A stretch of DNA of 51,477 nt from Candidatus Berkelbacteria bacterium (GTDB lineage: Bacteria; Patescibacteriota; UBA1384; XYA2-FULL-43-10; CAINNR01). Each line of letters starts with the position of its first letter. Positions within the stretch are counted from its first letter, which is position 1. The notes beneath the pieces were generated by a model. It made no database searches. It was not told where the DNA came from and worked only from the letters and a program-made list of their open reading frames with translations. Both the position numbers and the translations under genes were made by a program. Shown here piece by piece: positions 1 through 51,477 of this stretch. The stretch is taken from assembly GCA_026397205.1 (NCBI GenBank), contig JAPLVH010000014.1, forward strand, positions 1 to 51,477. The letters run 5' to 3'.

Positions 1-606
1 ATCACTATTTTATCAATACAGGAGCTAATTTTATATACTTTTAGTCGACTTTTTGATGAAATTAATCACTACCAAACTGACATATTAAGCCATCATTTTG
101 AGAGGGAATTGGCGACAGCGCCATATAGGGACGCTAAAAGTGCGTTGGTAAACCAAAAACAGCTTCTCAAAGAGAAATTATCGGCTTTTGAGCAAAAAGC
201 GAATAATCGGTTCGAACTTACCGAAAAGTTTTTGAAATACAATATAGAATTGGCAAACGAGGGAATAAATGAAGAGAAGCTTCATTTATTCAAAAAAGTC
301 GGTTCGAACTTTATTATTGAAGCTCGAACCGTACTTTTTGAGCCACGCGGAGCGTGGCGAATCCTTGCAGAATCAGGATTTTGTGGGGGGAATACAGAAC
401 AGACGGCGCTTCGCGCCGACCATATTTTTGGTTCAAAAACGAATTTCCAATTTTGGCGGAGAGAAAGGGATTCGAACCCTTGGAACCCTTGCGAGTTCAC
501 AGACTTTCCAGGTCTGCCAGTTAAACCACTCCTGCATCTCTCCATGTTTGTTCAATTATTTCTTGAAGTTTTAAAAAATCATTTTTGTTGTTATATCGTA
601 ATTTAA
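1..606 (+). CDS. partial ORF open to the left window edge; possibly the C-terminal part of a site-specific recombinase/integrase; its last ~50 codons read antisense through tRNA-Ser
   Basis: Frame 1 is open from nt 1 (ITILSIQELILYTF...) into the listed 109..606 ORF. The coiled-coil-like segment (KQLLKEKLSAFEQK) and the FEPRGAWRILAE tail recall recombinase C-termini, from memory only. It sits next to a tRNA. There is no stop before 604-606. Confidence 0.3.
   Translation: MTILSIQELILYTFSRLFDEINHYQTDILSHHFERELATAPYRDAKSALVNQKQLLKEKLSAFEQKANNRFELTEKFLKYNIELANEGINEEKLHLFKKVGSNFIIEARTVLFEPRGAWRILAESGFCGGNTEQTALRADHIFGSKTNFQFWRRERDSNPWNPCEFTDFPGLPVKPLLHLSMFVQLFLEVLKNHFCCYIVI
454..543 (-). tRNA. tRNA-Ser (anticodon GGA), class II with long variable arm, CCA encoded
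   Basis: The reverse complement gives acceptor GGAGAGA/TCTCTCC and anticodon stem CAGAC/GTCTG with loop CTGGAAA. The T arm is AAGGG-TTCGAAT-CCCTT, followed by discriminator G and CCA. Confidence 0.85.
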
Positions 607-946
607 AAGTTCCATAGCGGCTAGGATTGAATTTGCCACTTGTTTGTTTTAAATCAATTACCTTTTGAAATTGGCTGGAGGGAATCCCCGATACATTTGA
701 CCAATAGCTAATCAGCTCGTCTTTGTTATGATCGGGATAAGCAAAAAGTTGACCCCTGAGACGCGACTCATCAATCACAATAATTTCTCTGAGAAATTTT
801 GCAAACAATGCCATCGGTTGAGACTTTGAATTGGTAAATTCAATAGCGTAATTAAAACGATTTTCACCTCTTTTATCTTTACGCAGAACCGTGCCTTCAC
901 AAGCATATAATAATGCACCAGCGTAAAACAATTCTTTTTTGTTCAT
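521..946 (-). CDS. hypothetical protein with a single LAGLIDADG-like motif (possible free-standing homing-endonuclease-like protein)
   Basis: 141-aa ORF whose N-terminal YAGALLYACEGT resembles a LAGLIDADG box. It overlaps the upstream GIY-YIG gene by 4 nt (ATGA). Its last 7 codons are encoded by the 5' part of tRNA-Ser. Confidence 0.5.
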   Translation of the reverse strand: MNKKELFYAGALLYACEGTVLRKDKRGENRFNYAIEFTNSKSQPMALFAKFLREIIVIDESRLRGQLFAYPDHNKDELISYWSNVSGIPSSQFQKVIDLKQTSGKFNPSRYGTFKLRYNNKNDFLKLQEIIEQTWRDAGVV

Positions 947-1200
947 TCTCCACCACCAAATTTTTTGATAATTTCCAATTTCTCTTTTCTACCAGCGGAA
1001 TTTTTCAAATGCCATTCTCTTTTGCAAGCATCGGAACGGGAATCGAATTCTTCAGAATAAATTATTTTCCACGGTCCGAACGGTCGGGTTGATTTTGCCG
1101 AGCCAGAATTATGTTCTTCAACTCGTCGATTCGGATCAGTCGTAATTCCGACATAATGTCGTCCGACAGAATTTTCCAAAATATAGACGAAGTATTTCAT
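943..1200 (-). CDS. GIY-YIG nuclease family protein (catalytic domain only)
   Basis: 85 aa with YFVYILEN...RHYVGIT...RRVEEHN, the typical GIY-YIG motif order. Confidence 0.8.
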   Translation of the reverse strand: MKYFVYILENSVGRHYVGITTDPNRRVEEHNSGSAKSTRPFGPWKIIYSEEFDSRSDACKREWHLKNSAGRKEKLEIIKKFGGGE

Positions 1201-1369
1201 GGATTTACTCTTCGAACGAGAAACGAGTGAGAAGTTTTCAAATGAAGTAGTTCTCGTTCAGCCACTCGAACGATATTATTTCCGCCGACATCAAAATCTT
1301 AGCAAAAAATTGCTTGAATTTCCAGAGCTGATATGAAATAATAAAATCAACCCGACGAGGAGGAAATAA

Positions 1370-1498
1370 ATGAAAAAACTCGGAGCGTTCGAATTATCGC
1401 CAGAAGCACTCGAAGCTTTTAAGAAACGAATATCAAATACGACCAGCGCAAAAATAAGACGTAGTCGAAAACCAAAACCCCGCCGGCGGCAAAGATGA
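1370..1498 (+). CDS. small basic hypothetical protein (42 aa)
   Basis: Not in the ORF track (<60 aa). GAGGAGG lies 7 nt upstream of the ATG. Translation: MKKLGAFELSPEALEAFKKRISNTTSAKIRRSRKPKPRRRQR. The stop lies inside a terminator hairpin. Confidence 0.45.
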   Translation: MKKLGAFELSPEALEAFKKRISNTTSAKIRRSRKPKPRRRQR

Positions 1499-1513
1499 CT
1501 GCCGGTTTTTTTT
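1483..1513 (+). terminator. intrinsic terminator (CCGGCGGCA..TGCCGG + T8), shared convergent spacer with hicA
   Basis: GC hairpin followed by TTTTTTTT. Confidence 0.6.
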
Positions 1514-1520
1514 GTTCATG

Positions 1521-1742
1521 CTATTTATAAAATCCTTCTCGCCCGAGACCGGATTGGCGAATAATCGCCGCAATTGTGCCAACCGGCAAATCGCCAGAGT
1601 GCATTGAGACACAAGTCAAAAATTGTTTTTCGTTTTGTTTTTTCAAAAAATATCGATGACTACCTTTTTGGTGAGTAAAGATAAAGCCGTTTTTCTCCAG
1701 CCGACGGACAACATTTTTGGCTGATTCCGGCTTTATTTTCAT
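1521..1742 (-). CDS. hicA: HicA-family mRNA interferase toxin
   Basis: 73 aa with LEKNGF..QKGSHRYF..MHSGDLPVGTIAAIIRQSGL, the typical YcfA/HicA pattern. Confidence 0.8.
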   Translation of the reverse strand: MKIKPESAKNVVRRLEKNGFIFTHQKGSHRYFLKKQNEKQFLTCVSMHSGDLPVGTIAAIIRQSGLGREGFYK

Positions 1743-1749
1743 TTTCCCC

Positions 1750-2103
1750 CTAGACGCAAACTAGATCGCGAATATTTTTACTAAAAACTTGGCTATCTTC
1801 AATCGGCAAAGATCTTTTGGTTTGTGATATTTGGTTTAAGAGATGAAAATATTTTTCCAAATCCTGTATAACACTCCAATATTTTTTTGGCGCCGGCTTA
1901 TTCAAAAGTTTTTCCGAGAGATTTTCTTTGCAAACAATTTCCAAATATCCCTGCGCCGCCTCTTCCAAACTCTGTTTCAAAACAACCGGATCACTTCCTT
2001 CCTCAACGATATCCAAATCCAAACAAACGCCGGTATAATTTTTGTCCCGAGCCCGTTTGTAAATCACAAACCTGAATTGTCCCCTCTTTTTGCTATTTTC
2101 CAT
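1750..2103 (-). CDS. hicB: HicB-family antitoxin
   Basis: 117 aa lying 7 nt upstream of hicA. The N-terminus (FRFVIYK..YTGVCLDLDIVEEG) is HicB/UPF0150-like. Confidence 0.7.
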   Translation of the reverse strand: MENSKKRGQFRFVIYKRARDKNYTGVCLDLDIVEEGSDPVVLKQSLEEAAQGYLEIVCKENLSEKLLNKPAPKKYWSVIQDLEKYFHLLNQISQTKRSLPIEDSQVFSKNIRDLVCV

Positions 2104-2143
2104 TGTAATATTATTTTAGCAGAAATTTTTTTTTATTCAATAT

Positions 2144-4477
2144 CTATCGATCAATTATATTCGCCATCATCAGCCGTTTTTCAACCGAGGCGATTATTTT
2201 TTTTGTTTGAATTGCGACATCTGGCGTCACCGAAACCGAAGTTGCGCCGTTTTTGACCATCAGTTCGCAAAATTCTGGATAAATTGACGGCGCCTGACCG
2301 CAAACTGACGATGTGACGCCGTGTTTTCGGCAGGTTTTGACGACATAAGAAACCGAAAGCTCGACCGCTTCGTCCCGTTCATCGAATGATTTGGCCAAAT
2401 TCTGATTATCGCGATCAACACCCAAAGTCAGCTGGGTCAAATCATTTGTGCCAAGTGAAATTCCGTCAATACCGATGGCGAGAAATTTTTCCAGAAGAAT
2501 GACATTTGACGGCACCTCAACCATCATCCAAAGTTTGAATTCGTTTGATCGTTTTAGTCCGGCGGCCTCGGCCAACTCTTTACATTTACGCATTTCCTCG
2601 ACTGTTCGGACAAAAGGAATCATCAGGTGGACATTTGTTAAATCCATTTTATCGCGGACGGTTTTTAAGGCCGCAAGCTCAAGATTAAAGACCTCCGGAT
2701 CGGTGATGTAGCGAAGGGCACCGCGCATGCCGATCATCGGGTTGTCCTCCTTGCCCTCATATTTTTCGCCGCCTTTAAGGCCGCGGTATTCGTTGGTTTT
2801 GAAATCGGTCGCCCGATAAATTACCGGCCGCGGCGCAAATGCACTGGCGATTTGAGCGATGCCCTCGGCCAATTTGTTGGTAAATTCTTCGCCCCGGCCA
2901 TCGGCGATCATCGCCCGCGGATGTTCACCAATTCCGGCGATCATAAACTCCGCCCGGAGTAGTCCAACACCATCAACCGGCAACTTCGCCGCTGCTTCCG
3001 CCGCTTCCGGTTCGGCCAAATTGAGATAAACTTTTGTTCCGGTGATTGGAATTTCCTCGACCGCCGCACTGCCAATTAATTTTTCTCCGACTGCTGACTG
3101 CTGACTGCTGACTGCCGCCTTTTCCACTGCTCCTTTGTAAACCAAACCCTTGACGCCATCAACAGTCACGACTTGGCCGGTTTTGAGTGTTGTTGTCGCC
3201 GTTCCGGTGCCAACAACGCAGGGAATTCCCAGTTCGCGAGAAACGATCGCCGCGTGGCAAGTTCGACCGCCGGTGTCGGTAATAATTCCCTTCGCCCGTT
3301 TCATCGCCGGGACAAAATCCGGCGTTGTCATTTCAGTAACCAAAATATCGCCGACCTGAATTTGATCGTTCTGCTCTTTATTGTGAATAATTTTCACCGG
3401 CCCTGACGCCTGCCCAATCGAAGCCGCCGCACCTTTCAAAATTGTTTCGGCTTTATTTTCTTCAATAGATGTCTCTATTCCTTCATTTTGATCTTTGATT
3501 TTTACATTTTGATTTTTCAGTGTCGTTATCGGCCTTGATTGAACCAGATACGGCTTGCCGGCGGCAACCGCAAATTCCATATCCTGCGGCGAATTATAAT
3601 GGGCCTCAATTTTCATTCCGATTTTCGCCAGTTCGATGATGACGGCATCGGTTAATTTTTGATCTTTTTGGTCAGCGGCCGGAATTGCGACATGTTTATC
3701 ACCCCCGCCGGCACTTTTGACAATCTTCCACGGCTGGGAGTTGATCTCTTTGGCCGTGATTTTGCCGGTTGTCTTGTCATATAAATAGCGATCCGGTGTC
3801 ACCGAGCCGGAAACAATCGCTTCGCCTAAACCGAAGCCGGCCTCGATGATCAAGGTATTGGTGTCGCCGGTCGTCGGATCAACAGTGAACATAATTCCCG
3901 ACCGATCGGACTCGACCATAATTTGAATCGGCACCGCCAAACCGATTTTTCTCTGGTCATATTTGTTGACGATGCGATAGTAAATCGCCCTGGCTTCATA
4001 AAGCGAAGCAAAACACTTCTGTGTTGCTTTGACAACTTCGTCGGCGCCATGAATGTTGAGGAATGTCGCCTGTTGGCCGGCAAACGAAGCATCCGGCAAG
4101 TCCTCAGCCGTGGCGGAGGAACGAACGGCGACATCAACCGGTCCAAGTTTTTTGTAATTTTCCTTTATTTCCGCCGCCAATCTCGGTGGTATTTTTGCCG
4201 ACAAGATATGTTTTTTTATCACCCGCGACAGGGCATTTAATTTTTTTGAGTCCTCCGGATCAACTCCTTTGAGCGCTTTGGCGATCGCCGGACCGATGCC
4301 GGTTTGCTTTAGAAAATAATAGTAGGCCTCGGCGGTGACGATAAAACCGTTCGGCACCGGGAAACCGGCCCGAGTCATTTCACCAAGATTCGCCCCCTTG
4401 CCACCGACCAACGCCGTGTCTGTGCGACCAACATCTTTAAACCAAAGAATATGCGCTTTATTTTTGCTAAATGCCAT
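2144..4477 (-). CDS. ppsA: phosphoenolpyruvate synthase (pyruvate, water dikinase)
   Basis: 777 aa with the GGKGANLGEM ATP-grasp N-terminus, the phospho-His motif GGRTCHAAIVSRELGIP, and a C-terminal PEP-utilising domain. Confidence 0.9.
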   Translation of the reverse strand: MAFSKNKAHILWFKDVGRTDTALVGGKGANLGEMTRAGFPVPNGFIVTAEAYYYFLKQTGIGPAIAKALKGVDPEDSKKLNALSRVIKKHILSAKIPPRLAAEIKENYKKLGPVDVAVRSSATAEDLPDASFAGQQATFLNIHGADEVVKATQKCFASLYEARAIYYRIVNKYDQRKIGLAVPIQIMVESDRSGIMFTVDPTTGDTNTLIIEAGFGLGEAIVSGSVTPDRYLYDKTTGKITAKEINSQPWKIVKSAGGGDKHVAIPAADQKDQKLTDAVIIELAKIGMKIEAHYNSPQDMEFAVAAGKPYLVQSRPITTLKNQNVKIKDQNEGIETSIEENKAETILKGAAASIGQASGPVKIIHNKEQNDQIQVGDILVTEMTTPDFVPAMKRAKGIITDTGGRTCHAAIVSRELGIPCVVGTGTATTTLKTGQVVTVDGVKGLVYKGAVEKAAVSSQQSAVGEKLIGSAAVEEIPITGTKVYLNLAEPEAAEAAAKLPVDGVGLLRAEFMIAGIGEHPRAMIADGRGEEFTNKLAEGIAQIASAFAPRPVIYRATDFKTNEYRGLKGGEKYEGKEDNPMIGMRGALRYITDPEVFNLELAALKTVRDKMDLTNVHLMIPFVRTVEEMRKCKELAEAAGLKRSNEFKLWMMVEVPSNVILLEKFLAIGIDGISLGTNDLTQLTLGVDRDNQNLAKSFDERDEAVELSVSYVVKTCRKHGVTSSVCGQAPSIYPEFCELMVKNGATSVSVTPDVAIQTKKIIASVEKRLMMANIIDR

Positions 4478-4576
4478 GCCCCTCCTGGAGAGAATTAAGA
4501 ATTCTGAATTAAGAATTAAGAGTAGTGGATTTCCCGGAATTCACAATTCACAATTCATAATTCTATTTTTATTATA

Positions 4577-5023
4577 TCACAACTTTTCCCCGACAACTTC
4601 CCGAACTTTTTCCCAATCGAAACCGCGCGACAAAAGATGGCGAGATAATTTTTCGTAGATTTTTTCTGGTGGGATTTTTGCGTTTTTGGCGATAAATCTA
4701 TCGGCGGCTTCGGCGATTTCATCGGTTTGATCGCTATTTTCAGCCAAAACTTTCTCGACGATCTCCGCCGGCACTTTTTTTGCCATCAATTTATTTTTTA
4801 GCCAATATTTTCCCGTCGGCTTGATTGATTTTTGAAACCGGACATAATTTTCGGTAAACTTTTGGTCGTCGAGAAATTTCTTTTCGATTAAAAACGCCAG
4901 CGTTTCGGCAATTTCTTTTTCGCCAAACATTTTTCGTTTGAGTTTCTCCTCCATCTCGCCGATACTTCGATCTCGACTTTTGAGTAGCCAAAATGCATAT
5001 TCGCGAACATTTAATTTCTTCAT
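4577..5023 (-). CDS. recX: RecX family regulator
   Basis: The listed ORF is 4577..5053. The likely start is MKKLNVREYAFWLL at 5023. It has repeated three-helix RecX-like segments. Confidence 0.7.
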   Translation of the reverse strand: MKKLNVREYAFWLLKSRDRSIGEMEEKLKRKMFGEKEIAETLAFLIEKKFLDDQKFTENYVRFQKSIKPTGKYWLKNKLMAKKVPAEIVEKVLAENSDQTDEIAEAADRFIAKNAKIPPEKIYEKLSRHLLSRGFDWEKVREVVGEKL

Positions 5024-5086
5024 AATTTGATTTTTAGGAAAATTGGAGTACAATTAATATATTCAATCGAACGGGAGGAATAGAAA

Positions 5087-5344
5087 ATGCCAAAGTTCAG
5101 AAAGCAAGGAATACATGGGATGAAAACCTGTAAAGCTTGTGGCAATCAGTGGACAAATAGCGGGAAAAATTGTCCAAATGGCTGTCCTGCAGAAATCAAA
5201 AAAGTCAGATTCGGCGAAGAAAATTGTTACTGTGAATTTTGCAAAAGAGATTGGAAAACCGCCGATCATCCAAGTGCAACCCATTGTATTTATGACAATT
5301 GTCCATCAAATTCAAAACAACGACTCCAACTTTCGCCGACTTAA
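5087..5344 (+). CDS. Cys-rich small protein (multiple CxxC, zinc-ribbon-like), orphan cassette
   Basis: GGGAGG Shine-Dalgarno. Cys motifs CKAC, CPNGC, CYCEFC and HC..DNC. Own terminator at 5354..5376. Confidence 0.6.
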   Translation: MPKFRKQGIHGMKTCKACGNQWTNSGKNCPNGCPAEIKKVRFGEENCYCEFCKRDWKTADHPSATHCIYDNCPSNSKQRLQLSPT

Positions 5345-5353
5345 CCACCCAAC

Positions 5354-5376
5354 CTCGCCACTCGGCGAGTTTTTTT
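5354..5376 (+). terminator. intrinsic terminator CTCGCCA-CT-CGGCGAG + T7
   Basis: Hairpin plus T-run, 10 nt after the stop codon. Confidence 0.75.
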
Positions 5377-5480
5377 ATGGGTTTTCAGGGAGGTAAAGGG
5401 ATCTTAGGGGATTCCGATCCATAATTTTCTCTCCCCATAATTTTCTACTCATAAGTTCCCCTTATCTCCCCTAAAATCCC

Positions 5481-5990
5481 TTAATTTCCCTTCCCCAAAA
5501 ATTTCTCGGCTTCCCTCCAAAATTCCTTTTCATTTCTTTCTTCATTTTGCTGGCGTCTGACAATTTTTTCGTTTGAGGAAATATTGCCGCTGCCAACTCT
5601 TTTCTGTTCGAGTGCTTCCATTTGATTGTGAAGCATTTTGCCTTCGCCTTTTAAGAGAAATATCGCCCGATCAGCAATACTCACATCACCCAAATTATTT
5701 CGCCGGCAATATTCAAAATCACCCAAAAGTTCTTCTAACGACCCTTTAGAAAATCCGAGAAACTCAATATATTCTTTCGTTGATGCCCGCGAAAATCCCT
5801 CTTCGATATTTCGAACTCCGGAGCGTGCCGACCGAAGCATGTGGTCGGCGGTGTCCATCATTTTCTGACCGGTTTCTGGATGATATTTCGGAAGCGTTTT
5901 GACAAACTTTTCCGTCAGCTCAAAAATTTCATTGGCTTGTTTCCAAGTCAACAAATTTTTATATCCTAACGGATTCCTTGGCACAAACAT
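5481..5990 (-). CDS. four-helix-bundle protein (23S rRNA intervening-sequence protein family) with a C-terminal extension
   Basis: YKNLLTWKQANEIFELTEKF...ADHMLRSARSGVRNIEEGF...GSLEELLGDFEY matches the family pattern as I remember it. Confidence 0.7.
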   Translation of the reverse strand: MFVPRNPLGYKNLLTWKQANEIFELTEKFVKTLPKYHPETGQKMMDTADHMLRSARSGVRNIEEGFSRASTKEYIEFLGFSKGSLEELLGDFEYCRRNNLGDVSIADRAIFLLKGEGKMLHNQMEALEQKRVGSGNISSNEKIVRRQQNEERNEKEFWREAEKFLGKGN

Positions 5991-6089
5991 TTATCACCCC
6001 TTACCTCCCTTAATTTCCCCTAAATTCCCTTTTCTTGATTTTATTTTGAATTCTGCTATGATGTTTGTATCACACGATCGGAGGTTGCG

Positions 6090-6395
6090 ATGATTAGACC
6101 TGAACCTGACTGGATGAAGACAGCTTCAATTGCGAAAATGATCGCAAAACTTTTACAAGAAAAAGGAATTGAAATTGGAGAAAATACAGTTTTCCTACTT
6201 CTGAATTTGGGCGAAGAAATTGGTCCAATGGACAGAGCAGGTGCTGAATTAGTTTTCAATGAGCAAAAACAAGCCGAATTCTCGAATCAATTAAGCGGAG
6301 CAATCTCAGAAGACAAGGCAATGGAAGTTTTTTCCTCTACCCCACTTTCAGTTTTCCGTCCGAAACCAGACGAAACCGGTCCGTCAGATCCTTAG
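6090..6395 (+). CDS. hypothetical protein, orphan cassette
   Basis: TTGATT-16-TATGAT promoter-like signal, GGAGG 6 nt before the ATG, and a terminator overlapping the stop. Confidence 0.55.
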   Translation: MIRPEPDWMKTASIAKMIAKLLQEKGIEIGENTVFLLLNLGEEIGPMDRAGAELVFNEQKQAEFSNQLSGAISEDKAMEVFSSTPLSVFRPKPDETGPSDP

Positions 6396-6420
6396 CACTT
6401 CACATCGAAGTGCTTTTTTT
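6394..6420 (+). terminator. intrinsic terminator AGCACTTC-ACAT-CGAAGTGCT + T7
   Basis: Perfect 8-bp stem followed by a T-run. Confidence 0.8.
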
Positions 6421-6472
6421 ATTGACTTCAATTTTATTTGAAATTTGACATTAGTAATTTGAAATTTCCAAA

Positions 6473-7567
<1,095 letters not shown>

Positions 7568-7583
7568 TTAATTATTTGCTAAA

Positions 7584-8222
7584 TTATTTTGTGAATTGAA
7601 AGGTGGAAAGAATTATTTTTTCGGTATCAGTCAGAGATTTCTTTTCAGACGCGATTTGAACTGAAAAAACTGCAGATTGATATTCACACGCAATATTATA
7701 GTAGGTTCCTGCAAATCCGCCAGCCTCATATTCGTATGCCTTTTTGCCACCCAACGTAATTTCATTAAGATTCGTATTCATGTTGTCACCTCTAATAAAT
7801 TCATAAAAAGTTTTTGTTGATTTGGGCTGTGGGCTTCCTTGATTAACGTAGTCAGATACCGTTGAAAAATATTGAATCATAATAGTTGGAGAATAACCTT
7901 CTCCGTACATACCGCCAGAATCAATTTTATTTCGAACTGCTTGATTTTCAGGAGAATTAATTGACAAATTTTTTCCATCAACTTGAGTCACCCAATCAGC
8001 AGGAATTTTAACACCGAATCCCTCTGTCGAATTTGTATAAGTTTTCCAACCGAAAGTTGGTGAAGATTTGATATCGGAAATCTGTTTGTTCAAGTCATTA
8101 ATCTGGCTTTGGAGGTTGTTTTTATCATTGGTTAATTTGCGCTGCATATAATAGTAGGTGCCACCGCCAACGACTGCAATTGTCAAAACCACCGCAATCA
8201 GAATCTTCCAAAACATTTTCAT
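7584..8222 (-). CDS. membrane-anchored hypothetical protein
   Basis: N-terminal TM helix (ILIAVVLTIAVVGGG), a coiled-coil segment, then a globular domain. Confidence 0.6.
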   Translation of the reverse strand: MKMFWKILIAVVLTIAVVGGGTYYYMQRKLTNDKNNLQSQINDLNKQISDIKSSPTFGWKTYTNSTEGFGVKIPADWVTQVDGKNLSINSPENQAVRNKIDSGGMYGEGYSPTIMIQYFSTVSDYVNQGSPQPKSTKTFYEFIRGDNMNTNLNEITLGGKKAYEYEAGGFAGTYYNIACEYQSAVFSVQIASEKKSLTDTEKIILSTFQFTK

Positions 8223-8315
8223 AATTCCTCCCTGTTAAATTAGTTTTATGCGGGTAAGTCTTAAGTCGTAAGCAAAAAACGAATTGGTTTTGCTTACGGC
8301 TTACTAGCTTACAAC

Positions 8316-9014
8316 TTACGGCTTGTTTTCCGCCGTCTTAACTTTCTTCTCGACGATCACTGTTTCCTCGGCGATTTTGTTCGCTTTATTTTCAGCCGAA
8401 ACGACGATGGTGTTGATGCCGTTTTGTAGCGAAACATCGCGCTGGAAATTCCCCGACGAATCAACCGAGACCGATTCCTGATTGATTTTTATGCTGGCAC
8501 CGGTGTCGGTTTTGCCACTGATGGTGATATTTTCCACCTCAACAACACTATCGTTCGCCGGCGAGATGATAGATAATTTCGGGACTGATGAGAAACTTAG
8601 AACTTGGAGGACAACATAAACCGCGGCGGCGGCGCAAAACAAGCAGGAAAAAAATATTGTTGCGATTTTCGGTGTGACGATAAAAGTTTTACCTGTGGCA
8701 ATTTTTTTAGTCGAAAAAGTTTCATCCGGCAAGTCCTTTCGCCCGCGTTTTTCCAGTTGATACTCCTCCCAAGTTTTTTCAGCATCAAGTCCGAGGTACT
8801 GCGAGTAAGTCGCCAAAAAACCGCGGACATAAATATCACTCGGCAAGAGTTCAAAATCCTCGCGCTCAAGCGCTTCGATGTATTTTGCCCGAACTTTGGT
8901 TGAAAGCTCGGCTTCGATCAGATCAACTTGAAGACGCTTGCGAGCTCGCCGCAATTTTTCGCCAAAAGTTTGGCTGGTTCGAATTTTGCGTAAATTAAAA
9001 CCGGCAGCAACCAT
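8316..9014 (-). CDS. RodZ-like HTH/transmembrane protein
   Basis: The N-terminus (FGEKLRRARK...IEALEREDFELLPSDIYVRGFL) is RodZ-like. There is one central TM helix. Confidence 0.6.
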   Translation of the reverse strand: MVAAGFNLRKIRTSQTFGEKLRRARKRLQVDLIEAELSTKVRAKYIEALEREDFELLPSDIYVRGFLATYSQYLGLDAEKTWEEYQLEKRGRKDLPDETFSTKKIATGKTFIVTPKIATIFFSCLFCAAAAVYVVLQVLSFSSVPKLSIISPANDSVVEVENITISGKTDTGASIKINQESVSVDSSGNFQRDVSLQNGINTIVVSAENKANKIAEETVIVEKKVKTAENKP

Positions 9015-9138
9015 GATTTTAGTTTAAAGCTATAAGTGAAAAGTGTAAAGTCATAGTTTAAAATTTTAAATTATTCCAAACAAATCCCAGCATGGAGTGC
9101 CGACCAAAGTTTTTCGTTTTTCGTTTTGCATTTTAAGT

Positions 9139-11367
9139 TTACTCAAAATTGTCGTTGTCAATTCCGGTGGGATTCTGACCGGCTGATGACAAAATGTCTC
9201 TCGGTTTGGCGCCGTTGGCCGGACCGATAACGCCCTCCTGTTCCATCATATCAAGTAGTCGTGCCGCTCGGGCGTAGCCGACCCGCAGTCGCCGCTGGAG
9301 AAGTGACGCCGACGCCTGACCGGAATTCATTACAACTTGGACCGCTTCATCATACAAATCGTCATCAATTGCCTCTGTCCCATGACCGCTAACCGACTTA
9401 GCCGGCCGAAAAGTCAGGATCGAATCATCATATTCGGCTTCGCCCTGTTTTTTGATAAACGCGACCAACTCGTTAATCTCTTTGTCGGAGATAAAACAGC
9501 CCTGAACTCGCCGCGGTTTTGACAAACCGTTGCCGAGAAAAAGCATATCGCCGTTGCCCAAAAGTTTCTCGGCGCCGGACATATCCAAAATCGTCCGCGA
9601 GTCAACCTGGCTGGCGGTGGCAAAAGCAATTCTTGAGGTGATGTTGGCTTTAATTAAGCCGGTAAGAACATCAACACTCGGCCGCTGAGTGGCGACAATC
9701 AGGTGAAGACCGGTCGCCCGGGCCATTTGGGCGATTCGGACAATCGAGGCCTCAACTTCGTTGGCGGAGACCGCCATCAGATCGGCTAGTTCGTCAATAA
9801 TGATGACGATGTACGGCAGTTTTCCCTCCGGACCGGGCGCCGAATTGTAGGCAACAATATTTCGGCTACCCTGTTCGGCAAACATTTTATACCGCCGCTC
9901 CATTTCGTAAACCGCCCACTTTAAGGCCGAGACCGTTTTGTCAACCTCGGTGACGACCGGCGACAGAAGATGGGCGATACCGTTGTAATTGGTCAGCTCG
10001 ACCCGTTTCGGGTCAATCAAAATTAATTTCAACTCCTCCGGCGCATTGTGAAAAAGTAGTGTTGTGATGATTGAATTGATGCAGATTGATTTGCCGGAGC
10101 CAGTGGCGCCAGCGACCATCATATGCGGCATCTGCTCGAGATCTATCGCTACCGGCATGCCGGCGACATCACGACCGAGTGCTAGTGCCAATTTGCTCTT
10201 GACCGCCGCGAATTGGGGCGAGGAAACAACTTCCTTTAATGTCACTTTTGCCGGCACGACATTTGGAACCTCAATACCGACAGCGGATTTGCCGGGAATC
10301 GGCGCCTCAACGCGCAAACTTTTCGCCGCCAGCGCCAAGGCGATGTCATTTGACCGGGCGGTGATTTGATTTAATTTAACGCCCTCGTTCGGCCGAAGTG
10401 TATATTGCGTCACCGTCGGACCGACATTAACATCCTGCATTTTGACCTCAATGCCGAAATTTAAGAAGCACTTTTTGATCGTCTCGACATTTTTCGGAAT
10501 GTCACCGGACTTGGCGACATCATCGGACGATTGTAAAAGTTCGTAAGCCGGAAACTGCCAAATTCGGCCAGTCGGCGTTTTTGTCTGTGGTCGCGGGGCA
10601 GTTTCGATCACTTGAGCTTTAGGAATTTCCTCAATTTTCGGCCGACTGAAGGCGGACAATTTTTTTCTTAGGTTGGCAAAAAAACCGCCACGCGGCTGCT
10701 CCAACTCTTCGTCCTCCGCTCCGTGGCGATGAACTTTGACGCCGGCATCCAAATCTTTTTCTTTTTCTTTTTCGCTGGTGGGCGCTTCACGACCGAGAAT
10801 TTTGGAAATTGATAAATTAAAAGTAATCATAATCGAGACAATGACCGCCGCCAAAATTATCACGAACGACGGAAAAACACCAAGGGATTTGCGAAGCGGC
10901 GTCGAAACCAATAGGCCGATTACTCCGCCACCCTGACCGTTGGCAGCAACTGATTTTGCGCTTTCAATCGGAATAAAAAGATGCAAAAGTGCCGGCAAAA
11001 AGAGGAAAAAGATTGCCAGGCCAAAAAATTTCGCTAACTTTACGCCGCCTTTCGGCGGAAAGAGGATAATCGCACCGAGCCAGAAAAGAATAATCGGGAA
11101 AAGATAGCCGACGATAAAACCGAACATTTTGTAGTTCAAAATTTTCAGCGCCTCACCCATTCGGCCGGCCGAACCGAAAATGCCGAGAAAAATGATGACG
11201 GCAATAATCATCAAAACAACGGCAAAAATTTCCCGCCAAACTTCCGGCCCGAGCCCCAAAGTGATGTCAAAAACAAAATCCCCCCAGTCGTTTTCCCGCT
11301 GGTACCACTTCGGCCTTTTTTGCTTATGTTTTGGATACTTGCGTCGTCGACCCACAGGCTCCTCCAA
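9139..11367 (-). CDS. ftsK: DNA translocase FtsK/SpoIIIE
   Basis: N-terminal TM helices, the GATGSGKS P-loop, and a C-terminal gamma-like winged helix (LLQRRLRVGYARAARLLD). Confidence 0.95.
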   Translation of the reverse strand: MEEPVGRRRKYPKHKQKRPKWYQRENDWGDFVFDITLGLGPEVWREIFAVVLMIIAVIIFLGIFGSAGRMGEALKILNYKMFGFIVGYLFPIILFWLGAIILFPPKGGVKLAKFFGLAIFFLFLPALLHLFIPIESAKSVAANGQGGGVIGLLVSTPLRKSLGVFPSFVIILAAVIVSIMITFNLSISKILGREAPTSEKEKEKDLDAGVKVHRHGAEDEELEQPRGGFFANLRKKLSAFSRPKIEEIPKAQVIETAPRPQTKTPTGRIWQFPAYELLQSSDDVAKSGDIPKNVETIKKCFLNFGIEVKMQDVNVGPTVTQYTLRPNEGVKLNQITARSNDIALALAAKSLRVEAPIPGKSAVGIEVPNVVPAKVTLKEVVSSPQFAAVKSKLALALGRDVAGMPVAIDLEQMPHMMVAGATGSGKSICINSIITTLLFHNAPEELKLILIDPKRVELTNYNGIAHLLSPVVTEVDKTVSALKWAVYEMERRYKMFAEQGSRNIVAYNSAPGPEGKLPYIVIIIDELADLMAVSANEVEASIVRIAQMARATGLHLIVATQRPSVDVLTGLIKANITSRIAFATASQVDSRTILDMSGAEKLLGNGDMLFLGNGLSKPRRVQGCFISDKEINELVAFIKKQGEAEYDDSILTFRPAKSVSGHGTEAIDDDLYDEAVQVVMNSGQASASLLQRRLRVGYARAARLLDMMEQEGVIGPANGAKPRDILSSAGQNPTGIDNDNFE

Positions 11368-11380
11368 AATTGAAATTCTA

Positions 11381-11460
11381 ACACGGATTTCATCACACAG
11401 ATAGGCACGGATTGGAAGGAATTAATCCGTGTAAATCCGTGTAGTAGATCCGTGTTCGAA
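11381..11460. repeat. cluster of six ATCCGTG/CACGGAT words in both orientations (dispersed family; second cluster at 34187..34223)
   Basis: acacggattt, gcacggattgg, aatccgtgta, aatccgtgtag and gatccgtgttcgaa. The 34187 cluster repeats ATCCGTGTTCGAA exactly. Confidence 0.7.
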
Positions 11461-11506
11461 CTTCCTTTTATTCTTCCTACTATATAGTATATCACTTCCC
11501 TGATTG

Positions 11507-11535
11507 TTGACAAATTATTCCAGCTTTGATATTCT
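11507..11535 (+). promoter_or_regulatory. sigma70-like promoter TTGACA-17-TATTCT (module A; homologous to 12967..12995)
   Basis: Read directly. The -35 overlaps the TTGTCA -35 of the divergent ftsK promoter. Confidence 0.6.
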
Positions 11536-11567
11536 GAAAATGCGGTTATCAACGGAGGTGACCAGTG

Positions 11568-11753
11568 ATGTGGATTGATTCGGCAGAATTACCATTTTTT
11601 TCTACAGAAGAAGCTCTCGTCGAACATTTGATCGCTAATCATCCAGTCGAAAATGCCAATGTAATTATTCAAGCGTGTATCGAATATGGAATGTTTGAAC
11701 ATTCAGCCGAAGAATGGCTAGAAATCGTTTACAAAATTCAAACAGAATTCTAA
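11568..11753 (+). CDS. small acidic hypothetical protein (61 aa), orphan cassette A
   Basis: GGAGG lies 9 nt before the ATG. Terminator at 11761..11784. Confidence 0.55.
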   Translation: MWIDSAELPFFSTEEALVEHLIANHPVENANVIIQACIEYGMFEHSAEEWLEIVYKIQTEF

Positions 11754-11760
11754 CCCACCA

Positions 11761-11784
11761 GCGACCACATCGGCCGCTTTTTTT
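11761..11784 (+). terminator. intrinsic terminator GCGACC-ACATC-GGCCGC + T7 (homologous to 13707..13730)
   Basis: Hairpin plus T7. Same ACATCGGCC core as the terminator of cassette B. Confidence 0.7.
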
Positions 11785-11866
11785 ATCAGCTAATGCTTTC
11801 AGCGAAAACCAAGAAACGTTCGCTAAAATTAAATAACGCAAAACGATCAACCAAGAGGTGAAGTCG

Positions 11867-12022
11867 ATGAGAGTTTACAATGTCGCAATGGAAATTATCG
11901 GCGACAATCCTGATCATGATGATAGTTTTGTCATCCGAAAATTGCAACAGCAATTTAAAATTTCCGAAAGCGAGCTTGGAAAAATCGTCAAAAAAATCCG
12001 CGATTTAATTCAAGTTCTCTAA
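11867..12022 (+). CDS. small hypothetical protein (51 aa)
   Basis: Not in the ORF track. AGAGGTGAAG lies before the ATG. Translation: MRVYNVAMEIIGDNPDHDDSFVIRKLQQQFKISESELGKIVKKIRDLIQVL. Followed by the hairpin CACCGCC-AGCC-GGCGGTG plus a T-rich tract. Confidence 0.45.
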   Translation: MRVYNVAMEIIGDNPDHDDSFVIRKLQQQFKISESELGKIVKKIRDLIQVL

Positions 12023-12074
12023 CCCTTTACCCAAACACCGCCAGCCGGCGGTGTTTATTTTATCGAGGTTTAGT

Positions 12075-12728
12075 TCATAATTTCTGTTTTCGCAAATACT
12101 CATCAAACAATTTTTGGAAAAAATCGGCAATTTCTTTTTTTGAATATTTTCTGGTCAAAAGTGGTTTTAGGTAATCAAAATTTTCCAAACTTTTTGTCAG
12201 GCGGGAAATTAAAATCGCCGGATCAATTTGCTCCTCAAATTTTTCTTTGACACCGGAAATCAATTTCTCGAATGTAAACTTTTTATCCTGCAAAATAATA
12301 AACAGATCAAAAGCATCTTTAACTTCGCTTCGCTGATAGGCCAACAAAGTTTTAGAAATTGCGATGTCAAGAAGCGATTCGACCTTGAAGCCGGAAACTT
12401 CCATCACTTTTCCGATTTTCGGAAACGGATAATAGACAAATTCAAGTTTTAATTGATCGCTGTCGGATAATTCGAAAACATACTGGAAGCGATTCATTCG
12501 GCTGAAACTTTTTTTGTTTTTCGCACCCAGAGATTTTTTAATCTGGTTTGACAAAGTTGTCAAAACATCAACCGGTGGCAAATCAAACAAAATGATGTCG
12601 ATGTCCTCCGACTTCCGGTGATGCAAATAAATTTCTGACAACGCCGTTCCGCCACCCCAAACCGCAATATTTTCAATTGGCGATTTGAAAATTTCTTTAA
12701 GCACCAGTTTTTGCTCTTTTGTTAGCAT
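12075..12728 (-). CDS. nucleotidyltransferase AbiEii/AbiGii-like toxin family protein
   Basis: 217 aa with GGGTALSEIYLHHRKSEDIDI, the typical DUF1814/AbiEii N-terminal motif. Confidence 0.7.
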   Translation of the reverse strand: MLTKEQKLVLKEIFKSPIENIAVWGGGTALSEIYLHHRKSEDIDIILFDLPPVDVLTTLSNQIKKSLGAKNKKSFSRMNRFQYVFELSDSDQLKLEFVYYPFPKIGKVMEVSGFKVESLLDIAISKTLLAYQRSEVKDAFDLFIILQDKKFTFEKLISGVKEKFEEQIDPAILISRLTKSLENFDYLKPLLTRKYSKKEIADFFQKLFDEYLRKQKL

Positions 12729-12948
12729 AGAATTTTTTGATCATTGATTTTAATGTCGGATCGATTTCCAAATCGGCAAGATTTTTTTCCAGAATCTTGG
12801 TATTAAGGGATTTGTAATCGCCGAAGTTTATTTTTCGCGCCAAATACCAGCGCAAAACCGCCGGATTTTTCAAATTCAGATTTTTTGTTTCATAGTCCCA
12901 GATAAATTTTTTGTCAACTTTCATACTCAAATTATAGCAGAAATCCAT
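12697..12948 (-). CDS. short partner of the AbiEii-like gene (putative antitoxin-like protein); start may be the ATG at 12924
   Basis: It overlaps the AbiEii-like start by 32 nt. TATAAT lies 6 nt before the 12924 ATG, so the mRNA may be leaderless. FIWDYE...WYLARKINFGDYKSL recalls short proteins paired with AbiEii-type NTases, from memory only. Confidence 0.5.
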   Translation of the reverse strand: MDFCYNLSMKVDKKFIWDYETKNLNLKNPAVLRWYLARKINFGDYKSLNTKILEKNLADLEIDPTLKSMIKKFYANKRAKTGA

Positions 12949-12966
12949 GGAAAATGATACGCCCCG

Positions 12967-12995
12967 TTAACAAATACTTCCGGCTTTGGTATTCT
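12967..12995 (+). promoter_or_regulatory. promoter-like TTAACA-17-TATTCT (module B)
   Basis: 37 of 45 aligned positions are identical to module A, counting from the base before the -35 (11506 vs 12966). Confidence 0.5.
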
Positions 12996-13032
12996 CTAAA
13001 TGCAGTTATCGCGCTTGAGAGGTGAAGAAGAA

Positions 13033-13698
13033 ATGCTCGGATATGAACACTTCTATACGTACAGTGAACGCTGGAAACCTCTTTTTGAAGAATTTCCAGA
13101 ACTCAATCTCGAACAAGGAGTTTGCTGGTTTGCTTGCCTTTCAATGCTGTTAAATTCCGTGTCGACAAAACCGACGCAAGATTTGTACGACGCAGCCAAA
13201 CTCCTCGCCGCAAAAGTATTTCCCGAAGGGCTAGAAAATCTGCTCAATCTGCATAAAACAATGATGTTAATACGGCCGACAGCAAATGAACAGACACAAA
13301 TTGTCGTCGATTATCTATGCCAGTTCCACACCGGGATTAAAGCCGTTCTTTACATGATGCCCTTGATGAAAATCGATTGCTGGTGTTTCAGGAAAGATCA
13401 AAACCAATCGGATTTATTAGATTTTATGCTAGACCAATGTTCTGGCCGCTACAATTTGTTGCTAACATTCCAAGTCAACAGCGATGATGACACTTGCGCT
13501 AGCGGCGGCCATGTCATCTATTTTGATTCAAGCAACGCTCAAGGTCAGCAAATTACGTTGTCTGACCCCAATTATTCTGATCCGCTGTTATTCGACAGAC
13601 AAAGATTCACTAAGTGGCTAAATGAGGAAAACCCATACACAAGAGGTAGGAGAATAAAATTTGGCGGTTATGTTTACGGCTTCAAAATCGATAAATAG
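13033..13698 (+). CDS. papain-fold (C39-like) cysteine peptidase candidate, orphan cassette B
   Basis: Candidate triad: QGVCWFACLSML (Cys), GGHVIYFDS (His) and LSDPN (Asp). The 13033 ATG follows GAGAGGTGAAG. The listed 13000 start lies inside the conserved leader. Confidence 0.6.
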   Translation: MLGYEHFYTYSERWKPLFEEFPELNLEQGVCWFACLSMLLNSVSTKPTQDLYDAAKLLAAKVFPEGLENLLNLHKTMMLIRPTANEQTQIVVDYLCQFHTGIKAVLYMMPLMKIDCWCFRKDQNQSDLLDFMLDQCSGRYNLLLTFQVNSDDDTCASGGHVIYFDSSNAQGQQITLSDPNYSDPLLFDRQRFTKWLNEENPYTRGRRIKFGGYVYGFKIDK

Positions 13699-13706
13699 TT
13701 CACGCT

Positions 13707-13730
13707 GCGGCCACATCGGCCACTTTTTTT
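13707..13730 (+). terminator. intrinsic terminator GCGGCC-ACATC-GGCCAC + T7
   Basis: Hairpin plus T7, homologous to 11761..11784. Confidence 0.7.
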
Positions 13731-13751
13731 ATAGCGACACTGATAAATCAA

Positions 13752-13775
13752 GATTGCCACGTTCCTCGCAATGAC
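13752..13775. repeat. half copy of the GTCATTGCGAG palindromic element family
   Basis: gattgccacgttcctcgcaatgac matches the right arm of the elements at 48805 and 49255. Confidence 0.7.
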
Positions 13776-13953
13776 AGCCAGAACACAAAACCGCCCAATT
13801 TCTTGGTGCGGTTTTTTGGTGTCATACTGAATCCGTTCGACAATCTCAAGACAGGTTTTTCAGGATCTTATAAACTTCTGGGATTCCGAAATAAATTCGG
13901 AATGACAACCGTGTTTTGCTTACGGCTTACTGGCTTACAAGCTTATGACTATT

Positions 13954-13980
13954 TTACACCTCAATCACCACCGGAATCAC
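13954..13980 (-). other. relic copy of the last 8 codons plus stop of rnj (VIPVVIEV*)
   Basis: gtg att ccg gtg gtg att gag gtg taa here versus gtc ata cca gtt gtc ata gaa gtt taa at 14057..14083. All 8 sense codons differ only at the third position. Confidence 0.5.
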
Positions 13981-14056
13981 CCCACCGTCGCTCAAATTCG
14001 TTTCGAGGACTACGACCTCGCAAACGAATGTTCGCTTTGGCGGGCAGGCATCGGCC

Positions 14057-15859
14057 TTAAACTTCTATGACAACTGGTATGACCATGGGGCGACGCTCCG
14101 TCTCTTTGTAGAGAAAATCGCCGAGCTCTTCGCGGATTTTGGTTTTGATTAGCGCCCAATCGCCGCGAGCTTTTTTGTCTGTTGAGTGCTGGGCAAAAAG
14201 TCGCTTGATCTCCGCTCTGGCTTTGTGGACCAAATTTTCATTTTCCCGCATATAAATGAAACCGCGAGAAATGATGTCCGGTGATGTTACAACTTGTCCG
14301 GTTTGATGATTAACAGTGACGATGATGACAAAAATTCCGTCAGCCGCCATCGCTTTGCGGTCGCGAAGAACAATATTGCCGACATCGCCAACACCAAGCC
14401 CGTCAACCATAACATAACTCGCCGGCACCCGCTTGTTGGTGACCGAACCTTTTCCGCCGACAAACTCAATAATTTGGCCGTTGTCGGAAACCAAAATGTT
14501 TTCTTCCGGAATTCCGACATCAGCGGCAATTTGGGCGTGAATCATTAATTTGTGCCGCTCGCCGTGAATCGGAATAAAAAATTCCGGTTTGATCAAACCG
14601 ATCATCAACTTCAAGTCCTCCTGATAGGCGTGACCGGAAGTATGAACATCAAACAATTTTTGGTAGATGACGCGGGCGCCTTCGCGAAAAAGATTGTCCA
14701 TAACTTCAGAAACCGAGCGCTCGTTACCGGGAATTGGTGACGATGAAAGGATGACCGTGTCACCTTTTTTAATTTTAATTTGTCGATGCTCACCGGCGGC
14801 AATTCGAGTTAGCGCCGACCGCTCCTCACCCTGCGAACCGGTACAAACGATTGTCACCCGCTCGTTCGGGTATTTGTCAATGTCGGCAACATCAATCATT
14901 GTGTCGGGCGGAATGATCAAAGCTTTCAAATTTGCCGCGACCTCGACATTGGCGATCATCGAACGACCGGAAAATGCCACTTTGCGATTCATTTTTTTTG
15001 AAACATTGATAATTTGTTGGATACGAGAAATCAGCGAAGCAAAAGTCGCCATAATGACGCGACCTTTGGCATTTTCAACCAATTTGAAAAGTGAATCCTC
15101 AACCTCCTTTTCGGAGATTGTGTGACCGGGTTTTTCGGCGTTTGTTGAATCGGAGAAGAGCGCTTTGACCCCCTGGCCGCCAAGTTCGGCCAATTTTGAG
15201 AAGTCGGTCGGTTTGCCGTCGGCCGGCGTATGATCAAATTTCCAGTCGGTGGCGTAAACCAAAATTCCCTCCGGCGTCGTGATCGAAAGTCCGAAACTAT
15301 CCGGAACATTGTGGTTTAGGCGAAAAGTTTCGATTTTGAAAACGCCGAGCTGAAGAATCTCCTCGCCGGGAATTATCGTCGAAATTTTGACTCGATTTTC
15401 CATCCCAAACTCCTCGAGCCGTTTTTTAATCAGCCCAACGGTCATCGGCGCCGAGTAAATTTGCGGGCTGCCGATTTTGTCGTAAAGATAAGGAATCGCG
15501 CCGGTGTGGTCCAAATGTCCGTGAGTGATGATGACGCCGCGGATTTTCTCCTTGTTTTCCGCCAAATAGCTGACATCAGGAATGACATAATCAATTCCCG
15601 GCATATCTTCGTTCGGAAACATAAAACCCATGTCAATGACGATAATGTCATTGCCATATTCAATTATTGACATATTTTTGCCAACCTCTTCCAGTCCGCC
15701 AAGGGGAATGAAACGAAGTGAAGGTTTGCGAAATGCATTTCCGGCCGCGTCTTTCGCCTGTTGGCGATTAATCGCACCGGCATTCGGCGTTAAATTGCCG
15801 AAAGTTTTTGACAGGTCGGTCTTTTGCGGACTTCGCTGTCGTGTGTGTTGTGGAGTCAT
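14057..15859 (-). CDS. rnj: ribonuclease J
   Basis: 600 aa with the metallo-beta-lactamase HGHLDHTG motif, a beta-CASP region and an RNase J C-terminal domain. Confidence 0.92.
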   Translation of the reverse strand: MTPQHTRQRSPQKTDLSKTFGNLTPNAGAINRQQAKDAAGNAFRKPSLRFIPLGGLEEVGKNMSIIEYGNDIIVIDMGFMFPNEDMPGIDYVIPDVSYLAENKEKIRGVIITHGHLDHTGAIPYLYDKIGSPQIYSAPMTVGLIKKRLEEFGMENRVKISTIIPGEEILQLGVFKIETFRLNHNVPDSFGLSITTPEGILVYATDWKFDHTPADGKPTDFSKLAELGGQGVKALFSDSTNAEKPGHTISEKEVEDSLFKLVENAKGRVIMATFASLISRIQQIINVSKKMNRKVAFSGRSMIANVEVAANLKALIIPPDTMIDVADIDKYPNERVTIVCTGSQGEERSALTRIAAGEHRQIKIKKGDTVILSSSPIPGNERSVSEVMDNLFREGARVIYQKLFDVHTSGHAYQEDLKLMIGLIKPEFFIPIHGERHKLMIHAQIAADVGIPEENILVSDNGQIIEFVGGKGSVTNKRVPASYVMVDGLGVGDVGNIVLRDRKAMAADGIFVIIVTVNHQTGQVVTSPDIISRGFIYMRENENLVHKARAEIKRLFAQHSTDKKARGDWALIKTKIREELGDFLYKETERRPMVIPVVIEV

Positions 15860-16017
15860 AAGACAAAATCTCCTTTTTGGTTAGAGAACTAATTGAATAA
15901 AATCTCAAGTTCCAAGAAACAAATTCCAAACAATATTCAAATTCAAAATTTCAAATATTTGAGTTTTTGAGATTTCTAATTTGTTTGTGATTTGCTTCTT
16001 GCGATTTGTGATTTATT

Positions 16018-16659
16018 TCAAAACAGTTTTTCCTGTTTCACATTTTCCTTCTCGATTTTTGCCAGTTCAGTTTTGACTTTTTCCACCGCCGCCGGCAGTT
16101 TGCCGAAATCAATCTCCAAAGTTTGGCGCAGTGAGCCGTTGTGAAGCGCCGCCGCCGGATGATAAAGCGGAAAGAAATAGCGACCGTTCGGGCGACGATA
16201 TAACTTCGCCCGCAATTTTGTAATCCCGCCAAGTCCGGGCAAAAATGTTTCAGTTGAATGTTTGCCGAGTGTGACGATGATTTTCGGATTAATGACTTCG
16301 ATCTGCTCCAAAAGAAAATGGCGGCATAAATCCTTTTCCGACTCTTCCGGATCGCGATTTTCCGGCGGCCGGCATTTCAAAGTGTTGGCAATAAAAACTT
16401 TCTGGCGATCTAGACCAATCGTTTTTAAAAGCTCATCAAGAAATTTTCCAGCCGCGCCACAAAACGGAATTCCCTTTTGATCCTCATTAAAACCGGGCGC
16501 CTCACCGACAAAAAAGATTTCTGCCTCGGCATCGCCAGTTCCTGGAACGGTTTTGGTTCTCGTCTCCGAAAGTGAACACTTTTTACATTCGGAAATCTCC
16601 TCGGCAATTTCAATAAGTTTTTGGCCTTTTTCGTCCATCAAAAAATAAATATAGGGCAA
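16018..16659 (-). CDS. udg: uracil-DNA glycosylase, family 4
   Basis: CKKC...GEAPGFNEDQKGIPFCGAAGKFLD, the typical family 4 motif. The start may be the MDEKGQ ATG at 16638. Confidence 0.85.
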   Translation of the reverse strand: MPYIYFLMDEKGQKLIEIAEEISECKKCSLSETRTKTVPGTGDAEAEIFFVGEAPGFNEDQKGIPFCGAAGKFLDELLKTIGLDRQKVFIANTLKCRPPENRDPEESEKDLCRHFLLEQIEVINPKIIVTLGKHSTETFLPGLGGITKLRAKLYRRPNGRYFFPLYHPAAALHNGSLRQTLEIDFGKLPAAVEKVKTELAKIEKENVKQEKLF

Positions 16660-16780
16660 AGAAAATGCTTTTTGAAAGAGATCAATTTCGATTGGTTATT
16701 TATAGTTTAGCAAATCCCTTGATTTTTGTCAATAGATGTGGTAAATTTTGTTTGTCGCTATTCCGAGGAGGTGTTGGCAG

Positions 16781-17323
16781 ATGCACAGTCAGCTGAATTT
16801 GGCACTAACAATCTTTGCAATTCTGATTGTTCTACCGATTTGTATCAAAGATGTTGCTCGCTGGCTGAAGATCAGAGAAATCAGAATTGAACTTAAGAGT
16901 GCTTCGGCTGTATATCTGCCGTTCAGGGGCCGGATAGAGAAAAAACCGGAAATCCTGATCGTCGGTTGCCACCCGTCAATCTGGCGGCTGCTCGGCGAAA
17001 TTGGCGGACAAGTTTTGATTGTAATCGGAATTGATGGCACAAAAGTACTTGAATGTTTCCAAATTGATCGCCGGAGTAATAGCATTATTAACCGAGACGA
17101 CACCGTTGTTGCCGACGACAATAATAGCTCGGCAATTATGGTTCCCGACATTCATGGCGCCAGAATCTTCCTGCTGACAAGTCAGCCACCGACAAAGATT
17201 GACTTCATTTATCTGATGATCGGAAAAATCAAATTGCCGGAAATTCGGATTGCAGCCGGAGAACCAACACACATTAGACCTCAAAATTCACAAGTCAAGA
17301 ATCTTGCGGCTGAAATTTCCTAG
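16781..17323 (+). CDS. membrane-anchored hypothetical protein, orphan cassette
   Basis: GAGGAGGTG lies 7 nt before the ATG at 16781. N-terminal TM helix (LALTIFAILIVLPICI). Terminator GCGGACAA-CC-TTGTCCGC + T7. Confidence 0.6.
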   Translation: MHSQLNLALTIFAILIVLPICIKDVARWLKIREIRIELKSASAVYLPFRGRIEKKPEILIVGCHPSIWRLLGEIGGQVLIVIGIDGTKVLECFQIDRRSNSIINRDDTVVADDNNSSAIMVPDIHGARIFLLTSQPPTKIDFIYLMIGKIKLPEIRIAAGEPTHIRPQNSQVKNLAAEIS

Positions 17324-17417
17324 CCCCAGCGGACAACCTTGTCCGCTTTTTTTGTTGGAAAAATTTCTCAAATTTTGATATTAAACCCAAAAAAACATCA
17401 TTTAATCTCAAATCTGC

Positions 17418-17449
17418 CTAAGATAATCAATGGCCATTGATTATCTTAG
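17418..17449. repeat. perfect 32-bp palindrome CTAAGATAATCAATGG|CCATTGATTATCTTAG
   Basis: Read directly. It lies between two convergent terminators. Confidence 0.9.
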
Positions 17450-17495
17450 TATTTTCCCCAACAAAAAAAGCTGCCAATTACGACAGCTGATGAAA

Positions 17496-17822
17496 TTATG
17501 CCAGTGATGAAGGTCCGGACAATTTTGGTTTTCGTCGCAAACACTTCGGTCGTGTCAGCCAAAGAAGCCGGAGGTATATTTTCAATGACCAATGGCAATC
17601 GAGAAGTGCAACATCAATGCCATTAACAATATCCCCGTGATTTGTAATTTCGCATCCGGTTTTTTCAACCAGCTTTATCAATTCATAACGATCGGCGGCT
17701 TGAAGCGTGTGAAAAGACCCAAACACAAAATCGCTGTCAATGAGCCGACCACTTTCTAGGATCCAACCAAATCCGAGCCACCAAGTCCTGCCGTCTTTTT
17801 CGCGGCGTAGTCCGAGCATCAT
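17496..17822 (-). CDS. hypothetical protein, orphan cassette
   Basis: Promoter at 17859..17887, GGAGG 6 nt before the ATG, and a terminator (AGCTGTC..GGCAGCT + T7) downstream. Confidence 0.55.
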   Translation of the reverse strand: MMLGLRREKDGRTWWLGFGWILESGRLIDSDFVFGSFHTLQAADRYELIKLVEKTGCEITNHGDIVNGIDVALLDCHWSLKIYLRLLWLTRPKCLRRKPKLSGPSSLA

Positions 17823-17858
17823 CCGCCTCCGGTTGTTTGATATTAAGCCGATGTTATC

Positions 17859-17887
17859 AACTTATCAAATAAAATAATTCCTGTCAA
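17859..17887 (-). promoter_or_regulatory. sigma70-like promoter TTGACA-17-TAAGTT
   Basis: Read on the reverse complement. Confidence 0.6.
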
Positions 17888-17907
17888 CAAAAACCGCCCA
17901 ATTTCAT

Positions 17908-17936
17908 TTGACAAAATAAAATGATAAATATATACT
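17908..17936 (+). promoter_or_regulatory. sigma70-like promoter TTGACA-17-TATACT
   Basis: Read directly. It is back-to-back with 17859..17887. Confidence 0.65.
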
Positions 17937-17968
17937 AAATTTAGAATCCACCCACAGGAGGCACGGCA

Positions 17969-18349
17969 ATGGACGAACGCAAGGCCATTGATTTGTTTGG
18001 TGGGAAAGATGCCGTAATGGAAAGAATTACAGATAAATTCTGGGAACAGTTGTAGAATTTTTCGCCGAGAGATATCATCCAGCTTCAGGACATTCACAAC
18101 CCGCCTTTCAATTTGAGAACCTTCGATCCGAGAACAACAAAACTCGATTTTAAGACAGCAAACGGAATGTCCGGTTCGCTCGGATTCAATATTAATGATT
18201 TGATGGGCGAAGCTTTCTTCCCTAATGGTGAAGTCACAGATTATTGGCAAAATGAAATGAAAGAAAAGCCAATGATTTCAACTGGTCCAGAAGTAGATCT
18301 CAAAATGTATGTCTGGTTACGTGCTATTCAAGAACTTCAAACTTCTTAA
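17969..18349 (+). pseudogene. orphan gene interrupted by a single in-frame TAG (18053..18055); nonsense pseudogene or readthrough candidate
   Basis: The ATG at 17969 follows CAGGAGGCACGGCA. The frame runs 127 codons to a TAA at 18347..18349 and includes the listed 18113..18349 ORF. No SD precedes any internal start. Terminator at 18354..18379. Confidence 0.6.
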
Positions 18350-18353
18350 CCCA

Positions 18354-18379
18354 CCGACAGCAATTCTGTCGGTTTTTTT
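18354..18379 (+). terminator. intrinsic terminator CCGACAG-CAATT-CTGTCGG + T7
   Basis: Perfect 7-bp stem plus T7. Confidence 0.8.
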
Positions 18380-18526
18380 ATGCCAAAAACCGCCCAATTT
18401 CTTGAACGGTTTTCCAAAATAGTTCTCACTTCGTTCGAACAATAACTTCTGACTTTGCTTACGGCTTACGAGCTTATTGGCTCCGACGTTTCAGTCGGAG
18501 TCCCGACATTCAAAAATAGTCGGGAC

Positions 18527-20662
18527 TTACATATCTTTCATTGATAGTGCGACGCGGCCTTTTTCCCGATCGACATCAACAACTTTGGCTTTGACAACAT
18601 CGCCGGGCTTAATGTATTTAGAAATATCTTCGACTCTTTCGCGAGCGATTTGCGAAATATGAATCATTCCGTCCTGCCGCGGCGTAATTTCGACAATCGC
18701 CCCGATCTGTTTGCCGGTCATCCGATCACATTTGATTTCCAAAACCCGGCCTTCAATAATTTCGCCGATTTCAATTTCCCGCGTCATGCTTTTGACAATA
18801 TCAATCGCCTTGGCACTCATCTCCGGGTCGGTCGAGGCAATCATCACCGTGCCGTCGTCTTCGATATCAATCGAAGTCACCTCTTTGCCGCCACACTCCT
18901 CAATAATTTTTCGAATATTTTTGCCGCCCGGGCCGATAATTTCGCCGATTTTCTCCGGATTAACTTTCAATGCCGTAATTCGCGGCGCATATTTTGACAT
19001 CTCGGCTCTGGGCTCGGCGATGACTTCTTTGATCGCCGCCAGAATATCAAGTCGCGCGGTCTTTGCCTGCTTGAAAGTTTGTTTGATGATAGCGTCAGAG
19101 AGTCCGGCAATTTTTGTATCCATTTGGATGGCGGTAATTCCTTCGGCCGTGCCGGTGATTTTGAAATCCATGTCGCCGGCAAAATCTTCTAAACCTTGCA
19201 AATCAGTCAGAACTTTAAATTCATCTTCAGTTTCGCCGGTGACGAGTCCCATAGCGATTCCGGCAACCGGTTTTTTGATCGGCACGCCGGCGTCCATCAA
19301 GGCCAAAGTCGCGCCGCAAGTCGCCGCCATTGACGATGAACCGTTCGAGGCCAAAATTTCCGTCACCAGCCGAATTGTGTAAGGAAATTCCTCGGTTGTC
19401 GGAATCATCTGACGAAGTGCTTTTTCCGCCAAATAGCCGTGACCGATTTCTCGCCGACTGGCGCCGCGAACCGGTGAAACCTCGCCGGTCGAAAACGGCG
19501 GAAAATTGTAGTGATGCATAAAACGCTTGGTTGTTTCCGATTCCATTGTGTCGATAAATTGTTCCATTCCCGGGGACGCCAAAGTTGCGACAGTTAAAGC
19601 TTGAGTTTGACCGCGAGTGAAAAGCGCCGAGCCGTGAGTTCGAGGCAAAACGCCGACTTCAATATCAATGCCGCGAATTTCTTCAATTGCTCGACCATCT
19701 GGCCTAAGATCCTCTTTCAAAATCGCTTGGCGAATTTCCTTTTCAACCAACTTCGTAAAGGCGCCACGAAGTTCAACCTGTTTGTAATTGCCTTCGAGCG
19801 TTTTCAAAACCTCATCTTCAAAATCTTTTAGTTGCTCATCGCGTTTTTCTTTGTCAAGTTCTCGAACGACGGCTTTCAAGCGATCTCCGACAATTTTCGA
19901 AACTTCGCCGTGGATTGTGTGATCGGGCAAAACCTCGACATCGGTTTCCTTTTTTGATTTTTTTGTGTCAGCCGCGATTTTAATTTGAATTTCCAGCGAC
20001 TCTTGAATTGATTTTTTCGCCAGTTCAATCGCCTCGGCAATTTTCTCCTCCGGAATCTCTCGGGCTTCGGCTTCAATCATCATCACTTTATCTTTGACCG
20101 CAGCAACGGTTAAATCCAAAGTTGATTTTTCCATCTCGGAAATTGTCGGATTGACGACAAATTTTTCGTCAATAATTCCGATTTTTGCCGCCGAAATCGG
20201 GCACTTAAACGGCGCCTTGGTTTGCATCAAAGCGGCAGAGGCCGCAATCATCGAAATAATGTCCGGATCGTTTTCGCCGTCGTAGGACAAAACAGTGATA
20301 ATTACTTGAACATCGTTGCGAAAATTTTTCGGAAACAGCGGCCGAATTGGCCGATCAATCATTCGGCAAGCCAAAACCGCCGCATCGGATGGCCGACCTT
20401 CCCGTTTGATAAACCGAGAACCGGAAATTTTGCCGGCGGCATAAAGCCGTTCTTCGTAATCAACCAAAAGCGGAAAGAAATCAATCCCTTCGCGCGGTTC
20501 ATCGGCGACAACCGCTGTCGCCAAAACCACCGTCCCACCGCAAGTCGCTTTGATCGAACCTTCAGCCAAAAGCGCCAACTTGCCGGTTTCCAAAATCAAA
20601 TCCCGATCGCCAAAGGCGACCTTGTAGCTCGATTCTTTGAGCCCAAGTTTCTTAACTGCCAT
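18527..20662 (-). CDS. pnp: polyribonucleotide nucleotidyltransferase (PNPase)
   Basis: 711 aa with two RNase PH domains, KH (GPGGKNIRKI) and S1 (G..VEITPRQDGMIHISQ). Confidence 0.95.
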   Translation of the reverse strand: MAVKKLGLKESSYKVAFGDRDLILETGKLALLAEGSIKATCGGTVVLATAVVADEPREGIDFFPLLVDYEERLYAAGKISGSRFIKREGRPSDAAVLACRMIDRPIRPLFPKNFRNDVQVIITVLSYDGENDPDIISMIAASAALMQTKAPFKCPISAAKIGIIDEKFVVNPTISEMEKSTLDLTVAAVKDKVMMIEAEAREIPEEKIAEAIELAKKSIQESLEIQIKIAADTKKSKKETDVEVLPDHTIHGEVSKIVGDRLKAVVRELDKEKRDEQLKDFEDEVLKTLEGNYKQVELRGAFTKLVEKEIRQAILKEDLRPDGRAIEEIRGIDIEVGVLPRTHGSALFTRGQTQALTVATLASPGMEQFIDTMESETTKRFMHHYNFPPFSTGEVSPVRGASRREIGHGYLAEKALRQMIPTTEEFPYTIRLVTEILASNGSSSMAATCGATLALMDAGVPIKKPVAGIAMGLVTGETEDEFKVLTDLQGLEDFAGDMDFKITGTAEGITAIQMDTKIAGLSDAIIKQTFKQAKTARLDILAAIKEVIAEPRAEMSKYAPRITALKVNPEKIGEIIGPGGKNIRKIIEECGGKEVTSIDIEDDGTVMIASTDPEMSAKAIDIVKSMTREIEIGEIIEGRVLEIKCDRMTGKQIGAIVEITPRQDGMIHISQIARERVEDISKYIKPGDVVKAKVVDVDREKGRVALSMKDM

Positions 20663-20684
20663 AAAAATCCCTTCTGGAGAGTTC

Positions 20685-20744
20685 GAGAGATGAGAACATA
20701 GTTTGCAAAGCCGGGCTTTAAAAACTATTTTCTCACCTATTCTC
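20685..20744 (-). promoter_or_regulatory. long imperfect stem-loop in the rpsO-pnp spacer (candidate pnp leader structure)
   Basis: On the minus strand, GAGAATAGGTGAGAAAATAGTTT pairs with AAACTATGTTCTCATCTCTC around an apical AAAGCCCGGCTTT hairpin. Confidence 0.35.
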
Positions 20745-20811
20745 TTACTTTCCTCTTGCCTAAGACACTTAAATTACTTAAGCAACCTAAGTGACTTAGG
20801 AGTTATTAAAT

Positions 20812-21228
20812 TTATTTTCTTAACTTAAGGTCAACAATCAACTCGCCATATTTGGTTTCGTCGCCTTTTTTCAAATAATTCAAAAGTCGGCGGCGCTTGC
20901 CAACCATTTTTAAAAGTCCAACGCGAGAATCAAAATCGTGGCGATGTTCTTTCAAATGCTTGGTTAATTCGGCAATTTTCTTCGACAAAACAACGATTTG
21001 AACTTCGGCCGAACCGGTGTCACTTTCGTGTGTTTGATATTTCCCCAAAAGATCCCCAGCTTTTGCTGGTTTAACTTTGGCTGGTTTGATGTTGTCGGAT
21101 TTTATCTTATCCACTTTGACTTTTGCCGGTTTGATTTCTTCCGGTTTGTTTTTTGGTTCGACGATTTTTTCCGGCTTTACGCTTACCGGCTTACGGCTTA
21201 CAGCTTTTTTGATTTCTTTTTCTGCCAT
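20812..21228 (-). CDS. rpsO: 30S ribosomal protein S15 with a ~49-aa Lys/Pro-rich N-terminal extension
   Basis: The C-terminal ~89 aa are S15-like ([31 protein letters not shown]..). The N-terminus contains the repeat-derived [12 protein letters not shown]. Confidence 0.9.
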
Positions 21229-21331
21229 TTTTATTTCCTTTTGACTTTCAACTATTTAACTATTGACTGCCGACTTTTTTCTATCGACTCTTTTGATTGT
21301 AGCAAACTATTTTTAAAAAAACAAGCCCCCG

Positions 21332-21787
21332 TTATTTGGGAGCTCTAAGATCGGGATCGATAATAAAAATGTTGTGGTCAAAACCAATTGCTTCCAGAGT
21401 TTCCGTGGTATATTTTCCCCAGAATTTGTCCCACTGATCAAAATTTACATCATGATTCTCCATCGACCTAAGGCAATATTGTGCCCTTTCTTCATTGAGA
21501 AAAAGCCCAACAATCGGCGAAGTTTTGCCTCCGTGAAAATTGGTGCTACACATCCCAGCCGGGGCAATTCTGAAACCAGAAATAATGTCAGGAAAATAGC
21601 GAATCAATCCGTAATTGGTTATCCCAATTTTTGTTCCGCGATTGAGACGCATTCCAACCGGAATTTCTTCGTTAAAAAGACCAGCAATTTTTTCCACAAT
21701 CGGTTCATTCGGATCATCAGAATTTTCAGTAGCGCGATAAAGCGACTTTCCGGTTGTGACAGCAAAAAACTCGATCTTGCCAGCCAT
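21332..21787 (-). CDS. hypothetical protein, orphan cassette (start MAGKIEFF)
   Basis: GAGGAGG lies 8 nt before the ATG at 21787. Shares promoter/leader module P1. The terminator AGCTCCC..GGGGGCT + T7 overlaps the stop. Confidence 0.6.
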   Translation of the reverse strand: MAGKIEFFAVTTGKSLYRATENSDDPNEPIVEKIAGLFNEEIPVGMRLNRGTKIGITNYGLIRYFPDIISGFRIAPAGMCSTNFHGGKTSPIVGLFLNEERAQYCLRSMENHDVNFDQWDKFWGKYTTETLEAIGFDHNIFIIDPDLRAPK

Positions 21788-21860
21788 TTCGTCAACCTCC
21801 TCGGCGGATTGGTGCGACACATACTATATAGTATATAACAAATTCTGGTTTGAAATGCAA
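21788..21860 (-). promoter_or_regulatory. promoter/leader module P1 (TTGCAT-17-TATATA ... GTCGCACCAATCCGCCGAGGAGGTTGA)
   Basis: Near-identical blocks are shared with 22624..22689. Confidence 0.6.
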
Positions 21861-21903
21861 GCGTTATAAAAAAACCGGCACAAAACGCGCCGGCGGGATG
21901 ATA

Positions 21904-22623
21904 TTATTTTCTTAAAGTTCTTAGCGCGAAACTCATATCTGCACCTTTTCGACAAAGAATTTCAGACGCCTGTTTGACGTCATCGTTATCAAGGTCGATG
22001 AAATAACTAAGCGCTGATTTTCCAAATCTGTCTGCTTGGTCAATTCTAGCACCGTTTTCCAAAAGTAAATCAAGGATTTCTGGATTTCCGGTTCGAATTG
22101 CATGTTGCGTCGCGAAGAAAATTGGTTGGTGATCGGGACCAATTCTGGCACCTTTAGCAATTAACAGTTTTGTGATTTCAATATGGCCGAAAGCAATGGC
22201 CAAATGCAAAGCATCGTTTATGGCCAATGAATCGTATGAAAATTGTAGTAGAAAATCAACAACTTCCAAATGTCCATTTCGCGACGATTTTTGTAGTGGC
22301 GTCTCGCCAATACCGTCGCAAATATTAGGGCTGACATTTCTGAAAATGTGCCATTTTACTCTTCCCAAGTTTCCTTCACTGGCGGCGATGTGAATTTTGT
22401 GCGTTTTCTTTGCCATCAATTTATCAACGCTTTTGTACTCTGGAAATTCTGCGTCCAAATATGTCATTGACGCGCCCGGCATTGGATAAGTTGTCCCGGC
22501 TTCGAGCTTCACCATTTTTGTATTGTGGAGAATATTTGCTCGCCTCGATGATTCATCTGGACCAAATTGCCAATCATAAAACGAAAAAGCTTTCGGCATC
22601 GGTGCCACTGCTCCATCCGACAT
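21904..22623 (-). CDS. ankyrin-repeat protein
   Basis: Repeats of the G.TPL..A...GH.E.V..LL type (GETPLQKSSRNGHLEVVDFLL, ALHLAIAFGHIEITKLLI, NPEILDLLLENGARID). Confidence 0.75.
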   Translation of the reverse strand: MSDGAVAPMPKAFSFYDWQFGPDESSRRANILHNTKMVKLEAGTTYPMPGASMTYLDAEFPEYKSVDKLMAKKTHKIHIAASEGNLGRVKWHIFRNVSPNICDGIGETPLQKSSRNGHLEVVDFLLQFSYDSLAINDALHLAIAFGHIEITKLLIAKGARIGPDHQPIFFATQHAIRTGNPEILDLLLENGARIDQADRFGKSALSYFIDLDNDDVKQASEILCRKGADMSFALRTLRK

Positions 22624-22689
22624 GATTCAACCTCCTCGGCGGATTGATGCGACTAAATAATATATATCAATTTCTGTTTTGAAATGCAA
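22624..22689 (-). promoter_or_regulatory. promoter/leader module P2 (TTGCAT-17-TATATA ... GTCGCATCAATCCGCCGAGGAGGTTGA)
   Basis: Paralogous to module P1. Confidence 0.6.
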
Positions 22690-22696
22690 TTTTTGT

Positions 22697-22725
22697 TTGA
22701 CTTTTGGATTTCAAGCTGATACGAT
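22697..22725 (+). promoter_or_regulatory. sigma70-like promoter TTGACT-17-TACGAT
   Basis: Read directly. It is back-to-back with module P2. Confidence 0.55.
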
Positions 22726-22758
22726 TTCTTCGAAATCCCAACCTCGGAGGTGGAGACG

Positions 22759-23085
22759 ATGTATGAACATTCGATTGCCGAAATCCGCCGTCAGATTTTC
22801 GAAATAAAGCCGGACGCAATTCCTGTCGATCATTCTGAAGAATTAAATCGAGGCGGAAATCTCGATTTATTCAAAATGTTTTCTTATTTACTTTTCATGT
22901 GTAATCGACTGGAAACCATGATCGCTCCTGACCAAGCCAGCCGCTGGATTGGCTGGATTTACAGCAAAATGGAAACTTATTTCCCGTCAAAGTGGAAGCT
23001 AGAAAACATTCGTGACTACGCCAGAGCCGACGCACCAGAAGTTAAACAACAAACAATTCATTGGGTTCAGTCCCAAACTTCCTAA
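22759..23085 (+). CDS. hypothetical helical protein, orphan cassette
   Basis: GGAGG lies 8 nt before the ATG. Terminator CCGCAACC..GGTTAGCGG + T7. ASRWIGWIYSKM...ENIRDYAR weakly recalls phage dATP/dGTP pyrophosphohydrolase-like (DUF550) helices, from memory only. Confidence 0.55.
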   Translation: MYEHSIAEIRRQIFEIKPDAIPVDHSEELNRGGNLDLFKMFSYLLFMCNRLETMIAPDQASRWIGWIYSKMETYFPSKWKLENIRDYARADAPEVKQQTIHWVQSQTS

Positions 23086-23119
23086 CTTCCCCACCGCAAC
23101 CATTTGGTTAGCGGTTTTT

Positions 23120-24268
23120 TTATTGTGGCTGAATTGAGTTTTGGTAATCGCGGATTTTCGAGATGATTTTTTCCGAAGTTAGCGAGGCGTCTGTTCGATC
23201 AACCTCAAATCCGGCCGCCATCGCATGGCCGCCACCGGCAAAAAGTTTGGCGACTGCCGAAACATCAATTCCTTTTGCAACCGATCGCAGAGAACCGTGA
23301 AGAGTGCCGTTTTTTTGCGAGATAAGTAAAACAAAATCAACGCCGGAAGCGGTTTTCAAAAGTTCGTCAATAACACCATCGGCATCGTCGGCATTGGCAT
23401 GCGCAGCGAGAAAATCATTGCGGCGAATTTCCGACCAAATAAAGCGATAACCACGTTCGTCGTGGATATTCGAGAGAACTTTGCCCCAAAGTCGCAAAGT
23501 CGAAAGCGAGCGGGTTTTGTAAATTCGCTGAATAATTTCCTGCTGATCGCCCTTGGCGGCGACAAGTTGAGCGGCGACAGTCAGCGATTTCGGCGTCGTG
23601 TTGGCGTTTTGAAAGGAGTTGGTGTCGGTGATAATGCCGGTCAGTAGCGCCGTGGCAATTTCTTCGGTTAAAAGTGAAGTATCTTTTGACAATGTCTCGA
23701 AAATCGAAACCAGAATTTCGCAAGTTGAGGTCGCCGTTAAATCAACAAAATTGATTTTGCCGAAGTGATCATTACCGGCGTGATGATCAATGTTCACAAC
23801 CGGCGTTTCGTAAAAAAGATCGGAATTTTCGGAATAGATCGGGCCAAGCCGTTCCAAATCCGGGCAATCGAGGACGATGATAAGATCTGATTTGAATTTG
23901 CCGGCCGGGAAAGTGACGGCATCGGATGTGAACTCGCCGGACTTTGGTGTGACGATAAAATTGATTTTGCCGTCTTCAATTTTGTAGAGAAATTTTTCAG
24001 CCGCGGTTTTTGAAACATCAAGCGAAATTACAAAATCACGGTGGCCGGAAAGTTCATTTTTGACTTCTGATGTCGGCAAAAAGGAAAAAACATTTGAGAT
24101 CGGATCGGCGCAAACGGCATTAACATTTTTTCCGAGCTTTTTCAGTGCCAGTGCAAAGGCGACGATCGAGCCGACGGCATCGCCATCGGGATCTTTGTGC
24201 GTCAACAATAAAATATTCCCCACCCCCCGAATCGCTTCAGCAATTTGTTGTTTCGGCGAAAGCTCCAT
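23120..24268 (-). CDS. nrnA: DHH/DHHA1 phosphoesterase (NrnA-like)
   Basis: HKDPDGDAVGS, NIDHHAGNDHFG and a C-terminal GGGHAMAAG. Confidence 0.85.
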   Translation of the reverse strand: MELSPKQQIAEAIRGVGNILLLTHKDPDGDAVGSIVAFALALKKLGKNVNAVCADPISNVFSFLPTSEVKNELSGHRDFVISLDVSKTAAEKFLYKIEDGKINFIVTPKSGEFTSDAVTFPAGKFKSDLIIVLDCPDLERLGPIYSENSDLFYETPVVNIDHHAGNDHFGKINFVDLTATSTCEILVSIFETLSKDTSLLTEEIATALLTGIITDTNSFQNANTTPKSLTVAAQLVAAKGDQQEIIQRIYKTRSLSTLRLWGKVLSNIHDERGYRFIWSEIRRNDFLAAHANADDADGVIDELLKTASGVDFVLLISQKNGTLHGSLRSVAKGIDVSAVAKLFAGGGHAMAAGFEVDRTDASLTSEKIISKIRDYQNSIQPQ

Positions 24269-24274
24269 GTAAAA

Positions 24275-24415
24275 ATCAATTACAAATTTCTAATTACAAA
24301 TTCCAAATGAAATGTCCAATACTTAAATTTTAAATGTCCAATTTTTTGTCATTTGGATTTTGACATTTCCCCCTAGTTTCATTTGACATCTGAAATTTGG
24401 AATTTGACATTAACA
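24275..24415. repeat. spacer filled with short repeated words (AAATGTCCAAT x2, TTTGACAT x3, ATTACAAAT x2) in direct and inverted orientation
   Basis: Read directly. Spacing is irregular. Confidence 0.7.
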
Positions 24416-24525
24416 TCTCATCTTATCTTAACCGCCCCCAAAAGTCAACGAAATTTTAACGGCAACCTGGTTTTCGCTTTACTGGACAATTAAAAAAGGC
24501 CAGGAAAACCCTGACCATGGAAATC

Positions 24526-25056
24526 TTAGTTCGGTTCAGAAAACCACTTTTCGAGCCAGCGGCTAAGCAATGAGAACTCGTCTTCCATTATTCTATAACT
24601 TGCGCCACCATCAATCCAATCCTCATAAACGATCGCTTCACATTCTTCGACCGACAATGATGTGTTCCATTGCTCAATTCGAATTTGTGGTACTGCACCA
24701 GGCCAAAGCGTTTCAACTTTGTAAAGCCCGTGATATTTATTTTCCGGCAATCTCCGCAAAAACCCCAACCCGTTATTGGCTGACTCGATTGAACCAGGCA
24801 AAACCAACACCAACCCCGGTAAAATGCCGCAAAGTCGGGCGATCGATTCCCTGTCGGTGTCTTTATCTTGCCAGTTGGCATTGACACCCACAAGTAGATT
24901 ATTGCCGATGCTCTTCTTCAAGTCGTCCAGATTAAGTTCGAAATGGCTACCGACAATTCTTGTAGCTTCAACCAAAGGTGGAACATTGGGACGCCATTTG
25001 TTACGAAATTCTTCCAACATCTCGTCCAAATCTGTGACGACTGGTATGGTGTTCAT
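24526..25056 (-). CDS. hypothetical protein, orphan cassette
   Basis: Promoter at 25087..25115, CAGGAGG before the ATG, and terminator GGTCAGG-GTTTT-CCTGGCC + T6. Confidence 0.6.
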   Translation of the reverse strand: MNTIPVVTDLDEMLEEFRNKWRPNVPPLVEATRIVGSHFELNLDDLKKSIGNNLLVGVNANWQDKDTDRESIARLCGILPGLVLVLPGSIESANNGLGFLRRLPENKYHGLYKVETLWPGAVPQIRIEQWNTSLSVEECEAIVYEDWIDGGASYRIMEDEFSLLSRWLEKWFSEPN

Positions 25057-25086
25057 CTCTCGAACCTCCTGTCGCAGATTAATTAG

Positions 25087-25115
25087 ATATTAGCAGAATC
25101 AGTTTCCAAAGTCAA
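25087..25115 (-). promoter_or_regulatory. sigma70-like promoter TTGACT-17-TAATAT
   Basis: Read on the reverse complement. Confidence 0.6.
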
Positions 25116-25118
25116 CTC

Positions 25119-25147
25119 TTTACAAAACAAAATCATCGTGCTACACT
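25119..25147 (+). promoter_or_regulatory. rpsT promoter candidate TTTACA-17-TACACT
   Basis: Read directly. Confidence 0.5.
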
Positions 25148-25213
25148 ACAAAAGTAGAAATGAAATGTATTATTCGTAATTTCGTGACTTATTCGTAATT
25201 AGTAAGGAGCGCG

Positions 25214-25546
25214 ATGCCACTTACATCGTCTGCAAAAAAAGCCCTGCGAGTTGACCGCGCCAAAAAAGAAATCAACGACCTAACTCGCAACAAAATTAAA
25301 TCCGCTCTCAAAGCGGCTCGTTTGGCAATTGTTTCCGGTGACACCGACGCGACAAAAAAAATTGATCTCGCCTACCGCGAGTTGGATTTGGCAGCAAAAA
25401 AAAATGTCATTCACAAAAATAAAGCCTCGCGACTAAAATCTCGATTGACAAAAAAGTTGGCTAAAGTTGCGGAAATGCCGGCAGTAAAAGTCGCAAAATC
25501 TTCAACCAAAAAATCTCCGGCGAAAAAAACCAGCCGCAAGATGTAA
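25214..25546 (+). CDS. rpsT: 30S ribosomal protein S20
   Basis: SAKKALRVDRAKKEIN..RNKIKSALK, the typical S20 N-terminus. AAGGAG Shine-Dalgarno. Confidence 0.9.
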   Translation: MPLTSSAKKALRVDRAKKEINDLTRNKIKSALKAARLAIVSGDTDATKKIDLAYRELDLAAKKNVIHKNKASRLKSRLTKKLAKVAEMPAVKVAKSSTKKSPAKKTSRKM

Positions 25547-25590
25547 GTTGGTAAGTCATAAATAAAAATGCCAGGAATCCTGGTATTTTT

Positions 25591-25634
25591 ATTTTCTCTA
25601 ATATACTGGCGATCGCCAGTATATTAGAGAAAAT
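25591..25634. repeat. perfect 44-bp palindrome ATTTTCTCTAATATACTGGCGA|TCGCCAGTATATTAGAGAAAAT
   Basis: Verified base by base. It lies in the convergent spacer between rpsT and lepB. Confidence 0.9.
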
Positions 25635-25700
25635 TGAGATCAGGTATTCAAATCTAGGTCTTAGATTTGTTTAGAATTTAGGGCTTGGGATTTCGAGCTT

Positions 25701-26291
25701 TCAGTTGATATAGCTCGGTGTTGTTATCGAGAAAAATTTCGGAATAATCACCCAATCGGTTCGGCCGACAATGAAACGTTTTTCCACCGGCCCAAAATAG
25801 CGCGAGTCGTTGGAGTTCGGCCGATTGTCGCCCATGGTGAAATAATCACTGGCGCCAAGTTGCCAGTCGTCGTCTTTGTCAGTGTAAAGTCCGGAAGGCA
25901 GATAATTTTCGGTCAATTTTTTTCCGTTGATGTAAACTTGACCGCCGAAAACCTTAACATCCTCGCCCGGCAAACCGATCACCCGTTTGACATAGCGTTT
26001 GTTTGTCGGATCGCCGGGATAGTTGATAACGACAACATCGCCGCGATTCGGATTTGAAATTGTATAAGTAATTTTGTTTAAGATGGCAATTTGGCCGGTT
26101 GCCATTGTCGGGTCCATCGAAGCGCCATCAACAACAAAAATCGAGATGATGAAATAATTTATAATCGCTAAAATAATCGCCAAAATAATTAACCACTTGG
26201 CAAAATCAAAAACAAAACCGCCGCCGTAGATTACCTTGCTCACAAACCTTCGTTGATTCATAAAGTTTTTTCGTCTAAGTTTCTTAAGCAT
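25701..26291 (-). CDS. lepB: signal peptidase I
   Basis: DGASMDPT (Ser box), KRVIGLPGE (Lys box) and GDNRPNSNDSRYFG. The start may be the ATG at 26261. Confidence 0.9.
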   Translation of the reverse strand: MLKKLRRKNFMNQRRFVSKVIYGGGFVFDFAKWLIILAIILAIINYFIISIFVVDGASMDPTMATGQIAILNKITYTISNPNRGDVVVINYPGDPTNKRYVKRVIGLPGEDVKVFGGQVYINGKKLTENYLPSGLYTDKDDDWQLGASDYFTMGDNRPNSNDSRYFGPVEKRFIVGRTDWVIIPKFFSITTPSYIN

Positions 26292-26312
26292 CTTAAGTCA
26301 CTTAAAAAACTT

Positions 26313-27797
26313 TTACTTGTATTCCGGTTCCGTTATGTTCGCCAAATTCTGGCTAACATAGCTGACGATCGGATAAAGCGCGAGACAAAAATCGTTAAGG
26401 CCCAATCCTTCGCGCTCGGTTAGAAACCAATCCGGAATTATAAATTCTTGATCGACAAATCGCCTTGCCCACAAAGCTTCAACTTGAAAAATAATCGCGT
26501 AAGGTAGATATTCAACGAATTTGGAGAAATTTTTCTGGTCGTATGACAAAGGTCGCGGATCGGAGAGATATTTTCGAAATGCCAACCAGTTGGTCATCGC
26601 TTGCCGCCCGAGCGCCGTCCGAATCGGCATCGCGCCACCGACAAAAATAATAATCAGGGAAACCGCCATCATTCCAACCCAGAAAAAAGCGGCATATGGG
26701 ACACTGGAAAAGTAACTCAAGGTGACAAAGAAGCAAGCGATGGCAAAAACAAAAAACAGTATACCGATAAATCGGTAGCGATTATGCATCTTTGACGGAT
26801 TTTCTTTGAAGTAACCAAGTCGGGTCGAAAGAGCGTAAATTTCTCGTGAGAAAAGTGACATCTTCCGACTGTAAAGGTGGTTGGCAAAACGCTCGCTGAC
26901 TTCTGTTTCGTTTGACGACAGATTTTGGCGGAAGATTTTCGATAGCAGAATTTTTTCAAAACCGATTAATTGTCCGGAAAAATCTCGCTTGCCAAAAGAA
27001 AAACCCCGGTCGCGATCAATAATGTAAATAAATTTTCTAAGCGAGAGGTCAATTAAAGTTGCGGCGATTTCCCGGGCGCCGATGTCCTGTTTCAGAAGAA
27101 CGCCGACCGCCGCTGGTGGCAATGCCGCCGGTGGTGCCGAAATTGCCCGATCGGGTAGGACAATTTTTTGCGACTTTCGGCGCAAGGAAATCAGTAAAAA
27201 AAGATATGCAAGCGCGATAAACGGAATCGCAATCGCCAAAATCAGCCAAACGCTTTTGCCAAAAGTTGAAATCAGATAGATCGTTTCGTCGTAAAACGAA
27301 AGTTGTATCACTCCTTTCGGCAATTGGGCGACAATTGTTACCGTTGACGCCGGGCTGACAGAGTCGGCATCGTAAGCAATCGTTGAATCATCAACAACGA
27401 ACGAATCGGCCGCACCGGTGCCGTGAATCGCCAAAATTTCTGACTTTGTCGTCTGCGCCGCTGCCACCGGCAATTTAAGATTGACTCGCAAGCTGTCGAG
27501 ATAGAAACCGTTTTGGTCGTAAACCACCATCCGAAGTTCGTCGAAATTTCTCTGCGGTGAAATCTTGGTTGATATCTTTTGACCGTCTTTGGTCACACTG
27601 CCATCTTTATTTATGACCAAATTAATCTCCGAGACATTCAAAATTCCGGCCGCCGTTTGATCGGAGGAAACATCGGCCATGTAGCGCGAACCGGAGAAAA
27701 CTTTCCAGCCGACAAAACCAAAGACAAAAAGAAAAGCGAAAAAAGCCAGCTTTCGCCAAGCAATCTCAATTGTCGGTTGTCGTTTTTCCCCTCGCAT
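26313..27797 (-). CDS. DUF2207-like membrane protein
   Basis: N-terminal TM helix, an extracytoplasmic domain and a C-terminal multi-TM region. The family assignment is from architecture only. Confidence 0.5.
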   Translation of the reverse strand: MRGEKRQPTIEIAWRKLAFFAFLFVFGFVGWKVFSGSRYMADVSSDQTAAGILNVSEINLVINKDGSVTKDGQKISTKISPQRNFDELRMVVYDQNGFYLDSLRVNLKLPVAAAQTTKSEILAIHGTGAADSFVVDDSTIAYDADSVSPASTVTIVAQLPKGVIQLSFYDETIYLISTFGKSVWLILAIAIPFIALAYLFLLISLRRKSQKIVLPDRAISAPPAALPPAAVGVLLKQDIGAREIAATLIDLSLRKFIYIIDRDRGFSFGKRDFSGQLIGFEKILLSKIFRQNLSSNETEVSERFANHLYSRKMSLFSREIYALSTRLGYFKENPSKMHNRYRFIGILFFVFAIACFFVTLSYFSSVPYAAFFWVGMMAVSLIIIFVGGAMPIRTALGRQAMTNWLAFRKYLSDPRPLSYDQKNFSKFVEYLPYAIIFQVEALWARRFVDQEFIIPDWFLTEREGLGLNDFCLALYPIVSYVSQNLANITEPEYK

Positions 27798-27847
27798 TTT
27801 GCAATTTTTAAGTCACTTAAGTTTCTTAAGATACTTATTTAAGTTTA

Positions 27848-28801
27848 TCACAAAGTCAACTCTGCCAGCAAATGCTCCAGCGCCAATTTCGGTTCAACGT
27901 GGCCGGTTTTAATATCAATGTCAACTTGGCTCAAGCGATAGTAAATTCGTTTCAATGTTGGTAAGTCGAAATTTTCCAGAATTTTCAGCGTTTTGCCGGC
28001 AACAAACGGATGAAGGTTCGCCTCGCCGGCGATATTTTGACGCTTGACGCCACGAACGATTAAATCCTCAATAATCAGCATATTGCGAAATTGAAAAATT
28101 ATCATCGTTAGGATATAATTTTCGTTCTTGCCGTCGGCGATAAGCTTTTGGAAATTTCTGACCGCGAGGCGCGAATTTCCAACGCCAAGGGCGTCAATAA
28201 AATCGAAAACATTCGAAGTATTTTCGCCGGCGACCATTTGCTCGATGTCTGATTCGCCGATTTGATCTTTGCCGGCCGCCAACCGAAAAAGATCAAGCTT
28301 TTCCAGCTCGTTCAGAAGCCGCGACGAATTGTTGCCGGCAGTGGCGATCAGTTTTTTTGCTGCCGAAGTTGACAGAGGAATTTTCTTTGATTTTGCGCTT
28401 TCTACCAGCCACTTTTCGAGCTCAAATCCCTGTCTCAAAGAAAAATTTACTGCTGATTTTGATTTCTGAAGTTTTTTAAAAAGCCCGAGATTTTTGTTAA
28501 AGTCACCATTTTCGGCCAAAATTATTTCCACCGACTTCGGCAACTTCTCCAAATTCTCGGCAAAATATTCCCGAAGTTTTTGATCACCGGATGAGAGGAA
28601 ATTTTTGATGATGATCAAACGTTTGTCGGCCAAAAACGGCATTGCCGACGCCGACCGCAAGAAATTTTCGTAGGACAGATTTTCACCATCAAATTTGCTG
28701 ATGTTCAAATCACCAAAATTCTCCAAAGCAAATTGACTTTCGATTTTCTTCAACTCCTGATTTAGCGAATATTGATCCTCGCCATAAAAAAGCGCTAGCA
28801 T
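27848..28801 (-). CDS. holA: DNA polymerase III delta subunit
   Basis: The likely start is MLALFYGEDQYSL at 28801. The listed longer ORF runs into the divergent promoter region. Confidence 0.75.
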   Translation of the reverse strand: MLALFYGEDQYSLNQELKKIESQFALENFGDLNISKFDGENLSYENFLRSASAMPFLADKRLIIIKNFLSSGDQKLREYFAENLEKLPKSVEIILAENGDFNKNLGLFKKLQKSKSAVNFSLRQGFELEKWLVESAKSKKIPLSTSAAKKLIATAGNNSSRLLNELEKLDLFRLAAGKDQIGESDIEQMVAGENTSNVFDFIDALGVGNSRLAVRNFQKLIADGKNENYILTMIIFQFRNMLIIEDLIVRGVKRQNIAGEANLHPFVAGKTLKILENFDLPTLKRIYYRLSQVDIDIKTGHVEPKLALEHLLAELTL

Positions 28802-28863
28802 ATTGTGTTTTTTATCGGTTTCTGGTAAATTATTGTTATTGCGATTCACTTGGAGGTGACAGG

Positions 28864-29187
28864 ATGTTGTCTGCGGAAAACGATCTGCTCGCGGCGGCAA
28901 TCGCTGTCGCCGAAGTCATCAGAGAAAGATTTGGAATTGTTTTGGATCCTGACTATATGCCAGACCCATTCAATTCAGCCAAACTTCGTCACGCAAGAAA
29001 CAAGTGGTTTGATATCGAACGATTAAAAACAGATGCCAGAACTTATCTGCTTCTGAAAGGAAATCCTAACTGGTATGATGTTTTCGATTGTTTGGAATGT
29101 TATACTTCACAAACTGTATCACTCTTGCCGAATGGCAGAATTTCCTGCCCGCCATCAATGTTTGACGATGCCTGCCTATGTTTTTAA
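28864..29187 (+). CDS. hypothetical protein, orphan cassette
   Basis: GGAGGTGACAGG precedes the ATG. Terminator CCGACC-CGCTCC-GGTCGGG + T6. Confidence 0.55.
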   Translation: MLSAENDLLAAAIAVAEVIRERFGIVLDPDYMPDPFNSAKLRHARNKWFDIERLKTDARTYLLLKGNPNWYDVFDCLECYTSQTVSLLPNGRISCPPSMFDDACLCF

Positions 29188-29306
29188 TTTCCACCCCGAC
29201 CCGCTCCGGTCGGGCTTTTTTATTCAAGAATGGACGACGAACAAAACTAACGACTAAAAACGGATAAAATTCCCCTTCCACAACTTTTCACTTTTAACTT
29301 TTAACT

Positions 29307-30605
29307 TTAAACTTTCTTTGTTTCGTCCCAATTGTCACCGATTCCAACTTCAACTTCTGTTGGCACCGAAAGTTTGACGACATTTTCCATCGTCTCTTTC
29401 ATAATTTTTGCGACACTCTCCGCATCTTTTACCGGCGCTTCGACAATAACCTCATCATGAACAGTCAAAATAATTTTTACTCCACCATTTTGACTTTTGA
29501 TTTTTGATTTTTGATTTAAAACTTGCATTTGATCCGCCAGGCGGATCAAGGCAAGTTTCAGTATCTCCGCCGCTGTTCCCTGCACCGGCGTGTTTATCGC
29601 CATTCTCTGTGCCGATTCCGATTTTATTCGGTCGGCCGAATTTATCTCCGGCAGTTTCCGCTGAAATCCAAACAGCGTTTCGACATAACCTAATTTTTTG
29701 GCTTGTGTAATCTGCTCCTCGCAATATTTTTTAATGCCGCCGTGAACGGCAAAATAGCGGAAAATATATTCCGCCGCCGATTCGCGGGCGATGCCCAAAG
29801 TTTGCGACAAACCGTATGGGCTGATGCCGTAAATGACTCCAAAGTTGACGGTTTTCGCCAGTCGCCGCTGATCGTTGGTGATTTTTTCAATCGGCACGCG
29901 AAATAATTCTGATGCTGTTCGCGAATGAATGTCAACGCCAGAGCTGAATGCTTCAACCATCGCCTTGTCGCCAGACAAACAAGCAACGACTCGGAGTTCG
30001 ATTTGCGAATAATCGGCCGAAATTAATTTACAATTTTTTTCGGCAATAAAAGCTCGGCGAATTTCCGGTCCGAAATCGCCTTTGATTGGGATATTTTGCA
30101 AATTCGGATTTGCCGATGTCAGCCGGCCGGTTCGGGTGTCGGTACCGAAATGGGTGTGAAGCCGAAAATTTTCGTCAACGATTTTCGGTAGCGGCTCTAA
30201 ATATGTTGACACTAATTTTGAAAGTTCGCGATATTCCAAAATTTTGCCGATGATCGGATTTCCGCCACGGAGTTTTTCCAGCTCCGACGCGCCAGTGGAA
30301 AATCCCGACTTTGTTCGCTTGAGTTCGCCGGTTGGCAATTTCATTTTGGTGAATAATATTTTCGCCAATTGCGTCGGCGACGCGACATTGAATTCCTCAC
30401 CAGCATTTTTCTGAATTTCCTTCCTTAACTTTTCACTTTTAACTTTTAACTTTTCACTAAGTCGCTTAAGCGACTTGACATCAACTTTTATTCCGACATC
30501 CTCGATCAACCTTAAAACCGGCGCCAATTTCTTGTCAATTTCCTCCGATTTAATTCTCGGAATTTTACAACCCAATTTTTCCGCCCGCGCTAAAATATTT
30601 TTCAT
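29307..30605 (-). CDS. polA: DNA polymerase I, polymerase domain only (no 3'-5' exonuclease domain)
   Basis: 432 aa with the family A motifs SADYSQIELRV, RRLAKTVNFGVIYG and VHDEVIVE. Confidence 0.9.
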   Translation of the reverse strand: MKNILARAEKLGCKIPRIKSEEIDKKLAPVLRLIEDVGIKVDVKSLKRLSEKLKVKSEKLRKEIQKNAGEEFNVASPTQLAKILFTKMKLPTGELKRTKSGFSTGASELEKLRGGNPIIGKILEYRELSKLVSTYLEPLPKIVDENFRLHTHFGTDTRTGRLTSANPNLQNIPIKGDFGPEIRRAFIAEKNCKLISADYSQIELRVVACLSGDKAMVEAFSSGVDIHSRTASELFRVPIEKITNDQRRLAKTVNFGVIYGISPYGLSQTLGIARESAAEYIFRYFAVHGGIKKYCEEQITQAKKLGYVETLFGFQRKLPEINSADRIKSESAQRMAINTPVQGTAAEILKLALIRLADQMQVLNQKSKIKSQNGGVKIILTVHDEVIVEAPVKDAESVAKIMKETMENVVKLSVPTEVEVGIGDNWDETKKV

Positions 30606-30639
30606 AATTATTCTAAACGGCTTAAGTTTCTTAAGATAT

Positions 30640-31686
30640 TTATAAAAGTTTTAGTTGTTCGTCTTTCTTTGGAATTTCTGATTTTGAATTTGTTTGTGAT
30701 TTGCCCACAGGGTCACTTCGTAGATTTCTTGTGATTTGCGATTTTTCGCCCTCAAATCTCCGGAGGAGCGATTGAAATCCCAACTCCTCAAAAAGTTCCG
30801 TCAGTTTGATTTTATCATACTCGCCGAAACGACATTTTTCCAGATCAAAATCAATCGGCACATCACGATAAATCGTCGCCAACTTCTGCGACATAAAAGC
30901 CTGATCACGATTCTCAATCAATAAATTTAATATTCTCGGTTTTATTTCTTTTTGATTTTCATCTTTGTCATTTTGATCTTTAATATTTGATTTTTGATCT
31001 ATATACGCATATAACTTTTCAAGCGAATCAAACTTCTGAATTAAATCTGTCGCCGTTTTACTGCCGATTCCCGGAACACCGGGAATATTGTCCGAAGCAT
31101 CGCCGGCCAGCGCTTTTAGATCAATAAAATCAGCCGGATCCAGATTATACTCTCGTTTGATTGTGTCGTGATCAACAATTTGGAGTTGACTCAAACCCTT
31201 GCGCAAACTATAAACTTTAACATTGCCATTTATCAGCTGATAAATATCCTTATCCCCGCTTACTATATATATGTCAATTCCGCTATTTTTCACTTTTAAT
31301 TTTTCACTTTTAATTTTCTCGGCAATTGTGCCGAGAATATCATCGGCCTCAAAAGTTTCCTTTTCGTAAATCGGAATTCCCATCGTCTCAACGATTTGTT
31401 TGACTCGGGGAATTTGATCGTAAAGTTCCTGATCGGCCTTAACTCGCGTCGCTTTGTAATCGGCGAACTCTTTGTGGCGAAAAGTCGGCCCGGCCAAATC
31501 GAACGAGCAAGCGATAAATTCCGGCTTCAAATCCTCCAAAACTTTAATCAGCGTGGTTGTAAAACCGTAAGTCGCGTTCGTCGGCTCGCCAGCACGCGTC
31601 GTCATCGTTTTCGGCAAAGCGTGATACGCCCGATGAATTATCGCATTACCATCAATCAAGACCAGTTTTTGATTTTCCTCTGTCAT
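30640..31686 (-). CDS. 5'-3' exonuclease (Pol I N-terminal FEN-like domain) as a separate gene
   Basis: LIDGNAIIHRAYHAL, SGDKDIYQL and an H3TH region (GDASDNIPGVPGIGSKTA). The C-terminal tail is repeat-derived (RSDPVGKSQTNSKSEIPKK). Confidence 0.9.
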   Translation of the reverse strand: MTEENQKLVLIDGNAIIHRAYHALPKTMTTRAGEPTNATYGFTTTLIKVLEDLKPEFIACSFDLAGPTFRHKEFADYKATRVKADQELYDQIPRVKQIVETMGIPIYEKETFEADDILGTIAEKIKSEKLKVKNSGIDIYIVSGDKDIYQLINGNVKVYSLRKGLSQLQIVDHDTIKREYNLDPADFIDLKALAGDASDNIPGVPGIGSKTATDLIQKFDSLEKLYAYIDQKSNIKDQNDKDENQKEIKPRILNLLIENRDQAFMSQKLATIYRDVPIDFDLEKCRFGEYDKIKLTELFEELGFQSLLRRFEGEKSQITRNLRSDPVGKSQTNSKSEIPKKDEQLKLL

Positions 31687-31689
31687 ATT

Positions 31690-32406
31690 CTAACCTTTCG
31701 GATAAGATTTTATTGCTTGCTCCTTGGCTTTCAGGAGAATTTTTTCTTCGCCGGGCAAAAGTGTAAAATTACTTTTTGCCGGCAGAATTTCGCCATTATT
31801 TTCGCTGATAATTTTTAACGCTTCGATTTGGGTTTTCCATTCCAGTGGTAAAACTCGCGCTTGTAAACTTTTGACCATGTCATTTTCCCGAACTTCAGTC
31901 AACATCGTGGCAATGATTTCGCCGGCATCATATTTCTCGGCGACAATTTGCGCTGTCGCCTCAGTTTTTACAGGGCGACCAACCAGATAGCGAAAGTTGA
32001 TAATTGCTGCATGTGGTGTTCGGCCATACATTCCTCGACCGCCAAAAAATGGTACCGGTGCCGGATGTTGATTTATGCCATGAAATTTTTTGATTACCTC
32101 CACCGGCATCAGCGGCAACCAGCCATATTGGCCAAACCAATCAATTTTTTCCTTTTGAAAAATCGAGATTAATTCATCGGCGAATTTTTCCTTGCCAACA
32201 ATTTTCGGATTGCAAATATAAATCTCACCGGCAAAACCGGCATTTTTTAGGCGGTTGATTGCGCCGGCATCGGCACTTGAGATAACCAAACAAACCGGCT
32301 CGACGAGTCCAAAAAGTTCGCCACATTTTTGACAAGCACGAAAAATCTGTTCGCAGGTTGTTCCACTTCCCGACGCCAACAGCGCCAACCGAATTGGTTT
32401 TTCCAT
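31690..32406 (-). CDS. formyltransferase-family protein (PurN-like fold)
   Basis: LASGSGTT at the N-terminus and INQHPAPVPFFGG, which resembles the N.HPSLLP motif. Specificity is unknown. Confidence 0.45.
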   Translation of the reverse strand: MEKPIRLALLASGSGTTCEQIFRACQKCGELFGLVEPVCLVISSADAGAINRLKNAGFAGEIYICNPKIVGKEKFADELISIFQKEKIDWFGQYGWLPLMPVEVIKKFHGINQHPAPVPFFGGRGMYGRTPHAAIINFRYLVGRPVKTEATAQIVAEKYDAGEIIATMLTEVRENDMVKSLQARVLPLEWKTQIEALKIISENNGEILPAKSNFTLLPGEEKILLKAKEQAIKSYPKG

Positions 32407-32485
32407 TTTTATTATCTATTATTTTTTCTTTATTATTTATTCTGATTCTACCACTTTTCGCCTGACTTAAAAAGAAAAAACCGCC

Positions 32486-33136
32486 CTAGATTTCTAGAGC
32501 GGAGAGACCTAATCCTAAACGGTCATTAACGATTTGAATAATTTCGTTGTGAACAATTTGCGGAATCGGTTCGGCATCAATAACTTCACAAAAATCAAGA
32601 TGCCGATTTGCATATTCTAAATATCCTTCATGTACCAAACTGTGGAATGACAGTGGTTGCAGTTCAATTCGATCTAACTCATCACCGGTCTTTCTTTGAA
32701 AACCAACTTCCGGTGGAAGAGACAAAACAATCAACAGATCTGGATTGCAATCTTTATTAGCTAACAAAGTTAAGTCCTCAATCAACTTGATATCGCCGCC
32801 ACCGGCAACACCTTGATAAGCATGAGTCGATGAAGCATACCGATCGCAAAGAACATCTTTATTATTTTCCAAACTCGGAATTACAACTTGAGCAAAATGT
32901 AATGCTCGATCGGCAGAAAAAAGCAAAATTTCCTGCTCTGGTGTCAATTTATACCCTCCATGAAGAATTTCATGTCGGAGAAGCTTGCCGGTTTCCGTTC
33001 CACCCGGCTCCAAAGTTTCAACGACTTCACGACCAGCATTTCGGAATGCGTGCGCCAAATATTTTAGCTGTGAAGATTTTCCGGCGCCATCAACACCATC
33101 AATTACAACAAAGAAACCTGTTCTGGACTTCGCCAT
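32486..33136 (-). CDS. tmk: thymidylate kinase
   Basis: IDGVDGAGKSSQ P-loop, EPGGT and DRY motifs. The start MAKSRTG follows GGGAGG. Confidence 0.88.
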   Translation of the reverse strand: MAKSRTGFFVVIDGVDGAGKSSQLKYLAHAFRNAGREVVETLEPGGTETGKLLRHEILHGGYKLTPEQEILLFSADRALHFAQVVIPSLENNKDVLCDRYASSTHAYQGVAGGGDIKLIEDLTLLANKDCNPDLLIVLSLPPEVGFQRKTGDELDRIELQPLSFHSLVHEGYLEYANRHLDFCEVIDAEPIPQIVHNEIIQIVNDRLGLGLSALEI

Positions 33137-33137
33137 T

Positions 33138-34007
33138 TTACCGACCTCCCTTGGCTTCTTTTGCCAATTTTGCATCGATATTTACCACAGCTTCAGCCAT
33201 CAGTTCGGCAACAAACGGATCGTCAGTTCTGAAAGTTCTCTGATCGAATGTCCGTCTTCCATTTTCTACATCTTCCCAGAAACCCTCGAAGAAATCCTTG
33301 AAATAGCTACCGTAAATATGGAAAGAATTTGCTGTGTGGGTATAATGACCGACACTAATTTTTCGACCAATCTTTGCGCTAATTCTTTCAGCAACAATCC
33401 GCTGCAAATCAGTAAAAGCGTACATATTCATCAGACCGGCTTTGAAGGCATCGTTGCTACGAATTCTGCAATCCATAATCAGTTGATCGTCAAAAATTCT
33501 GAACCAGAAACTCTGCAAACATGGTGGGTCTTTAATTCCGAAATCAGCCCAAGGTTTCCATGTTATTGCTTGCGCTTGTCGCGAATACGGTTGAGCAACC
33601 AAGGCATCAACAACTTGAGAAATCTGATCGATTGGATTTTCAATTCCGGGAACTTGAAAATATTCCAGCCGCTCATGATATGTGTATTCCCACTTGCCTT
33701 CTTCCGGCGCAATCCAATGGTCATGGACACCATCGACGACTTCACGGCGATAGATTTCCAAATCTTCAAATCCACCAGGCCATGCGCGGTGAAGACGGGG
33801 CTCGGCAAATGGATCAAGAATTGTCAGACACAAACCAATGTCACGTGATTTCGGATCACCGGGCTTATCATATTGGGTTGCAATTTCCGCGCCATATTTC
33901 CAGCAAGCTACAACTGATTCTTCCCAACCGCGAGCAAGACAATCACTGACCACTTGAACCGTTGGTCTAACCATCATTTTCAAAACTTCCGGCGGGGTAA
34001 TAATCAT
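33138..34007 (-). CDS. thyA: thymidylate synthase ThyA superfamily, divergent (archaeal-like) type
   Basis: PPCLQSFWFRI (catalytic Cys), RSNDAFKAGLMNMYAF (RS.D plus Asn) and ANSFHIYG align to the ThyA core motifs. Confidence 0.7.
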   Translation of the reverse strand: MIITPPEVLKMMVRPTVQVVSDCLARGWEESVVACWKYGAEIATQYDKPGDPKSRDIGLCLTILDPFAEPRLHRAWPGGFEDLEIYRREVVDGVHDHWIAPEEGKWEYTYHERLEYFQVPGIENPIDQISQVVDALVAQPYSRQAQAITWKPWADFGIKDPPCLQSFWFRIFDDQLIMDCRIRSNDAFKAGLMNMYAFTDLQRIVAERISAKIGRKISVGHYTHTANSFHIYGSYFKDFFEGFWEDVENGRRTFDQRTFRTDDPFVAELMAEAVVNIDAKLAKEAKGGR

Positions 34008-34099
34008 TTTATCGACCTCCTGTTGTCAAAGTGCTTCCTCCAAAACCGGAGGGATTGTTGCCAAACGGCAACAAAAAGGGCTCGTTGCCCTCACTAAAA
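34008..34099 (-). promoter_or_regulatory. structured ~86-nt leader of the thyA-tmk-...-polA gene string (three tandem hairpins, the first followed by U5)
   Basis: Minus strand: GGGC-AACGA-GCCC+TTTTT, GTTGCC-GTTT-GGCAAC and CCTCC-GGTTTT-GGAGG. An alternative pairing GAGGG/CCCTC is possible. Confidence 0.4.
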
Positions 34100-34127
34100 A
34101 TCTTAGCAGATGAAAAATTTTTGTCAA
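34100..34127 (-). promoter_or_regulatory. sigma70-like promoter TTGACA-16-TAAGAT
   Basis: Read on the reverse complement. Confidence 0.55.
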
Positions 34128-34186
34128 ATTTTGCTTTACTTTCACGCTAATTTGAGATAACATCAAAGGAGATTTGTGGATTTTAT

Positions 34187-34223
34187 TATCCGTGTTTATC
34201 CGCGTGGCAAATCCGTGTTCGAA
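34187..34223. repeat. second ATCCGTG cluster
   Basis: ttatccgtgtttatccgcgtggcaaatccgtgttcgaa. Confidence 0.7.
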
Positions 34224-34244
34224 TATCAATTTAAGATTTTTATT

Positions 34245-35297
34245 ATGAAAATCGCCATCGTTGGTTTGCCGAATGTTGGCAAGTCAACACTATTTAACGC
34301 TTTGGTCAAGGGATCGAAAGCCGAAGCGGCAAATTATCCCTTTTGCACAATCGAGCCGAATGTCGGCATTGTTGAAGTTCCGGACGAACGGCTTGCTCCG
34401 CTCGGCGAAATTTCTCATTCGAAAAAAATCGTTCCGACCGTTGTTGAATTTGTTGATATCGCCGGCCTTGTCCGCGGCGCAAGCAAGGGCGAAGGACTCG
34501 GCAATCAATTTCTATCGCACATTCGCGAATGCGACGCCATCGCCTTGGTTGTCCGTTTTTTTGTTGATGATAATGTCGTCCATGTCGGCGGAAAAATTGA
34601 TCCGAAAGATGACATTTCGACGATTGAGACCGAACTTCAGCTCGCCGATATGGCGACGGTTGACAAGCGGATTTATAATTTGGATCGCGACATAAAAAGT
34701 GGATCTAAAGACGCGAAGGTTGAAAAATCGGCTCTAGAAAAAATTCTTCGCCAACTTTCAGACGGCAAAAATGCTCGAACGGCAGATTTGTCAGACGACG
34801 AAATGGCGACGATAAAATCACTCGGACTTTTGACCTTGAAACCGGTTTTATACATCGCCAACTGCTCGGAAAACCAGCTAAAAGATTTTAATGACGACAA
34901 ATTTATTTCGATTTCCGCCAATATTGAAGCAGAGTTAAACGAACTAACAGAAGAAGAAAAACGCGAATACCTCGACGAACTTGGTATTTCCGACTCCGGT
35001 ATAAATAAATTAATTAAAGCCGCCTACTCGATGCTGAATTTGATTACCTATTTTACCTCCGGCGAAAAAGAAACTCGGGCTTGGACAATCCCCGCCGGCG
35101 CCACAGCACCCCATGCCGCTGGCGTAATTCACACTGATTTCCAGCGCGGATTTATTGCCGCCGATGTTGTCAGTTGGCAAGATCTCTACGCCCATGGCGG
35201 TTGGACCGGCGCCCGTTCGCAAGGACTCGTCCGAACCGAAGGCAAAAATTACATCTTCCGCGACGGCGACACGGTGATTTTTAAGTTTAATGTTTGA
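34245..35297 (+). CDS. ychF: redox-regulated ATPase YchF
   Basis: MKIAIVGLPNVGKSTLFNAL with a TGS-like C-terminus. The listed ORF starts earlier, inside a repeat cluster. Confidence 0.92.
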   Translation: MKIAIVGLPNVGKSTLFNALVKGSKAEAANYPFCTIEPNVGIVEVPDERLAPLGEISHSKKIVPTVVEFVDIAGLVRGASKGEGLGNQFLSHIRECDAIALVVRFFVDDNVVHVGGKIDPKDDISTIETELQLADMATVDKRIYNLDRDIKSGSKDAKVEKSALEKILRQLSDGKNARTADLSDDEMATIKSLGLLTLKPVLYIANCSENQLKDFNDDKFISISANIEAELNELTEEEKREYLDELGISDSGINKLIKAAYSMLNLITYFTSGEKETRAWTIPAGATAPHAAGVIHTDFQRGFIAADVVSWQDLYAHGGWTGARSQGLVRTEGKNYIFRDGDTVIFKFNV

Positions 35298-35332
35298 TTT
35301 TGGCTTGCCCAGCGTAGCTTTAGCGAAGTTGG

Positions 35333-35373
35333 GTCATTGCGAGCCATCCGCCTTTGGCGGAGGCGCGGCAATC
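35333..35373. repeat. left half of a GTCATTGCGAG-family element
   Basis: gtcattgcgagccatccgcctttggcggaggcgcggcaatc. Confidence 0.7.
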
Positions 35374-35471
35374 TTTTTGGTTTTATGATTGCCCACAAGG
35401 TCACCTTCGTAAGACTTCGTCATTATTCCTTGCAACAGCCCAACAAAAAAACTCCGGCATATTGCCAGGAG

Positions 35472-35645
35472 TTAGGACTTTGGTTTTGCATCTTCGAGTT
35501 GTTTTATAATTACTTCTGCCGGCATATTTTCCCACGGCTTTTTCGATTGAGGTTGGACAAACGGAATTCGCGGTTCGCCAGAATTCAAATCTGCAAGAAA
35601 TTGTTCATTGGCAATTTTTGCGACTTTGAGTGGATTCCTGCTCAT
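35472..35645 (-). CDS. small hypothetical protein (57 aa), orphan cassette
   Basis: TTGCAA-17-TAATTT promoter, GAGGTGA before the ATG at 35645, and terminator CTCCTGGC..GCCGGAG + T7. Confidence 0.5.
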   Translation of the reverse strand: MSRNPLKVAKIANEQFLADLNSGEPRIPFVQPQSKKPWENMPAEVIIKQLEDAKPKS

Positions 35646-35734
35646 CACAATCACCTCTTCCATTAAATTAGCAAAATGTTGACTTTTTTGCAAGCGTTTG
35701 CTAGGATTAAAATACAATTTAATTAATCGTCGTA

Positions 35735-35794
35735 AATATTGTTCGAGGAAGAATGACGAGAACTTCTCACTCGATTCCTCGCTCGAAGAATGAT
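35735..35794. repeat. copy (inverted) of the ~70-nt TTCTTCGA..GAGAAG..CTCGAACAATAT element
   Basis: The reverse complement aligns with 1207..1277 and 40584..40654. Confidence 0.6.
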
Positions 35795-35872
35795 CACGAC
35801 AATTACTTCCCCCGATTCGGGGGCTTCGCCCACACTAAGCGGGACAAACGAAGGCCATAAGAGGAGATGAAA

Positions 35873-36499
35873 ATGCGAGAATACGAACTGACGTATCTGG
35901 TTTCTGATGATGTTTTGGAAAAAGATTTGAAAGCTGTCAGCGATAAAGTTGCCGGTATTATTTCTGCATCCGATGGAACAATTTCCAAGGAGGAGCCATG
36001 GGGACGACGAAAGCTGGCCTATCCGATCAAAAAGCAAAATTTTGCCAGCTATTTCACACTTTGGATTACGATGCCGGCGGAAAAAGTTGTGGCGATTGAT
36101 CATGAACTTCGGGTTTATCCGCAGGTAATTCGCCACTTGATCGTTAGCAAAGTTCAAAAAAATAAAGAATTGACGGTGACGACTTCAGATGTTGTTGATA
36201 CCGCCGATGTCAAGGACATTTTGGGCGAAAAGAGTTTTGAAGTTGTCGAAGGCGAAACCGAAGAATCGAAGGATTTGATGGCAACAAGGGAAATAAAATC
36301 TGAAGATTCCAAATCACAAGAAACAAATTCCAAACAAATTCTAAATTCAAAATCAGAAATTCCAAACAAAGAAGAAATCAAAACCGAACCGGTCAAGGCG
36401 AAAGTCATCAAGCCAAAAAAAGAATCCAAAGAAGACGAAGCTGATAGAATGAAAAAGTTGGATGAGAAGCTGGACGAGCTTTTGGGAGATGACCTTTAA
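35873..36499 (+). CDS. rpsF: 30S ribosomal protein S6 with a ~110-aa acidic/Lys-rich C-terminal extension
   Basis: MREYELTYLV.. S6 core. The tail contains the repeat-derived SKSQETNSKQILNSKSEIPNK. Confidence 0.9.
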   Translation: MREYELTYLVSDDVLEKDLKAVSDKVAGIISASDGTISKEEPWGRRKLAYPIKKQNFASYFTLWITMPAEKVVAIDHELRVYPQVIRHLIVSKVQKNKELTVTTSDVVDTADVKDILGEKSFEVVEGETEESKDLMATREIKSEDSKSQETNSKQILNSKSEIPNKEEIKTEPVKAKVIKPKKESKEDEADRMKKLDEKLDELLGDDL

Positions 36500-36660
36500 A
36501 TCAATTTCTAATTACTCTAATTAACCTAATTATTCTAAACAAATCCCAATAAACTAATTCCCCAATTTAGGCATTCGTATTTTGGTGCTTTTTTAGGTCA
36601 ATTAGTATAATTAGAACAATTAGAATAATTTATTTCGACCTTTCGGTCGAAGGAGGCATT

Positions 36661-37170
36661 ATGTTTAGCTTAAATCGAGCAATGGTTATCGGCAACGCGA
36701 CAAAGGATCCGGAGATGCGCTACACTCCAAACGGCCAAGCGGTGGCATCATTTGCCGTCGCAACCAACCGCCGCTGGACTAATCGGGAAACTGGCGAACT
36801 GCAAGAACAGGTTGAATTTCACGACATTGTTGTCTGGGGAAAAATGGCGGAAAATGCCAGCCAGTATTTGAAAAAAGGCGCGCCGGTTTATATCGAAGGC
36901 CGACTGCAAACCAAAAACTGGGAGGGACAAGACGGCGTTAAGCGCTACCGGACGGAAATCGTCGCTGAAAATTTTATTCTTCTCGGCAGTCGTGGCGGTG
37001 GAAATTACGAAAAATCGGGCACCAACGAGCCCAGTCGAGTTGCGCCGGAAAATCCGATTGAGGAGGTTTCAAAAAGTGACGACACTAAATCTGACGCCGA
37101 CGGCAAAAAATCGGACGAAGAAAAAAAGCCGGAAACCGAAGAGATTGATATTGACGAAATCCCATTTTAA
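36661..37170 (+). CDS. ssb: single-stranded DNA-binding protein
   Basis: OB fold (NRAMVIGNATKDPEMRYTPNG) and an acidic C-terminal tip (DIDEIPF). Confidence 0.92.
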   Translation: MFSLNRAMVIGNATKDPEMRYTPNGQAVASFAVATNRRWTNRETGELQEQVEFHDIVVWGKMAENASQYLKKGAPVYIEGRLQTKNWEGQDGVKRYRTEIVAENFILLGSRGGGNYEKSGTNEPSRVAPENPIEEVSKSDDTKSDADGKKSDEEKKPETEEIDIDEIPF

Positions 37171-37301
37171 TAATTCCTTACCAATTTACGAATAATACCA
37201 AGAACGAAATTACCAATAAGAAAATACCTGGAATTCTGGTTTTATTCGTAATTTCGCTTTTAGATTTTTTCGTAAATTGGTAAGATCATAAAGGAAATTT
37301 T

Positions 37302-37520
37302 ATGGACAATTTTGGACAAAAAAAGAAGTGCTATTTTTGCAAAATGCGGGTCAAGGAAATTGATTACAAAGACACAGCGACTCTTGGTAAATACCTAAAT
37401 CGCTGGTCAAAAATCGATCCCGGCTCGCGCAGCGGCGCTTGCGCCAAACACCAGCGTCAGCTTTCGGCGGCAATCAAACGGGCCAGAGAGCTGGCGCTAT
37501 TGCCGTATATCAGCCGATAA
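37302..37520 (+). CDS. rpsR: 30S ribosomal protein S18
   Basis: KKCYFCK..EIDYKD...ARELALLPY. Confidence 0.9.
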   Translation: MDNFGQKKKCYFCKMRVKEIDYKDTATLGKYLNRWSKIDPGSRSGACAKHQRQLSAAIKRARELALLPYISR

Positions 37521-37645
37521 TTTTTAATTTTGCAATTTTCAATTTACAATCAAATTACAATCAAATTCCAATTTTCAATTTTTAAGCGTTTGGAAATTTG
37601 GATATTGAAAATTCATTGAAAATTTTAAATTGATAATTGAAAATT

Positions 37646-38206
37646 ATGCTTTCAATCACCAATCTCAAACTTGGGACAAAAATTTCTTTGGATGGCGAAC
37701 CGTTCGTCGTCACTTTTTCCGAACACTCAAAACAGGGCCGCAGCGGCGCGGTGATGCGAACGCGGCTTAAAAGTTTGATCTCTGGCGCGACAATTGCCAA
37801 AACATTTCAGGGCGCCGACAAAATTGATGAGGCCGAACTGTCGCATAAAACCGCCCAGTTTTTATATTTTGATAGCCAAGCGGCGTATTTCATGGACTCG
37901 GAAAATTTTGAGCAGTTTGAAATTCCGACTCTAAAAATTGCCGACCAAATTGATTATCTGACCGAAAACGCACCGGTCGAAATACTCTACAATGATGACC
38001 GGCCGATAAGCATTGAACTCCCGATCAAAATGACATTTACGATAATTTCCACGCCTCCGGGGGTCCGTGGAAACTCCGCCGGCACCGTGACCAAAATGGC
38101 AGAGATCAACACCGGCGGCCAAATTGCCGTTCCCCTTTTCATCAAGGAAGGCGACAAAATTGTCGTTGACACCAGGGATGGAAAATATGTGGAACGGGAA
38201 AATTAA
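37646..38206 (+). CDS. efp: elongation factor P
   Basis: Three-domain EF-P pattern (NLKLGTKISLDGEPFVV, ..KPGKG-like SKQGRSGAV). The ATG at 37646 is preferred over the listed TTG at 37637. Confidence 0.88.
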   Translation: MLSITNLKLGTKISLDGEPFVVTFSEHSKQGRSGAVMRTRLKSLISGATIAKTFQGADKIDEAELSHKTAQFLYFDSQAAYFMDSENFEQFEIPTLKIADQIDYLTENAPVEILYNDDRPISIELPIKMTFTIISTPPGVRGNSAGTVTKMAEINTGGQIAVPLFIKEGDKIVVDTRDGKYVEREN

Positions 38207-38315
38207 AAATCAAATATTAAAAATTAAAATGATAGATCAAAAAGTTTTAAATCCCGGCACGGAGTGCCGACCAACATTTTGACTTTTTATTTTTGATTTT
38301 TGATATACTTGGTTT

Positions 38316-38834
38316 ATGTTAATTGAACACTCCAAATTAATCGGCTTGCCGGTGTTTGAACTTGAAAACCAATCGAAAGTCGCCGAGATTTCTGATTTTT
38401 TTATTGACACAGGTGAGAAAAAAATCGAGGCGGCAATCTGTAAAATCGGTGGTATTTTTCATAAAACCAAATTTATTTCCGCCAAAGAGATCATTGATGT
38501 TTCAAAATCGGCGATCGTGATTCAAACCGACGACAGTTTAGTCGTGCCCGAGGAGATGATTCGGCTGGCAAAAAAGTTTAAAACCCGGGCGAAAATCGTC
38601 GGCGAAAGAGTGTTTTCCAAAAACGGGAATTATCTCGGAGTTGTCAATGATTATGTCATCGAATCTGGCTCGCTTTGTATTCTGCGAATTTATGTCAGAA
38701 AATTTCTCGATGAGCGGATAATTCACTCGTCGGCAATTTTGAAAATCGAGCAACACAAAATCACCGTTAAAGATGATTTTGAAATGGTCAAGCCGGAACT
38801 GGCGCCGATGTCGGCCAAAACCGAACTGGCATAA
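38316..38834 (+). CDS. PRC-barrel domain protein (two PRC-like halves)
   Basis: LIGLPVFELENQSKVAEISDFFID and VGERVFSKNGNYLGVVNDYVIE. Confidence 0.6.
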   Translation: MLIEHSKLIGLPVFELENQSKVAEISDFFIDTGEKKIEAAICKIGGIFHKTKFISAKEIIDVSKSAIVIQTDDSLVVPEEMIRLAKKFKTRAKIVGERVFSKNGNYLGVVNDYVIESGSLCILRIYVRKFLDERIIHSSAILKIEQHKITVKDDFEMVKPELAPMSAKTELA

Positions 38835-39025
38835 TCGATTTTTTTATTTTGGTCTCAAATTTGGGGAAAAAATATGCTCCAGCATAAAAATTCCCCACTT
38901 ATTGAAATACGGTATCTGTGTCATTAGGTGTGAAAAAGTAGCTCCAGCTACTTTTTCACACCAAATGTTTTTTCTTTTCTGGACTGGATTTTTTTGACAA
39001 AAGATTTCAGAAATAAAAACTCACA

Positions 39026-40113
39026 CTATGATATAAATGGTCGCCAGTGGAGCGTTTCGCCGGCAGCAAACGGCACAACCGGAACATCGGAAGTTTCTGA
39101 CAGCACTTGCCAGTTTACTTTGACCAATTTTATTTTTTGCTTCGTCGGTTTCAACCGATAAAAATTTTCTGCGTTTCGGCAGGCAAATTTCTCCAGCCGA
39201 TTTTGCCAATCGCCACCCGACTGTGAAAAGAGTTCGACCAGAATTCCATAAGATACATCCGGCGGCAAATAAATCCCCGGCGGCGGACTTGAACTCTCTT
39301 TCTTCTCGCGTCGGTGCGGGGCGGAATCACTGCCAAAACCAAAACACTTTTCGCCTGACAATATCGCTTCAAGAATTGCAACACGATCTTCTGGACTTCC
39401 GAGAGTCGGTTTGACGAAAAAATGGGAATCAACTTTGCCTTTAGCTAAATAATCCGCAGAAGTTTTCATTGCGTGATGAACTGTCAGCGTTCCAAAAATC
39501 CGGCTGGTTTTTGATTTTTCTCTGACATATTTTACACCGAAGCTCGAGCAATGTGCTCCAAAACAACCAATAAATTCGGAAAATTCTGCATTAATTTGTC
39601 GGTGATTGACATAAAACCGCCGTCAAAAACAAACGGATCGTCGCAGTGAATCAAAAGCGGCATTTGGAGTCGCTCCATTTTTTTAAGAACGGCGAGAAAT
39701 TTTCGGCTGGAAAAATCGGAAATTGTTTCAACCGCATTTGTCTGGCACGATGCCGGATAAACTTTGCCGGCGAAAACTCCAGATTTTTTTCCTTCTTCGA
39801 TAATTGCCGACGTTGTTTTCTCTGTAATTTGAATCGTCAGCAAAAGTTCTGGCAAATCGTCGCTGACACCGGTAATTCTCTTTTTGTAGATTGTTGCTTC
39901 ACCGGCAGTTCGAACCGGCGGATTTGTATTTGGCATAACAACGACTCGGCTGAAAAGCGAAAGCCCATCTGTCGTCACCGATCCCAACATTTCAGTTTCC
40001 AAAATATCTTCCGACTTGTCACCTTTTGGCACCGGATGACCGCGTAAATGTCGGTGACAATCAAAAAACTTCGGAATCTCGATAATAAATTTTTTCGATT
40101 TTTTCGGTTTCAT
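39026..40113 (-). pseudogene. pyrC: dihydroorotase (class II PyrC-like) split by a one-base frameshift near 39535..39550
   Basis: The N-terminal part has FDCHRHLRG, VMPNTNPPV, GKVYPA, LIHCDD and VLEHI. The other frame continues VKYVREKS..TLTVHHAM into the second ORF (GSDSAPH, VPFAAGETLHW). All metal-ligand motifs are intact. Confidence 0.75.
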
Positions 40114-40150
40114 TACTTTCAGAATAACAGATATTTTTGGAAAAAAAAGT

Positions 40151-40181
40151 AAAAAAACACGGAGCCGAGGAACGGCTCCGT
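40151..40181 (-). terminator. intrinsic terminator ACGGAGCCG-TTCC-TCGGCTCCGT + T7
   Basis: Read on the reverse complement. Confidence 0.8.
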
Positions 40182-40203
40182 TTGTAGCTTTGTGACAGTG
40201 CAA

Positions 40204-40470
40204 CTACGCTACGATCTGGACACTGTCGCTTGGGAAGTCGACGACCGGTATGCCGTCAACCGCCATTTCCCAAGCCGGCACCAGACCTTCGTATTGGTTT
40301 GTCCCGCCGAGTCGGTTGCGGACGGCGGCGAGGAAGTCGTCGTGGGCAACATGGCACTGTCCGTCAGCGACTTCACTCCTGACAGACATGCCGGTCAAAG
40401 CAGTCAACATGTCGTGCGGCACTTGCGGCGTTGAAATCCTCGGGACTTTGGAGATAGTGACCACTTGCAT
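40204..40470 (-). CDS. hypothetical protein (88 aa) with atypical composition, orphan cassette
   Basis: AAGGAGG lies 6 nt before the ATG at 40470. Perfect promoter at 40508..40536 and terminator at 40151..40181. G+C is 37 of 60 in 40261..40320. Confidence 0.65.
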   Translation of the reverse strand: MQVVTISKVPRISTPQVPHDMLTALTGMSVRSEVADGQCHVAHDDFLAAVRNRLGGTNQYEGLVPAWEMAVDGIPVVDFPSDSVQIVA

Positions 40471-40507
40471 CGCTGTCCTCCTTTTGTAGGTTGTCGTACA
40501 CACAAAA

Positions 40508-40536
40508 ACTATAGCAGATTGACTTTTAGTTGTCAA
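40508..40536 (-). promoter_or_regulatory. sigma70-like promoter TTGACA-17-TATAGT
   Basis: Read on the reverse complement. Confidence 0.7.
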
Positions 40537-40546
40537 CATTTTCGAT

Positions 40547-40579
40547 AAAAAAACCGCCGGCATTTTCAGCCGACGGTTC
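40547..40579 (-). terminator. groEL terminator AACCGTCGGC-TGAAAAT-GCCGGCGGTT + T7
   Basis: Read on the reverse complement. Confidence 0.7.
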
Positions 40580-40583
40580 TTTT

Positions 40584-40654
40584 ATTCTTCGAGAGAAGCG
40601 AGAAGTTCAACAAATTTTTTAGTTCTCGCTGATAGTTTTCAGCTCGAACAATAT
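40584..40654. repeat. copy of the ~70-nt TTCTTCGA..GAGAAG..CTCGAACAATAT element
   Basis: Aligns with 1207..1277. Confidence 0.6.
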
Positions 40655-40655
40655 A

Positions 40656-42290
<1,635 letters not shown>

Positions 42291-42384
42291 TCATAAAATA
42301 ATAGTTTAGGATTAAGATCTCAGAATTTCTTAAATAGATTCCCTTCCACAATTCTTAATTCTGCATTCTTAATTCTTAATTGAT

Positions 42385-42660
42385 TTATAAGATTCCCAAA
42401 ATTTCTTTTTCCTGCACAATTTTATACTCCTTGCCGTCAATCTTGACTTCCTCGCCGGCATATTTTCCAAACAGAACTTTGTCGCCGACTTTGACTGAAA
42501 ATTTGTATTCTTTGCCGCCAACAAGTCCGCTACCAATAGCCAAAACCGTGCCTTCTGACCTTTCCTCTCTGGCGCTGTCGGGGATAATAATTCCCGATTT
42601 TGTCACTTCCTCCGCTTTTAGCAGCTCGATAATTACTCTGTCCCCAAGTGGCTTTAACAT
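42385..42660 (-). CDS. groS: co-chaperonin GroES
   Basis: MLKPLGDRVIIE...GIIIPDSA... Confidence 0.95.
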   Translation of the reverse strand: MLKPLGDRVIIELLKAEEVTKSGIIIPDSAREERSEGTVLAIGSGLVGGKEYKFSVKVGDKVLFGKYAGEEVKIDGKEYKIVQEKEILGIL

Positions 42661-42811
42661 TTGACTCCTTTCAGTCGTCCCCTTACTAAATTACAAATAA
42701 ATCCACGAAATTACGAAAATACAAATAAAATCTTATTTCGAATATTTGTAATTTCGTAAGGGACGTGTATTTTTTATTGTAAAGCAAACTTTACATTCTT
42801 GTCAAGGATTT

Positions 42812-42837
42812 GTCATTGCGAGCGAAGCGCGGCAATC
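42812..42837. repeat. left half of a GTCATTGCGAG-family element
   Basis: gtcattgcgagcgaagcgcggcaatc. Confidence 0.7.
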
Positions 42838-42899
42838 TTTTCAGAAACAAAAAAGGACATCTGCCCTCATTGATTTTATCTTACCACATTTTTTCAAAT

Positions 42900-42927
42900 A
42901 AAAAAAGGCGAGACTTTTTGTCTCGCC
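42900..42927 (-). terminator. intrinsic terminator GGCGAGAC-AAAAA-GTCTCGCC + T7
   Basis: Read on the reverse complement, just after the 42935 stop. Confidence 0.8.
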
Positions 42928-42934
42928 ACGAGAA

Positions 42935-43264
42935 CTAATCAGTCGAACACATGAGATAGATTCCTGGGAGCATCGCCAAGATACACAGCGCAAAACCCGA
43001 GATTTCGGAGTTGTTAAGAAAGTTTTCTTTGGTTATTTTTCGGGAAACAATTCTTGGAATCAGCGAGAGACAAAATCCGACAAAAACAATGGCGAGGCAG
43101 TCAAGGAGATATAAACTGAAAGTCGCCGGCTTGAATTGCATCGCAGGAACGTAATTCCATCCCCACTGACCAAAAAGAATAAAGGACACAAAAAGAAAAA
43201 CTCCACCTACAATTCCCAAAACGGCACATCCTTTTTCATTTTTTTGACTCTTTGCCGTTTCCAT
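42935..43264 (-). CDS. small membrane protein (about 3 TM helices)
   Basis: Own TTGACA-17-TAAGTT promoter (43294..43328) and a GGAGGTGA Shine-Dalgarno. Hydrophobic segments are present. Confidence 0.6.
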   Translation of the reverse strand: METAKSQKNEKGCAVLGIVGGVFLFVSFILFGQWGWNYVPAMQFKPATFSLYLLDCLAIVFVGFCLSLIPRIVSRKITKENFLNNSEISGFALCILAMLPGIYLMCSTD

Positions 43265-43382
43265 CTGCCTTTCACCTCCGTGGTTTCTCGAACAATATCA
43301 ACTTAGCAAAAAAGATTTTTAATGTCAAAGAAATCTGTTCAAGTATGCAACGGCCGTTTAATATCTGAACAGATTTGAGATC

Positions 43383-43441
43383 AAAAAAACCGCCACGGGC
43401 GGGCGGAGGTTGGCAGCCCGGAAGGGGGAACCGAGCCGCCA
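43383..43441 (-). ncRNA. candidate small RNA (~60 nt): 10-bp hairpin with loop UUCCCCCUU, linker containing CCUCC, GC hairpin plus U7
   Basis: Preceded by TTGACA-17-TAAAAT (43447..43475). There is no SD or start codon downstream of the predicted TSS. Two G.U wobbles in the stem exist only on the minus-strand reading. Confidence 0.45.
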
Positions 43442-43446
43442 GTTTT

Positions 43447-43475
43447 ATTTTAGCAAGCGGACAAAATTCTGTCAA
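43447..43475 (-). promoter_or_regulatory. consensus promoter TTGACA-17-TAAAAT; the -35 overlaps the TGA stop of the upstream gene
   Basis: Read on the reverse complement. Confidence 0.6.
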
Positions 43476-45079
43476 CGGTCAAGATCGTAAATTGCCGCCG
43501 TTTGATCGCGGTAAATTGGCGAAGGCAAGCCACTCGAATCGGTGACGGCCGGAAAAATCAAATAACGAATTTGATATTGATTTCTGAGCGCCGAATAATT
43601 TTTCTCATCAATCAAATTGAAAATTGCCGCATCTTTTTCGCTGACACTCGTCGGCAGGCGTGAGATGTATCCGCCGACCAGCGGCTTTTGGTAAATTGTT
43701 TGGAAGTAAAGGGCAGATGTTGGCGTGTCAAGCAAATCAACGACGGCGCCGGCTGGAAGTTCGGCTAATTTTTGAACAAAATCCGGCGCGGCGGCTTTTG
43801 TCAGCGGCAGTTTCGCCGGCCAAAGCTCGACAAACATTAGGGCAAAAATCAAAAACAAAATTATCTTGCCGGAGATTTTTTTTGTTTGAATTTTCCCAAC
43901 AACGATCGCCAAAACCAACGACCCGGCAAGCATTGATATCACCATCATTCTGACCGGCGTGCCGCCAAGATTCAAAAACGGCAAAATTCTTGTCGCCAGC
44001 GAATACGGCAGCGGAATATCGCTGACAATTTTTCCGCCGATCTGTAACCGCGGACCGAAACTCAAAATACCAAAGATAAAAAATATCCACAACCAGAGCG
44101 CCAAATCACTACCACGAAATTTTTTGTAAGCGAAAATTGCCGCCAAAACCGCCAGCCAAATTATGATGCCGACCGAAACGCTTCCCTCAACAATCCCGAG
44201 CGGATTTTTCGTCCAGTAGCTTGCCGTTAGCGCAGCGAAGTGCCAAATCTGACCGGGAATTATCGCCGCCGGCAAATCCAGAGAAAACTCCAGCGCTTTG
44301 TGAACGCCAAGAAAAGTATCGCGCCAGTTGGCGAAAAAAATCAACAGCGACAGTGGCGCGACAATTAATGCCGACAAACCGACGAAAATCGCATAGTTTT
44401 TTTGGGCAAAATTTGACCACAGAAGTCGCCGCAAAACCAAAAGATAAATTATTATTATGCCAGCGACGATCAAGCAAAAAATCAAATAATATAAATCGGA
44501 AAATTCGACCAAAAAAAGCGTGACGGCAGAAAAAATCGCCAGCGGGATTGTCGGTTTTTTTAGCAGTCGCCAGAAACAGAGCAGAAAAAGCGGAATGAAT
44601 TCCAAGGTAATCAAATTCAGGTGGCCGATGGCGTGAGCGAAGTGGTAGCTGGAAAAGGTCAAGGCAAAACCGGCGAGAAGTCCGCCGATATACGATCGGG
44701 AGAACTCCCATGCGAGCCAAAATGTAAACAAACCGGTTAGAACGAAAGCCAAAATTACGATCAAATTATAACTTTGGACCAGTGAAAAAAATTTCAGCAG
44801 GATGACGGCAAAAATTCCGTTAATTGGATTTAAGGTCTGGGCCAAAAGCGTCGTACCGCCGGGAAAGTGGAGAAAGTTGGTGAAATAAATGTTTTGTTGA
44901 TGCTGAACGGCAAAATTCACCCACCAAAGATTCCAAACATTTTGCAAACCGTCGCCGGTGTCGGCAAAAAAAGCGCTGGAAAAGTGCGTCGTCCACGGCC
45001 AAGTGTAGAAAACAAAAAATGCCAGATAAAATAGTGCCGGCAGGATTCCAAAGAGAAAGATTTTTCGATATTTTTTCAT
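43472..45079 (-). CDS. polytopic membrane protein, possibly a GT-C-type glycosyltransferase
   Basis: 535 aa with more than 10 hydrophobic segments. The N-terminal loop (FFADTGDGLQNVWNLWW) and the architecture suggest this class. Not verified. Confidence 0.4.
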   Translation of the reverse strand: MKKYRKIFLFGILPALFYLAFFVFYTWPWTTHFSSAFFADTGDGLQNVWNLWWVNFAVQHQQNIYFTNFLHFPGGTTLLAQTLNPINGIFAVILLKFFSLVQSYNLIVILAFVLTGLFTFWLAWEFSRSYIGGLLAGFALTFSSYHFAHAIGHLNLITLEFIPLFLLCFWRLLKKPTIPLAIFSAVTLFLVEFSDLYYLIFCLIVAGIIIIYLLVLRRLLWSNFAQKNYAIFVGLSALIVAPLSLLIFFANWRDTFLGVHKALEFSLDLPAAIIPGQIWHFAALTASYWTKNPLGIVEGSVSVGIIIWLAVLAAIFAYKKFRGSDLALWLWIFFIFGILSFGPRLQIGGKIVSDIPLPYSLATRILPFLNLGGTPVRMMVISMLAGSLVLAIVVGKIQTKKISGKIILFLIFALMFVELWPAKLPLTKAAAPDFVQKLAELPAGAVVDLLDTPTSALYFQTIYQKPLVGGYISRLPTSVSEKDAAIFNLIDEKNYSALRNQYQIRYLIFPAVTDSSGLPSPIYRDQTAAIYDLDR

Positions 45080-45735
45080 CTTTTTTTCGGATGAAGCCGA
45101 AGTTCGTTTTTCTCAACAACAAAACGATATTTATCCATTTTGAACATCAAGCGACTTTCAACGACACTTTTTTGGATTTTGAATTGGACATTTTCAATAA
45201 AATCCCCGAACCAACCGTAGAAAAAAAGCTCGCCGATTTTTTGAATTGATGATAATTTTTTTGATGACTTGATCGGAAAGATTTTTTTGATTTGATTAAC
45301 ATTTTCCTGACTTTCAATTTTGACATCATAATCTTTCAGCCAGGAATTTTCGGCCAGGATTTGCTCGAAAATTCCGCCGCTGTCCCAAAGATTTATGATA
45401 TGGCGGTGAAAACCGGCGCAACGCCGGTCGTGCGGCAAAATGTCGAGTTTGTCGGACGGAAGTGAAAAATTGAGGCAGAATTTTCCGGCTGGATTTTTGT
45501 CATAAACTCGACGTTTATTGCCGGACAAAATCGCCAAAATTGTCACAAAAAAACGCGCCGTGTAAAGCCGCTTCGGGGCGCTGATGATCAAAAGATCAAT
45601 GTCGGATTTTTCGCTCGCCGCACCGGTCGTCATCGAGCCGGTCAAAATCACCGCCCGAACTCCGGGAGCAGTTTGAAGCGATCTGACAAACGATTCCATT
45701 TTTTTCAATCGGCGATCTAATAGTTCAACTTCCAT
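45076..45735 (-). CDS. nucleotidyltransferase-domain protein (Pol-beta superfamily)
   Basis: GSMTTGAASEKSDIDLLI (G[SG]..., D.D motif). There is a 4-nt overlap with the downstream membrane protein gene. Confidence 0.65.
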   Translation of the reverse strand: MEVELLDRRLKKMESFVRSLQTAPGVRAVILTGSMTTGAASEKSDIDLLIISAPKRLYTARFFVTILAILSGNKRRVYDKNPAGKFCLNFSLPSDKLDILPHDRRCAGFHRHIINLWDSGGIFEQILAENSWLKDYDVKIESQENVNQIKKIFPIKSSKKLSSIQKIGELFFYGWFGDFIENVQFKIQKSVVESRLMFKMDKYRFVVEKNELRLHPKKR

Positions 45736-45765
45736 TATTTTAAACTTTTAGCTTTTCACTTTTAA

Positions 45766-47604
45766 CTATCCAGCTGGTGGCATAGCCGCCACTGGATCCG
45801 CCGGCGGTCCAACCTGCCACTGCTCCGGCAAGGCAACATAATGCGAAAGAAAATCGGTTGACTGTAAGATTGTGCCACTCAAAATAACCTGGTAGTGAAA
45901 TTTCGCCGAAGCACCTTGATGGGCGTGAGAAATTAAATTTCGCGTTCCCGCCGGCAGTGTCGGATCCAAGGTCTCAACCGGCGATGGCGGTTCGACATAA
46001 TCAAAACCGCTTGCCGCCCCGATCGTTATCTGCCGATCATCTTTAGTGCCATAAAATTCAAAAGTTAATTTTGTCCCGACGATGACCGACTGAATGAAAA
46101 TGTAACTCGAGTAGTTGTTGACAAATTTGAAATCCGGCGACGGATCGTAAATTGTTGCGTCCATGCCGATCGGCGGCTCATAATAGGAAACGCGATAAGA
46201 GTGATTTTGCCGCTCGGTAATTTTCATTCCGGCGTTAAGCGCCGCCCGAAAAAGTGTCGTCGAAACCTGACAGAGTCCGCCGCCGTAATCCGGCACGGTC
46301 TTGTTGTCTTTGATCACCAGCTCCGGCAAATATCCGGTTGAGGCGTTGATTTTGCCCAAATGCCCAAGTGTCGAAAACTCCTCGCCCGGTTTGAGCAAAG
46401 TTCCATTGATCGCTGTCGCGCCAACGCCGATGTTGTGAATCCGATTTGCCGGCGACTTGACAAAATTTGTCGTGCCACTGGCGACCAATTCGGTCAAGCC
46501 GTAAGATTTCAATTTTGTTGAATCAATTTCCGGCGCAATTTGATCAACTTTTAGAGTAATTAATGGTAGTTGTGTTTGATCAATCCGGTCGAGAATCGCC
46601 GCCGAAATTGTTGCTGTCGCCGCCTCACGATCCAACTTGGCGCCATTTTGCGACTGGTTGGAAACAGCAACCTGGCCGTTAACGACGGTCAAAACGGCGT
46701 TGCCGGCTGGTGTGTCAACCGCGGCGGCAAAACCGGCGACCTGCTTTTGGACTTGGTCGGGCAGAATATAAATCTCCAGCTCCTTGCCCTTCGGTCGCGA
46801 ACCGATCAACCCGGCAATCGAATCAACATCAAGTGTGAAATTTTTGCTGTTGGCGGCCAATGCCAAATTTCCCCCAGCCAAAATCCGGTTGGCGTCGACC
46901 AAACTTTTGTTGGCATTCTCCTCGGTAATCTGCGGCGGATATTTTTCGGTCTTAAAATCAACTTCCGCCATTTTGATTTTTGATCTTTGATCTTTGATTT
47001 CGTCAATCAAGTTTCCTTGATTGACGCGATTCCCTTCCTGCTTCTCGGTTGCTAATGTAAATTTCCCGCCACCGGCATACGCAAGCGAAAAATCCTTTTC
47101 CGGAATATCAATTCCGGCGGCAATCTCGGCAATTTTCGTCGCCAACTTATCGGCGCTAATGGAATAATCGGCGTCAACTTGATATTTGAACAACAAAGTT
47201 TTTGCCTGCTGATAAAAACTTATCAGCGGATTTTTCGCTCGGCCGACAGCAAAAACCATGTTGGCGGTTTCTTCAACATTATATTTCAAATCAATGTCGG
47301 AATTTTTTATTGTAAATGGCTTCGAATCGCCGGACTCCGGTTGATATTTTAGATTGATGTCAGCGGCTTCGGCTAACGATAATATCGGCGTCAAGATTTC
47401 TGTAACTTGTTCGTGACTTTTACCGCCGACATTTGCCGAGCCGACATAAATATTTCGATAAGTCGTTTTGCCGTAAGCCAAGGAATAAATTCCCAAAATT
47501 ATCAAAATAAAAACCAAAAAACTACCGACAAAAATTGTCGGCCATTTGATTTTCTTCCACAGGCGAATCCTTTTGGACTCTTGTTTTTCCTTTTTCTGCG
47601 CCAC
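45766..47604 (-). CDS. VanW-family protein with an N-terminal membrane anchor
   Basis: YGGGLCQVSTTLFRAALNAG...RQNHSYRVSYY is the VanW core. Confidence 0.8.
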   Translation of the reverse strand: MAQKKEKQESKRIRLWKKIKWPTIFVGSFLVFILIILGIYSLAYGKTTYRNIYVGSANVGGKSHEQVTEILTPILSLAEAADINLKYQPESGDSKPFTIKNSDIDLKYNVEETANMVFAVGRAKNPLISFYQQAKTLLFKYQVDADYSISADKLATKIAEIAAGIDIPEKDFSLAYAGGGKFTLATEKQEGNRVNQGNLIDEIKDQRSKIKMAEVDFKTEKYPPQITEENANKSLVDANRILAGGNLALAANSKNFTLDVDSIAGLIGSRPKGKELEIYILPDQVQKQVAGFAAAVDTPAGNAVLTVVNGQVAVSNQSQNGAKLDREAATATISAAILDRIDQTQLPLITLKVDQIAPEIDSTKLKSYGLTELVASGTTNFVKSPANRIHNIGVGATAINGTLLKPGEEFSTLGHLGKINASTGYLPELVIKDNKTVPDYGGGLCQVSTTLFRAALNAGMKITERQNHSYRVSYYEPPIGMDATIYDPSPDFKFVNNYSSYIFIQSVIVGTKLTFEFYGTKDDRQITIGAASGFDYVEPPSPVETLDPTLPAGTRNLISHAHQGASAKFHYQVILSGTILQSTDFLSHYVALPEQWQVGPPADPVAAMPPAG

Positions 47605-47625
47605 TATTTTTGGGTTATTGCGTCT

Positions 47626-47693
47626 GTCATCCCCGTGCAGACGGGAATCTACTTATAGTTACTATTTTGGATCCCCGTCTTCACGGGGATGAC
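47626..47693. repeat. composite palindromic element GTCATCCCCGTGCAGACGGGAATC ... GGATCCCCGTCTTCACGGGGATGAC
   Basis: Two CCCCGT/ACGGGG hairpins in inverted orientation. The outer ends GTCAT/ATGAC are complementary. Confidence 0.75.
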
Positions 47694-47745
47694 AAAGAGT
47701 ATGTCTACTATTATATTACCTTCACCACCACTCCCGCGCAAGGGG

Positions 47746-47774
47746 TTGACAATCGTCTATTTTTATGCTAAAAT
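47746..47774 (+). promoter_or_regulatory. consensus promoter TTGACA-17-TAAAAT
   Basis: Read directly. Confidence 0.7.
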
Positions 47775-47809
47775 GTTGAAGTAAATCCAGAACCGAAAGG
47801 GATGATCAA

Positions 47810-48160
47810 ATGGCGTCCGCTTCCAACACTGCGAACAATCATGAAGATCTGGAGGGCTACCCGCAGTACACCATTGACGACATCGTAGACCTCTTCGATG
47901 GACATCGAATTGGTCCCGGTTGGCCTGATGCTCCGTCAAGCAGGATCATTGAACAGCTCGTGGCGATAGGCGTCAGGCGTTGTGCCAGCTTGTATTACAC
48001 CTTGCTCGCGATGACATATGCCGGACAACTCGCACCTGAGGTAACAGCAGGCACGACACCGTACTTTGGCGCGGTGATGGTCGATCTAACGGAAGCCATC
48101 ACGCGACTCGGCGGGACTGTCATCCCGATGAAGGATGTCATCCTTCCCGAAGGGACATGA
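47810..48160 (+). CDS. hypothetical protein with atypical codon usage, orphan cassette
   Basis: Promoter at 47746..47774 and terminator at 48207..48241. Uses CTC/CTG, ATC, CAG, TAC and GAC codons. G+C is 33 of 60 in 47881..47940. Confidence 0.6.
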   Translation: MASASNTANNHEDLEGYPQYTIDDIVDLFDGHRIGPGWPDAPSSRIIEQLVAIGVRRCASLYYTLLAMTYAGQLAPEVTAGTTPYFGAVMVDLTEAITRLGGTVIPMKDVILPEGT

Positions 48161-48206
48161 CAACGCGAATCCTGAGGGGCGACTGGTAAGTTTTCACATC
48201 GACATT

Positions 48207-48241
48207 GCGACTCGGCTAACCCCCGAGTCGCTTTTCTTTTT
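48207..48241 (+). terminator. intrinsic terminator GCGACTCGG-CTAACCC-CCGAGTCGC + T-rich tract
   Basis: Perfect 9-bp stem. Confidence 0.8.
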
Positions 48242-48284
48242 GTTCGCTGTTAGCTGTTAGTTTGTTCGCCGTCCATTTGTGGCA

Positions 48285-48485
48285 TTAGTTCCCAAGAATC
48301 TGATTTAGTAGCTCTTTCGCCGTCTTTTCATCATCAAATTTCAATTTCAACTGGATTATATCCCCGACTTTCGCACCGGCCGGCAAAAAAGTTTTGGGTA
48401 ATTTTATTTCTTTGTTACCATAAACTAGAACGATCTCCTCGCCCTCGATTCTTTCAAAAGTTAGTTTCGATTCGTTATTCGTCAT
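48285..48485 (-). CDS. small DUF3006-like protein
   Basis: FERIEGEEIVLVY..KLPKTFLPAGAKVGDII matches the DUF3006 pattern as I remember it. Confidence 0.5.
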   Translation of the reverse strand: MTNNESKLTFERIEGEEIVLVYGNKEIKLPKTFLPAGAKVGDIIQLKLKFDDEKTAKELLNQILGN

Positions 48486-48504
48486 TAGCCATTTGGACTA
48501 TTCG

Positions 48505-50145
48505 TCATCCATTCCTGACGAGAGCTTTAAACCACCGACTCTGTAATATCAAATAAGCGATGAAAACAATTGTGATTATGAGCAAAACCAAAAGCCTGAC
48601 TCGAAGTTGATATTCGCTCTGAACAAATGGGATTAGCAAGATTGCGACGATGGTAAAAAGTTCGGCTATTTTGATTTTGTCCGAGAAAATCGCGGCGATT
48701 ATTCCACCGACGGCAAATCCACCAAGCGCCAACGGTCCGAGAATTATTCCGACCGATATTGGTAAAGCAATTGTCATCGACAAAATTAAATTTTTGTTTT
48801 GCTTGTCATTGCGAGCGGAGTGAAACGGAGCGCGGCAATCTTTTTGATAGATTGCTTCGTTCCTCGCAATGACGAGAGAAGCAAGATAATAAAATCCGCC
48901 GGCACCGAGCAAAAGTCCGGCTAAAAGATGCGGATCGGCAAGAGTCAAATTGGTCCCAACAATCTTTTGACTAAAAATTATTCCGAAACCGATAATTAGG
49001 CCGATCGAGCCAAATTGCCAAAAATTCTTGAACCGAACCGTGGCATGGTTTAGTTGGGAAAAATCAGAAATAGCAATTTCCGCCGTCTTGGCAATTGTTT
49101 TTTGCCCACTTTCAAAATCCAAATAGCTGTTTCGAACGAGAGAAATTAGGAAAATTGGGCTGGTAGAAATTAAGGCAATGGCAACTCCAAAATATCCTAC
49201 AAGAAAATATCCGAGCCAAATTGCTCCAGCCAAAATCAACGGCGCAATTATTTTGTCATTGCGAGGAGGCTTTGCGACGTGGCAATCTTTTTGATGGATT
49301 GTGTCGTTCCTCGCAATGACCAAAGTCAAAATTCCGGCGACGACACCGACGATAACGGTGAGAAAAATTCTCACGGATGGAATTTCAGCCGGAAGCAAAA
49401 ATCGGCTGGAAAAATATCCGGCGATGATTATCAGAATTGCGCTAATAGCCGAGATTTTAAACCAAAAAGTTTTTTGATTCCCGATTCTGGCTAGCAAGTT
49501 GGCGATAACGACGCTGATTGCGCCGGCGGCAAAAATTACTAAGGGAAATTGCAACACAAGATTATTTGCTGGATAAAAAATTTTGGCGATTAAAATTGCG
49601 ATGACTGGAAGCGAAATTAGCGACGATTCGAGCGCGCCGCTGGCGATGGCGATGATCGTCGCACCAAGCGCCAAAGCGACGAGAGGATAAAAATCGCTGA
49701 AAATTAAAGTTGTGCCGAGAACGGCAATAATTGTGATCGCAACTGGAAAAATTGCGACAAGAAGGCTGACGTTTCGGGAGATTTTTTTGGCGACATTTTC
49801 CTTCCCGGATTTGAGTAGTGCAACCGATCTGCCGGCGATAACTGATGTGAATCGCATCCAGAAAAAACTCGAAATGATGATGGAAATTACACCAACGACG
49901 AAAGAAATTGCTGCTTGCCAGCTGATTAAGTATAAAATTGCAACCGTGACGATTGCCAACAGCGGAGAAAGATCTTTAGCTGACTTCCAAACTTCGGCCG
50001 ACTTTGTTTTTTCAAAACTATTGGCGGCGTCCGAAAGATTTTTTGCCCCAGTCGACATTTTTTTTACCGACCGAAACTTCAAAATCCCTATTATCATCCC
50101 CACTGCTCCCAACCCAAAAAACGAAATGATTTCGATGTTGCGCAT
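48505..50145 (-). CDS. polytopic membrane protein (about 14 TM helices) carrying two in-frame palindromic-repeat insertions; faint resemblance to membrane pyrophosphatases
   Basis: 546 aa. The repeat-encoded peptides VIARNEAIYQKDCRAPFHSARND and VIARNDTIHQKDCHVAKPPRND lie between hydrophobic segments. Confidence 0.7.
   Translation of the reverse strand: MRNIEIISFFGLGAVGMIIGILKFRSVKKMSTGAKNLSDAANSFEKTKSAEVWKSAKDLSPLLAIVTVAILYLISWQAAISFVVGVISIIISSFFWMRFTSVIAGRSVALLKSGKENVAKKISRNVSLLVAIFPVAITIIAVLGTTLIFSDFYPLVALALGATIIAIASGALESSLISLPVIAILIAKIFYPANNLVLQFPLVIFAAGAISVVIANLLARIGNQKTFWFKISAISAILIIIAGYFSSRFLLPAEIPSVRIFLTVIVGVVAGILTLVIARNDTIHQKDCHVAKPPRNDKIIAPLILAGAIWLGYFLVGYFGVAIALISTSPIFLISLVRNSYLDFESGQKTIAKTAEIAISDFSQLNHATVRFKNFWQFGSIGLIIGFGIIFSQKIVGTNLTLADPHLLAGLLLGAGGFYYLASLVIARNEAIYQKDCRAPFHSARNDKQNKNLILSMTIALPISVGIILGPLALGGFAVGGIIAAIFSDKIKIAELFTIVAILLIPFVQSEYQLRVRLLVLLIITIVFIAYLILQSRWFKALVRNG
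48805..48873. repeat. complete 69-bp GTCATTGCGAG...CTCGCAATGAC palindromic element, in frame within a CDS
   Basis: Terminal inverted repeats GTCATTGCGAG/CTCGCAATGAC and internal GGCAATC/GATTGC. The length is divisible by 3. Confidence 0.85.
49255..49320. repeat. complete 66-bp GTCATTGCGAG...CTCGCAATGAC palindromic element, in frame within a CDS
   Basis: Same termini as the 48805 element. The length is divisible by 3. Confidence 0.85.
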
Positions 50146-50324
50146 AATTTCCTTCTATTTTTAATAGTCGTAAAAACTTCCACAGATCAATTGTCACTAA
50201 TAGACACTAATAAATCATCAAAGCAAGATTTGTGTTGATTAGTGTTGGTGGATCTGTGAGTGTTTATACTTCCTTTCTGTAATATCACCTGAATCGTAGC
50301 AGAAAAAAACTATTCCGAAAAGTA

Positions 50325-50353
50325 TTGACTTTTTTGATTTTTTTTGATATAAT
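50325..50353 (+). promoter_or_regulatory. consensus promoter TTGACT-17-TATAAT
   Basis: Read directly. Confidence 0.7.
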
Positions 50354-50400
50354 GTTTATGCACTCAAGCTGAGTGACACCCAGCCCAAGGAGGCGGACAA

Positions 50401-51237
50401 ATGACGTCCGGACGACTGCTGTTAGGACAACCTGCAGTACAGCTGTTCCTCGAGAAACTCGGCATCGAAGCGGATCCGTTCCGCGAACTTGACGAGTTCA
50501 AAGCGGCCTGCGAGCAGGCCAACCCAAGGTACAAGGGCGGGCGTGATCTGGTCCGCTTCCAGTTGGAAGCTGACGAGACCACCTGGCCCAGTGGCGTCAG
50601 GCAAGCCACCATGAACCTCGCCAACAAGCTCGGAATGACCCATGGCGAGACACCACTTATCGGCGAATGGGATCTGATCATCGCCCTCGGTGGTGCCCGG
50701 CGTTCGCCCCTGCACCGCGCCTGCTACGCGACGCAGTCGATCATTGAGAGCCGCGCAAGTGGCATGCTCGTGATCGCTGGCTCGACACGGAAACTCTACG
50801 ACCCCGAGCACCCGGAGATCATGAGCCCTGAGCAGAAGCAAGTGCAGGACTTCGCGCCTAACGCGATGACCGAGTACGATCTCTGCGTCGGCACCCAGTC
50901 GACGATCGAGAAGAAGTACGAGTGCTGGCCAGGGATTTCGATCACGACGATCTGTGAAGAGAACCCCCGATCCGGCAACGACGGCGTCATCGACAAGGTA
51001 ATGTCCGATCTCGGCAACGACCAACCGCTTCGTGTCGCCGCCGTCACGACCCGCATCTACGTCATCAGCCTCGAGCTGGACATGGCGCGGGCGGCCAAGC
51101 GTCACGGATGGCGTAACTTCGCCGCCGCTGGTCACGCCTCTGATCCCGAGATGGTCTTCAACCGGACCATCAGCACCTACCTGTCGGAATGTCTGACCAC
51201 CTGTCGCAAAGCGGCAATCGCCGCCGCCGAGGTCTGA
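50401..51237 (+). CDS. hypothetical protein with strongly atypical codon usage; possible DUF218/YdcF-like fold
   Basis: AAGGAGG lies 7 nt before the ATG. DLIIALGGARR...VIAGSTR...RVAAVTTRIYVISLELDMARA loosely recalls DUF218 motifs. G+C is 38 of 60 in 50461..50520. Terminator at 51270..51306. Confidence 0.65.
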   Translation: MTSGRLLLGQPAVQLFLEKLGIEADPFRELDEFKAACEQANPRYKGGRDLVRFQLEADETTWPSGVRQATMNLANKLGMTHGETPLIGEWDLIIALGGARRSPLHRACYATQSIIESRASGMLVIAGSTRKLYDPEHPEIMSPEQKQVQDFAPNAMTEYDLCVGTQSTIEKKYECWPGISITTICEENPRSGNDGVIDKVMSDLGNDQPLRVAAVTTRIYVISLELDMARAAKRHGWRNFAAAGHASDPEMVFNRTISTYLSECLTTCRKAAIAAAEV

Positions 51238-51269
51238 TCCGCTCCCGCATCACCCGACCCAAACCTAAA

Positions 51270-51306
51270 ACCGCCTCCCAGCGTATCGGGAGGCGGTGCT
51301 TTTTTT
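51270..51306 (+). terminator. intrinsic terminator ACCGCCTCCC-AGCGTATC-GGGAGGCGGT + T7
   Basis: Perfect 10-bp stem plus a T-run. Confidence 0.85.
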
Positions 51307-51318
51307 ATTTAGCTCAAC

Positions 51319-51477
51319 TTATTTCTGATCAGGAATTTTTTTTATGATAATATACCCATTACCCCCAAGATGACCCGGTTCGTAAAGTCGGTCTCTGTCG
51401 GAGTGCCTTTCAATCAGAATTTCACCATCACTCTCAAGTTTTGAAATTAATTCAGCAAAAGCTTTTGACACCTCACC
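51319..51477 (-). CDS. partial ORF (C-terminal 52 codons) running off the right window edge
   Basis: The reverse complement reads GEVSKAFAELISKLESDGEILIERHSDRDRLYEPGHLGGNGYIIIKKIPDQK*. Function unknown. Confidence 0.35.
   Translation of the reverse strand, partial: GEVSKAFAELISKLESDGEILIERHSDRDRLYEPGHLGGNGYIIIKKIPDQK

Follow-up and report, generated by a model that had tools for sequence, protein, structure and literature searches.

The window analysed here is a 51,477-nt stretch of a Candidatus Berkelbacteria chromosome, in which two single-gene units between ftsK and rnj carry homologous promoter/leader modules (P1 and P2) and homologous predicted terminators (T1 and T2) around unrelated coding sequences. 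A recent local duplication of the promoter and terminator modules at the ftsK–rnj hotspot, with different genes between them, has a somewhat better than even chance of being the right explanation. The reuse of regulatory DNA is real but local, and there is no evidence for a widespread gene-cassette system.

Promoter and terminator modules

P1 is located at 11506-11550 on the plus strand and features a -35 element TTGACA (11507-11512), a TG dinucleotide (11527-11528) and a -10 element TATTCT (11530-11535), followed by an initial transcript of ~15 nt. P2 is located at 12966-13010 on the same strand, with a -35 element TTAACA (12967-12972) and a -10 element TATTCT (12990-12995). Both are predicted sigma-70-type promoters consisting of TTGACA or TTAACA, a 17-nt spacer and TG-n-TATTCT; P1 scored 10/12 with TG in the promoter scan, and the modules span positions -62 to -18 relative to the start codon. 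P1 and P2 are identical at 37 of 45 positions (82%), which bears out the homology of the two 5' modules proposed in the first-pass annotation, and the homology that it proposed for the terminators holds as well, T1 (11761-11786, plus strand) and T2 (13707-13732, plus strand) being identical at 24 of 26 positions (92%). Each predicted intrinsic terminator consists of a 17-nt hairpin and a run of seven T. The T1 hairpin, GCGACC-ACATC-GGCCGC, features one A.C mismatch and an energy of -6.6 kcal/mol, and the T2 hairpin, GCGGCC-ACATC-GGCCAC, features one C.A mismatch.

In the window, a degenerate 45-nt P consensus matches only at 11506-11550 and 12966-13010 and a 26-nt T consensus only at 11761-11786 and 13707-13732, with 0.00 chance matches expected from shuffles for either consensus; the shuffle comparison gave z=14 for the P core and z=13 for the T core. 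The similarity is sharply bounded at the module edges. Six flanking segments (the 40 nt 5' of P, P to the start codon, the first 60 nt and the last 45 nt of the coding sequence, the stop codon to T, and the 60 nt 3' of T) all scored at shuffle level. Inspection of the sequence showed no target-site duplications at the module edges and no sign that P and T are the inverted termini of a single element; the region has no match to Rfam families. The leader, for which a check of conserved structure had been suggested, folds weakly and in a different way in each copy.

The likeness could in principle arise by chance from generic promoter and terminator consensus, or from an assembly chimera. GC-rich stems and TTTTTTTAT ends are indeed frequent among the terminators of these genomes. 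However, 24 of 31 P1/P2 positions match outside the -35, -10 and TG elements, and the ungapped T1/T2 score is 42 (+2/-3; 24 matches and 2 mismatches) versus 31, the highest score of T1 or T2 among the best 25 of 234 real terminators. In addition, nine Logan contigs from eight sequencing runs, which jointly span 10423-14036, are 100% identical to the window, and because these contigs are independent the arrangement is not an assembly artefact. One contig entered this set twice, as L086 and L088; the runs holding the strain are SRR20698650, SRR20698651, ERR15302165, ERR15302191, ERR15302196, ERR15302204 and ERR15302223. Chance and chimera are thus refuted and retain next to no probability. The identity of all nine contigs to the window also means that the presence/absence polymorphism between strains, for which a comparison had been proposed, was not found, and a deletion, a swap or an empty frame occurs in no strain among the Logan contigs. 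Recombination between T1 and T2 would give a deletion allele that consists of orf61, a hybrid T and then AGCGACACTG.

Genes within the two frames

The first frame encloses orf61 (11568-11753, plus strand), which encodes a 61-aa acidic orphan protein and has a Shine–Dalgarno sequence, GGAGGTGA, at 11554-11561. The protein has no match in Pfam, NCBIfam, PHROG or PADLOC and no homologue by k-mer search; weak syntenic homologues with 29-37% amino acid identity are located beside ftsK in two relatives (L008 and L009). The second frame encloses orf221 (13033-13698, plus strand), which encodes a predicted 221-aa papain-fold Cys/His/Asp hydrolase and has a Shine–Dalgarno sequence, AGGTGA, at 13020-13025. 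Its start codon is backed by the alignment with the homologue P0002, and a homologue adjoins rnj in L001. The Shine–Dalgarno sequence is correctly spaced in both units, and both genes are near-orphans.

The two genes are unrelated at the DNA and the protein level, as the first reading of the sequence had suggested. BLASTP of orf61 against orf221 found nothing at E<=100, and Smith-Waterman alignments of the DNA and of the proteins scored no higher than the shuffle means. An apparent match of the last codons of the two coding sequences (GTTTAC...TTCAAA) was not significant. Similarity that extends from the flanks into the reading frames would have made the genes simple divergent paralogues; no such homology was found, and divergent paralogues are excluded because flanks that are 82-92% identical cannot enclose coding sequences that have diverged to nothing.

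The earlier description of orf221 as papain-like is supported by invariant residues, by the Pfam match of a homologue and by the fold of an AlphaFold model. Cys31, located in a G-x-C-W motif, His160 and Asp178 are invariant in a five-sequence alignment and follow the papain order. The protein itself has no Pfam match, and its distant homologue P0006 passes the Pfam threshold for Peptidase_C39_2. The AlphaFold model has a pLDDT of 72.8 (an earlier model from a two-sequence alignment, with a pLDDT of 46, was unusable), and its top Foldseek matches are staphopain, a phytochelatin-synthase-like protein and AvrPphB. The match to staphopain has a Foldseek E=3.6e-5, with TM-scores of only 0.35-0.55. 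Residues, homologue and model place orf221 among the clan CA (papain-fold), C39-like cysteine peptidases, with a putative activity.

An alternative is that selection keeps the 5' modules alike, with one regulator binding an operator across the spacer and the +1 region and co-regulating orf61 and orf221, for example as a small partner and its peptidase; the likeness would then stem from constraint and not from a recent copy. The best structural matches of the orf221 model are staphopains, whose genes come in pairs with genes for small inhibitors (staphostatins). The normally unconstrained 17-nt spacer is identical at 13 of 17 positions and the first ~15 transcribed nucleotides at 12 of 15, and the edges are sharp, all of which would fit a shared operator. 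However, such a regulator leaves the terminator copies (24/26) unexplained, inspection of the 45 nt by eye revealed no dyad or direct-repeat operator common to both copies, and in relatives each of the two kinds of gene, orf61-like and orf221-like, occurs without the other. The operator would, moreover, still have to arise by copying. Co-regulation is therefore decidedly unlikely as the source of the likeness.

The AbiE pair and orf51

Three further genes are located between the two frames. A 51-aa orphan gene, orf51 (11867-12022, plus strand), was taken from the list of open reading frames and is found in 4 other assemblies; it has its own strong predicted terminator at 12033-12056, with a hairpin energy of -18.4 kcal/mol. 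The AbiEii-like call made for the minus-strand gene at 12075-12728 proved right, its product matching Pfam PF08843 with E=1.3e-13 (51.9 bits versus a cutoff of 22.5) and fourteen PADLOC AbiEii models. By these profile matches the gene is assigned to the AbiEii/DUF1814 nucleotidyltransferase toxins of the AbiE type IV toxin-antitoxin systems. Its partner (12697-12924, minus strand), a 75-aa gene called in the Logan contigs, is located 5' of abiEii with a 32-nt overlap and is a putative antitoxin gene. The partner has no family match and matches no AbiEi model, AbiEi being defined by a winged-helix N-terminal domain, and a homologous pair of small gene and AbiEii gene is present in L048. The partner gene is probably leaderless, with a promoter read from TGCTATAAT 7 nt before the ATG. 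An AbiEi operator inside P2 was considered and rejected, since the abiE promoter TGCTATAAT and the TCCATGGA palindrome are both located outside the conserved core.

The ftsK–rnj hotspot

The island is bordered on the left by ftsK (9139-11367, minus strand; Pfam FtsK_SpoIIIE, FtsK_alpha, FtsK_gamma and 4TM) and on the right by rnj, the gene for RNase J (14057-15859, minus strand; Pfam RNase_J_b_CASP and RNase_J_C). The ftsK homologues that adjoin rnj in relatives share 75-77% amino acid identity with it, and rnj shares 83-87% with its closest relatives. In 23 related species the two genes adjoin each other, and the space between them, 54-3282 bp long, is occupied mostly by unrelated orphan genes, which makes the site an insertion hotspot. 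The content of the hotspot differs in the relatives and the modules are not alignable at that distance; the relatives are all too distant to show the direction of the event, which counts against the duplication reading.

The genes ftsK, rnj, recA and rpsO mark the context as that of a bacterial chromosome. A Pfam scan of the island proteins and ten neighbouring proteins at 4.5-18.3 kb revealed no recombinase within ~7 kb, whether integrase (including an intI tyrosine-recombinase), transposase or other, and no phage or integrase genes are located near the island. PHROG has no match for any of the five island proteins.

These data bear on a second alternative, in which a phage, a plasmid or another mobile donor supplied the array as a whole, the small genes of the donor already having repeated promoter-terminator modules, and the P/T similarity predates the arrival of the array in the chromosome. 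The GC content of the island (0.32-0.44) is below that of the flanking core genes (0.45-0.56), which fits the duplication reading as well as import, an AbiE toxin-antitoxin pair and orphan genes are typical mobile cargo, and repeated regulatory modules have a precedent in phages, the PeSL elements described below (PMC2839356, PMC4122927). The absence of PHROG matches and of phage or integrase genes nearby argues against import, as does a search of IMG/VR in which no P, T or PA pattern (PA being the promoter described in the next section) had a match. In addition, orf61-like and orf221-like genes occupy the same sides of the hotspot in different relatives, which argues for long residence and not for one recent import. 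An imported array is unlikely.

Further copies and a second reused pair

The first-pass annotation had proposed a search for further copies of the modules with other cargo, and none were found in the window, the GTDB representatives, IMG/VR or the JGI metagenomes. Within the window, nhmmer identified no third P or T and no weaker copies, the next best hit having E=0.12, and nhmmer profiles found nothing more in 85 loci. Strict core patterns gave no true copy in the GTDB representatives, the JGI metagenomes or IMG/VR, a search of low power as the host genome is absent from these collections; one metagenome match to the core pattern lies inside a glycosyltransferase coding sequence and is due to chance.

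Families of modules shared across species were considered and not retained. The similarity of P1 and P2 to the promoter regions of relatives was not significant. T1 and T2 resemble the terminators of L008, L010 and L007 (AGCGRCC...GGYCGCT), with p<0.001 by mononucleotide shuffles; however, this claim was dropped because the scores lie within the 95th-99th percentile of 234 real terminators from the same genomes. The apparent likeness is due to the common TTTTTTTAT ends and GC-rich stems. A reading of the terminators as similar to DNA uptake sequences was discarded, given that the stems of other terminators in the window are unrelated. On sequence comparison, the modules appear to resemble promoters and terminators of relatives in generic features only.

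The window contains a second reused promoter. PA (22627-22689, minus strand) is a predicted promoter/leader located 5' of a gene with ankyrin Pfam matches (21904-22623), and its copy PB (21792-21860, minus strand) is located 5' of an unrelated 151-aa orphan gene (21332-21787). The two are identical at 57 of 63 aligned positions (90%), with a 6-nt indel, at about -69 to -6 and including the Shine–Dalgarno sequence; the genes behind them are not paralogous. The terminator of the ankyrin-repeat gene (about 21865-21900) directly abuts PB. This island is lineage-specific; the genes on its two sides, rpsO and one of the DHH family, lie next to each other in relatives.

Short intergenic repeats are common in the clade: the intergenic DNA of 69 loci (161 kb) contains 34 pairs that exceed the threshold. 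Among the pairs with the highest scores, about one third are direct repeats separated by 300-1,000 nt, and a single clear ORF of 77-144 aa is located between the copies in four of the six that were inspected (L061, L069, L025 and L075). L007 and L010 share a 37-nt terminator with 97% identity behind unrelated genes, and the DNA identity of their core genes is 71-82%.

Comparison with known systems

The closest parallel is the promoter-early stem-loop (PeSL) of T4-type phages, in which a sigma-70-type promoter and a stem-loop terminator frame unrelated ORFans in hypervariable regions between core blocks (Arbiol et al. 2010, PMC2839356; Comeau et al. 2014, PMC4122927). PeSL units are transcriptionally insulated and were proposed as short patches of homology at which insertions, deletions and replacements take place; the cassettes occur in dozens of copies in phage hyperplastic regions, with indel polymorphism and mini-circles (PMC2839356, PMC4122927). 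The P and T elements of the window likewise flank unrelated ORFan genes, and the ankyrin terminator abutting PB forms a composite terminator-promoter layout, which only the second pair has. In contrast, T1 and P2 are 1.2 kb apart, with P and T at opposite ends of each ORF, and their sequences are unrelated to the PeSL consensus. A further difference is the host, a patescibacterial chromosome with two copies in 51 kb instead of dozens. All nine contigs are identical to the window, and no indel polymorphism or mini-circle has been seen.

Putative mobile promoters (Matus-Garcia, Nijveen and van Passel 2012; summarised in PMC3575422) are highly similar upstream sequences, mostly in pairs, that precede non-homologous genes of one genome without a known mobile element; the screen asked for a stretch of at least 50 nt, located within -150 to -50 of the start codon, with an identity of at least 80%. 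The coding sequences downstream of P1/P2 and of PA/PB are likewise not paralogous. However, P1/P2 (82% over 45 nt) are too short and too proximal for that screen and include the -10 element and leader, and PA/PB (90% over 63) are located at about -69 to -6; the pairs fit the concept and not its operational threshold. A terminator is reused together with the promoter here, a feature that the earlier work did not address.

Single accessory genes with their own predicted signals and deviating base composition between conserved genes also bring the window close to the morons. The morons of lambdoid prophages are autonomous genes with their own promoter and terminator, located between core genes, transcribed independently and deviating in base composition. 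Morons belong to phage genomes by definition and are not known to have, as a rule, homologous promoter or terminator sequences among one another.

An active site-specific cassette system of the integron or transposon type, with the T hairpin or the P module as its recombination site, would account for unrelated, often orphan cargo between short conserved structured repeats, here hairpins of conserved sequence with single mismatches. Toxin-antitoxin pairs between repeats are known from superintegron arrays, and the AbiE pair is located between the repeats here. However, attC sites are imperfect inverted repeats of about 55-140 nt and integron cassettes are promoterless, whereas the window has a 17-nt hairpin far below attC size, units with their own promoters and two copies only. 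No recombinase was found within ~7 kb, and no target-site duplication, Rfam match or match to a known element accompanies the modules. Such a system is highly improbable and largely refuted.

Origin of the modules

The first-pass annotation had read homologous flanks around unrelated cargo as cassette exchange or as duplication followed by cargo replacement. The flanks and the unrelated cargo stand, and duplication followed by replacement is the best reading; a cassette-exchange system is not supported, since no further copies (in a search of low power), no polymorphism among the other assemblies and no recombinase within ~7 kb were found. A milder form of exchange has indirect support from the hotspot, from the terminator common to L007 and L010 and from the second promoter pair.

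Under the duplication reading, the hotspot between ftsK and rnj, which collects small accessory genes, came in the lineage of the window to contain two autonomous, monocistronic transcription units on the plus strand. Each unit would begin with one copy of an extended -10 sigma-70 promoter and ~15 nt of initial transcript and be closed by one copy of a short intrinsic terminator, and these signals may keep transcription of the units separate from that of the abiE pair and the core genes on the minus strand. The P and T copies would be young paralogues, and the genes inside them are unrelated and seemingly older at the locus. The promoters of the orf61-like genes (L008 and L009) and of the orf221-like gene (L001) are unlike P1 and P2, so the similarity of the modules appears to be younger than the residence of the genes. 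Young copies around unrelated and seemingly older genes suggest that the frame was duplicated locally. Either an entire P-gene-T unit was copied and the part transcribed from it then exchanged for another or, equivalently, recombination within the short modules common to both placed an allelic P-X-T beside a resident P-Y-T. This recombination may have been of the RecA type, recA being present, or illegitimate, without a dedicated recombinase. Further points count against the duplication reading: homology arms of this length (45 and 26 nt) are short for an exchange that depends on RecA, each module has two copies and no third was found, no deletion, swap or empty frame occurs in any of the strains, and the modules are not demonstrably related to promoters or terminators of relatives.

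A broader proposal is a patescibacterial counterpart of PeSL shuffling, in which portable modules would serve as both expression signals and homology arms, and orphan genes would be stacked, swapped or lost at core-gene hotspots. DNA would arrive via natural competence, and a toxin-antitoxin pair between direct repeats would hold the array against deletion. This proposal is quite unlikely to be correct. As it stands, the window is a well-documented local instance of the reuse of regulatory modules, with two clean examples inside hotspots that vary across the clade.

In very small genomes, new genes need to be expressed without disturbing tightly packed core operons. A reused frame of promoter and terminator would be a cheap solution, and the short repeats that it creates can drive later gain and loss of genes. 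If the same modules frame many genes in complete genomes or strain series, a mechanism described only for T4-type phages would be extended to an uncultivated bacterial phylum; if true, this would help to explain the turnover of the many orphan genes in these bacteria.

Paired promoter and terminator modules

The promoter/leader modules of orf61 and orf221, P1 and P2, are identical at 37 of 45 positions, and the intrinsic-terminator modules of the same two genes, T1 and T2, at 24 of 26. A consensus scan of the window found the 45-nt P consensus only at 11506-11550 and 12966-13010 and the 26-nt T consensus only at 11761-11786 and 13707-13732, which confirms the coordinates and match counts of the first-pass annotation; dinucleotide-preserving shuffles gave 0.00 expected matches for each. 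The promoter scan shows that P1 and P2 feature sigma-70-type elements, a -35 (TTGACA/TTAACA), a 17-nt spacer, and an extended -10 (TG, TATTCT). When the -35, -10, and TG positions are left out, 24 of the 31 remaining positions are identical, so the likeness goes beyond a shared promoter consensus. Each of T1 and T2 is a weak hairpin with seven T behind it, one G-to-A change away from the perfect stem GCGGCC-ACATC-GGCCGC, and the changed position differs between the two. A segment-by-segment test against shuffles gave z=14 for the P core and z=13 for the T core, while six flanking segments (40 nt 5' of P, P to start, the first 60 and last 45 nt of the coding sequence, stop to T, and 60 nt 3' of T) were at background; P and T are therefore discrete modules with sharp edges. 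The coding sequences between them had been called unrelated, and no similarity was found at the DNA or protein level. No Rfam family matched in the P/T region.

The AAATGC of the conserved leader places an ATG at approximately the predicted transcription start (11540-11578 and 13000-13035). In P1 this ATG begins a short ORF of 12 codons overlapping the orf61 start. The P2 ATG shares the reading frame of orf221, and gene callers therefore extend that gene to 232 aa. The conserved GGTTATC in P1 is able to pair with the SD region GGTGACC, and the corresponding pairing in P2 is weaker.

Island organization and assembly support

The island lies between ftsK (9139-11367, minus strand) and rnj (14057-15859, minus strand) and has a GC content of 0.32-0.44, below the 0.45-0.56 of its flanks. 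On the plus strand, P1, an SD, orf61 (11568-11753), and T1 are followed by the 51-aa orphan orf51 (11867-12022), which has its own strong terminator (-18.4 kcal/mol). The minus strand then carries abiEii (12075-12728; Pfam PF08843, E=1.3e-13) and, upstream of and overlapping it, a 75-aa gene (12697-12924). The second plus-strand unit consists of P2, an SD, orf221 (13033-13698), and T2, and a bidirectional terminator (13787-13820) lies between T2 and the 3' end of rnj. Upstream of the 75-aa gene (12925-12948, minus strand), the extended -10 TGCTATAAT stops just 7 nt short of the ATG at 12924, pointing to a leaderless mRNA; a perfect palindrome, TCCATGGA, immediately farther upstream is a candidate site for autoregulation.

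Nine Logan contigs from eight sequencing runs, of which L086 and L088 are one contig, jointly span 10423-14036 and are all 100% identical to the window. Presence/absence polymorphism, which the first-pass annotation had proposed to look for, was not seen in them, nor was any deletion, swap, or alternative neighbour. The P/T arrangement is real and not an assembly artefact; this explanation, like chance, is essentially excluded. Contig L086/L088 terminates at 11787, the first base past T1, and L090 at 11545, within the last 6 nt of P1. Two independent contigs thus end at or within a few nt of a module edge, which could be coverage noise or point to a variant junction; a k=31 assembly graph would not be broken by exact repeats this short.

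Products of the enclosed genes

The orf221 protein is a near-orphan, with one homologue (52% identity) among 5.8 billion proteins and three more at E about 1e-4 in an exhaustive profile search. Cys31 (G-x-C-W), His160, and Asp178 are invariant in the 5-sequence alignment, and one distant homologue passes the Pfam Peptidase_C39_2 threshold. Structures similar to the AlphaFold model (pLDDT 72.8), at modest TM-scores, include staphopains, a phytochelatin-synthase-like protein, and AvrPphB. Together, the residues, the homologue's family match, and the predicted fold support the reading of orf221, earlier called a papain-like peptidase, as a predicted papain-like hydrolase. The orf61 and orf51 proteins matched no family in any library searched.

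The ftsK-rnj hotspot in relatives

Comparison of RNase J assigns the window to Patescibacteria; the genomes nearest to it share 83-87% aa identity in this protein and are labelled Berkelbacteria, Saccharibacteria, or just Patescibacteria. The rnj-ftsK neighbourhood is kept in 23 related species with a gap of 54-3282 bp, versus 2689 bp in the window. In three close relatives the gap holds a terminator and a promoter only; in the others it holds differing ORFs, mostly orphan and mutually unrelated and often of deviant GC. Weak orf61 homologues (29-37% aa identity) adjoin ftsK at two relatives' loci, L008 and L009, and an orf221 homologue adjoins rnj in L001.

The last ~25 nt of rnj recur as a relic duplicate, TTACACCTCAATCACCACCGGAATCACCCC, ~85 nt ahead of the gene's true stop codon (13945-14056); the reverse complement of the duplicate encodes ...VIPVVIEV*, and a short GC-rich insert separates it from the true end. 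The duplicate and the CCCCACTTCGCTAAAGCTACGCGGGGCAGG insert are also found in L010, L013, L016, L020, and L023, and together resemble a small element that restores the rnj 3' end on inserting there.

Search for further copies

Further P/T copies, which the first-pass annotation had suggested looking for, were not found in the window, where nhmmer's best remaining hits have E=0.12 and 0.36, or by core patterns in IMG/VR and GTDB representatives; JGI metagenomes gave a single chance match within a glycosyltransferase gene. The window's own copies were not returned, so these collections lack its genome and the scan could detect only cross-species copies. No recombinase or transposase is among the annotated neighbours of the island; recA and recX lie 4-7 kb away. 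The cassette exchange suggested earlier is not supported as a general system, with no third copy in the window, no cross-species copies in the collections scanned, and no recombinase among the annotated neighbours, and a cassette system driven by a recombinase is essentially excluded.

Two candidate families were dropped. P1 had appeared to resemble the L008 promoter; the relatives' upstream regions give p=0.03-0.99 for P1/P2, and the sole comparison under 0.05 is a 10-nt TTGTTGACAA match of P1 with L001 (p=0.026). T1 and T2 had also seemed to form a terminator family with L007, L008, and L010, but the scores of the relatives' terminators are unremarkable once 234 real terminators of these genomes serve as the null. 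The ungapped T1/T2 alignment scores 42 (by hand), versus a top score of 31 among the best 25 of those 234 under the same scoring.

Reuse of regulatory modules beyond P and T

Three independent sequence observations support a milder, general version of frame reuse. A 37-nt terminator common to L007 and L010 (97% identity) sits directly 3' of unrelated ORFs; the hotspot DNA around it is not alignable, and the core genes of the two are only 71-82% identical in DNA. L008 and L010 share 61 nt of the ftsK-proximal promoter region (85% identity) ahead of unrelated ORFs. A second promoter/leader pair in the window, PA (22627-22689) and PB (21792-21860) on the minus strand, matches at 57 of 63 aligned positions over a stretch running from the -35 to the SD inclusive. 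PA precedes an ankyrin-repeat gene, whose terminator directly abuts PB, and PB precedes an unrelated 151-aa orphan; this lineage-specific 1.9-kb island separates rpsO from a DHH-family gene, which are adjacent in relatives. A survey of 69 related loci gave 34 non-low-complexity intergenic repeat pairs in a total of 161 kb of intergenic DNA. Direct repeats with copies 300-1,000 nt apart make up about one third of the top-scoring pairs. In four of six such regions inspected, one clear ORF of 77-144 aa separates the copies; one of these regions, in L061, has the same rnj-proximal position.

Other repeated elements were observed. Downstream of rnj, the bidirectional terminator AAAACCGCCCAATTTCTTGGTGCGGTTTT (13787-13815) has a near-identical copy 3' of the PNPase gene (18386-18413), and a GCTTACGGCTTAC module comes next in both places; reuse thus extends to 3'-end modules. 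Conserved modules just 3' of minus-strand genes (8287-8314, 13913-13940, 18452-18479; also 27816-27846, 30621-30651, 20767-20798) consist of TAAG-type motifs ~8 nt apart (reverse complement TTGTAAGCCAGTAAGCCGTAAGC), so that each of the three reading frames meets a stop codon. Related genomes commonly carry comparable TACGAA or TAAG repeat modules. A MITE-like inverted-repeat element, GATTGC...CGTTCCTCGCAATGAC, has copies or half-copies at 13750-13776, 48831-48878, 49278-49325, and 42811-42839 (minus), one half-copy being directly 3' of T2, and full copies in the L001 and L010 hotspots. Phased, A-tract-like TTTTGA/TTTTCA repeats (families D1-D4) lie upstream of minus-strand genes in many intergenic regions (3485-3530, 29473-29518, 30949-30994, 38271-38307, 46965-47001).

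Origin of the frame

The P copies (82% identical) and T copies (92%) are much younger than the residence of both genes at the locus, and flanks this alike cannot enclose paralogues diverged past detection. The most economical reading is a local duplication of the expression frame with different transcribed bodies; of the first interpretation, duplication with unrelated cargo holds, the modules being homologous and the coding sequences unrelated. A P-gene-T unit would have been duplicated and its body then replaced or, formally equivalent, recombination within the modules common to both would have stacked an allelic P-X-T next to a resident P-Y-T. Rival readings are an import from a donor that already had the repeated modules, and a shared operator kept by selection. 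From consensus features only, we infer that each frame is probably an insulated monocistronic unit running against the flanking core genes. Recombination between P1 and P2 or between T1 and T2 would in either case delete the abiE pair, and this coupling may, speculatively, stabilise the array.

Comparison with known systems

By analogy, the closest system is the promoter-early stem-loop (PeSL) element of T4-type phages. There, hyperplastic regions hold ORFans flanked by conserved cassettes of a promoter and a stem-loop, and shuffling proceeds via the short homology that these cassettes provide (PMC2839356, PMC4122927). The P/T modules differ in that they are not composite, have only two copies, reside in a host that is not a phage, and showed no polymorphism across the nine Logan contigs; however, the ankyrin terminator abutting PB has the composite terminator-promoter layout of a PeSL. 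Promoter reuse, or putative mobile promoters, comprises >4000 families of sequences in front of unrelated genes, pairs for the most part (PMC3575422). This concept fits P1/P2, although at 45 nt and too proximal to the start codon they fall outside its operational thresholds. Every integron hallmark is missing at the P/T array. The window shows a variant of such reuse, with a promoter and a terminator recurring as a pair around orphan genes in chromosomal hotspots of a Patescibacteria lineage.

Follow-up and report, generated by a model that had tools for sequence, protein, structure and literature searches.

Correia elements, ERIC sequences, and REPIN/REP sequences are dispersed non-coding repeats that are able to supply promoters to the DNA downstream of them. 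A second kind of system, the putative mobile promoters (PMPs), was described by Matus-Garcia, Nijveen and van Passel (2012, Nucleic Acids Res 40:10032) and by Nijveen et al. (2012, PMC3575422). More than 4000 PMP families have been reported, most of which are pairs with about 92% identity located before non-paralogous genes, and the way in which they move is unknown (PMC3575422). The PMP survey covered the region from -150 to -50 relative to the start codon and used a criterion of at least 80% identity over at least 50 nt (Matus-Garcia et al. 2012). In T4-type phages, promoter-early stem-loop (PeSL) cassettes have been described (Arbiol et al. 2010, PMC2839356; Comeau et al. 2014, PMC4122927).

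Here, we analyzed two upstream regions of a Candidatus Berkelbacteria genome (822 kb, 29 contigs, 95% complete, 42% G+C), in which nearly the same promoter-like and leader sequence precedes two unrelated genes. The window, i.e., the whole stretch of DNA that was analyzed (51,477 nt), is contig 29 of this genome. The pair is a real, local, and species-specific case of promoter reuse, a kind of event that has already been described in bacteria.

Genes in the Variable Gap between the DHH Gene and rpsO

Read along the minus strand, the gene order is a DHH/DHHA1 phosphoesterase gene (nrnA-like), a gene for a 108-amino acid (aa) protein on the opposite strand, an ankyrin-repeat gene, an orphan gene, rpsO, and pnp. 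The following features were located between the DHH gene and rpsO:

22759..23085, plus strand: 108-aa gene, the third gene of the islet, divergent from module copy A
22697..22725, plus strand: strong promoter-like site of the 108-aa gene, TTGACT-17-TGATACGAT, 19.9 bits
21904..22623, minus strand: ankyrin-repeat protein gene, 239 aa, repeats at about residues 77–230
21864..21894, minus strand: predicted intrinsic terminator of the ankyrin gene, 9-bp stem with six G-C pairs and a T-run, adjoining the 5' side of module copy B
21332..21787, minus strand: orphan gene, 151 aa, beginning at ATG 21787
21313..21345, minus strand: predicted intrinsic terminator of the orphan gene, 8-bp stem and a T-run

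The DHH gene and rpsO are also neighbors in nine other genomes of the family, where the gap can be as short as about 100 nt or as long as about 1.3 kb and differs in content; here it measures 1.9 kb. This variability across the family indicates that the gap is a variable site and that the three islet genes are lineage-specific. Within the order, the ankyrin and orphan genes are sporadic: matches to the orphan were detected in 2 of 43 other genomes and matches to the ankyrin gene in 1 of 43. The G+C content of the islet (0.41–0.42) equals the genome average (0.42) and thus gives no compositional sign of recent import. A scan of the three islet genes and of four flanking genes gave no match to recombinase families. 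Five other runs yielded contigs of the same species, all of them 100% identical, and no strain variant that lacks or swaps a unit was found among these. A search for closer relatives revealed no intermediate genomes, the best homolog of the DHH protein having 77% identity.

The first 76 residues of the ankyrin protein matched no family. This protein has no close homolog, the highest identity being 32%, through the repeats alone. For the orphan, no match was found in Pfam, PHROG, NCBIfam, or PADLOC; its predicted fold (pLDDT 76) matched nothing in the PDB at E <= 0.001, and TM was below 0.5 in every Atlas row. Its family consists of eight distant homologs with 36–45% identity, all of which begin 2–5 residues before a conserved EFFAVT motif. 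A start at GTG 21820, giving 162 aa, had been assumed when the sequence alone was read. This codon sits inside the leader, and a strong Shine–Dalgarno (SD) sequence lies 8 nt before ATG 21787. Considering this SD and the starts of the homologs near EFFAVT, we corrected the orphan to 151 aa. As had been claimed, the ankyrin and orphan proteins are unrelated: blastp gave E = 0.84, tblastn gave no meaningful match, and the Smith–Waterman score of the two coding DNAs (13) was at the level of the null (11.9 +/- 1.5). The 108-aa product is predicted with confidence to be an all-helical bundle (pLDDT 94); neither a family nor a PDB match was found, and there was no sign of a helix-turn-helix.

In sequence, the two predicted terminators bear no relation to each other. 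Only copy B has a terminator before it; none was found upstream of copy A. Downstream of the orphan terminator lies a predicted rpsO promoter (TTGTTT-17-TGCTACAAT, 16.6 bits).

RNA data were available as assembled contigs, which cannot show starts, strands, or levels, and RNA libraries can contain DNA. With this reservation, a 151-nt metatranscriptome contig from one RNA library corresponds to 21661–21801 without mismatch and includes the 5' coding part of the orphan and the SD part of its leader. The ankyrin gene had no cover in the contigs of three metatranscriptome runs, which is not evidence of silence. rpsO was covered in three runs, and its contigs all end at 21265–21281, just downstream of TTGTTT-17-TGCTACAAT and of the orphan terminator. 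These ends are a weak hint of a separate rpsO start 3' of that terminator.

Extent and Uniqueness of the Duplicated Module

Local alignment of the two upstream regions delimited two copies of the module:

22689..22627, minus strand: module copy A, 63 nt, before the ankyrin-repeat gene
21860..21792, minus strand: module copy B, 69 nt, before the orphan gene

A module of about 70 nt before both ATGs had been noticed in the sequence-only reading. The duplication was confirmed, as each of the submotifs quoted there occurs twice in the window, at these places, and in 0 of 100 shuffles; the length had to be revised to 63 and 69 nt. The copies share 57 of 63 aligned bases (90%) and differ by one 6-nt indel (82.6% over 69 columns with the indel included), which is located between the -10 element and the leader, the extra 6 nt being in copy B. 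In a self-BLAST of the genome, the pair had E = 1e-7 and was the sole match for the region. The homology has sharp boundaries. It begins at the first T of the -35-like TTGCAT and ends with ..GGTTGA after the SD, 3 nt (A) or 4 nt (B) 5' of the ATG; no similarity between A and B was found by alignment upstream of TTGCAT or inside the coding regions, and the 3' flanks of the two genes could not be aligned. The copies are 829 bp apart and belong to adjacent units in the same orientation. Neither target-site duplication nor microhomology was evident at the junctions.

None of the six substitutions is located in the -35, TG, -10, or SD elements (0/23 vs. 6/40 positions, P = 0.078), nor is the indel. 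The pattern is no more than suggestive.

A genome-wide search, which had been proposed as a check, found two module copies only in the 822-kb genome at <=3 mismatches. No copy was detected in 11 genomes of the family, and exact 20–21-mers of the module had 0 matches in genome and viral contig collections. Four 20-mer matches in metagenome contigs were rejected as chance, being inside higher-GC DNA without promoter or start-codon context. In the DHH–rpsO gaps of relatives and at the loci of the orphan homologs, no module score exceeded those of shuffled controls.

A looser leader pattern, AATCC..CCGAGGAGGT, was also seen at window position 16754, before the 108-aa gene, and at 30484 of contig C8. 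As a leader family, this pattern was discarded, since it is too weak to tell from general A/C-rich leader composition plus an SD. At 16754–16783 (plus strand), the leader GTCGCTATTCCGAGGAGGTGTTGGCAG precedes a 180-aa orphan and has a GTCGC start and the rare CCGAGGAGGT SD context as in the module; judging by these motifs, it may be a diverged third relative of the module or may share its composition only.

The sequence-only reading had named one outcome that would undo its interpretation, namely a module unique to this tandem pair and explained by one local duplication whose coding parts can still be aligned. The module is indeed unique to the pair, but the coding parts are not alignable, and therefore a simple whole-gene tandem duplication does not explain it. 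A related possibility is that the pair is a relic of such a duplication, one coding region having been replaced or having diverged past recognition while the upstream signals were kept. The adjacency and like orientation of the units would agree with this, and tandem mini-genes in another genome (G008, see below) have coding parts that diverged far beyond their flanking signals. However, no residual DNA or protein similarity was found here, even with the non-coding part 90% identical; the proteins are of different length (239 vs. 151 aa); one protein consists largely of ankyrin repeats, whereas the other has a family of its own that aligns from the first residues; and the 3' flanks and terminators are unrelated. 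We regard such a relic as very improbable.

Promoter-like, Leader, and Shine–Dalgarno Elements

The module had been said to cover the -35, the -10, the leader, and the SD, and a promoter-like -35, an extended -10, a short leader, and an SD were recognized in both copies. In copy A, the parts are as follows:

22689-22684, minus strand: TTGCAT, -35-like element of copy A, followed by a 17-nt spacer, the extended -10 TGATATATA, the leader GTCGCATCAATCCGCCGAGGAGGTTGA, and the SD GAGGAGGT

GGAGG ends 7 nt before ATG 22623. Copy B has the same layout, with GGAGG ending 8 nt before ATG 21787.

We trained a promoter model on upstream regions from the genome itself; this yielded TTGACA-17-TGnTAnAAT, and most sites include the TG of the extended -10. 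The best site in both upstream regions was TTGCAT-17-TG(A/T)TATATA, with 8.7 and 7.6 bits, which ranks in the 71st–75th percentile of all upstream regions and in the 93rd–95th percentile of coding controls. The -35 matches at three of six positions, and the -10 lacks the conserved final T. A promoter of the sigma-70 type and of moderate strength is plausible from these scores; we rate it only as moderate because its bits are well below those of the neighboring rpsO (16.6) and 108-aa gene (19.9) promoters in the same model and a generic promoter scanner did not call it.

The 3' end of the 16S rRNA is canonical (..GGATCACCTCCTTTCT). GGAGG precedes 13% of the called genes of the genome, and GAGGAGGT precedes 4 of 1054 genes, two of which are the ankyrin and orphan genes. 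By this sequence measure, the predicted SD of the module is strong to an unusual degree and exceptional in the genome.

A palindrome, ATACTATATAGTAT, at 21821–21834 overlaps the -10 region of copy B. It consists of two opposed TATACT boxes, and a second site in the window (11477–11490) lies over the -10 of a promoter near 11490. With <=1 mismatch, ATACTATATAGTAT occurs at six places in the genome, against a mean of 0.3 (maximum 3) for composition-matched control palindromes, and several copies are downstream of a TTGACA or TTGTCA box.

The promoter-like site of the 108-aa gene and copy A stand back to back, with 7 bp between the two -35 elements. This divergent region (22679–22741) contains the inverted repeats TTGAAATGCAA/TTGGATTTCAA and TTTGGATTTC/GAAATCCCAA, none of which is present in copy B; the first arm is the -35 end of copy A.

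The Leader as a Candidate Regulatory Target

It had further been suggested that an invariant 27-nt leader block could be a shared regulatory target. The block is not strictly invariant, being identical at 26 of 27 positions and differing at one Y position. Selection might have kept the leader and promoter alike for one regulator, such as a small RNA or a protein that binds DNA or RNA. The near identity of the leader and the absence of substitutions from the -35, TG, -10, and SD elements are consistent with this, as are the small gene of unknown function that diverges from copy A and an SD-occluding hairpin (-9.7 kcal/mol) that copy B can form. However, copy A cannot form this hairpin, and the folds of the leader differ between the copies and are no better than those of shuffles (z-scores from -1.6 to +0.6). 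There is no inverted repeat common to both copies and none that spans the module in either region; the two that touch copy A are local and missing from copy B. The search for a complementary small RNA found no antisense stretch >12 nt elsewhere in the genome, and the shorter matches (11–12-mers at about 18 places vs. a rough expectation of 8) are scattered and mostly within genes. Rfam gave no leader match at E <= 1 beyond noise. Five of the six substitutions are in the promoter part and one is in the leader, a difference in conservation that is not significant (Fisher P = 0.23). In addition, the ankyrin gene was not seen together with the orphan in the RNA contigs. The divergent 108-aa protein was considered as the regulator and rejected, as it is predicted to be a helical bundle and matched no family, no PDB entry, and nothing DNA-binding-like.

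As the searches yielded neither a conserved fold or shared palindrome nor an antisense partner or Rfam match, the suggestion of a common regulatory target was not borne out, and we consider such a target unlikely.

Analogous Modules in This Genome and in Other CPR Loci

All 1054 upstream regions of the genome were compared all against all. This revealed 1618 similar pairs, 1607 of which are between non-homologous proteins, in 32 families. The large families (77, 25, 12 members, etc.) consist of intergenic repeats of low complexity, many of them palindromic, that adjoin start codons. The ankyrin/orphan pair is a two-member family of its own among the 32, with no link to the repeat families of the genome in a word-9 self-BLAST. 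The promoter/leader type is represented by a few further small families, ahead of unrelated genes in the same genome.

The intergenic repeats are found in the window at 38196–38315, 29473–29518, 30949–30994, and 46965–47001 and at many sites on other contigs. One family has A-rich/T-rich arms such as TTTTGATTTTTGAT around a CCGGCACGGAGTGCCGG hairpin, and other families are based on AATTCTTAATTCT, AATTAGAATAATTAG, or TTGAAAATTGAAAATT. They run right up to start codons, often without an SD, the largest family being located before 77 functionally unrelated genes.

A leader module with four copies was also observed:

L041:66-175, plus strand: copy of the four-copy leader module
L042:552-661, minus strand: copy of the four-copy leader module
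L043:74-183, plus strand: copy of the four-copy leader module
L044:56-165, plus strand: copy of the four-copy leader module

The four genes behind these copies are unrelated: one is Phd/YefM-like, one encodes a secretion-type ATPase (Pfam T2SSE), and the other two are unknown. The module comprises a long hairpin (GGCCCATCCTTCGTCCGCC..GGCGGACTACGGAGGGC) together with an AT-rich palindrome and an SD with GGAGG. No match to this leader was found in Rfam.

Another pair in the window, 11506–11550 and 12966–13010, shows a 45-nt similarity (37/45). On the plus strand it can be read as a promoter, TTGACA (or TTAACA)-17-TG(A/G)TATTCT, upstream of the plus-strand open reading frames 11565–11753 and 13000–13698, ATG 13000 being inside the repeat. 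From this arrangement, its functional strand may be opposite to that implied when the pair was first noted.

Comparable layouts were detected in other organisms. In genome G008, which belongs to another genus, the DHH–rpsO gap (L034:3186-3845) contains two tandem units of about 340 nt, in each of which a mini-gene of about 59 aa is preceded by a promoter and an SD and followed by a terminator. Between these units, the promoter/SD parts are 84–86% and the terminators 92% identical, vs. 29% over 42 residues for the products. Three loci of orphan homologs contain paired modules:

L008, 2182-2276 and 4318-4412: module of 95 nt, 88% identity, before unrelated genes of 192 and 106 aa
L012 (genome G028), 787-861 and 1408-1482: module of 90 nt, before a membrane protein gene and an orphan homolog
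L009, 1816-1856 and 2224-2264: 41-nt promoter

Altogether, module-framed, unrelated neighboring genes were found in three of four orphan-homolog loci from other organisms, with a different module sequence at each locus. The idea of a recurrent, ready-made expression module therefore has to be divided: this particular sequence recurs nowhere else, whereas in a weak sense the idea holds, as analogous modules of different sequence are present in the same genome and in other CPR loci.

Origin of the Pair

The pair is best explained, in our view with good probability, by the local duplication of about 65 bp that carry an expression signal but not its gene, so that the signal now stands before two unrelated, lineage-specific genes. 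The signal would have been copied locally within the variable DHH–rpsO gap; the mechanism and the direction of the copying we can only infer. Each copy would provide a moderate promoter of the sigma-70 type (a TTGCAT -35, a 17-bp spacer, and an extended -10, TGnTATATA). Transcription is predicted to start about 7 nt past the -10, giving a putative 5' UTR of about 33 nt (A) or about 40 nt (B), and the strong SD GAGGAGGT would lie 7–8 nt ahead of the ATG in both copies. Since each gene has its own predicted terminator, the ankyrin and orphan genes would be independent monocistronic units with like signals for the start of transcription and translation. Promoter activity and equal expression of the two genes are, like the start site, predictions from this arrangement.

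A different explanation is that the module acts as portable homology, through which RecA-type recombination inserts or excises module–gene–terminator units at the DHH–rpsO gap; in that case, the copies would mark where a unit was inserted and would not result from a promoter duplication. Each gene is indeed a self-contained promoter–leader–gene–terminator unit, the first terminator abuts the second promoter, and the site varies across the family. The mini-genes in the gap of G008, whose signals are kept better than their products, and the loci L008 and L012, which are laid out alike with other module sequences, point in the same direction, and PeSL biology offers a precedent (PMC2839356). On the other hand, there are only two module copies; the terminators are unrelated, with none upstream of copy A; and no recombinase family was found among the seven islet and flanking genes scanned. 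No unit is lacking or swapped in the identical contigs of the same species. Neither recombination joints nor mini-circles between the module copies, such as a joint across the 829-bp interval, were seen in the assembled contigs of the runs, and the module is missing from relatives and public collections. We think it improbable that the pair arose in this way.

Among these alternatives to a local duplication of the signal, the whole-gene relic is disfavored; cassette exchange and a shared target are unlikely and unsupported. If the duplication of the signal is accepted, lineage-specific genes in a genome of less than 1 Mb would have been equipped with predicted start signals by the copying of about 65 bp, no gene having been copied. 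The pair is one data point beside the other shared promoter/leader families, the mini-genes of G008, and the orphan-homolog loci.

By analogy with the phage systems, one might suppose that in Patescibacteria short promoter–leader modules serve as portable homology for inserting and exchanging single-gene cassettes at variable sites of the chromosome, a cellular counterpart of PeSLs, the ankyrin/orphan pair being one such footprint. This is hinted at by the tandem mini-cassettes in the DHH–rpsO gap of another genus and by the module-framed genes at three of four orphan-homolog loci; we regard it as doubtful. Should a recombination mechanism, rather than a series of independent accidents, underlie the pattern, it would help account for the way in which CPR bacteria acquire accessory genes and express them in the absence of recognizable mobile elements.

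Comparison with Known Systems

The genome resembles those with Correia, ERIC, or REPIN/REP elements in being rich in dispersed intergenic repeats directly before start codons. The module differs from such elements, having no terminal inverted repeats, only two copies, and no sequence link to the repeats of the genome. It does not belong to the MITE/REP-like families of this genome, as the region matches only its partner. Its leader likewise could not be classed as a structured cis-regulatory RNA (riboswitch, ribosomal-protein leader, or attenuator).

For the reading of the units as exchangeable cassettes, PeSLs are the nearest mechanistic analog. Both involve small orphan genes in a variable region, each with a sigma-70-like promoter and a stem-loop terminator (here predicted), and terminator and promoter abut at copy B. 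However, PeSLs are phage cassettes present in dozens of copies across variable regions, recombination between which yields indels or mini-circles in close relatives, whereas here two copies with non-homologous terminators are found in a cellular chromosome. Moreover, the PeSL composite of a strong sigma-70-like promoter with a conserved stem-loop terminator is incomplete: the promoter is moderate (7.6–8.7 bits), and a terminator stands only before copy B.

PMPs share with the present case very similar upstream DNA before non-paralogous genes of one genome, with no known mobile element attached. The identity of the copies, 57/63 (90%) or 82.6% over 69 columns, is above the threshold of the PMP survey, and the genes are non-paralogous by blastp (E = 0.84) and by a Smith–Waterman score at the null. 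The position is different: the module extends from -66 to -4 (A) and from -73 to -5 (B), with about 17–24 nt inside the -150 to -50 region, so that the -10, the SD, and all of the 5' UTR are part of it, and most of it is outside the survey window. A further difference is that the copies lie next to each other, at a distance of 829 bp, within a variable gap in a CPR genome. Judged by its sequence, the module falls outside the operational definition of PMPs and fits their concept.

Follow-up and report, generated by a model that had tools for sequence, protein, structure and literature searches.

A short hairpin RNA with an invariant C-rich apical loop accompanies the chaperonin operon groES-groEL in a clade of Patescibacteria, and the comparative data make it almost certain that this is a real conserved structured RNA. 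It is a previously uncatalogued RNA family of a known kind, which we refer to as C-loop RNA. The copy described here lies in a 51,477-nt stretch of DNA from a Candidatus Berkelbacteria bacterium (in the following: the window), where, judged from its signals, it quite probably forms an autonomous transcription unit. Our best explanation, a conserved sRNA gene acting in trans through its loop, has in our view an even chance of holding as a whole. We infer transcription, the exact transcript ends and action in trans from the DNA sequence, and what we say about the partner molecule and the effect on regulation is speculative. An earlier note on this DNA had already proposed an ORF-less, sRNA-like unit of promoter, hairpin and terminator, and this proposal gains from the finding that the unit is conserved at about 37 loci with covariation and with no conserved peptide.

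The element is present once in the window and its parts are listed in Table 1. As the earlier note had described, a TTGACA-17-TAAAAT promoter (P1) overlaps with its -35 element the TGA stop codon of the 535-aa upstream ORF. P1 matches the sigma-70 consensus at 11 of 12 positions, has an extended -10 element and is the joint-best promoter-like site in a 5-kb scan; about seven sites of this strength exist in the 51-kb window, the majority of them ahead of genes. The stem of hairpin 1 begins 5 nt after the end of the -10 element. Transcription would start between A43443 and G43440, 4-7 nt past the -10 element, and end within the U7 tract. The note's sequence of a hairpin with a C-rich 9-nt loop followed by a GC hairpin and U7 was recovered as well, with a helix of 11 bp that includes two G.U pairs. 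Folding of the minus-strand RNA yielded -29.3 kcal/mol (z = -3.04, 1 of 200 shuffles as good), far better than the plus strand (z = -0.46, 67 of 200), which backs the note's argument from the G.U pairs for minus-strand expression. The hairpin-only centroid structure in a 64-nt fold has -20.7 kcal/mol, and our covariance model R1 scores the window hairpin with 55 bits (E = 3.6e-13). Past the predicted transcription start, the window copy offers no ORF that has both a start codon and a Shine-Dalgarno (SD) sequence, again in agreement with the note.

Table 1. Features of the C-loop RNA unit and its neighborhood in the window (predicted from sequence).
Feature	Position	Strand	Description
Promoter P1	43447..43475	-	-35 TTGACA 43475..43470, 17-nt spacer, TGn-extended -10 TAAAAT 43452..43447
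Hairpin 1	43411..43441	-	11-bp helix U43441-A43411, arms UGGCGGCUCGG / CCGGGCUGCCA, two G.U pairs; from fold
Apical loop UUCCCCCUU	43422..43430	-	C5UU core invariant across clear family members
Linker CCUCC	43409..43405	-	overlaps 5' arm of terminator
Intrinsic terminator	43383..43406	-	CCGCC-CGCCCGU-GGCGG 43406..43390 (5-bp GC stem), then U7 43389..43383
Predicted primary transcript	43383..43443	-	about 55-61 nt (~58); from promoter/terminator geometry
groES	42385..42660	-	chaperonin operon
groEL	40656..42278	-	chaperonin operon (40656..42660 with groES)
109-aa membrane-protein gene	42935..43264	-	between module and groES in window lineage; own promoter and terminator
DUF6311 membrane-protein gene	43472..45079	-	inserted between NTase (ancestral upstream neighbor) and module
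219-aa Pol-beta-type nucleotidyltransferase (NTase)	45076..45735	-	ancestral upstream neighbor of module
groES promoter P2	42776..42805	-	TTGACA-18-TACAAT, 11/12
Palindrome TGTAAAG-TTTG-CTTTACA	42795..42778	-	inside P2; candidate repressor operator

The same module was found at about 37 loci of related Patescibacteria, including one Candidatus Berkelbacteria genome. All loci were collected via neighborhood genes, either GroEL or the adjacent NTase, and homologous hairpins were detected by blastn, pattern search and the covariance model; in all of the loci gathered in this way the module precedes groES-groEL and has the same orientation. About 29 of 80 GroEL-anchored metagenome loci have a homologous hairpin ahead of groES in the orientation of groEL, and the GroEL proteins of the carrier lineages are about 65-85% identical to that of the window. 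The NTase-anchored loci that reach groES (L185-L188, L191-L193) had not been seen by the covariance model when it was built, and the hairpin is present in all examined (E = 1e-12 to 2e-13). The 29 groEL-strand C-loop hairpins compare with 3 chance matches in 654 kb of unrelated loci, and the best covariance-model score in negative controls was 19 bits. The common layout is a strong promoter whose -10 element ends 2-9 nt ahead of the stem, followed by a helix of 10-24 bp. A promoter with at least 9 of 12 matches at the right spacing precedes 23 of 32 members, compared with 3.7% of random positions (p = 2e-26), and 28 of the 32 have a run of five or more U residues no more than 60 nt from the hairpin (background 21%, p = 2e-15). 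A terminator is absent in L108, L111 and L112. In Rfam, the window as a whole gives no match at the gathering threshold, the element none at E <= 10 and six relatives none at E <= 1, and a literature search revealed no described CPR, groES-linked or C-loop RNA.

The earlier note had suggested looking for covariation in relatives, and the helix indeed covaries. Twelve distinct sequences were compared as aligned 31-nt hairpins, and only the outer helix was scored because MAFFT misaligns the two loop-length classes. All of the 85 cells are standard pairs, and three pairs show compensatory double changes (12 cells in total). The covariation score of 0.415 was reached in none of 500 shuffles (0.205 +/- 0.035), at most 50% of the cells pair in slid registers, and RNAalifold predicts the same helix. 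In L115 the block closing the loop is changed in a compensatory manner from CGG/CCG to AGG/CCU. Distant members have helices of unrelated sequence (beginning UGCUAGGAGA, UUCCGGCGA, GGCGGGAGCGA and GAUGGUAGC), which reach z = -4.3 to -5.9 in unconstrained folds and present the same C5UU loop at the apex. Thus the helix sequence is rewritten while the apical loop (A/U)UCCCCCUU is unchanged across the clear members.

The arrangement of the neighboring genes points to an independent unit in the window. The lineage-wide gene order is H+-PPase, VanW, NTase, groESL. Five unrelated genes have been inserted independently between the module and groES (window, L185, L089, L091, L188), and in two cases other genes have been inserted between NTase and the module (window and L188, in the latter a minus-strand pilin-like gene); the module is intact after each insertion. 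In the window the inserted 109-aa gene has its own TTGACA-17-TAAGTT promoter (43328..43300, 9/12), as the earlier note had stated, and the interval between module and groES contains two terminators, this gene and the 11/12 groES promoter P2. The palindrome within P2 recurs without mismatch in the groES promoters of L085/90, L089, L092-94, L136, L188 and L191-193, and it seems that TGTAAAG-N4-CTTTACA takes the operator role in this clade. As the window copy is flanked by inserted genes and groES is served by a separate operator-bearing promoter, it would be an autonomous sRNA gene of about 58 nt. The strict linkage to groES-groEL and the position of the hairpin as 5' end of the groES mRNA in some relatives had been missed by the earlier note. 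We also considered the NTase as functional partner of the RNA and discarded it, because the adjacency reflects the lineage-wide gene order and the NTase also occurs without the RNA: in L098, L102 and L109 it adjoins groES and the hairpin is lacking. The NTase has no sequence relative in the PDB.

Taken together, we propose that the near-consensus sigma-70 promoter would start transcription 0-3 nt ahead of the 11-bp hairpin and the terminator would end it about 58 nt further on. The helix would be a scaffold whose sequence is free to change if pairing is kept, and, flush with the 5' end, it should shield the RNA from RNase J, for which the window has a gene. The invariant loop (A/U)UCCCCCUU would be the functional part and presumed recognition element, most likely for a G-rich single-stranded partner and, by analogy with RsaE/RoxS and 6C, possibly for G-rich, SD-like mRNA leaders. 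Its function would be tied to the groES-groEL locus, beside which the gene has been kept throughout the clade. In the window the RNA would be a free-standing molecule acting in trans, which is suggested by the inserted genes on both sides, the two terminators before groES and the separate operator-bearing groES promoter.

Base-pairing of the loop to G-rich RNA is a tentative assignment that we consider possible but somewhat doubtful, and the evidence is mixed. Six or seven members contain, within the same RNA, a G-run that complements the loop over up to 8 bp (AAGGGGGA), and these internal runs indicate that the loop is competent for pairing. It could also pair with SD sequences of the GGGAGG type; there is no enrichment for groES/groEL and no conserved target. 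The note had related the C-rich loop to SD regions with reference to RsaE/RoxS. SD-targeting of this kind is a plausible analogy, but the data did not bear this out for the chaperonin genes: median duplex energies with the loop were -5.9 kcal/mol for the groES, -4.5 for the groEL and -7.0 for other initiation regions, so that an anti-SD action on groES/groEL was dismissed. When the window was scanned for targets, none was convincing or conserved. The groES leaders of relatives lack the UAAGGGGAC site of the window, and the G-tract-rich leaders around 5481..5990 belong to a repeat-flanked 23S-IVP-type gene. The note had further singled out the linker CCUCC as anti-SD sequence. It is present in the window lineage, but it is missing in relatives, and the conserved element is the C5UU loop. 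This loop contains CCCCC in every clear member and never CCUCC, which counts against the canonical SD (GGAGG) as partner. Moreover, conservation of the 8-9 nt loop over lineages with a GroEL identity of about 65-70% is unusually deep for an mRNA-targeting sRNA, and a protein or ribosomal partner would fit at least as well.

RsaE and RoxS pair with G-rich mRNA regions without Hfq. C-loop RNA shares with them the stand-alone organization with own promoter, intrinsic terminator and an unpaired C-rich motif, but it has no sequence or structure match in Rfam, is about half the size, belongs to a different phylum and has one conserved C-run, located in the loop, where RsaE/RoxS have several; furthermore, it is fixed beside groESL, whereas RsaE/RoxS are redox- or NO-regulated. 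The 6C sRNA (B11, Actinobacteria) is similar with respect to the C5-6 in the apical loop on a stable helix, but it has two C-rich hairpins, in contrast to the single one of C-loop RNA, which has no Rfam match and is found in another phylum and context. C-rich loops are the seed regions of RsaE/RoxS, pairing with SD-containing target regions (PMC6158497, PMC5419742), and, according to a title cited in PMC8557902, also of 6C. A connection between an sRNA and chaperonins has been described for F6/SfdS of M. tuberculosis, the deletion of which up-regulates groES and groEL2 (PMC8557902). The link of C-loop RNA to groESL is purely syntenic, whereas F6 is SigF-dependent, is not encoded beside groES and has no sequence relation to C-loop RNA. 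A stable stem-loop within a few nt of the 5' end protects against 5'-exonucleolytic decay. Stabilizer hairpins of this kind and 5'-UTR-derived sRNAs in bacteria with RNase J/Y-type decay resemble C-loop RNA in their stable 5'-end stem-loop, but generic stabilizers need no conserved loop, and in C-loop RNA the loop is the most conserved part.

Patescibacteria/CPR represent a large share of bacterial diversity and their gene regulation is barely known. According to a transcriptome preprint on TM7x, the best-studied member, this organism has no validated small RNAs (bioRxiv 10.1101/2022.03.25.485537). C-loop RNA is one of few candidates for a regulatory RNA in this group. It is tractable, as it is small enough to be synthesized, offers an obvious loop mutant and has signals that should work in heterologous hosts. 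A clade without CIRCE but with another groES palindrome and C-loop RNA also outlines an undescribed heat-shock regulatory arrangement, and if C-loop RNA were only a generic sRNA with a C-rich seed, it would still be a new family of Rfam grade.

A live rival to the trans-acting sRNA is a role in cis, since some relatives carry the hairpin as leader of the groES mRNA. According to this explanation, which we rate as unlikely on balance, the module is a cis-acting attenuator or 5' leader that belongs to the chaperonin operon, and its P1 transcript starts at the hairpin; the hairpin, maybe with a factor on the loop, would set termination or read-through at the downstream terminator, or the stability or translation of groESL mRNA, the short RNA would be a terminated by-product and the window copy a detached derivative. 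The co-oriented position upstream of groES in all of the approximately 37 loci is in line with this idea. In about 12 relatives the hairpin lies in the groES 5' UTR with no intervening promoter, while the family as a whole is mixed. At the leader loci (L087, L095, L096, L100, L104, L105, L117, L118, L152) it is 36-107 nt away from the groES start, and no second promoter is recognizable there or in group C; in the terminator-less L108, L111 and L112 it forms the 5' end of the groES mRNA, and in L111 and L112 the promoter driving it bears an operator-like palindrome. Lack of a second promoter or of a terminator makes the hairpin part of the groES mRNA in these lineages, which argues for a cis role there at least. 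As neither CIRCE nor the TGTAAAG palindrome occurs at the leader loci, hairpin and terminator are the only conserved element ahead of groES. C-loop and CIRCE also exclude each other at the same slot (27 versus 35 of 69 informative loci, with one spurious overlap), but this exclusivity may simply be phylogeny, perhaps a single ancestral event. CIRCE (TTAGCACTC-N9-GAGTGCTAA, up to 4 mismatches) was found neither in the window nor in the groES upstream regions of the C-loop loci; the sole match, in L089, has 4 mismatches and is located inside the groES reading frame. Against a cis role, the window module is insulated by its own terminator, by the inserted gene with a strong terminator and by the separate P2 with its operator, and in four other lineages with different inserted genes the module is intact as well. 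We did not find a conserved alternative pairing of the terminator/antiterminator kind; in L105 and L089 a G-run beside the U-tract is a possible pairing partner of the loop, but this is not general. Complementarity of the loop to the groES initiation region does not exceed background. An RNA thermometer of the ROSE or fourU type was rejected, because hairpin 1 contains no SD and is, with helices of 10-24 bp in the family, far too stable.

It is also conceivable, but in our opinion unlikely, that the pyrimidine loop is the recognition site for a protein, the ribosome or RNA polymerase. The RNA, embedded or free, would then be a platform or decoy for its partner, for instance an RNA-binding protein of the KH, RRM or cold-shock type or a regulator of proteostasis. 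An invariant loop over deep divergence on a wholly rewritten helix is typical of hairpins recognized by proteins or ribosomes, and the strict CCCCC instead of CCUCC, the lack of enriched mRNA complementarity in our scans and the occurrence of the hairpin in embedded as well as free-standing form, as a position-independent site would allow, are consistent with it. However, there is no candidate partner, the adjacency of the NTase is explained by gene order, and the loop-complementary internal G-runs of some members favor RNA pairing.

An extension of this thought, which we regard as improbable, is that the hairpin is the RNA part of a Patescibacteria-specific chaperonin/proteostasis circuit replacing HrcA-CIRCE. 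In the leader form, groESL read-through, stability or translation would be set by a protein, the ribosome or RNA polymerase that recognizes the C5UU loop, and free-standing copies like that of the window would be abundant decoys tuning the same factor. If true, the clade would have a heat-shock regulator made of RNA, interchangeable between a cis and a trans form, that works together with the TGTAAAG-N4-CTTTACA operator.

The remaining explanations fare much worse. One of them follows the alternative offered in the earlier note: both hairpins would serve only to terminate the upstream operon, and the promoter match would be fortuitous or yield a meaningless 3'-end transcript. The unit does follow directly after the DUF6311 stop codon, and the second hairpin with U7 is a textbook terminator that probably also ends the upstream gene. 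But whichever gene lies upstream in a lineage (NTase, DUF6311, pilin-like), the spacing between promoter and hairpin is constant. No similar hairpin follows the nearest DUF6311 homologs, terminators do not show loop invariance and hairpin 1 is not the terminator in many members. These comparative data effectively refute the upstream-terminator explanation, which we consider very improbable. Scarcely credible is a leaderless or near-leaderless micro-ORF for a small peptide: many copies start with AUGG or GUGG and several members have ORFs of 11-54 aa across the hairpin (e.g., MAARFPLP.. in the closest relatives of the window), but a start codon is missing at this site in the window, L096 and L117, and the frame of the invariant C-run differs between groups, with 15, 9 and 7 cases in the three frames. 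An SD is present in none of the copies, peptides of different groups are not related and arm substitutions compensate pairing instead of being synonymous. A conserved peptide signal, which the note had named as evidence against an sRNA, was not found.

Equally hard to believe is a DNA-level operator, i.e., an inverted repeat resembling CIRCE to which a heat-shock repressor binds. The likeness to CIRCE/HrcA consists of an inverted repeat with a spacer of about 9 nt (9-11 nt in the C-loop element) at or just past the transcription start upstream of groES, together with the mutual exclusivity. In CIRCE, however, which acts as duplex DNA, the arms are conserved and the spacer varies, whereas the C-loop element has covarying arms and a conserved loop, the reverse of a protein-bound palindrome, which indicates that it acts as RNA. 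In addition, the G.U pairs exist on one strand only, the helix length spans 10-24 bp, the element does not match the CIRCE consensus and the groES promoter already holds a separate palindrome with conserved arms, TGTAAAG-N4-CTTTACA.

Twenty matches to the loop motif in viral collections are stemless chance hits except for one GC-rich phage hairpin (L172/L182), which is without promoter and U-run and is rejected by the covariance model. Regarding the inserted genes, only one homolog of the 109-aa protein was found, and a P0122 ENA contig shows the order NTase, 377-nt gap and 109-aa gene without the DUF6311 gene. DUF6311 homologs are at most 50% identical, non-syntenic and distributed over many phyla; exact matches to the protein stem only from the same organism in two other runs, and there the spacer is identical.

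The minus-strand sequence of the C-loop module (43475..43383), which consists of the promoter P1, a hairpin with an invariant C-rich apical loop and a terminator, matches the description in the earlier note exactly. The promoter scan recovered the claimed P1, and the TGA stop codon of the 535-aa upstream ORF lies inside its -35 element, also as described. P1 is the joint-best site in a 5-kb promoter scan; about seven sites of this strength are present across the whole window, the majority of them ahead of genes. The RNA of the minus strand folds with -29.3 kcal/mol (z = -3.04), whereas the plus strand reaches a z of only -0.46. The next gene (42935..43264) does possess its own promoter. The element occurs once in the window and a window search revealed no Rfam match to it, even at E <= 10. 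Across the whole window Rfam recognises a single element, a tRNA with a long variable arm, and weak chance matches (mir-255, sau-19) at 43331..43374 are explained by the inverted repeat located there.

Features of the window around the C-loop module and elsewhere
Feature	Position	Strand	Details
P1, predicted small RNA promoter	43475..43447	minus	TTGACA-17-TAAAAT, 11/12, TGn extended -10
Hairpin 1 helix	U43441-A43411	minus	11 bp, two G.U pairs, begins 5 nt past -10
Hairpin 1 apical loop	43430..43422	minus	UUCCCCCUU
GC hairpin	43406..43390	minus	5 bp, downstream of hairpin 1
U7 tract	43389..43383	minus	directly after GC hairpin
Inverted repeat	43331..43374	minus	11 bp, AAATCTGTTCA-N23-TGAACAGATTT, between sRNA terminator and -35 of the 109-aa gene
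Promoter of next gene	43328..43300		TTGACA-17-TAAGTT
P2, groES promoter	42805..42776	minus	11/12
Palindrome	42795..42778	minus	TGTAAAG-TTTG-CTTTACA, between -35 and -10 of P2
DUF6311 gene	43472..45079	minus	membrane protein, overlaps NTase stop via ATGA
NTase gene	45076..45735	minus	Pol-beta-type nucleotidyltransferase
tRNA	457..543	minus	53.6 bits
PF05635 gene	5481..5990	minus	23S-rRNA-intervening-sequence-type four-helix bundle
PF05635 gene with flanking repeats	5440..6035	minus	G-tract direct repeats (GGGAAAUUAAGGGA..AGGGGA..AAGGGGA) on both sides of the gene
Second promoter-like site	34100..34127	minus	TTGACA-16-TAAGAT with TGn

In the closest relatives, a blastn search with the candidate RNA revealed same-strand matches a few hundred bases ahead of groEL, and the same organism with an identical spacer is present in two other runs. 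A GroEL-anchored scan of metagenome contigs yielded 80 loci (GroEL 64-85% identical to that of the window), about 29 of which contain the module, as detected by inspection, a loop-anchored stem search and a six-sequence covariance model. All loci were gathered via genes of one neighbourhood, and copy number elsewhere was covered for the 51-kb window only; the metagenome loci themselves carry no taxonomy, and the lineage was inferred from the names on NTase homologs and one Berkelbacteria genome. Homologs of DUF6311 (PF19830) are at most 50% identical, scattered over many phyla, and show neither synteny nor the hairpin.

Collecting related spacers and looking for covariation, as proposed in the earlier note, recovered both the module and paired changes in relatives. 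In the family, a sigma-70 promoter ends, at its -10, 2-9 nt ahead of a helix of 10-24 bp with the apical loop (A/U)UCCCCCUU; a U-run terminator usually follows, either immediately (L092, L097) or with a second small hairpin in between. The helix sequences fall into unrelated classes (GGCGGC.., GAUGGAAG.., UGCUAGGAGA.., UUCCGGCGA.. and GGCGGGAGCGA..), across which the loop is unchanged, and unconstrained folding of five divergent members places the C-run in the apical loop (z = -4.3 to -5.9). For the covariation count, 12 distinct sequences of the two nearest helix classes were used: standard pairs are formed in 85/85 cells of the outer helix, with double-sided changes at three helix positions (12 cells). 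The covariation score of 0.415 compares with 0.205 +/- 0.035 in shuffles and was reached by 0/500 of them; this statistic is inflated by kinship of the sequences, but neither the slid-register control, in which no more than 50% of cells pair, nor the existence of unrelated helix classes depends on that. RNAalifold predicts the same helix, and L115 shows a compensatory change in the block closing the loop. A promoter of at least 9/12 is present in 23/32 members versus 3.7% of random positions (p = 2e-26), and a U5 run within 60 nt in 28/32 versus a background of 21% (p = 2e-15). On the groEL strand we counted 29 C-loop hairpins, whereas 654 kb of unrelated loci gave three chance matches. The covariance model found nothing above 19 bits in unrelated control loci and recovered four loci it had never seen with E about 1e-13.

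In almost all members the ORF just upstream of the module is a homolog of the NTase, which is adjacent in 23/23 C-loop loci with sufficient flank and in 0/28 loci with CIRCE, the HrcA operator; in five of these 28 a distant homolog is present, located 1.8-3.3 kb upstream of groEL in four and on the opposite strand in one. NTase-anchored look-ups, one of which led to a Candidatus Berkelbacteria genome, revealed the window-like gene order H+-PPase, VanW, NTase, RNA, groES, groEL. Because of this shared order, and as the NTase also lies beside groES without the hairpin (L098, L102, L109), we read the adjacency as lineage synteny and not as functional pairing. The NTase itself has a weak PF01909 match, the motifs GS..G..SDIDLLI..RLYTARFF..AGKFCLNY..ELRFHP and no sequence relative in the PDB. 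Some lineages have a form of about 300 aa with an extra N-terminal domain resembling a winged helix, and the two forms occur in tandem in L115.

The window carries two insertions: the DUF6311 gene between NTase and RNA and, between RNA and groES, a gene for a 109-aa membrane protein that has its own promoter and terminator. In four other lineages the latter interval contains different, mutually unrelated genes. The promoter-hairpin-terminator module is intact after each insertion and thus behaves as an autonomous gene. The DUF6311 gene, missing from the contig of the nearest relative and with best matches of 36-50% identity in many phyla (Omnitrophota, Acidobacteriota and Chloroflexota among them), was probably inserted after horizontal transfer.

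Sixty-nine loci extend at least 600 nt upstream of groEL; of these, 27 carry the C-loop module, 35 a canonical CIRCE in the corresponding position and eight neither, with one spurious overlap. A single ancestral switch may lie behind this split. The palindrome in the window groES promoter is perfect in those of L085/90, L088, L089, L092-94, L136, L188 and L191-193. Its arms are conserved across relatives and its 4-nt spacer is variable, and it is therefore a likely repressor operator, by appearance one for heat shock that has not been described before, in a clade lacking CIRCE. Four arrangements can be distinguished. In the window, its nearest relatives, L093/94 and L136, P1, hairpin and terminator are followed by P2 with the operator and groES. 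L103, L106, L114, L115 and L140 have P2 without the operator and with its -35 inside the terminator arm. The second promoter is missing in L087, L095, L096, L100, L104, L105, L117, L118 and L152, where the groES start lies 36-107 nt away. L108, L111 and L112 have no terminator, and the hairpin would form the 5' terminus of the groES mRNA; the promoters that drive the hairpin in L111 and L112 contain a palindrome variant. Thus, the hairpin would be a free-standing RNA in some lineages and part of the chaperonin mRNA in others.

The C-loop RNA shares the C-rich loop with RsaE/RoxS and 6C, but the models of these families do not match it, and it has one C-run where they have several. Membership tests also placed it outside CIRCE and RNA thermometers. 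Our literature searches found no published description, and according to a transcriptome preprint on the CPR model organism TM7x, this organism has no validated small RNAs (bioRxiv 10.1101/2022.03.25.485537). We regard the C-loop RNA as a new family of a kind already known.

By analogy to 6C and RsaE/RoxS, the RNA is best read as a hairpin that acts in trans and would recognise a G-rich partner through its invariant C5UU loop, and the helix flush with the 5' end should shield it from RNase J, for which the window has a gene. The CCUCC linker, which the earlier note matched to the GGAGG Shine-Dalgarno, is not conserved in relatives; what is conserved is the loop. Duplex energies revealed no loop preference for chaperonin ribosome-binding sites (medians in kcal/mol: groES -5.9, groEL -4.5, 115 other genes of the same loci -7.0). 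A window scan found no conserved loop target, and the UAAGGGGAC site in the window groES leader is lineage-specific. In L085/L090, L086, L087, L089, L105, L188 and L191-193, a GGGG(G)A run lies 10-45 nt past the hairpin, and GGAGGG often comes next. Six or seven members, not including the window copy, have such a G-run complementary to the C-loop over 5-8 bp within the RNA. This shows that the loop can pair and suggests an intramolecular pseudoknot or self-masking arrangement in these members. Two alternatives are retained, namely that the loop partner is a protein or the ribosome, or that the element is a cis-acting leader or attenuator. What keeps them in play is the very deep conservation of the loop as CCCCC rather than CCUCC and the co-orientation of the module with groES without exception.

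A DNA operator like CIRCE is rejected: there is no CIRCE match, and covarying arms with a conserved spacer are the reverse of a protein-bound palindrome. The possibility raised earlier that the hairpins are simply the terminator of the upstream operon does not hold either, as the promoter moves with the hairpin across differing upstream genes (NTase in most, DUF6311 in the window, a minus-strand gene in L188). A peptide gene is dismissed, with no start codon in the window, L096 and L117, no Shine-Dalgarno sequence across the copies, and the invariant C-run in all three frames depending on the group, giving unrelated conceptual peptides. A perfect 14-bp hairpin with an identical loop UUAUCCCCCUUCC follows a capsid-like gene on a GC-rich viral contig from IMG/VR (L172 2828..2870, = L182). 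Promoter and U-run are absent and the covariance model rejects it; it is probably coincidental.

The G-tract repeats around the PF05635 gene include several sites complementary to the C-loop, and the unit is probably a repeat-bounded insertion. The second promoter-like site is in the divergent spacer ahead of gene 33138..34007. In the roughly 50 nt that come directly after it, a short hairpin with U-run (GGGC-AACGA-GCCC-UUUUU) precedes another hairpin (GUUGCC-GUUU-GGCAAC); the unit may likewise be a short leader or resemble an sRNA gene. The repeat ..GATTGC(C/T)(G/T)CGCTTCGCTCGCAATGAC.. at 42812..42835, 13733, 47597, 48831 and 49278 recurs intergenically in the window and in related loci (L085 3375..3450, L086, L097), often in inverted pairs (GTCATTGCGAG...CTCGCAATGAC), and resembles REP or MITE elements. 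On the plus strand, many spacers between genes are made up of short T-rich units in tandem, (TTTTGA/TTTTCAC/TTTTAAC)n, for example at 29473..29518, 30408..30458, 30949..31001, 38271..38307 and 46949..47001, which correspond to purine-rich 5' leaders for minus-strand genes.

Follow-up and report, generated by a model that had tools for sequence, protein, structure and literature searches.

Two in-frame palindromic repeat dimers in the membrane protein gene of a probable CPR bacterium

The host gene and its two elements

The stretch of DNA analysed here, called the window below, is 51,477 nucleotides long and comes from a probable ultra-small (CPR) bacterium. Palindromic repeats lie at two places inside one of its minus-strand genes, and the host gene and the two elements within it are as follows.

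48505..50145, minus strand: intact host coding sequence of 546 aa, an open reading frame with GAAGGA upstream of its ATG
48805..48873, minus strand: element A, in which two repeat units form a 69-bp inverted dimer, recognized by its sequence, inverted repeat, fold, translation and the insert it makes in the homologue profile
49255..49320, minus strand: element B, a 66-bp inverted dimer, recognized on the same kinds of evidence

A DUF3006 gene lies 20 nt downstream of the host coding sequence, and the closest named relatives of the host protein are Berkelbacteria/Patescibacteria MAG proteins. The protein scores 28.9 bits against the Pfam H_PPase model (PF03030), for which the cut-off is 29.7, and its homologues score 34-207 bits, above the cut-off, against the same model. 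Foldseek searches with the predicted structure returned the membrane-integral pyrophosphatases (M-PPases) of T. maritima and P. aerophilum as best matches (E 2.7e-9, TMq about 0.6). A profile of the host subfamily aligned to PDB entry 8b37 with an E-value of 2.5e-37, and the fold also matches 4av3. In the alignment to 8b37 the catalytic segment GGG..KAAD.GADLVGK..DNVGDNVGD is missing from the subfamily profile. The host protein is a divergent form of the membrane-integral-pyrophosphatase fold, which in M-PPases has 16 TM segments, and is probably non-catalytic.

Independent assemblies of three further sequencing runs contain the locus together with both elements, differing from it at 0-2 nt. 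Because these three contigs carry the same locus, an assembly artefact or chimera is ruled out.

Read along the plus strand, element A consists of a long unit (48805-48840), an apical loop (48841-48849) and a short unit (48850-48873), and element B of a long unit (49255-49287), a loop (49288-49296) and a degenerate short unit (49297-49320). The termini GTCATTGCGAG/CTCGCAATGAC are common to both. Element A is built as 11 + 19 + GCAATC + 9-nt loop + GATTGC + 7 + 11 = 69 bp and element B as 11 + 16 + GCAATC + 9-nt loop + GATTGT + 7 + 11 = 66 bp, and the two are 88% identical across their right-hand 48 nt. The first-pass annotation, which had reported these coordinates and sequences, the shared termini and an internal GGCAATC/GATTGC pair, was correct to the base.

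The ends of element A form an inverted repeat pair, and the inverted repeat of element B measures 17 nt at 94%. Both elements fold into long hairpins on either strand (z from -4.2 to -5.7), and none of 200 shuffled sequences folded equally well. For element A the two strands gave -38.8 and -27.6 kcal/mol (z -5.7 and -4.2), the sense strand being the one at -27.6; for element B the z-scores were -5.3 and -5.7, the sense strand giving -26.5 kcal/mol at z -5.7. Complementarity between the arms is expected here because the dimers are inverted duplications, and by itself it is no evidence of selection on structure. The outer stems of both palindromes pair at 11 of 11 positions, which is unusually well kept for neutral coding sequence; this preservation could reflect a recent insertion or some selection.

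The terminus GTCATTGCGAG occurs exactly seven times when both strands of the window are counted: at 48805+, 48873-, 49255+ and 49320-, and again at 13775-, 35333+ and 42812+. Allowing up to one mismatch raised the number to nine, where dinucleotide shuffles predict 0.89, and none of 100 such shuffles gave as many.

In-frame reading and placement in the protein

Both elements lie inside the minus-strand reading frame 48505..50145 and are read in the same frame, and their lengths are multiples of 3, as stated earlier. Element A encodes VIARNEAIYQKDCRAPFHSARND (residues 425-447) and element B encodes VIARNDTIHQKDCHVAKPPRND (residues 276-297). As the first-pass annotation had also proposed, each peptide sits between hydrophobic segments, which span residues 249-283 and 297-329 around element B and 407-427 and 451-489 around element A.

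Homologues of the host protein were collected by a full HMMER scan; a word-indexed protein search gave the query and one weak PPase. In this set, which holds no orthologue above 30% identity, all ten aligned homologues have gaps at both element sites, and a profile built from homologues only shows residues 279-294 and 426-447 as the sole internal insert runs. The AlphaFold model has pLDDT below 50 at residues 281-296 (element B) and 429-448 (element A), and these stretches fall between helices 257-279 and 297-316 and between helices 405-434 and 443-469, respectively. Each dimer is an insertion relative to all homologues, and each occupies a hydrophilic loop that links two transmembrane helices of this Patescibacteria-type M-PPase-like protein. 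The host frame is intact and colinear with its homologues along its full length. The earlier proposal of a Rickettsia-like, tolerated in-frame palindrome insertion in a membrane protein is supported: homologous segments in relatives or a pseudogene would have spoken against it, and the homologues lack the segments and the coding sequence is undisrupted.

Three of the six combinations of frame and orientation are free of stops in both elements. Frame 2 always terminates in TGA, and frame 3 of the plus orientation holds internal stops. The frame in use, which yields peptides of the form VIAR...RND, is the most hydrophilic of the open ones (KD -1.1 and -0.85), and each peptide has four K+R against three D+E. 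Each element adds a mildly basic loop of 22-23 aa that is probably disordered. The positive-inside rule and a helix count from the model, whose pLDDT is 69, suggest that both loops are cytoplasmic. Canonical M-PPases carry extra segments of about 50 aa at both sites in the alignment to 8b37, so the two sites are structurally permissive. For the protein, both insertions are most likely neutral in effect.

The repeat unit and its distribution

Three further copies of the family lie between genes elsewhere in the window.

13752..13775, minus strand: solo unit TGTC-ATTGC-GAG-GAACGTG-GCAAT-C, between convergent genes and adjoining a terminator-like hairpin
35333..35373, plus strand: solo unit with a large internal hairpin (CCATCCGCC-TTT-GGCGGAGG), 36 nt downstream of the YchF gene
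42812..42837, plus strand: solo unit TGTC-ATTGC-GAG-CGAAGCGCG-GCAAT-C, intergenic, upstream of GroEL

The core of the unit at 35333..35373 folds at -11.4 kcal/mol. These copies had been noticed earlier as half copies; they are real, their coordinates were right, and complete solo units is a better description of them than decayed halves. Among the units of the window the tag is TGTC in four, CGTC in one and GGTC in two, and the tails are CTT, CTA and CCA. We also looked in the window for sister families (GTCATNNNGAG) and found none, the TGC family alone being present.

Collected more widely, the unit measures about 25-45 nt and reads YGTC-ATTGC-GAG-[mini-hairpin, often GCGNAGC]-GCAAT-C: a YGTC tag, a 5-bp stem ATTGC/GCAAT, a GAG bulge, a variable mini-hairpin and a C(C/T)N tail. 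The ATTGC...GCAAT stem is invariant throughout all units collected. The internal loop is GAG or GAA, the mini-hairpin has 2-7 bp and a 3-nt loop, and core length runs from 4 to 45 nt. The commonest cores among 855 units are CGAAGCGAA (91 units), CGCAGCGAA (70), CGGAGCGAA (30) and CGTAGCGAA (20); together with the preceding G these spell GCGNAGC, a stable DNA mini-hairpin motif (PMC13037366). Longer cores carry hairpins of variable sequence with GAA, AAA or TTT loops. Units are found singly, as tandem copies and as inverted dimers. Of 356 elements, 191 have C and 134 have T at position -1, which covaries with position +1, the pair being C..G in 163 elements and T..A in 93.

Identical 11-nt termini were found at more than 119 genome loci and more than 120 metagenome loci, both counts being lower bounds, and on 92 viral contigs. 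Their carriers include Bradyrhizobium, sphingomonads, Bacteroidota, Chloroflexota, Planctomycetota, Cyanobacteria, Rickettsiales (MAG loci L051 and L061), CPR bacteria and phage contigs. In all, the family was seen in at least eight phyla, on phage and prophage contigs and on megaplasmids. The 12-nt foot is identical to the base from Bradyrhizobium through CPR, and GCAATCCAG prevails among the alphaproteobacterial copies. The repeat crosses phyla and is not particular to this kind of genome.

Copies of the family are read in frame in other genes as well. With Pfam domains on both sides of the insertion, they occur in GMP synthase guaA (L024), acetyl-CoA synthetase acs (L134), MnmA (L156), an N6/N4 DNA methylase (L191), and Mu-like and SPP1-like phage portal proteins (L321, L329, L309). 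The VIAR...RND-type frame is the commonest in unrelated genes too, for example in guaA, portal and methylase genes. The in-gene copies listed are restricted to low-GC cases confirmed with Pfam. A general count of elements inside long open frames was dropped because high-GC genomes give long spurious frames, such as a 1314-aa "ORF" in Bradyrhizobium (L072) that is compositional junk. One family with identical termini enters both housekeeping enzymes and phage portal proteins in frame, in distant phyla.

Searches against family collections gave no name for the repeat. An Rfam scan at gathering thresholds of the window and 16 related loci matched no family, and an Rfam E-value scan of 48700-49400 gave chance matches to microRNA models far below threshold and nothing else. 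NCBIfam was searched at E up to 10 with eight queries, comprising the host protein and element peptides from the window, from L024/L191 and of family-typical form, with no match. An exact-string search of the literature returned unrelated primer matches only, with no name for the repeat family.

Known palindromic repeats and the origin of the insertions

Work of Ogata et al. from 2000 and 2002 reportedly describes the Rickettsia palindromic elements (RPEs) as palindromic repeats that lie in frame in many unrelated protein genes, their peptides sitting in surface loops compatible with function, and RPEs are said to be specific to Rickettsia. The elements of the window resemble them as palindromes read in frame in protein genes and absent from homologues, with in-frame copies of the same family in other genes. 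They differ in size, RPEs being about 95-136 bp long (PMC2267715), apparently in sequence, the element peptides giving no match in NCBIfam, and in spanning many phyla, whereas RPEs are described as Rickettsia-specific.

The unit also resembles the CGTC-tagged REP superfamily, surveyed by Di Nocera, De Gregorio & Rocco (2013; PMC3733652), which counts Neisseria dRS3 as well as Rickettsia RPE-4 and RPE-6 among its members. According to the survey, such repeats carry an unpaired terminal CGTC tag at the foot of the stem (variants TGTC and CCTC), to which the YGTC tag corresponds; their stem starts A-T, T-A, as does ATTGC...GCAAT; and they occur as single units and as inverted dimers, as here. Both are strongest in Alphaproteobacteria (Bradyrhizobium, sphingomonads, Rickettsiales) and present in several phyla, lie mostly between genes near 3' gene ends with a minority in frame within genes, sometimes two per gene, and come with no cognate transposase, none being present here in the window or among 10 bracketed genes. 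The published stem is 8-9 bp with a loop of 4-5 nt in Table 1 of the survey, whereas our unit combines a 5-bp stem with a bulge and a mini-hairpin. The published 3-nt tail is mostly CCA; a CCA-type tail is found in most relatives, GCAATCCAG prevailing among alphaproteobacterial copies, and the window units have CTT, CTA and CCA. The authors allow that bulged, atypical classes may have escaped their survey, and they report CGTC repeats in 5 phyla, with CPR bacteria and phages going unmentioned in the passages cited here. The strings ATTGCGAG, CTCGCAAT, GCAATCC and CGTCATT were searched for in the supplements of PMC3733652 and none was present. By published description, the unit probably belongs to the CGTC-tagged REP superfamily or is its sister.

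The dimers also resemble REPINs, in which what replicates is apparently an inverted REP doublet that forms a long hairpin (Bertels & Rainey 2011; Quentin et al. 2018, PMC6006769); insertion occurs without target-site duplication and "double-foot" forms exist (PMC6006769). The canonical REPIN/RAYT system differs in having a GT[AG]G tag and a REP-flanked cognate RAYT (Y1 HUH), against a YGTC tag and no RAYT in the window. Intragenic copies have already been described for CGTC-tagged REPs, including RPE-4 and RPE-6 (PMC3733652), frame-preserving REP insertions are reported even inside tnpAREP genes (PMC6006769), and in-frame insertion of REP-type palindromes is documented well beyond Rickettsia (PMC3733652, PMC6006769). 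The event seen here is real and of an already documented kind. It shows clearly how a palindromic repeat "decorates" a protein in a genome of CPR/Patescibacteria type, a group that goes without mention in the cited passages of the REP/RPE survey (PMC3733652).

Direct repeats flanking 356 elements, examined at k = 2-5 and offsets 0-3, matched at random expectation, apart from slightly more matches than expected for k = 3 at offset 2 (11 observed, about 5.6 expected). A Pfam search of the 51-kb window for transposases found none, with no Y1_Tnp match among about 45 ORFs, and the 10 genes bracketed by inverted units are ordinary genes with no transposase among them.

On this evidence we think it likely that elements A and B, as inverted dimers, resemble REPINs and are built from a small, non-autonomous DNA repeat unit that forms hairpins. 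The copies would have spread as DNA through a single-stranded hairpin intermediate, served in trans by an enzyme that is of HUH/Y1 type or otherwise structure-specific, a route that fits the absence of target-site duplications and of a linked transposase. The conserved 12-nt foot and GCGNAGC core, with those same two absences, point to a mobilization that recognizes single-stranded DNA. Survival within a gene would be a filter effect: the gene would keep working only where the inserted length is divisible by 3, the frame entered is free of stops and the loop that is hit tolerates indels.

The similarity of the two insertions might instead mean that both loops do something useful on the cytoplasmic face, such as binding a metal or a partner, and are kept by selection. 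They share orientation and frame, and their peptides are similar (VIARN[DE].I[HY]QKDC....RND), with a common QKDC and a Cys and a His in each; the palindromes are intact, the gene is the same in four independent assemblies (0-2 nt differences), and the sites match functional cytoplasmic segments of canonical M-PPases that are lost in the host subfamily. We nevertheless find such exaptation unlikely, for the segments occur in no homologue and have pLDDT below 50, and the likeness of the peptides is explained by common DNA ancestry (88% over 48 nt). The same frame being commonest in unrelated genes points to a frame-tolerance filter more than to a specific function, and two copies would match in orientation and frame by chance in roughly one in 3 to one in 4 viable insertions.

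Neisseria Correia elements are MITEs that contribute coding sequence. So are the Coxiella QMITEs (PMC5896051), and such small non-autonomous inverted-repeat elements can lie inside ORFs. Elements A and B could be classical MITEs, derived by deletion from an insertion sequence whose terminal inverted repeats measure 11-12 bp, the DDE transposase that moves them being encoded at another place in the genome. Terminal inverted repeats that are perfect over 11 bp, the small size and the presence of several copies are in keeping with this, and a promiscuous IS family could account for the broad range of hosts. A MITE, however, has target-site duplications and a parent IS that can be identified, and neither was found here, duplications being absent at every offset in the 356 elements and transposases from between the inverted units. 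Single arms moreover stand free and in tandem, unlike MITE ends, and the outermost base pair covaries, so that the hairpin simply extends. This origin is very improbable. Slightly less credible still is a role at the level of RNA, in which the mRNA hairpin serves as a translational pause, RNase site or stabilizer, or is an excised intervening sequence whose peptides are never made. The predicted sense-strand hairpins are stable (-27.6 and -26.5 kcal/mol, z -4.2 and -5.7), and a role as RNA elements has often been put forward for REPs (PMC3733652). Against it, no Rfam family matches, the antisense strand folds more strongly, GCGNAGC cores are a DNA-specific stability motif (PMC13037366), the same family is in frame in many unrelated genes, and lengths that are exact multiples of 3 with an open frame would be needless in excised segments.

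Beyond the REPIN-like reading favoured above, we offer tentatively, as a doubtful extension, that the YGTCATTGCGAG-[GNA mini-hairpin]-GCAATC unit is a pan-bacterial ssDNA hairpin replicator, still moving, carried between phyla by phages and mobilized by a conserved host or phage enzyme. It is suggested by two intact copies in one gene of a reduced Patescibacteria-type genome together with copies in phage portal genes. If true, the movement of CGTC-type REPs could be tested in small genomes with few candidate enzymes, and such a genome would in any case be a good place to seek the mobilization mechanism. Annotators and structure predictors should also be aware that these repeats yield spurious ORFs and odd insertions, with VIAR...RND and SLRG...LAMT peptides.

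Two palindromic insertions within one intact gene

On its two strands the window contains exactly seven copies of the 11-mer GTCATTGCGAG; when up to one mismatch is allowed there are nine matches against 0.89 expected, and none of the shuffles gave nine. Four of the exact occurrences form the ends of two elements with shared termini, as the first-pass annotation had proposed.

Elements, host ORF and remaining GTCATTGCGAG occurrences in the window. A unit is the short hairpin repeat making up each dimeric element.
48505-50145 (-): host ORF, 546 aa
48805-48873: element A, 69 bp; peptide VIARNEAIYQKDCRAPFHSARND, residues 425-447
49255-49320: element B, 66 bp; peptide VIARNDTIHQKDCHVAKPPRND, residues 276-297
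13775 (-): GTCATTGCGAG in the solo unit 13752-13775
35333 (+): GTCATTGCGAG in the solo unit 35333-35373
42812 (+): GTCATTGCGAG in the solo unit 42812-42837

Both elements have the layout GTCATTGCGAG, variable core, GCAATC, 9-nt loop, GATTG(C/T), 7 nt and CTCGCAATGAC, are 88% identical to each other across the right-hand 48 nt, and fold into a long hairpin on either strand (z-scores of -4.2 to -5.7). They lie within the same minus-strand ORF in a single common reading frame, and the peptides they encode are hydrophilic with hydrophobic segments on either side; these two copies are open in three of the six possible combinations of frame and orientation, and the frame used is the most hydrophilic of the open ones. 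The same gene is found in three contigs from other sequencing runs, which differ at 0-2 nucleotides across 2.2-3.8 kb, so that the presence of the elements in the gene is not an assembly artefact.

A word-indexed protein search returned no close relatives of the host protein. HMMER, run in full against 1.84 billion representatives, gave about 20 homologues, mostly 500-650 aa in length and 25-35% identical, the nearest named ones being from Candidatus Berkelbacteria and 'Patescibacteria group' MAGs. In a MAFFT alignment both element-encoded segments are gapped in 10/10 homologues used, and when the host protein was aligned to an HMM made from these 10 homologues alone (overall score 233 bits) internal insertions of at least three residues appeared at 279-294 and 426-447 and nowhere else. 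Elements A and B are insertions relative to all homologues, and the first-pass reading of palindromic elements inserted in frame in one membrane protein is essentially right. The ORF is intact and colinear with the homologues through to its C-terminus, GAAGGA stands upstream of its ATG, and a DUF3006 gene begins 20 nt after it; it is therefore not a disrupted pseudogene. Both findings that would have spoken against the first-pass reading, homologues that carry the segments and a pseudogene, are absent.

The host protein and its surroundings

The host protein scores 28.9 bits against Pfam H_PPase, just below the threshold of 29.7 that its homologues exceed. The top 28 PDB matches of its AlphaFold2 model (pLDDT 69, pTM 0.68) are all membrane-integral pyrophosphatases, or M-PPases (for example 4av3, E 2.7e-9, TMq about 0.6), and the subfamily profile matches 8b37 (E 2.5e-37). 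The subfamily (P0003-P0019), of 500-530 aa and with the membrane-pyrophosphatase fold, is present in Berkelbacteria/Patescibacteria MAGs. When its profile is aligned to 8b37 the catalytic cytoplasmic segment GGG..KAADLGADLVGK..DNVGDNVGD is missing, and the subfamily is probably a non-catalytic M-PPase derivative, not an active pyrophosphatase.

Both element peptides fall in low-confidence loops of the model, with pLDDT below 50 at residues 281-296 (between helices 257-279 and 297-316) and 429-448 (between helices 405-434 and 443-469). In the 8b37 alignment both insertion sites are positions where canonical M-PPases have extra segments of about 50 residues, and they are indel-tolerant. Counting helices from an outside N-terminus and applying the positive-inside rule to the loops, both sites would face the cytoplasm.

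The other genes of the window are ordinary chromosomal ones (RecA, RecX, FtsK, RNase J, PNPase, S15, GroEL, EF-P, SSB, S6 and YchF), with no transposase among them. DNA polymerase I is encoded as separate 5'-3' exonuclease and polymerase genes (29307-31686, minus strand), which, with the gene for a 23S-rRNA-intervening-sequence protein (5481-5990, minus strand), is compatible with a CPR-type genome. A CPR/Patescibacteria origin of the window is likely. An AbiEii toxin gene lies at 12075-12728 (minus strand). The right end of the window (50600-51400) has a GC content of 0.57-0.61, up from about 0.43, and 47800-48199 has one of 0.55; ORFs 50401-51237 (+, 278 aa) and 47810-48160 (+, 116 aa) in these stretches have no Pfam match. 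An independent contig, L001, confirms the junction at the right end up to position 50818, so it is not a chimera, and the high-GC stretches flanking the M-PPase-like gene may be horizontally acquired islands.

A widespread repeat family

We scanned one genome per species with the pattern GTCATTGCGAG-N30-60-CTCGCAATGAC and found at least 119 genome loci; hosts among the loci listed include Bradyrhizobium, many Sphingomonadales, Bacteroidota, Chloroflexota, Planctomycetota, Deltaproteobacteria, Gammaproteobacteria, a cyanobacterium, Rickettsiales (Tisiphia), Berkelbacteria and Saccharibacteria. The same general pattern matches 92 IMG/VR contigs, a more specific one matches more than 120 metagenome contigs, and BLAST located the repeat on megaplasmids of Novosphingobium and Methylosinus as well as in prophage records of Helicobacter canis. 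The repeat belongs to a family spread over many phyla and is not a peculiarity of this genome.

What is repeated across loci is a shorter unit (855 copies collected, L004-L334) with the layout Y-GTC, ATTGC, GAG, variable core, GCAAT, C(C/T), which occurs alone, in tandem, or as inverted dimers as in the window. The three intergenic 'half copies' of the first-pass annotation, each with GTCATTGCGAG, are solo units of this kind, not halves. The one at 13752-13775 directly adjoins a terminator-like hairpin at 13776-13812 (AAAACCGCCCAA...TTGGTGCGGTTTTTT) with convergent genes on either side, in agreement with reports that REPs favour 3' gene ends. Unlike the usual solo and inverted-dimer forms, locus L103 (1851-2030) has six units as direct tandem repeats, which recur every 34-37 nt without unique spacers.

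With the preceding G, the four commonest cores among the 855 units are GCGAAGC (91 copies), GCGCAGC (70), GCGGAGC (30) and GCGTAGC (20), that is GCGNAGC, also noted for the solo unit at 42812-42837. GCGNAGC is a known, exceptionally stable DNA mini-hairpin (PMC13037366), which suggests that the structure of importance is one of single-stranded DNA, not of RNA. Longer cores are hairpins of variable sequence with GAA, AAA or TTT loops. The nucleotides that flank the 11-mer on its outer side covary at the two ends, being C..G in 163 of 356 elements and T..A in 93.

The loci sampled hold roughly 370 dimers. In-frame copies among them were confirmed by taking elements within long ORFs at lower-GC loci and checking the proteins with Pfam; the commonest frame of the confirmed copies is VIAR...RND.

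Genes with in-frame copies at other loci.
GMP synthase (L024): within the GATase domain match
Acetyl-CoA synthetase (L134): within the AMP-binding match
MnmA (L156): between two domains
N6/N4 DNA methylase (L191, 172-2160): intact copy after the methylase domain and a second, degenerate copy
Mu-like portal protein (L321, 1857-4055): between the portal and Mu F domain matches
SPP1-like portal protein (L329, 1720-3195; L309, 320-1891): within the portal domain match

The element is carried by phage and prophage genomes, which could spread it.

Known relatives and possible mode of spread

The family shares with the CGTC-tagged REP superfamily of Di Nocera et al. (PMC3733652) a CGTC/TGTC tag, a stem beginning AT, solo and dimer forms, predominance in Alphaproteobacteria, position near 3' gene ends and the lack of a transposase. 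The superfamily's CCA-type tail is present in most relatives, and the units of the window have the tails CTT, CTA and CCA. The stem and loop geometry of the unit differs from the published CGTC definition (8-9-bp stem, 4-5-nt loop), and the family is a probable additional class of that superfamily. The same source reports in-frame intragenic CGTC copies, at times two per gene, and equates Rickettsia RPE-6 with CGTC-1 and RPE-4 with CGTC-4, and Quentin et al. (PMC6006769) describe 'double-foot' REPs and REP insertions that preserve frame. In-frame insertion is already documented for REP-type repeats; new here are the lineage and the protein that act as hosts, along with the evidence for one family with base-identical termini across many phyla and phages.

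The elements have hairpin potential, and their repeat family comprises solo units, tandem arrays and dimers. They have no target-site duplication (356 elements) and no linked transposase, none being found between inverted units in 10/10 cases tested, and a classical MITE is a less well supported reading. We infer that they would spread via a single-stranded hairpin intermediate through a structure-specific enzyme acting in trans. A role at the RNA level, or excision, is likewise less well supported; no Rfam family matches the elements. Within a gene, copies would persist through a filter that acts on their length, their frame and the tolerance of the loop, with a presumably neutral effect on the host protein, a reading better supported than exaptation of the encoded loops.

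Sister repeats with the same frame and another stem triplet (TGTCATCCTGAGG...AAGGATC) adjoin units at L114 (2473-2530) and L142 (948-1010, 1113), and a Berkelbacteria trigger-factor ORF (L036, 5166-6425) that begins 'SLDFARDD' looks like a third sister family in frame; a broader GTCAT-NNN-GAG superfamily may exist.
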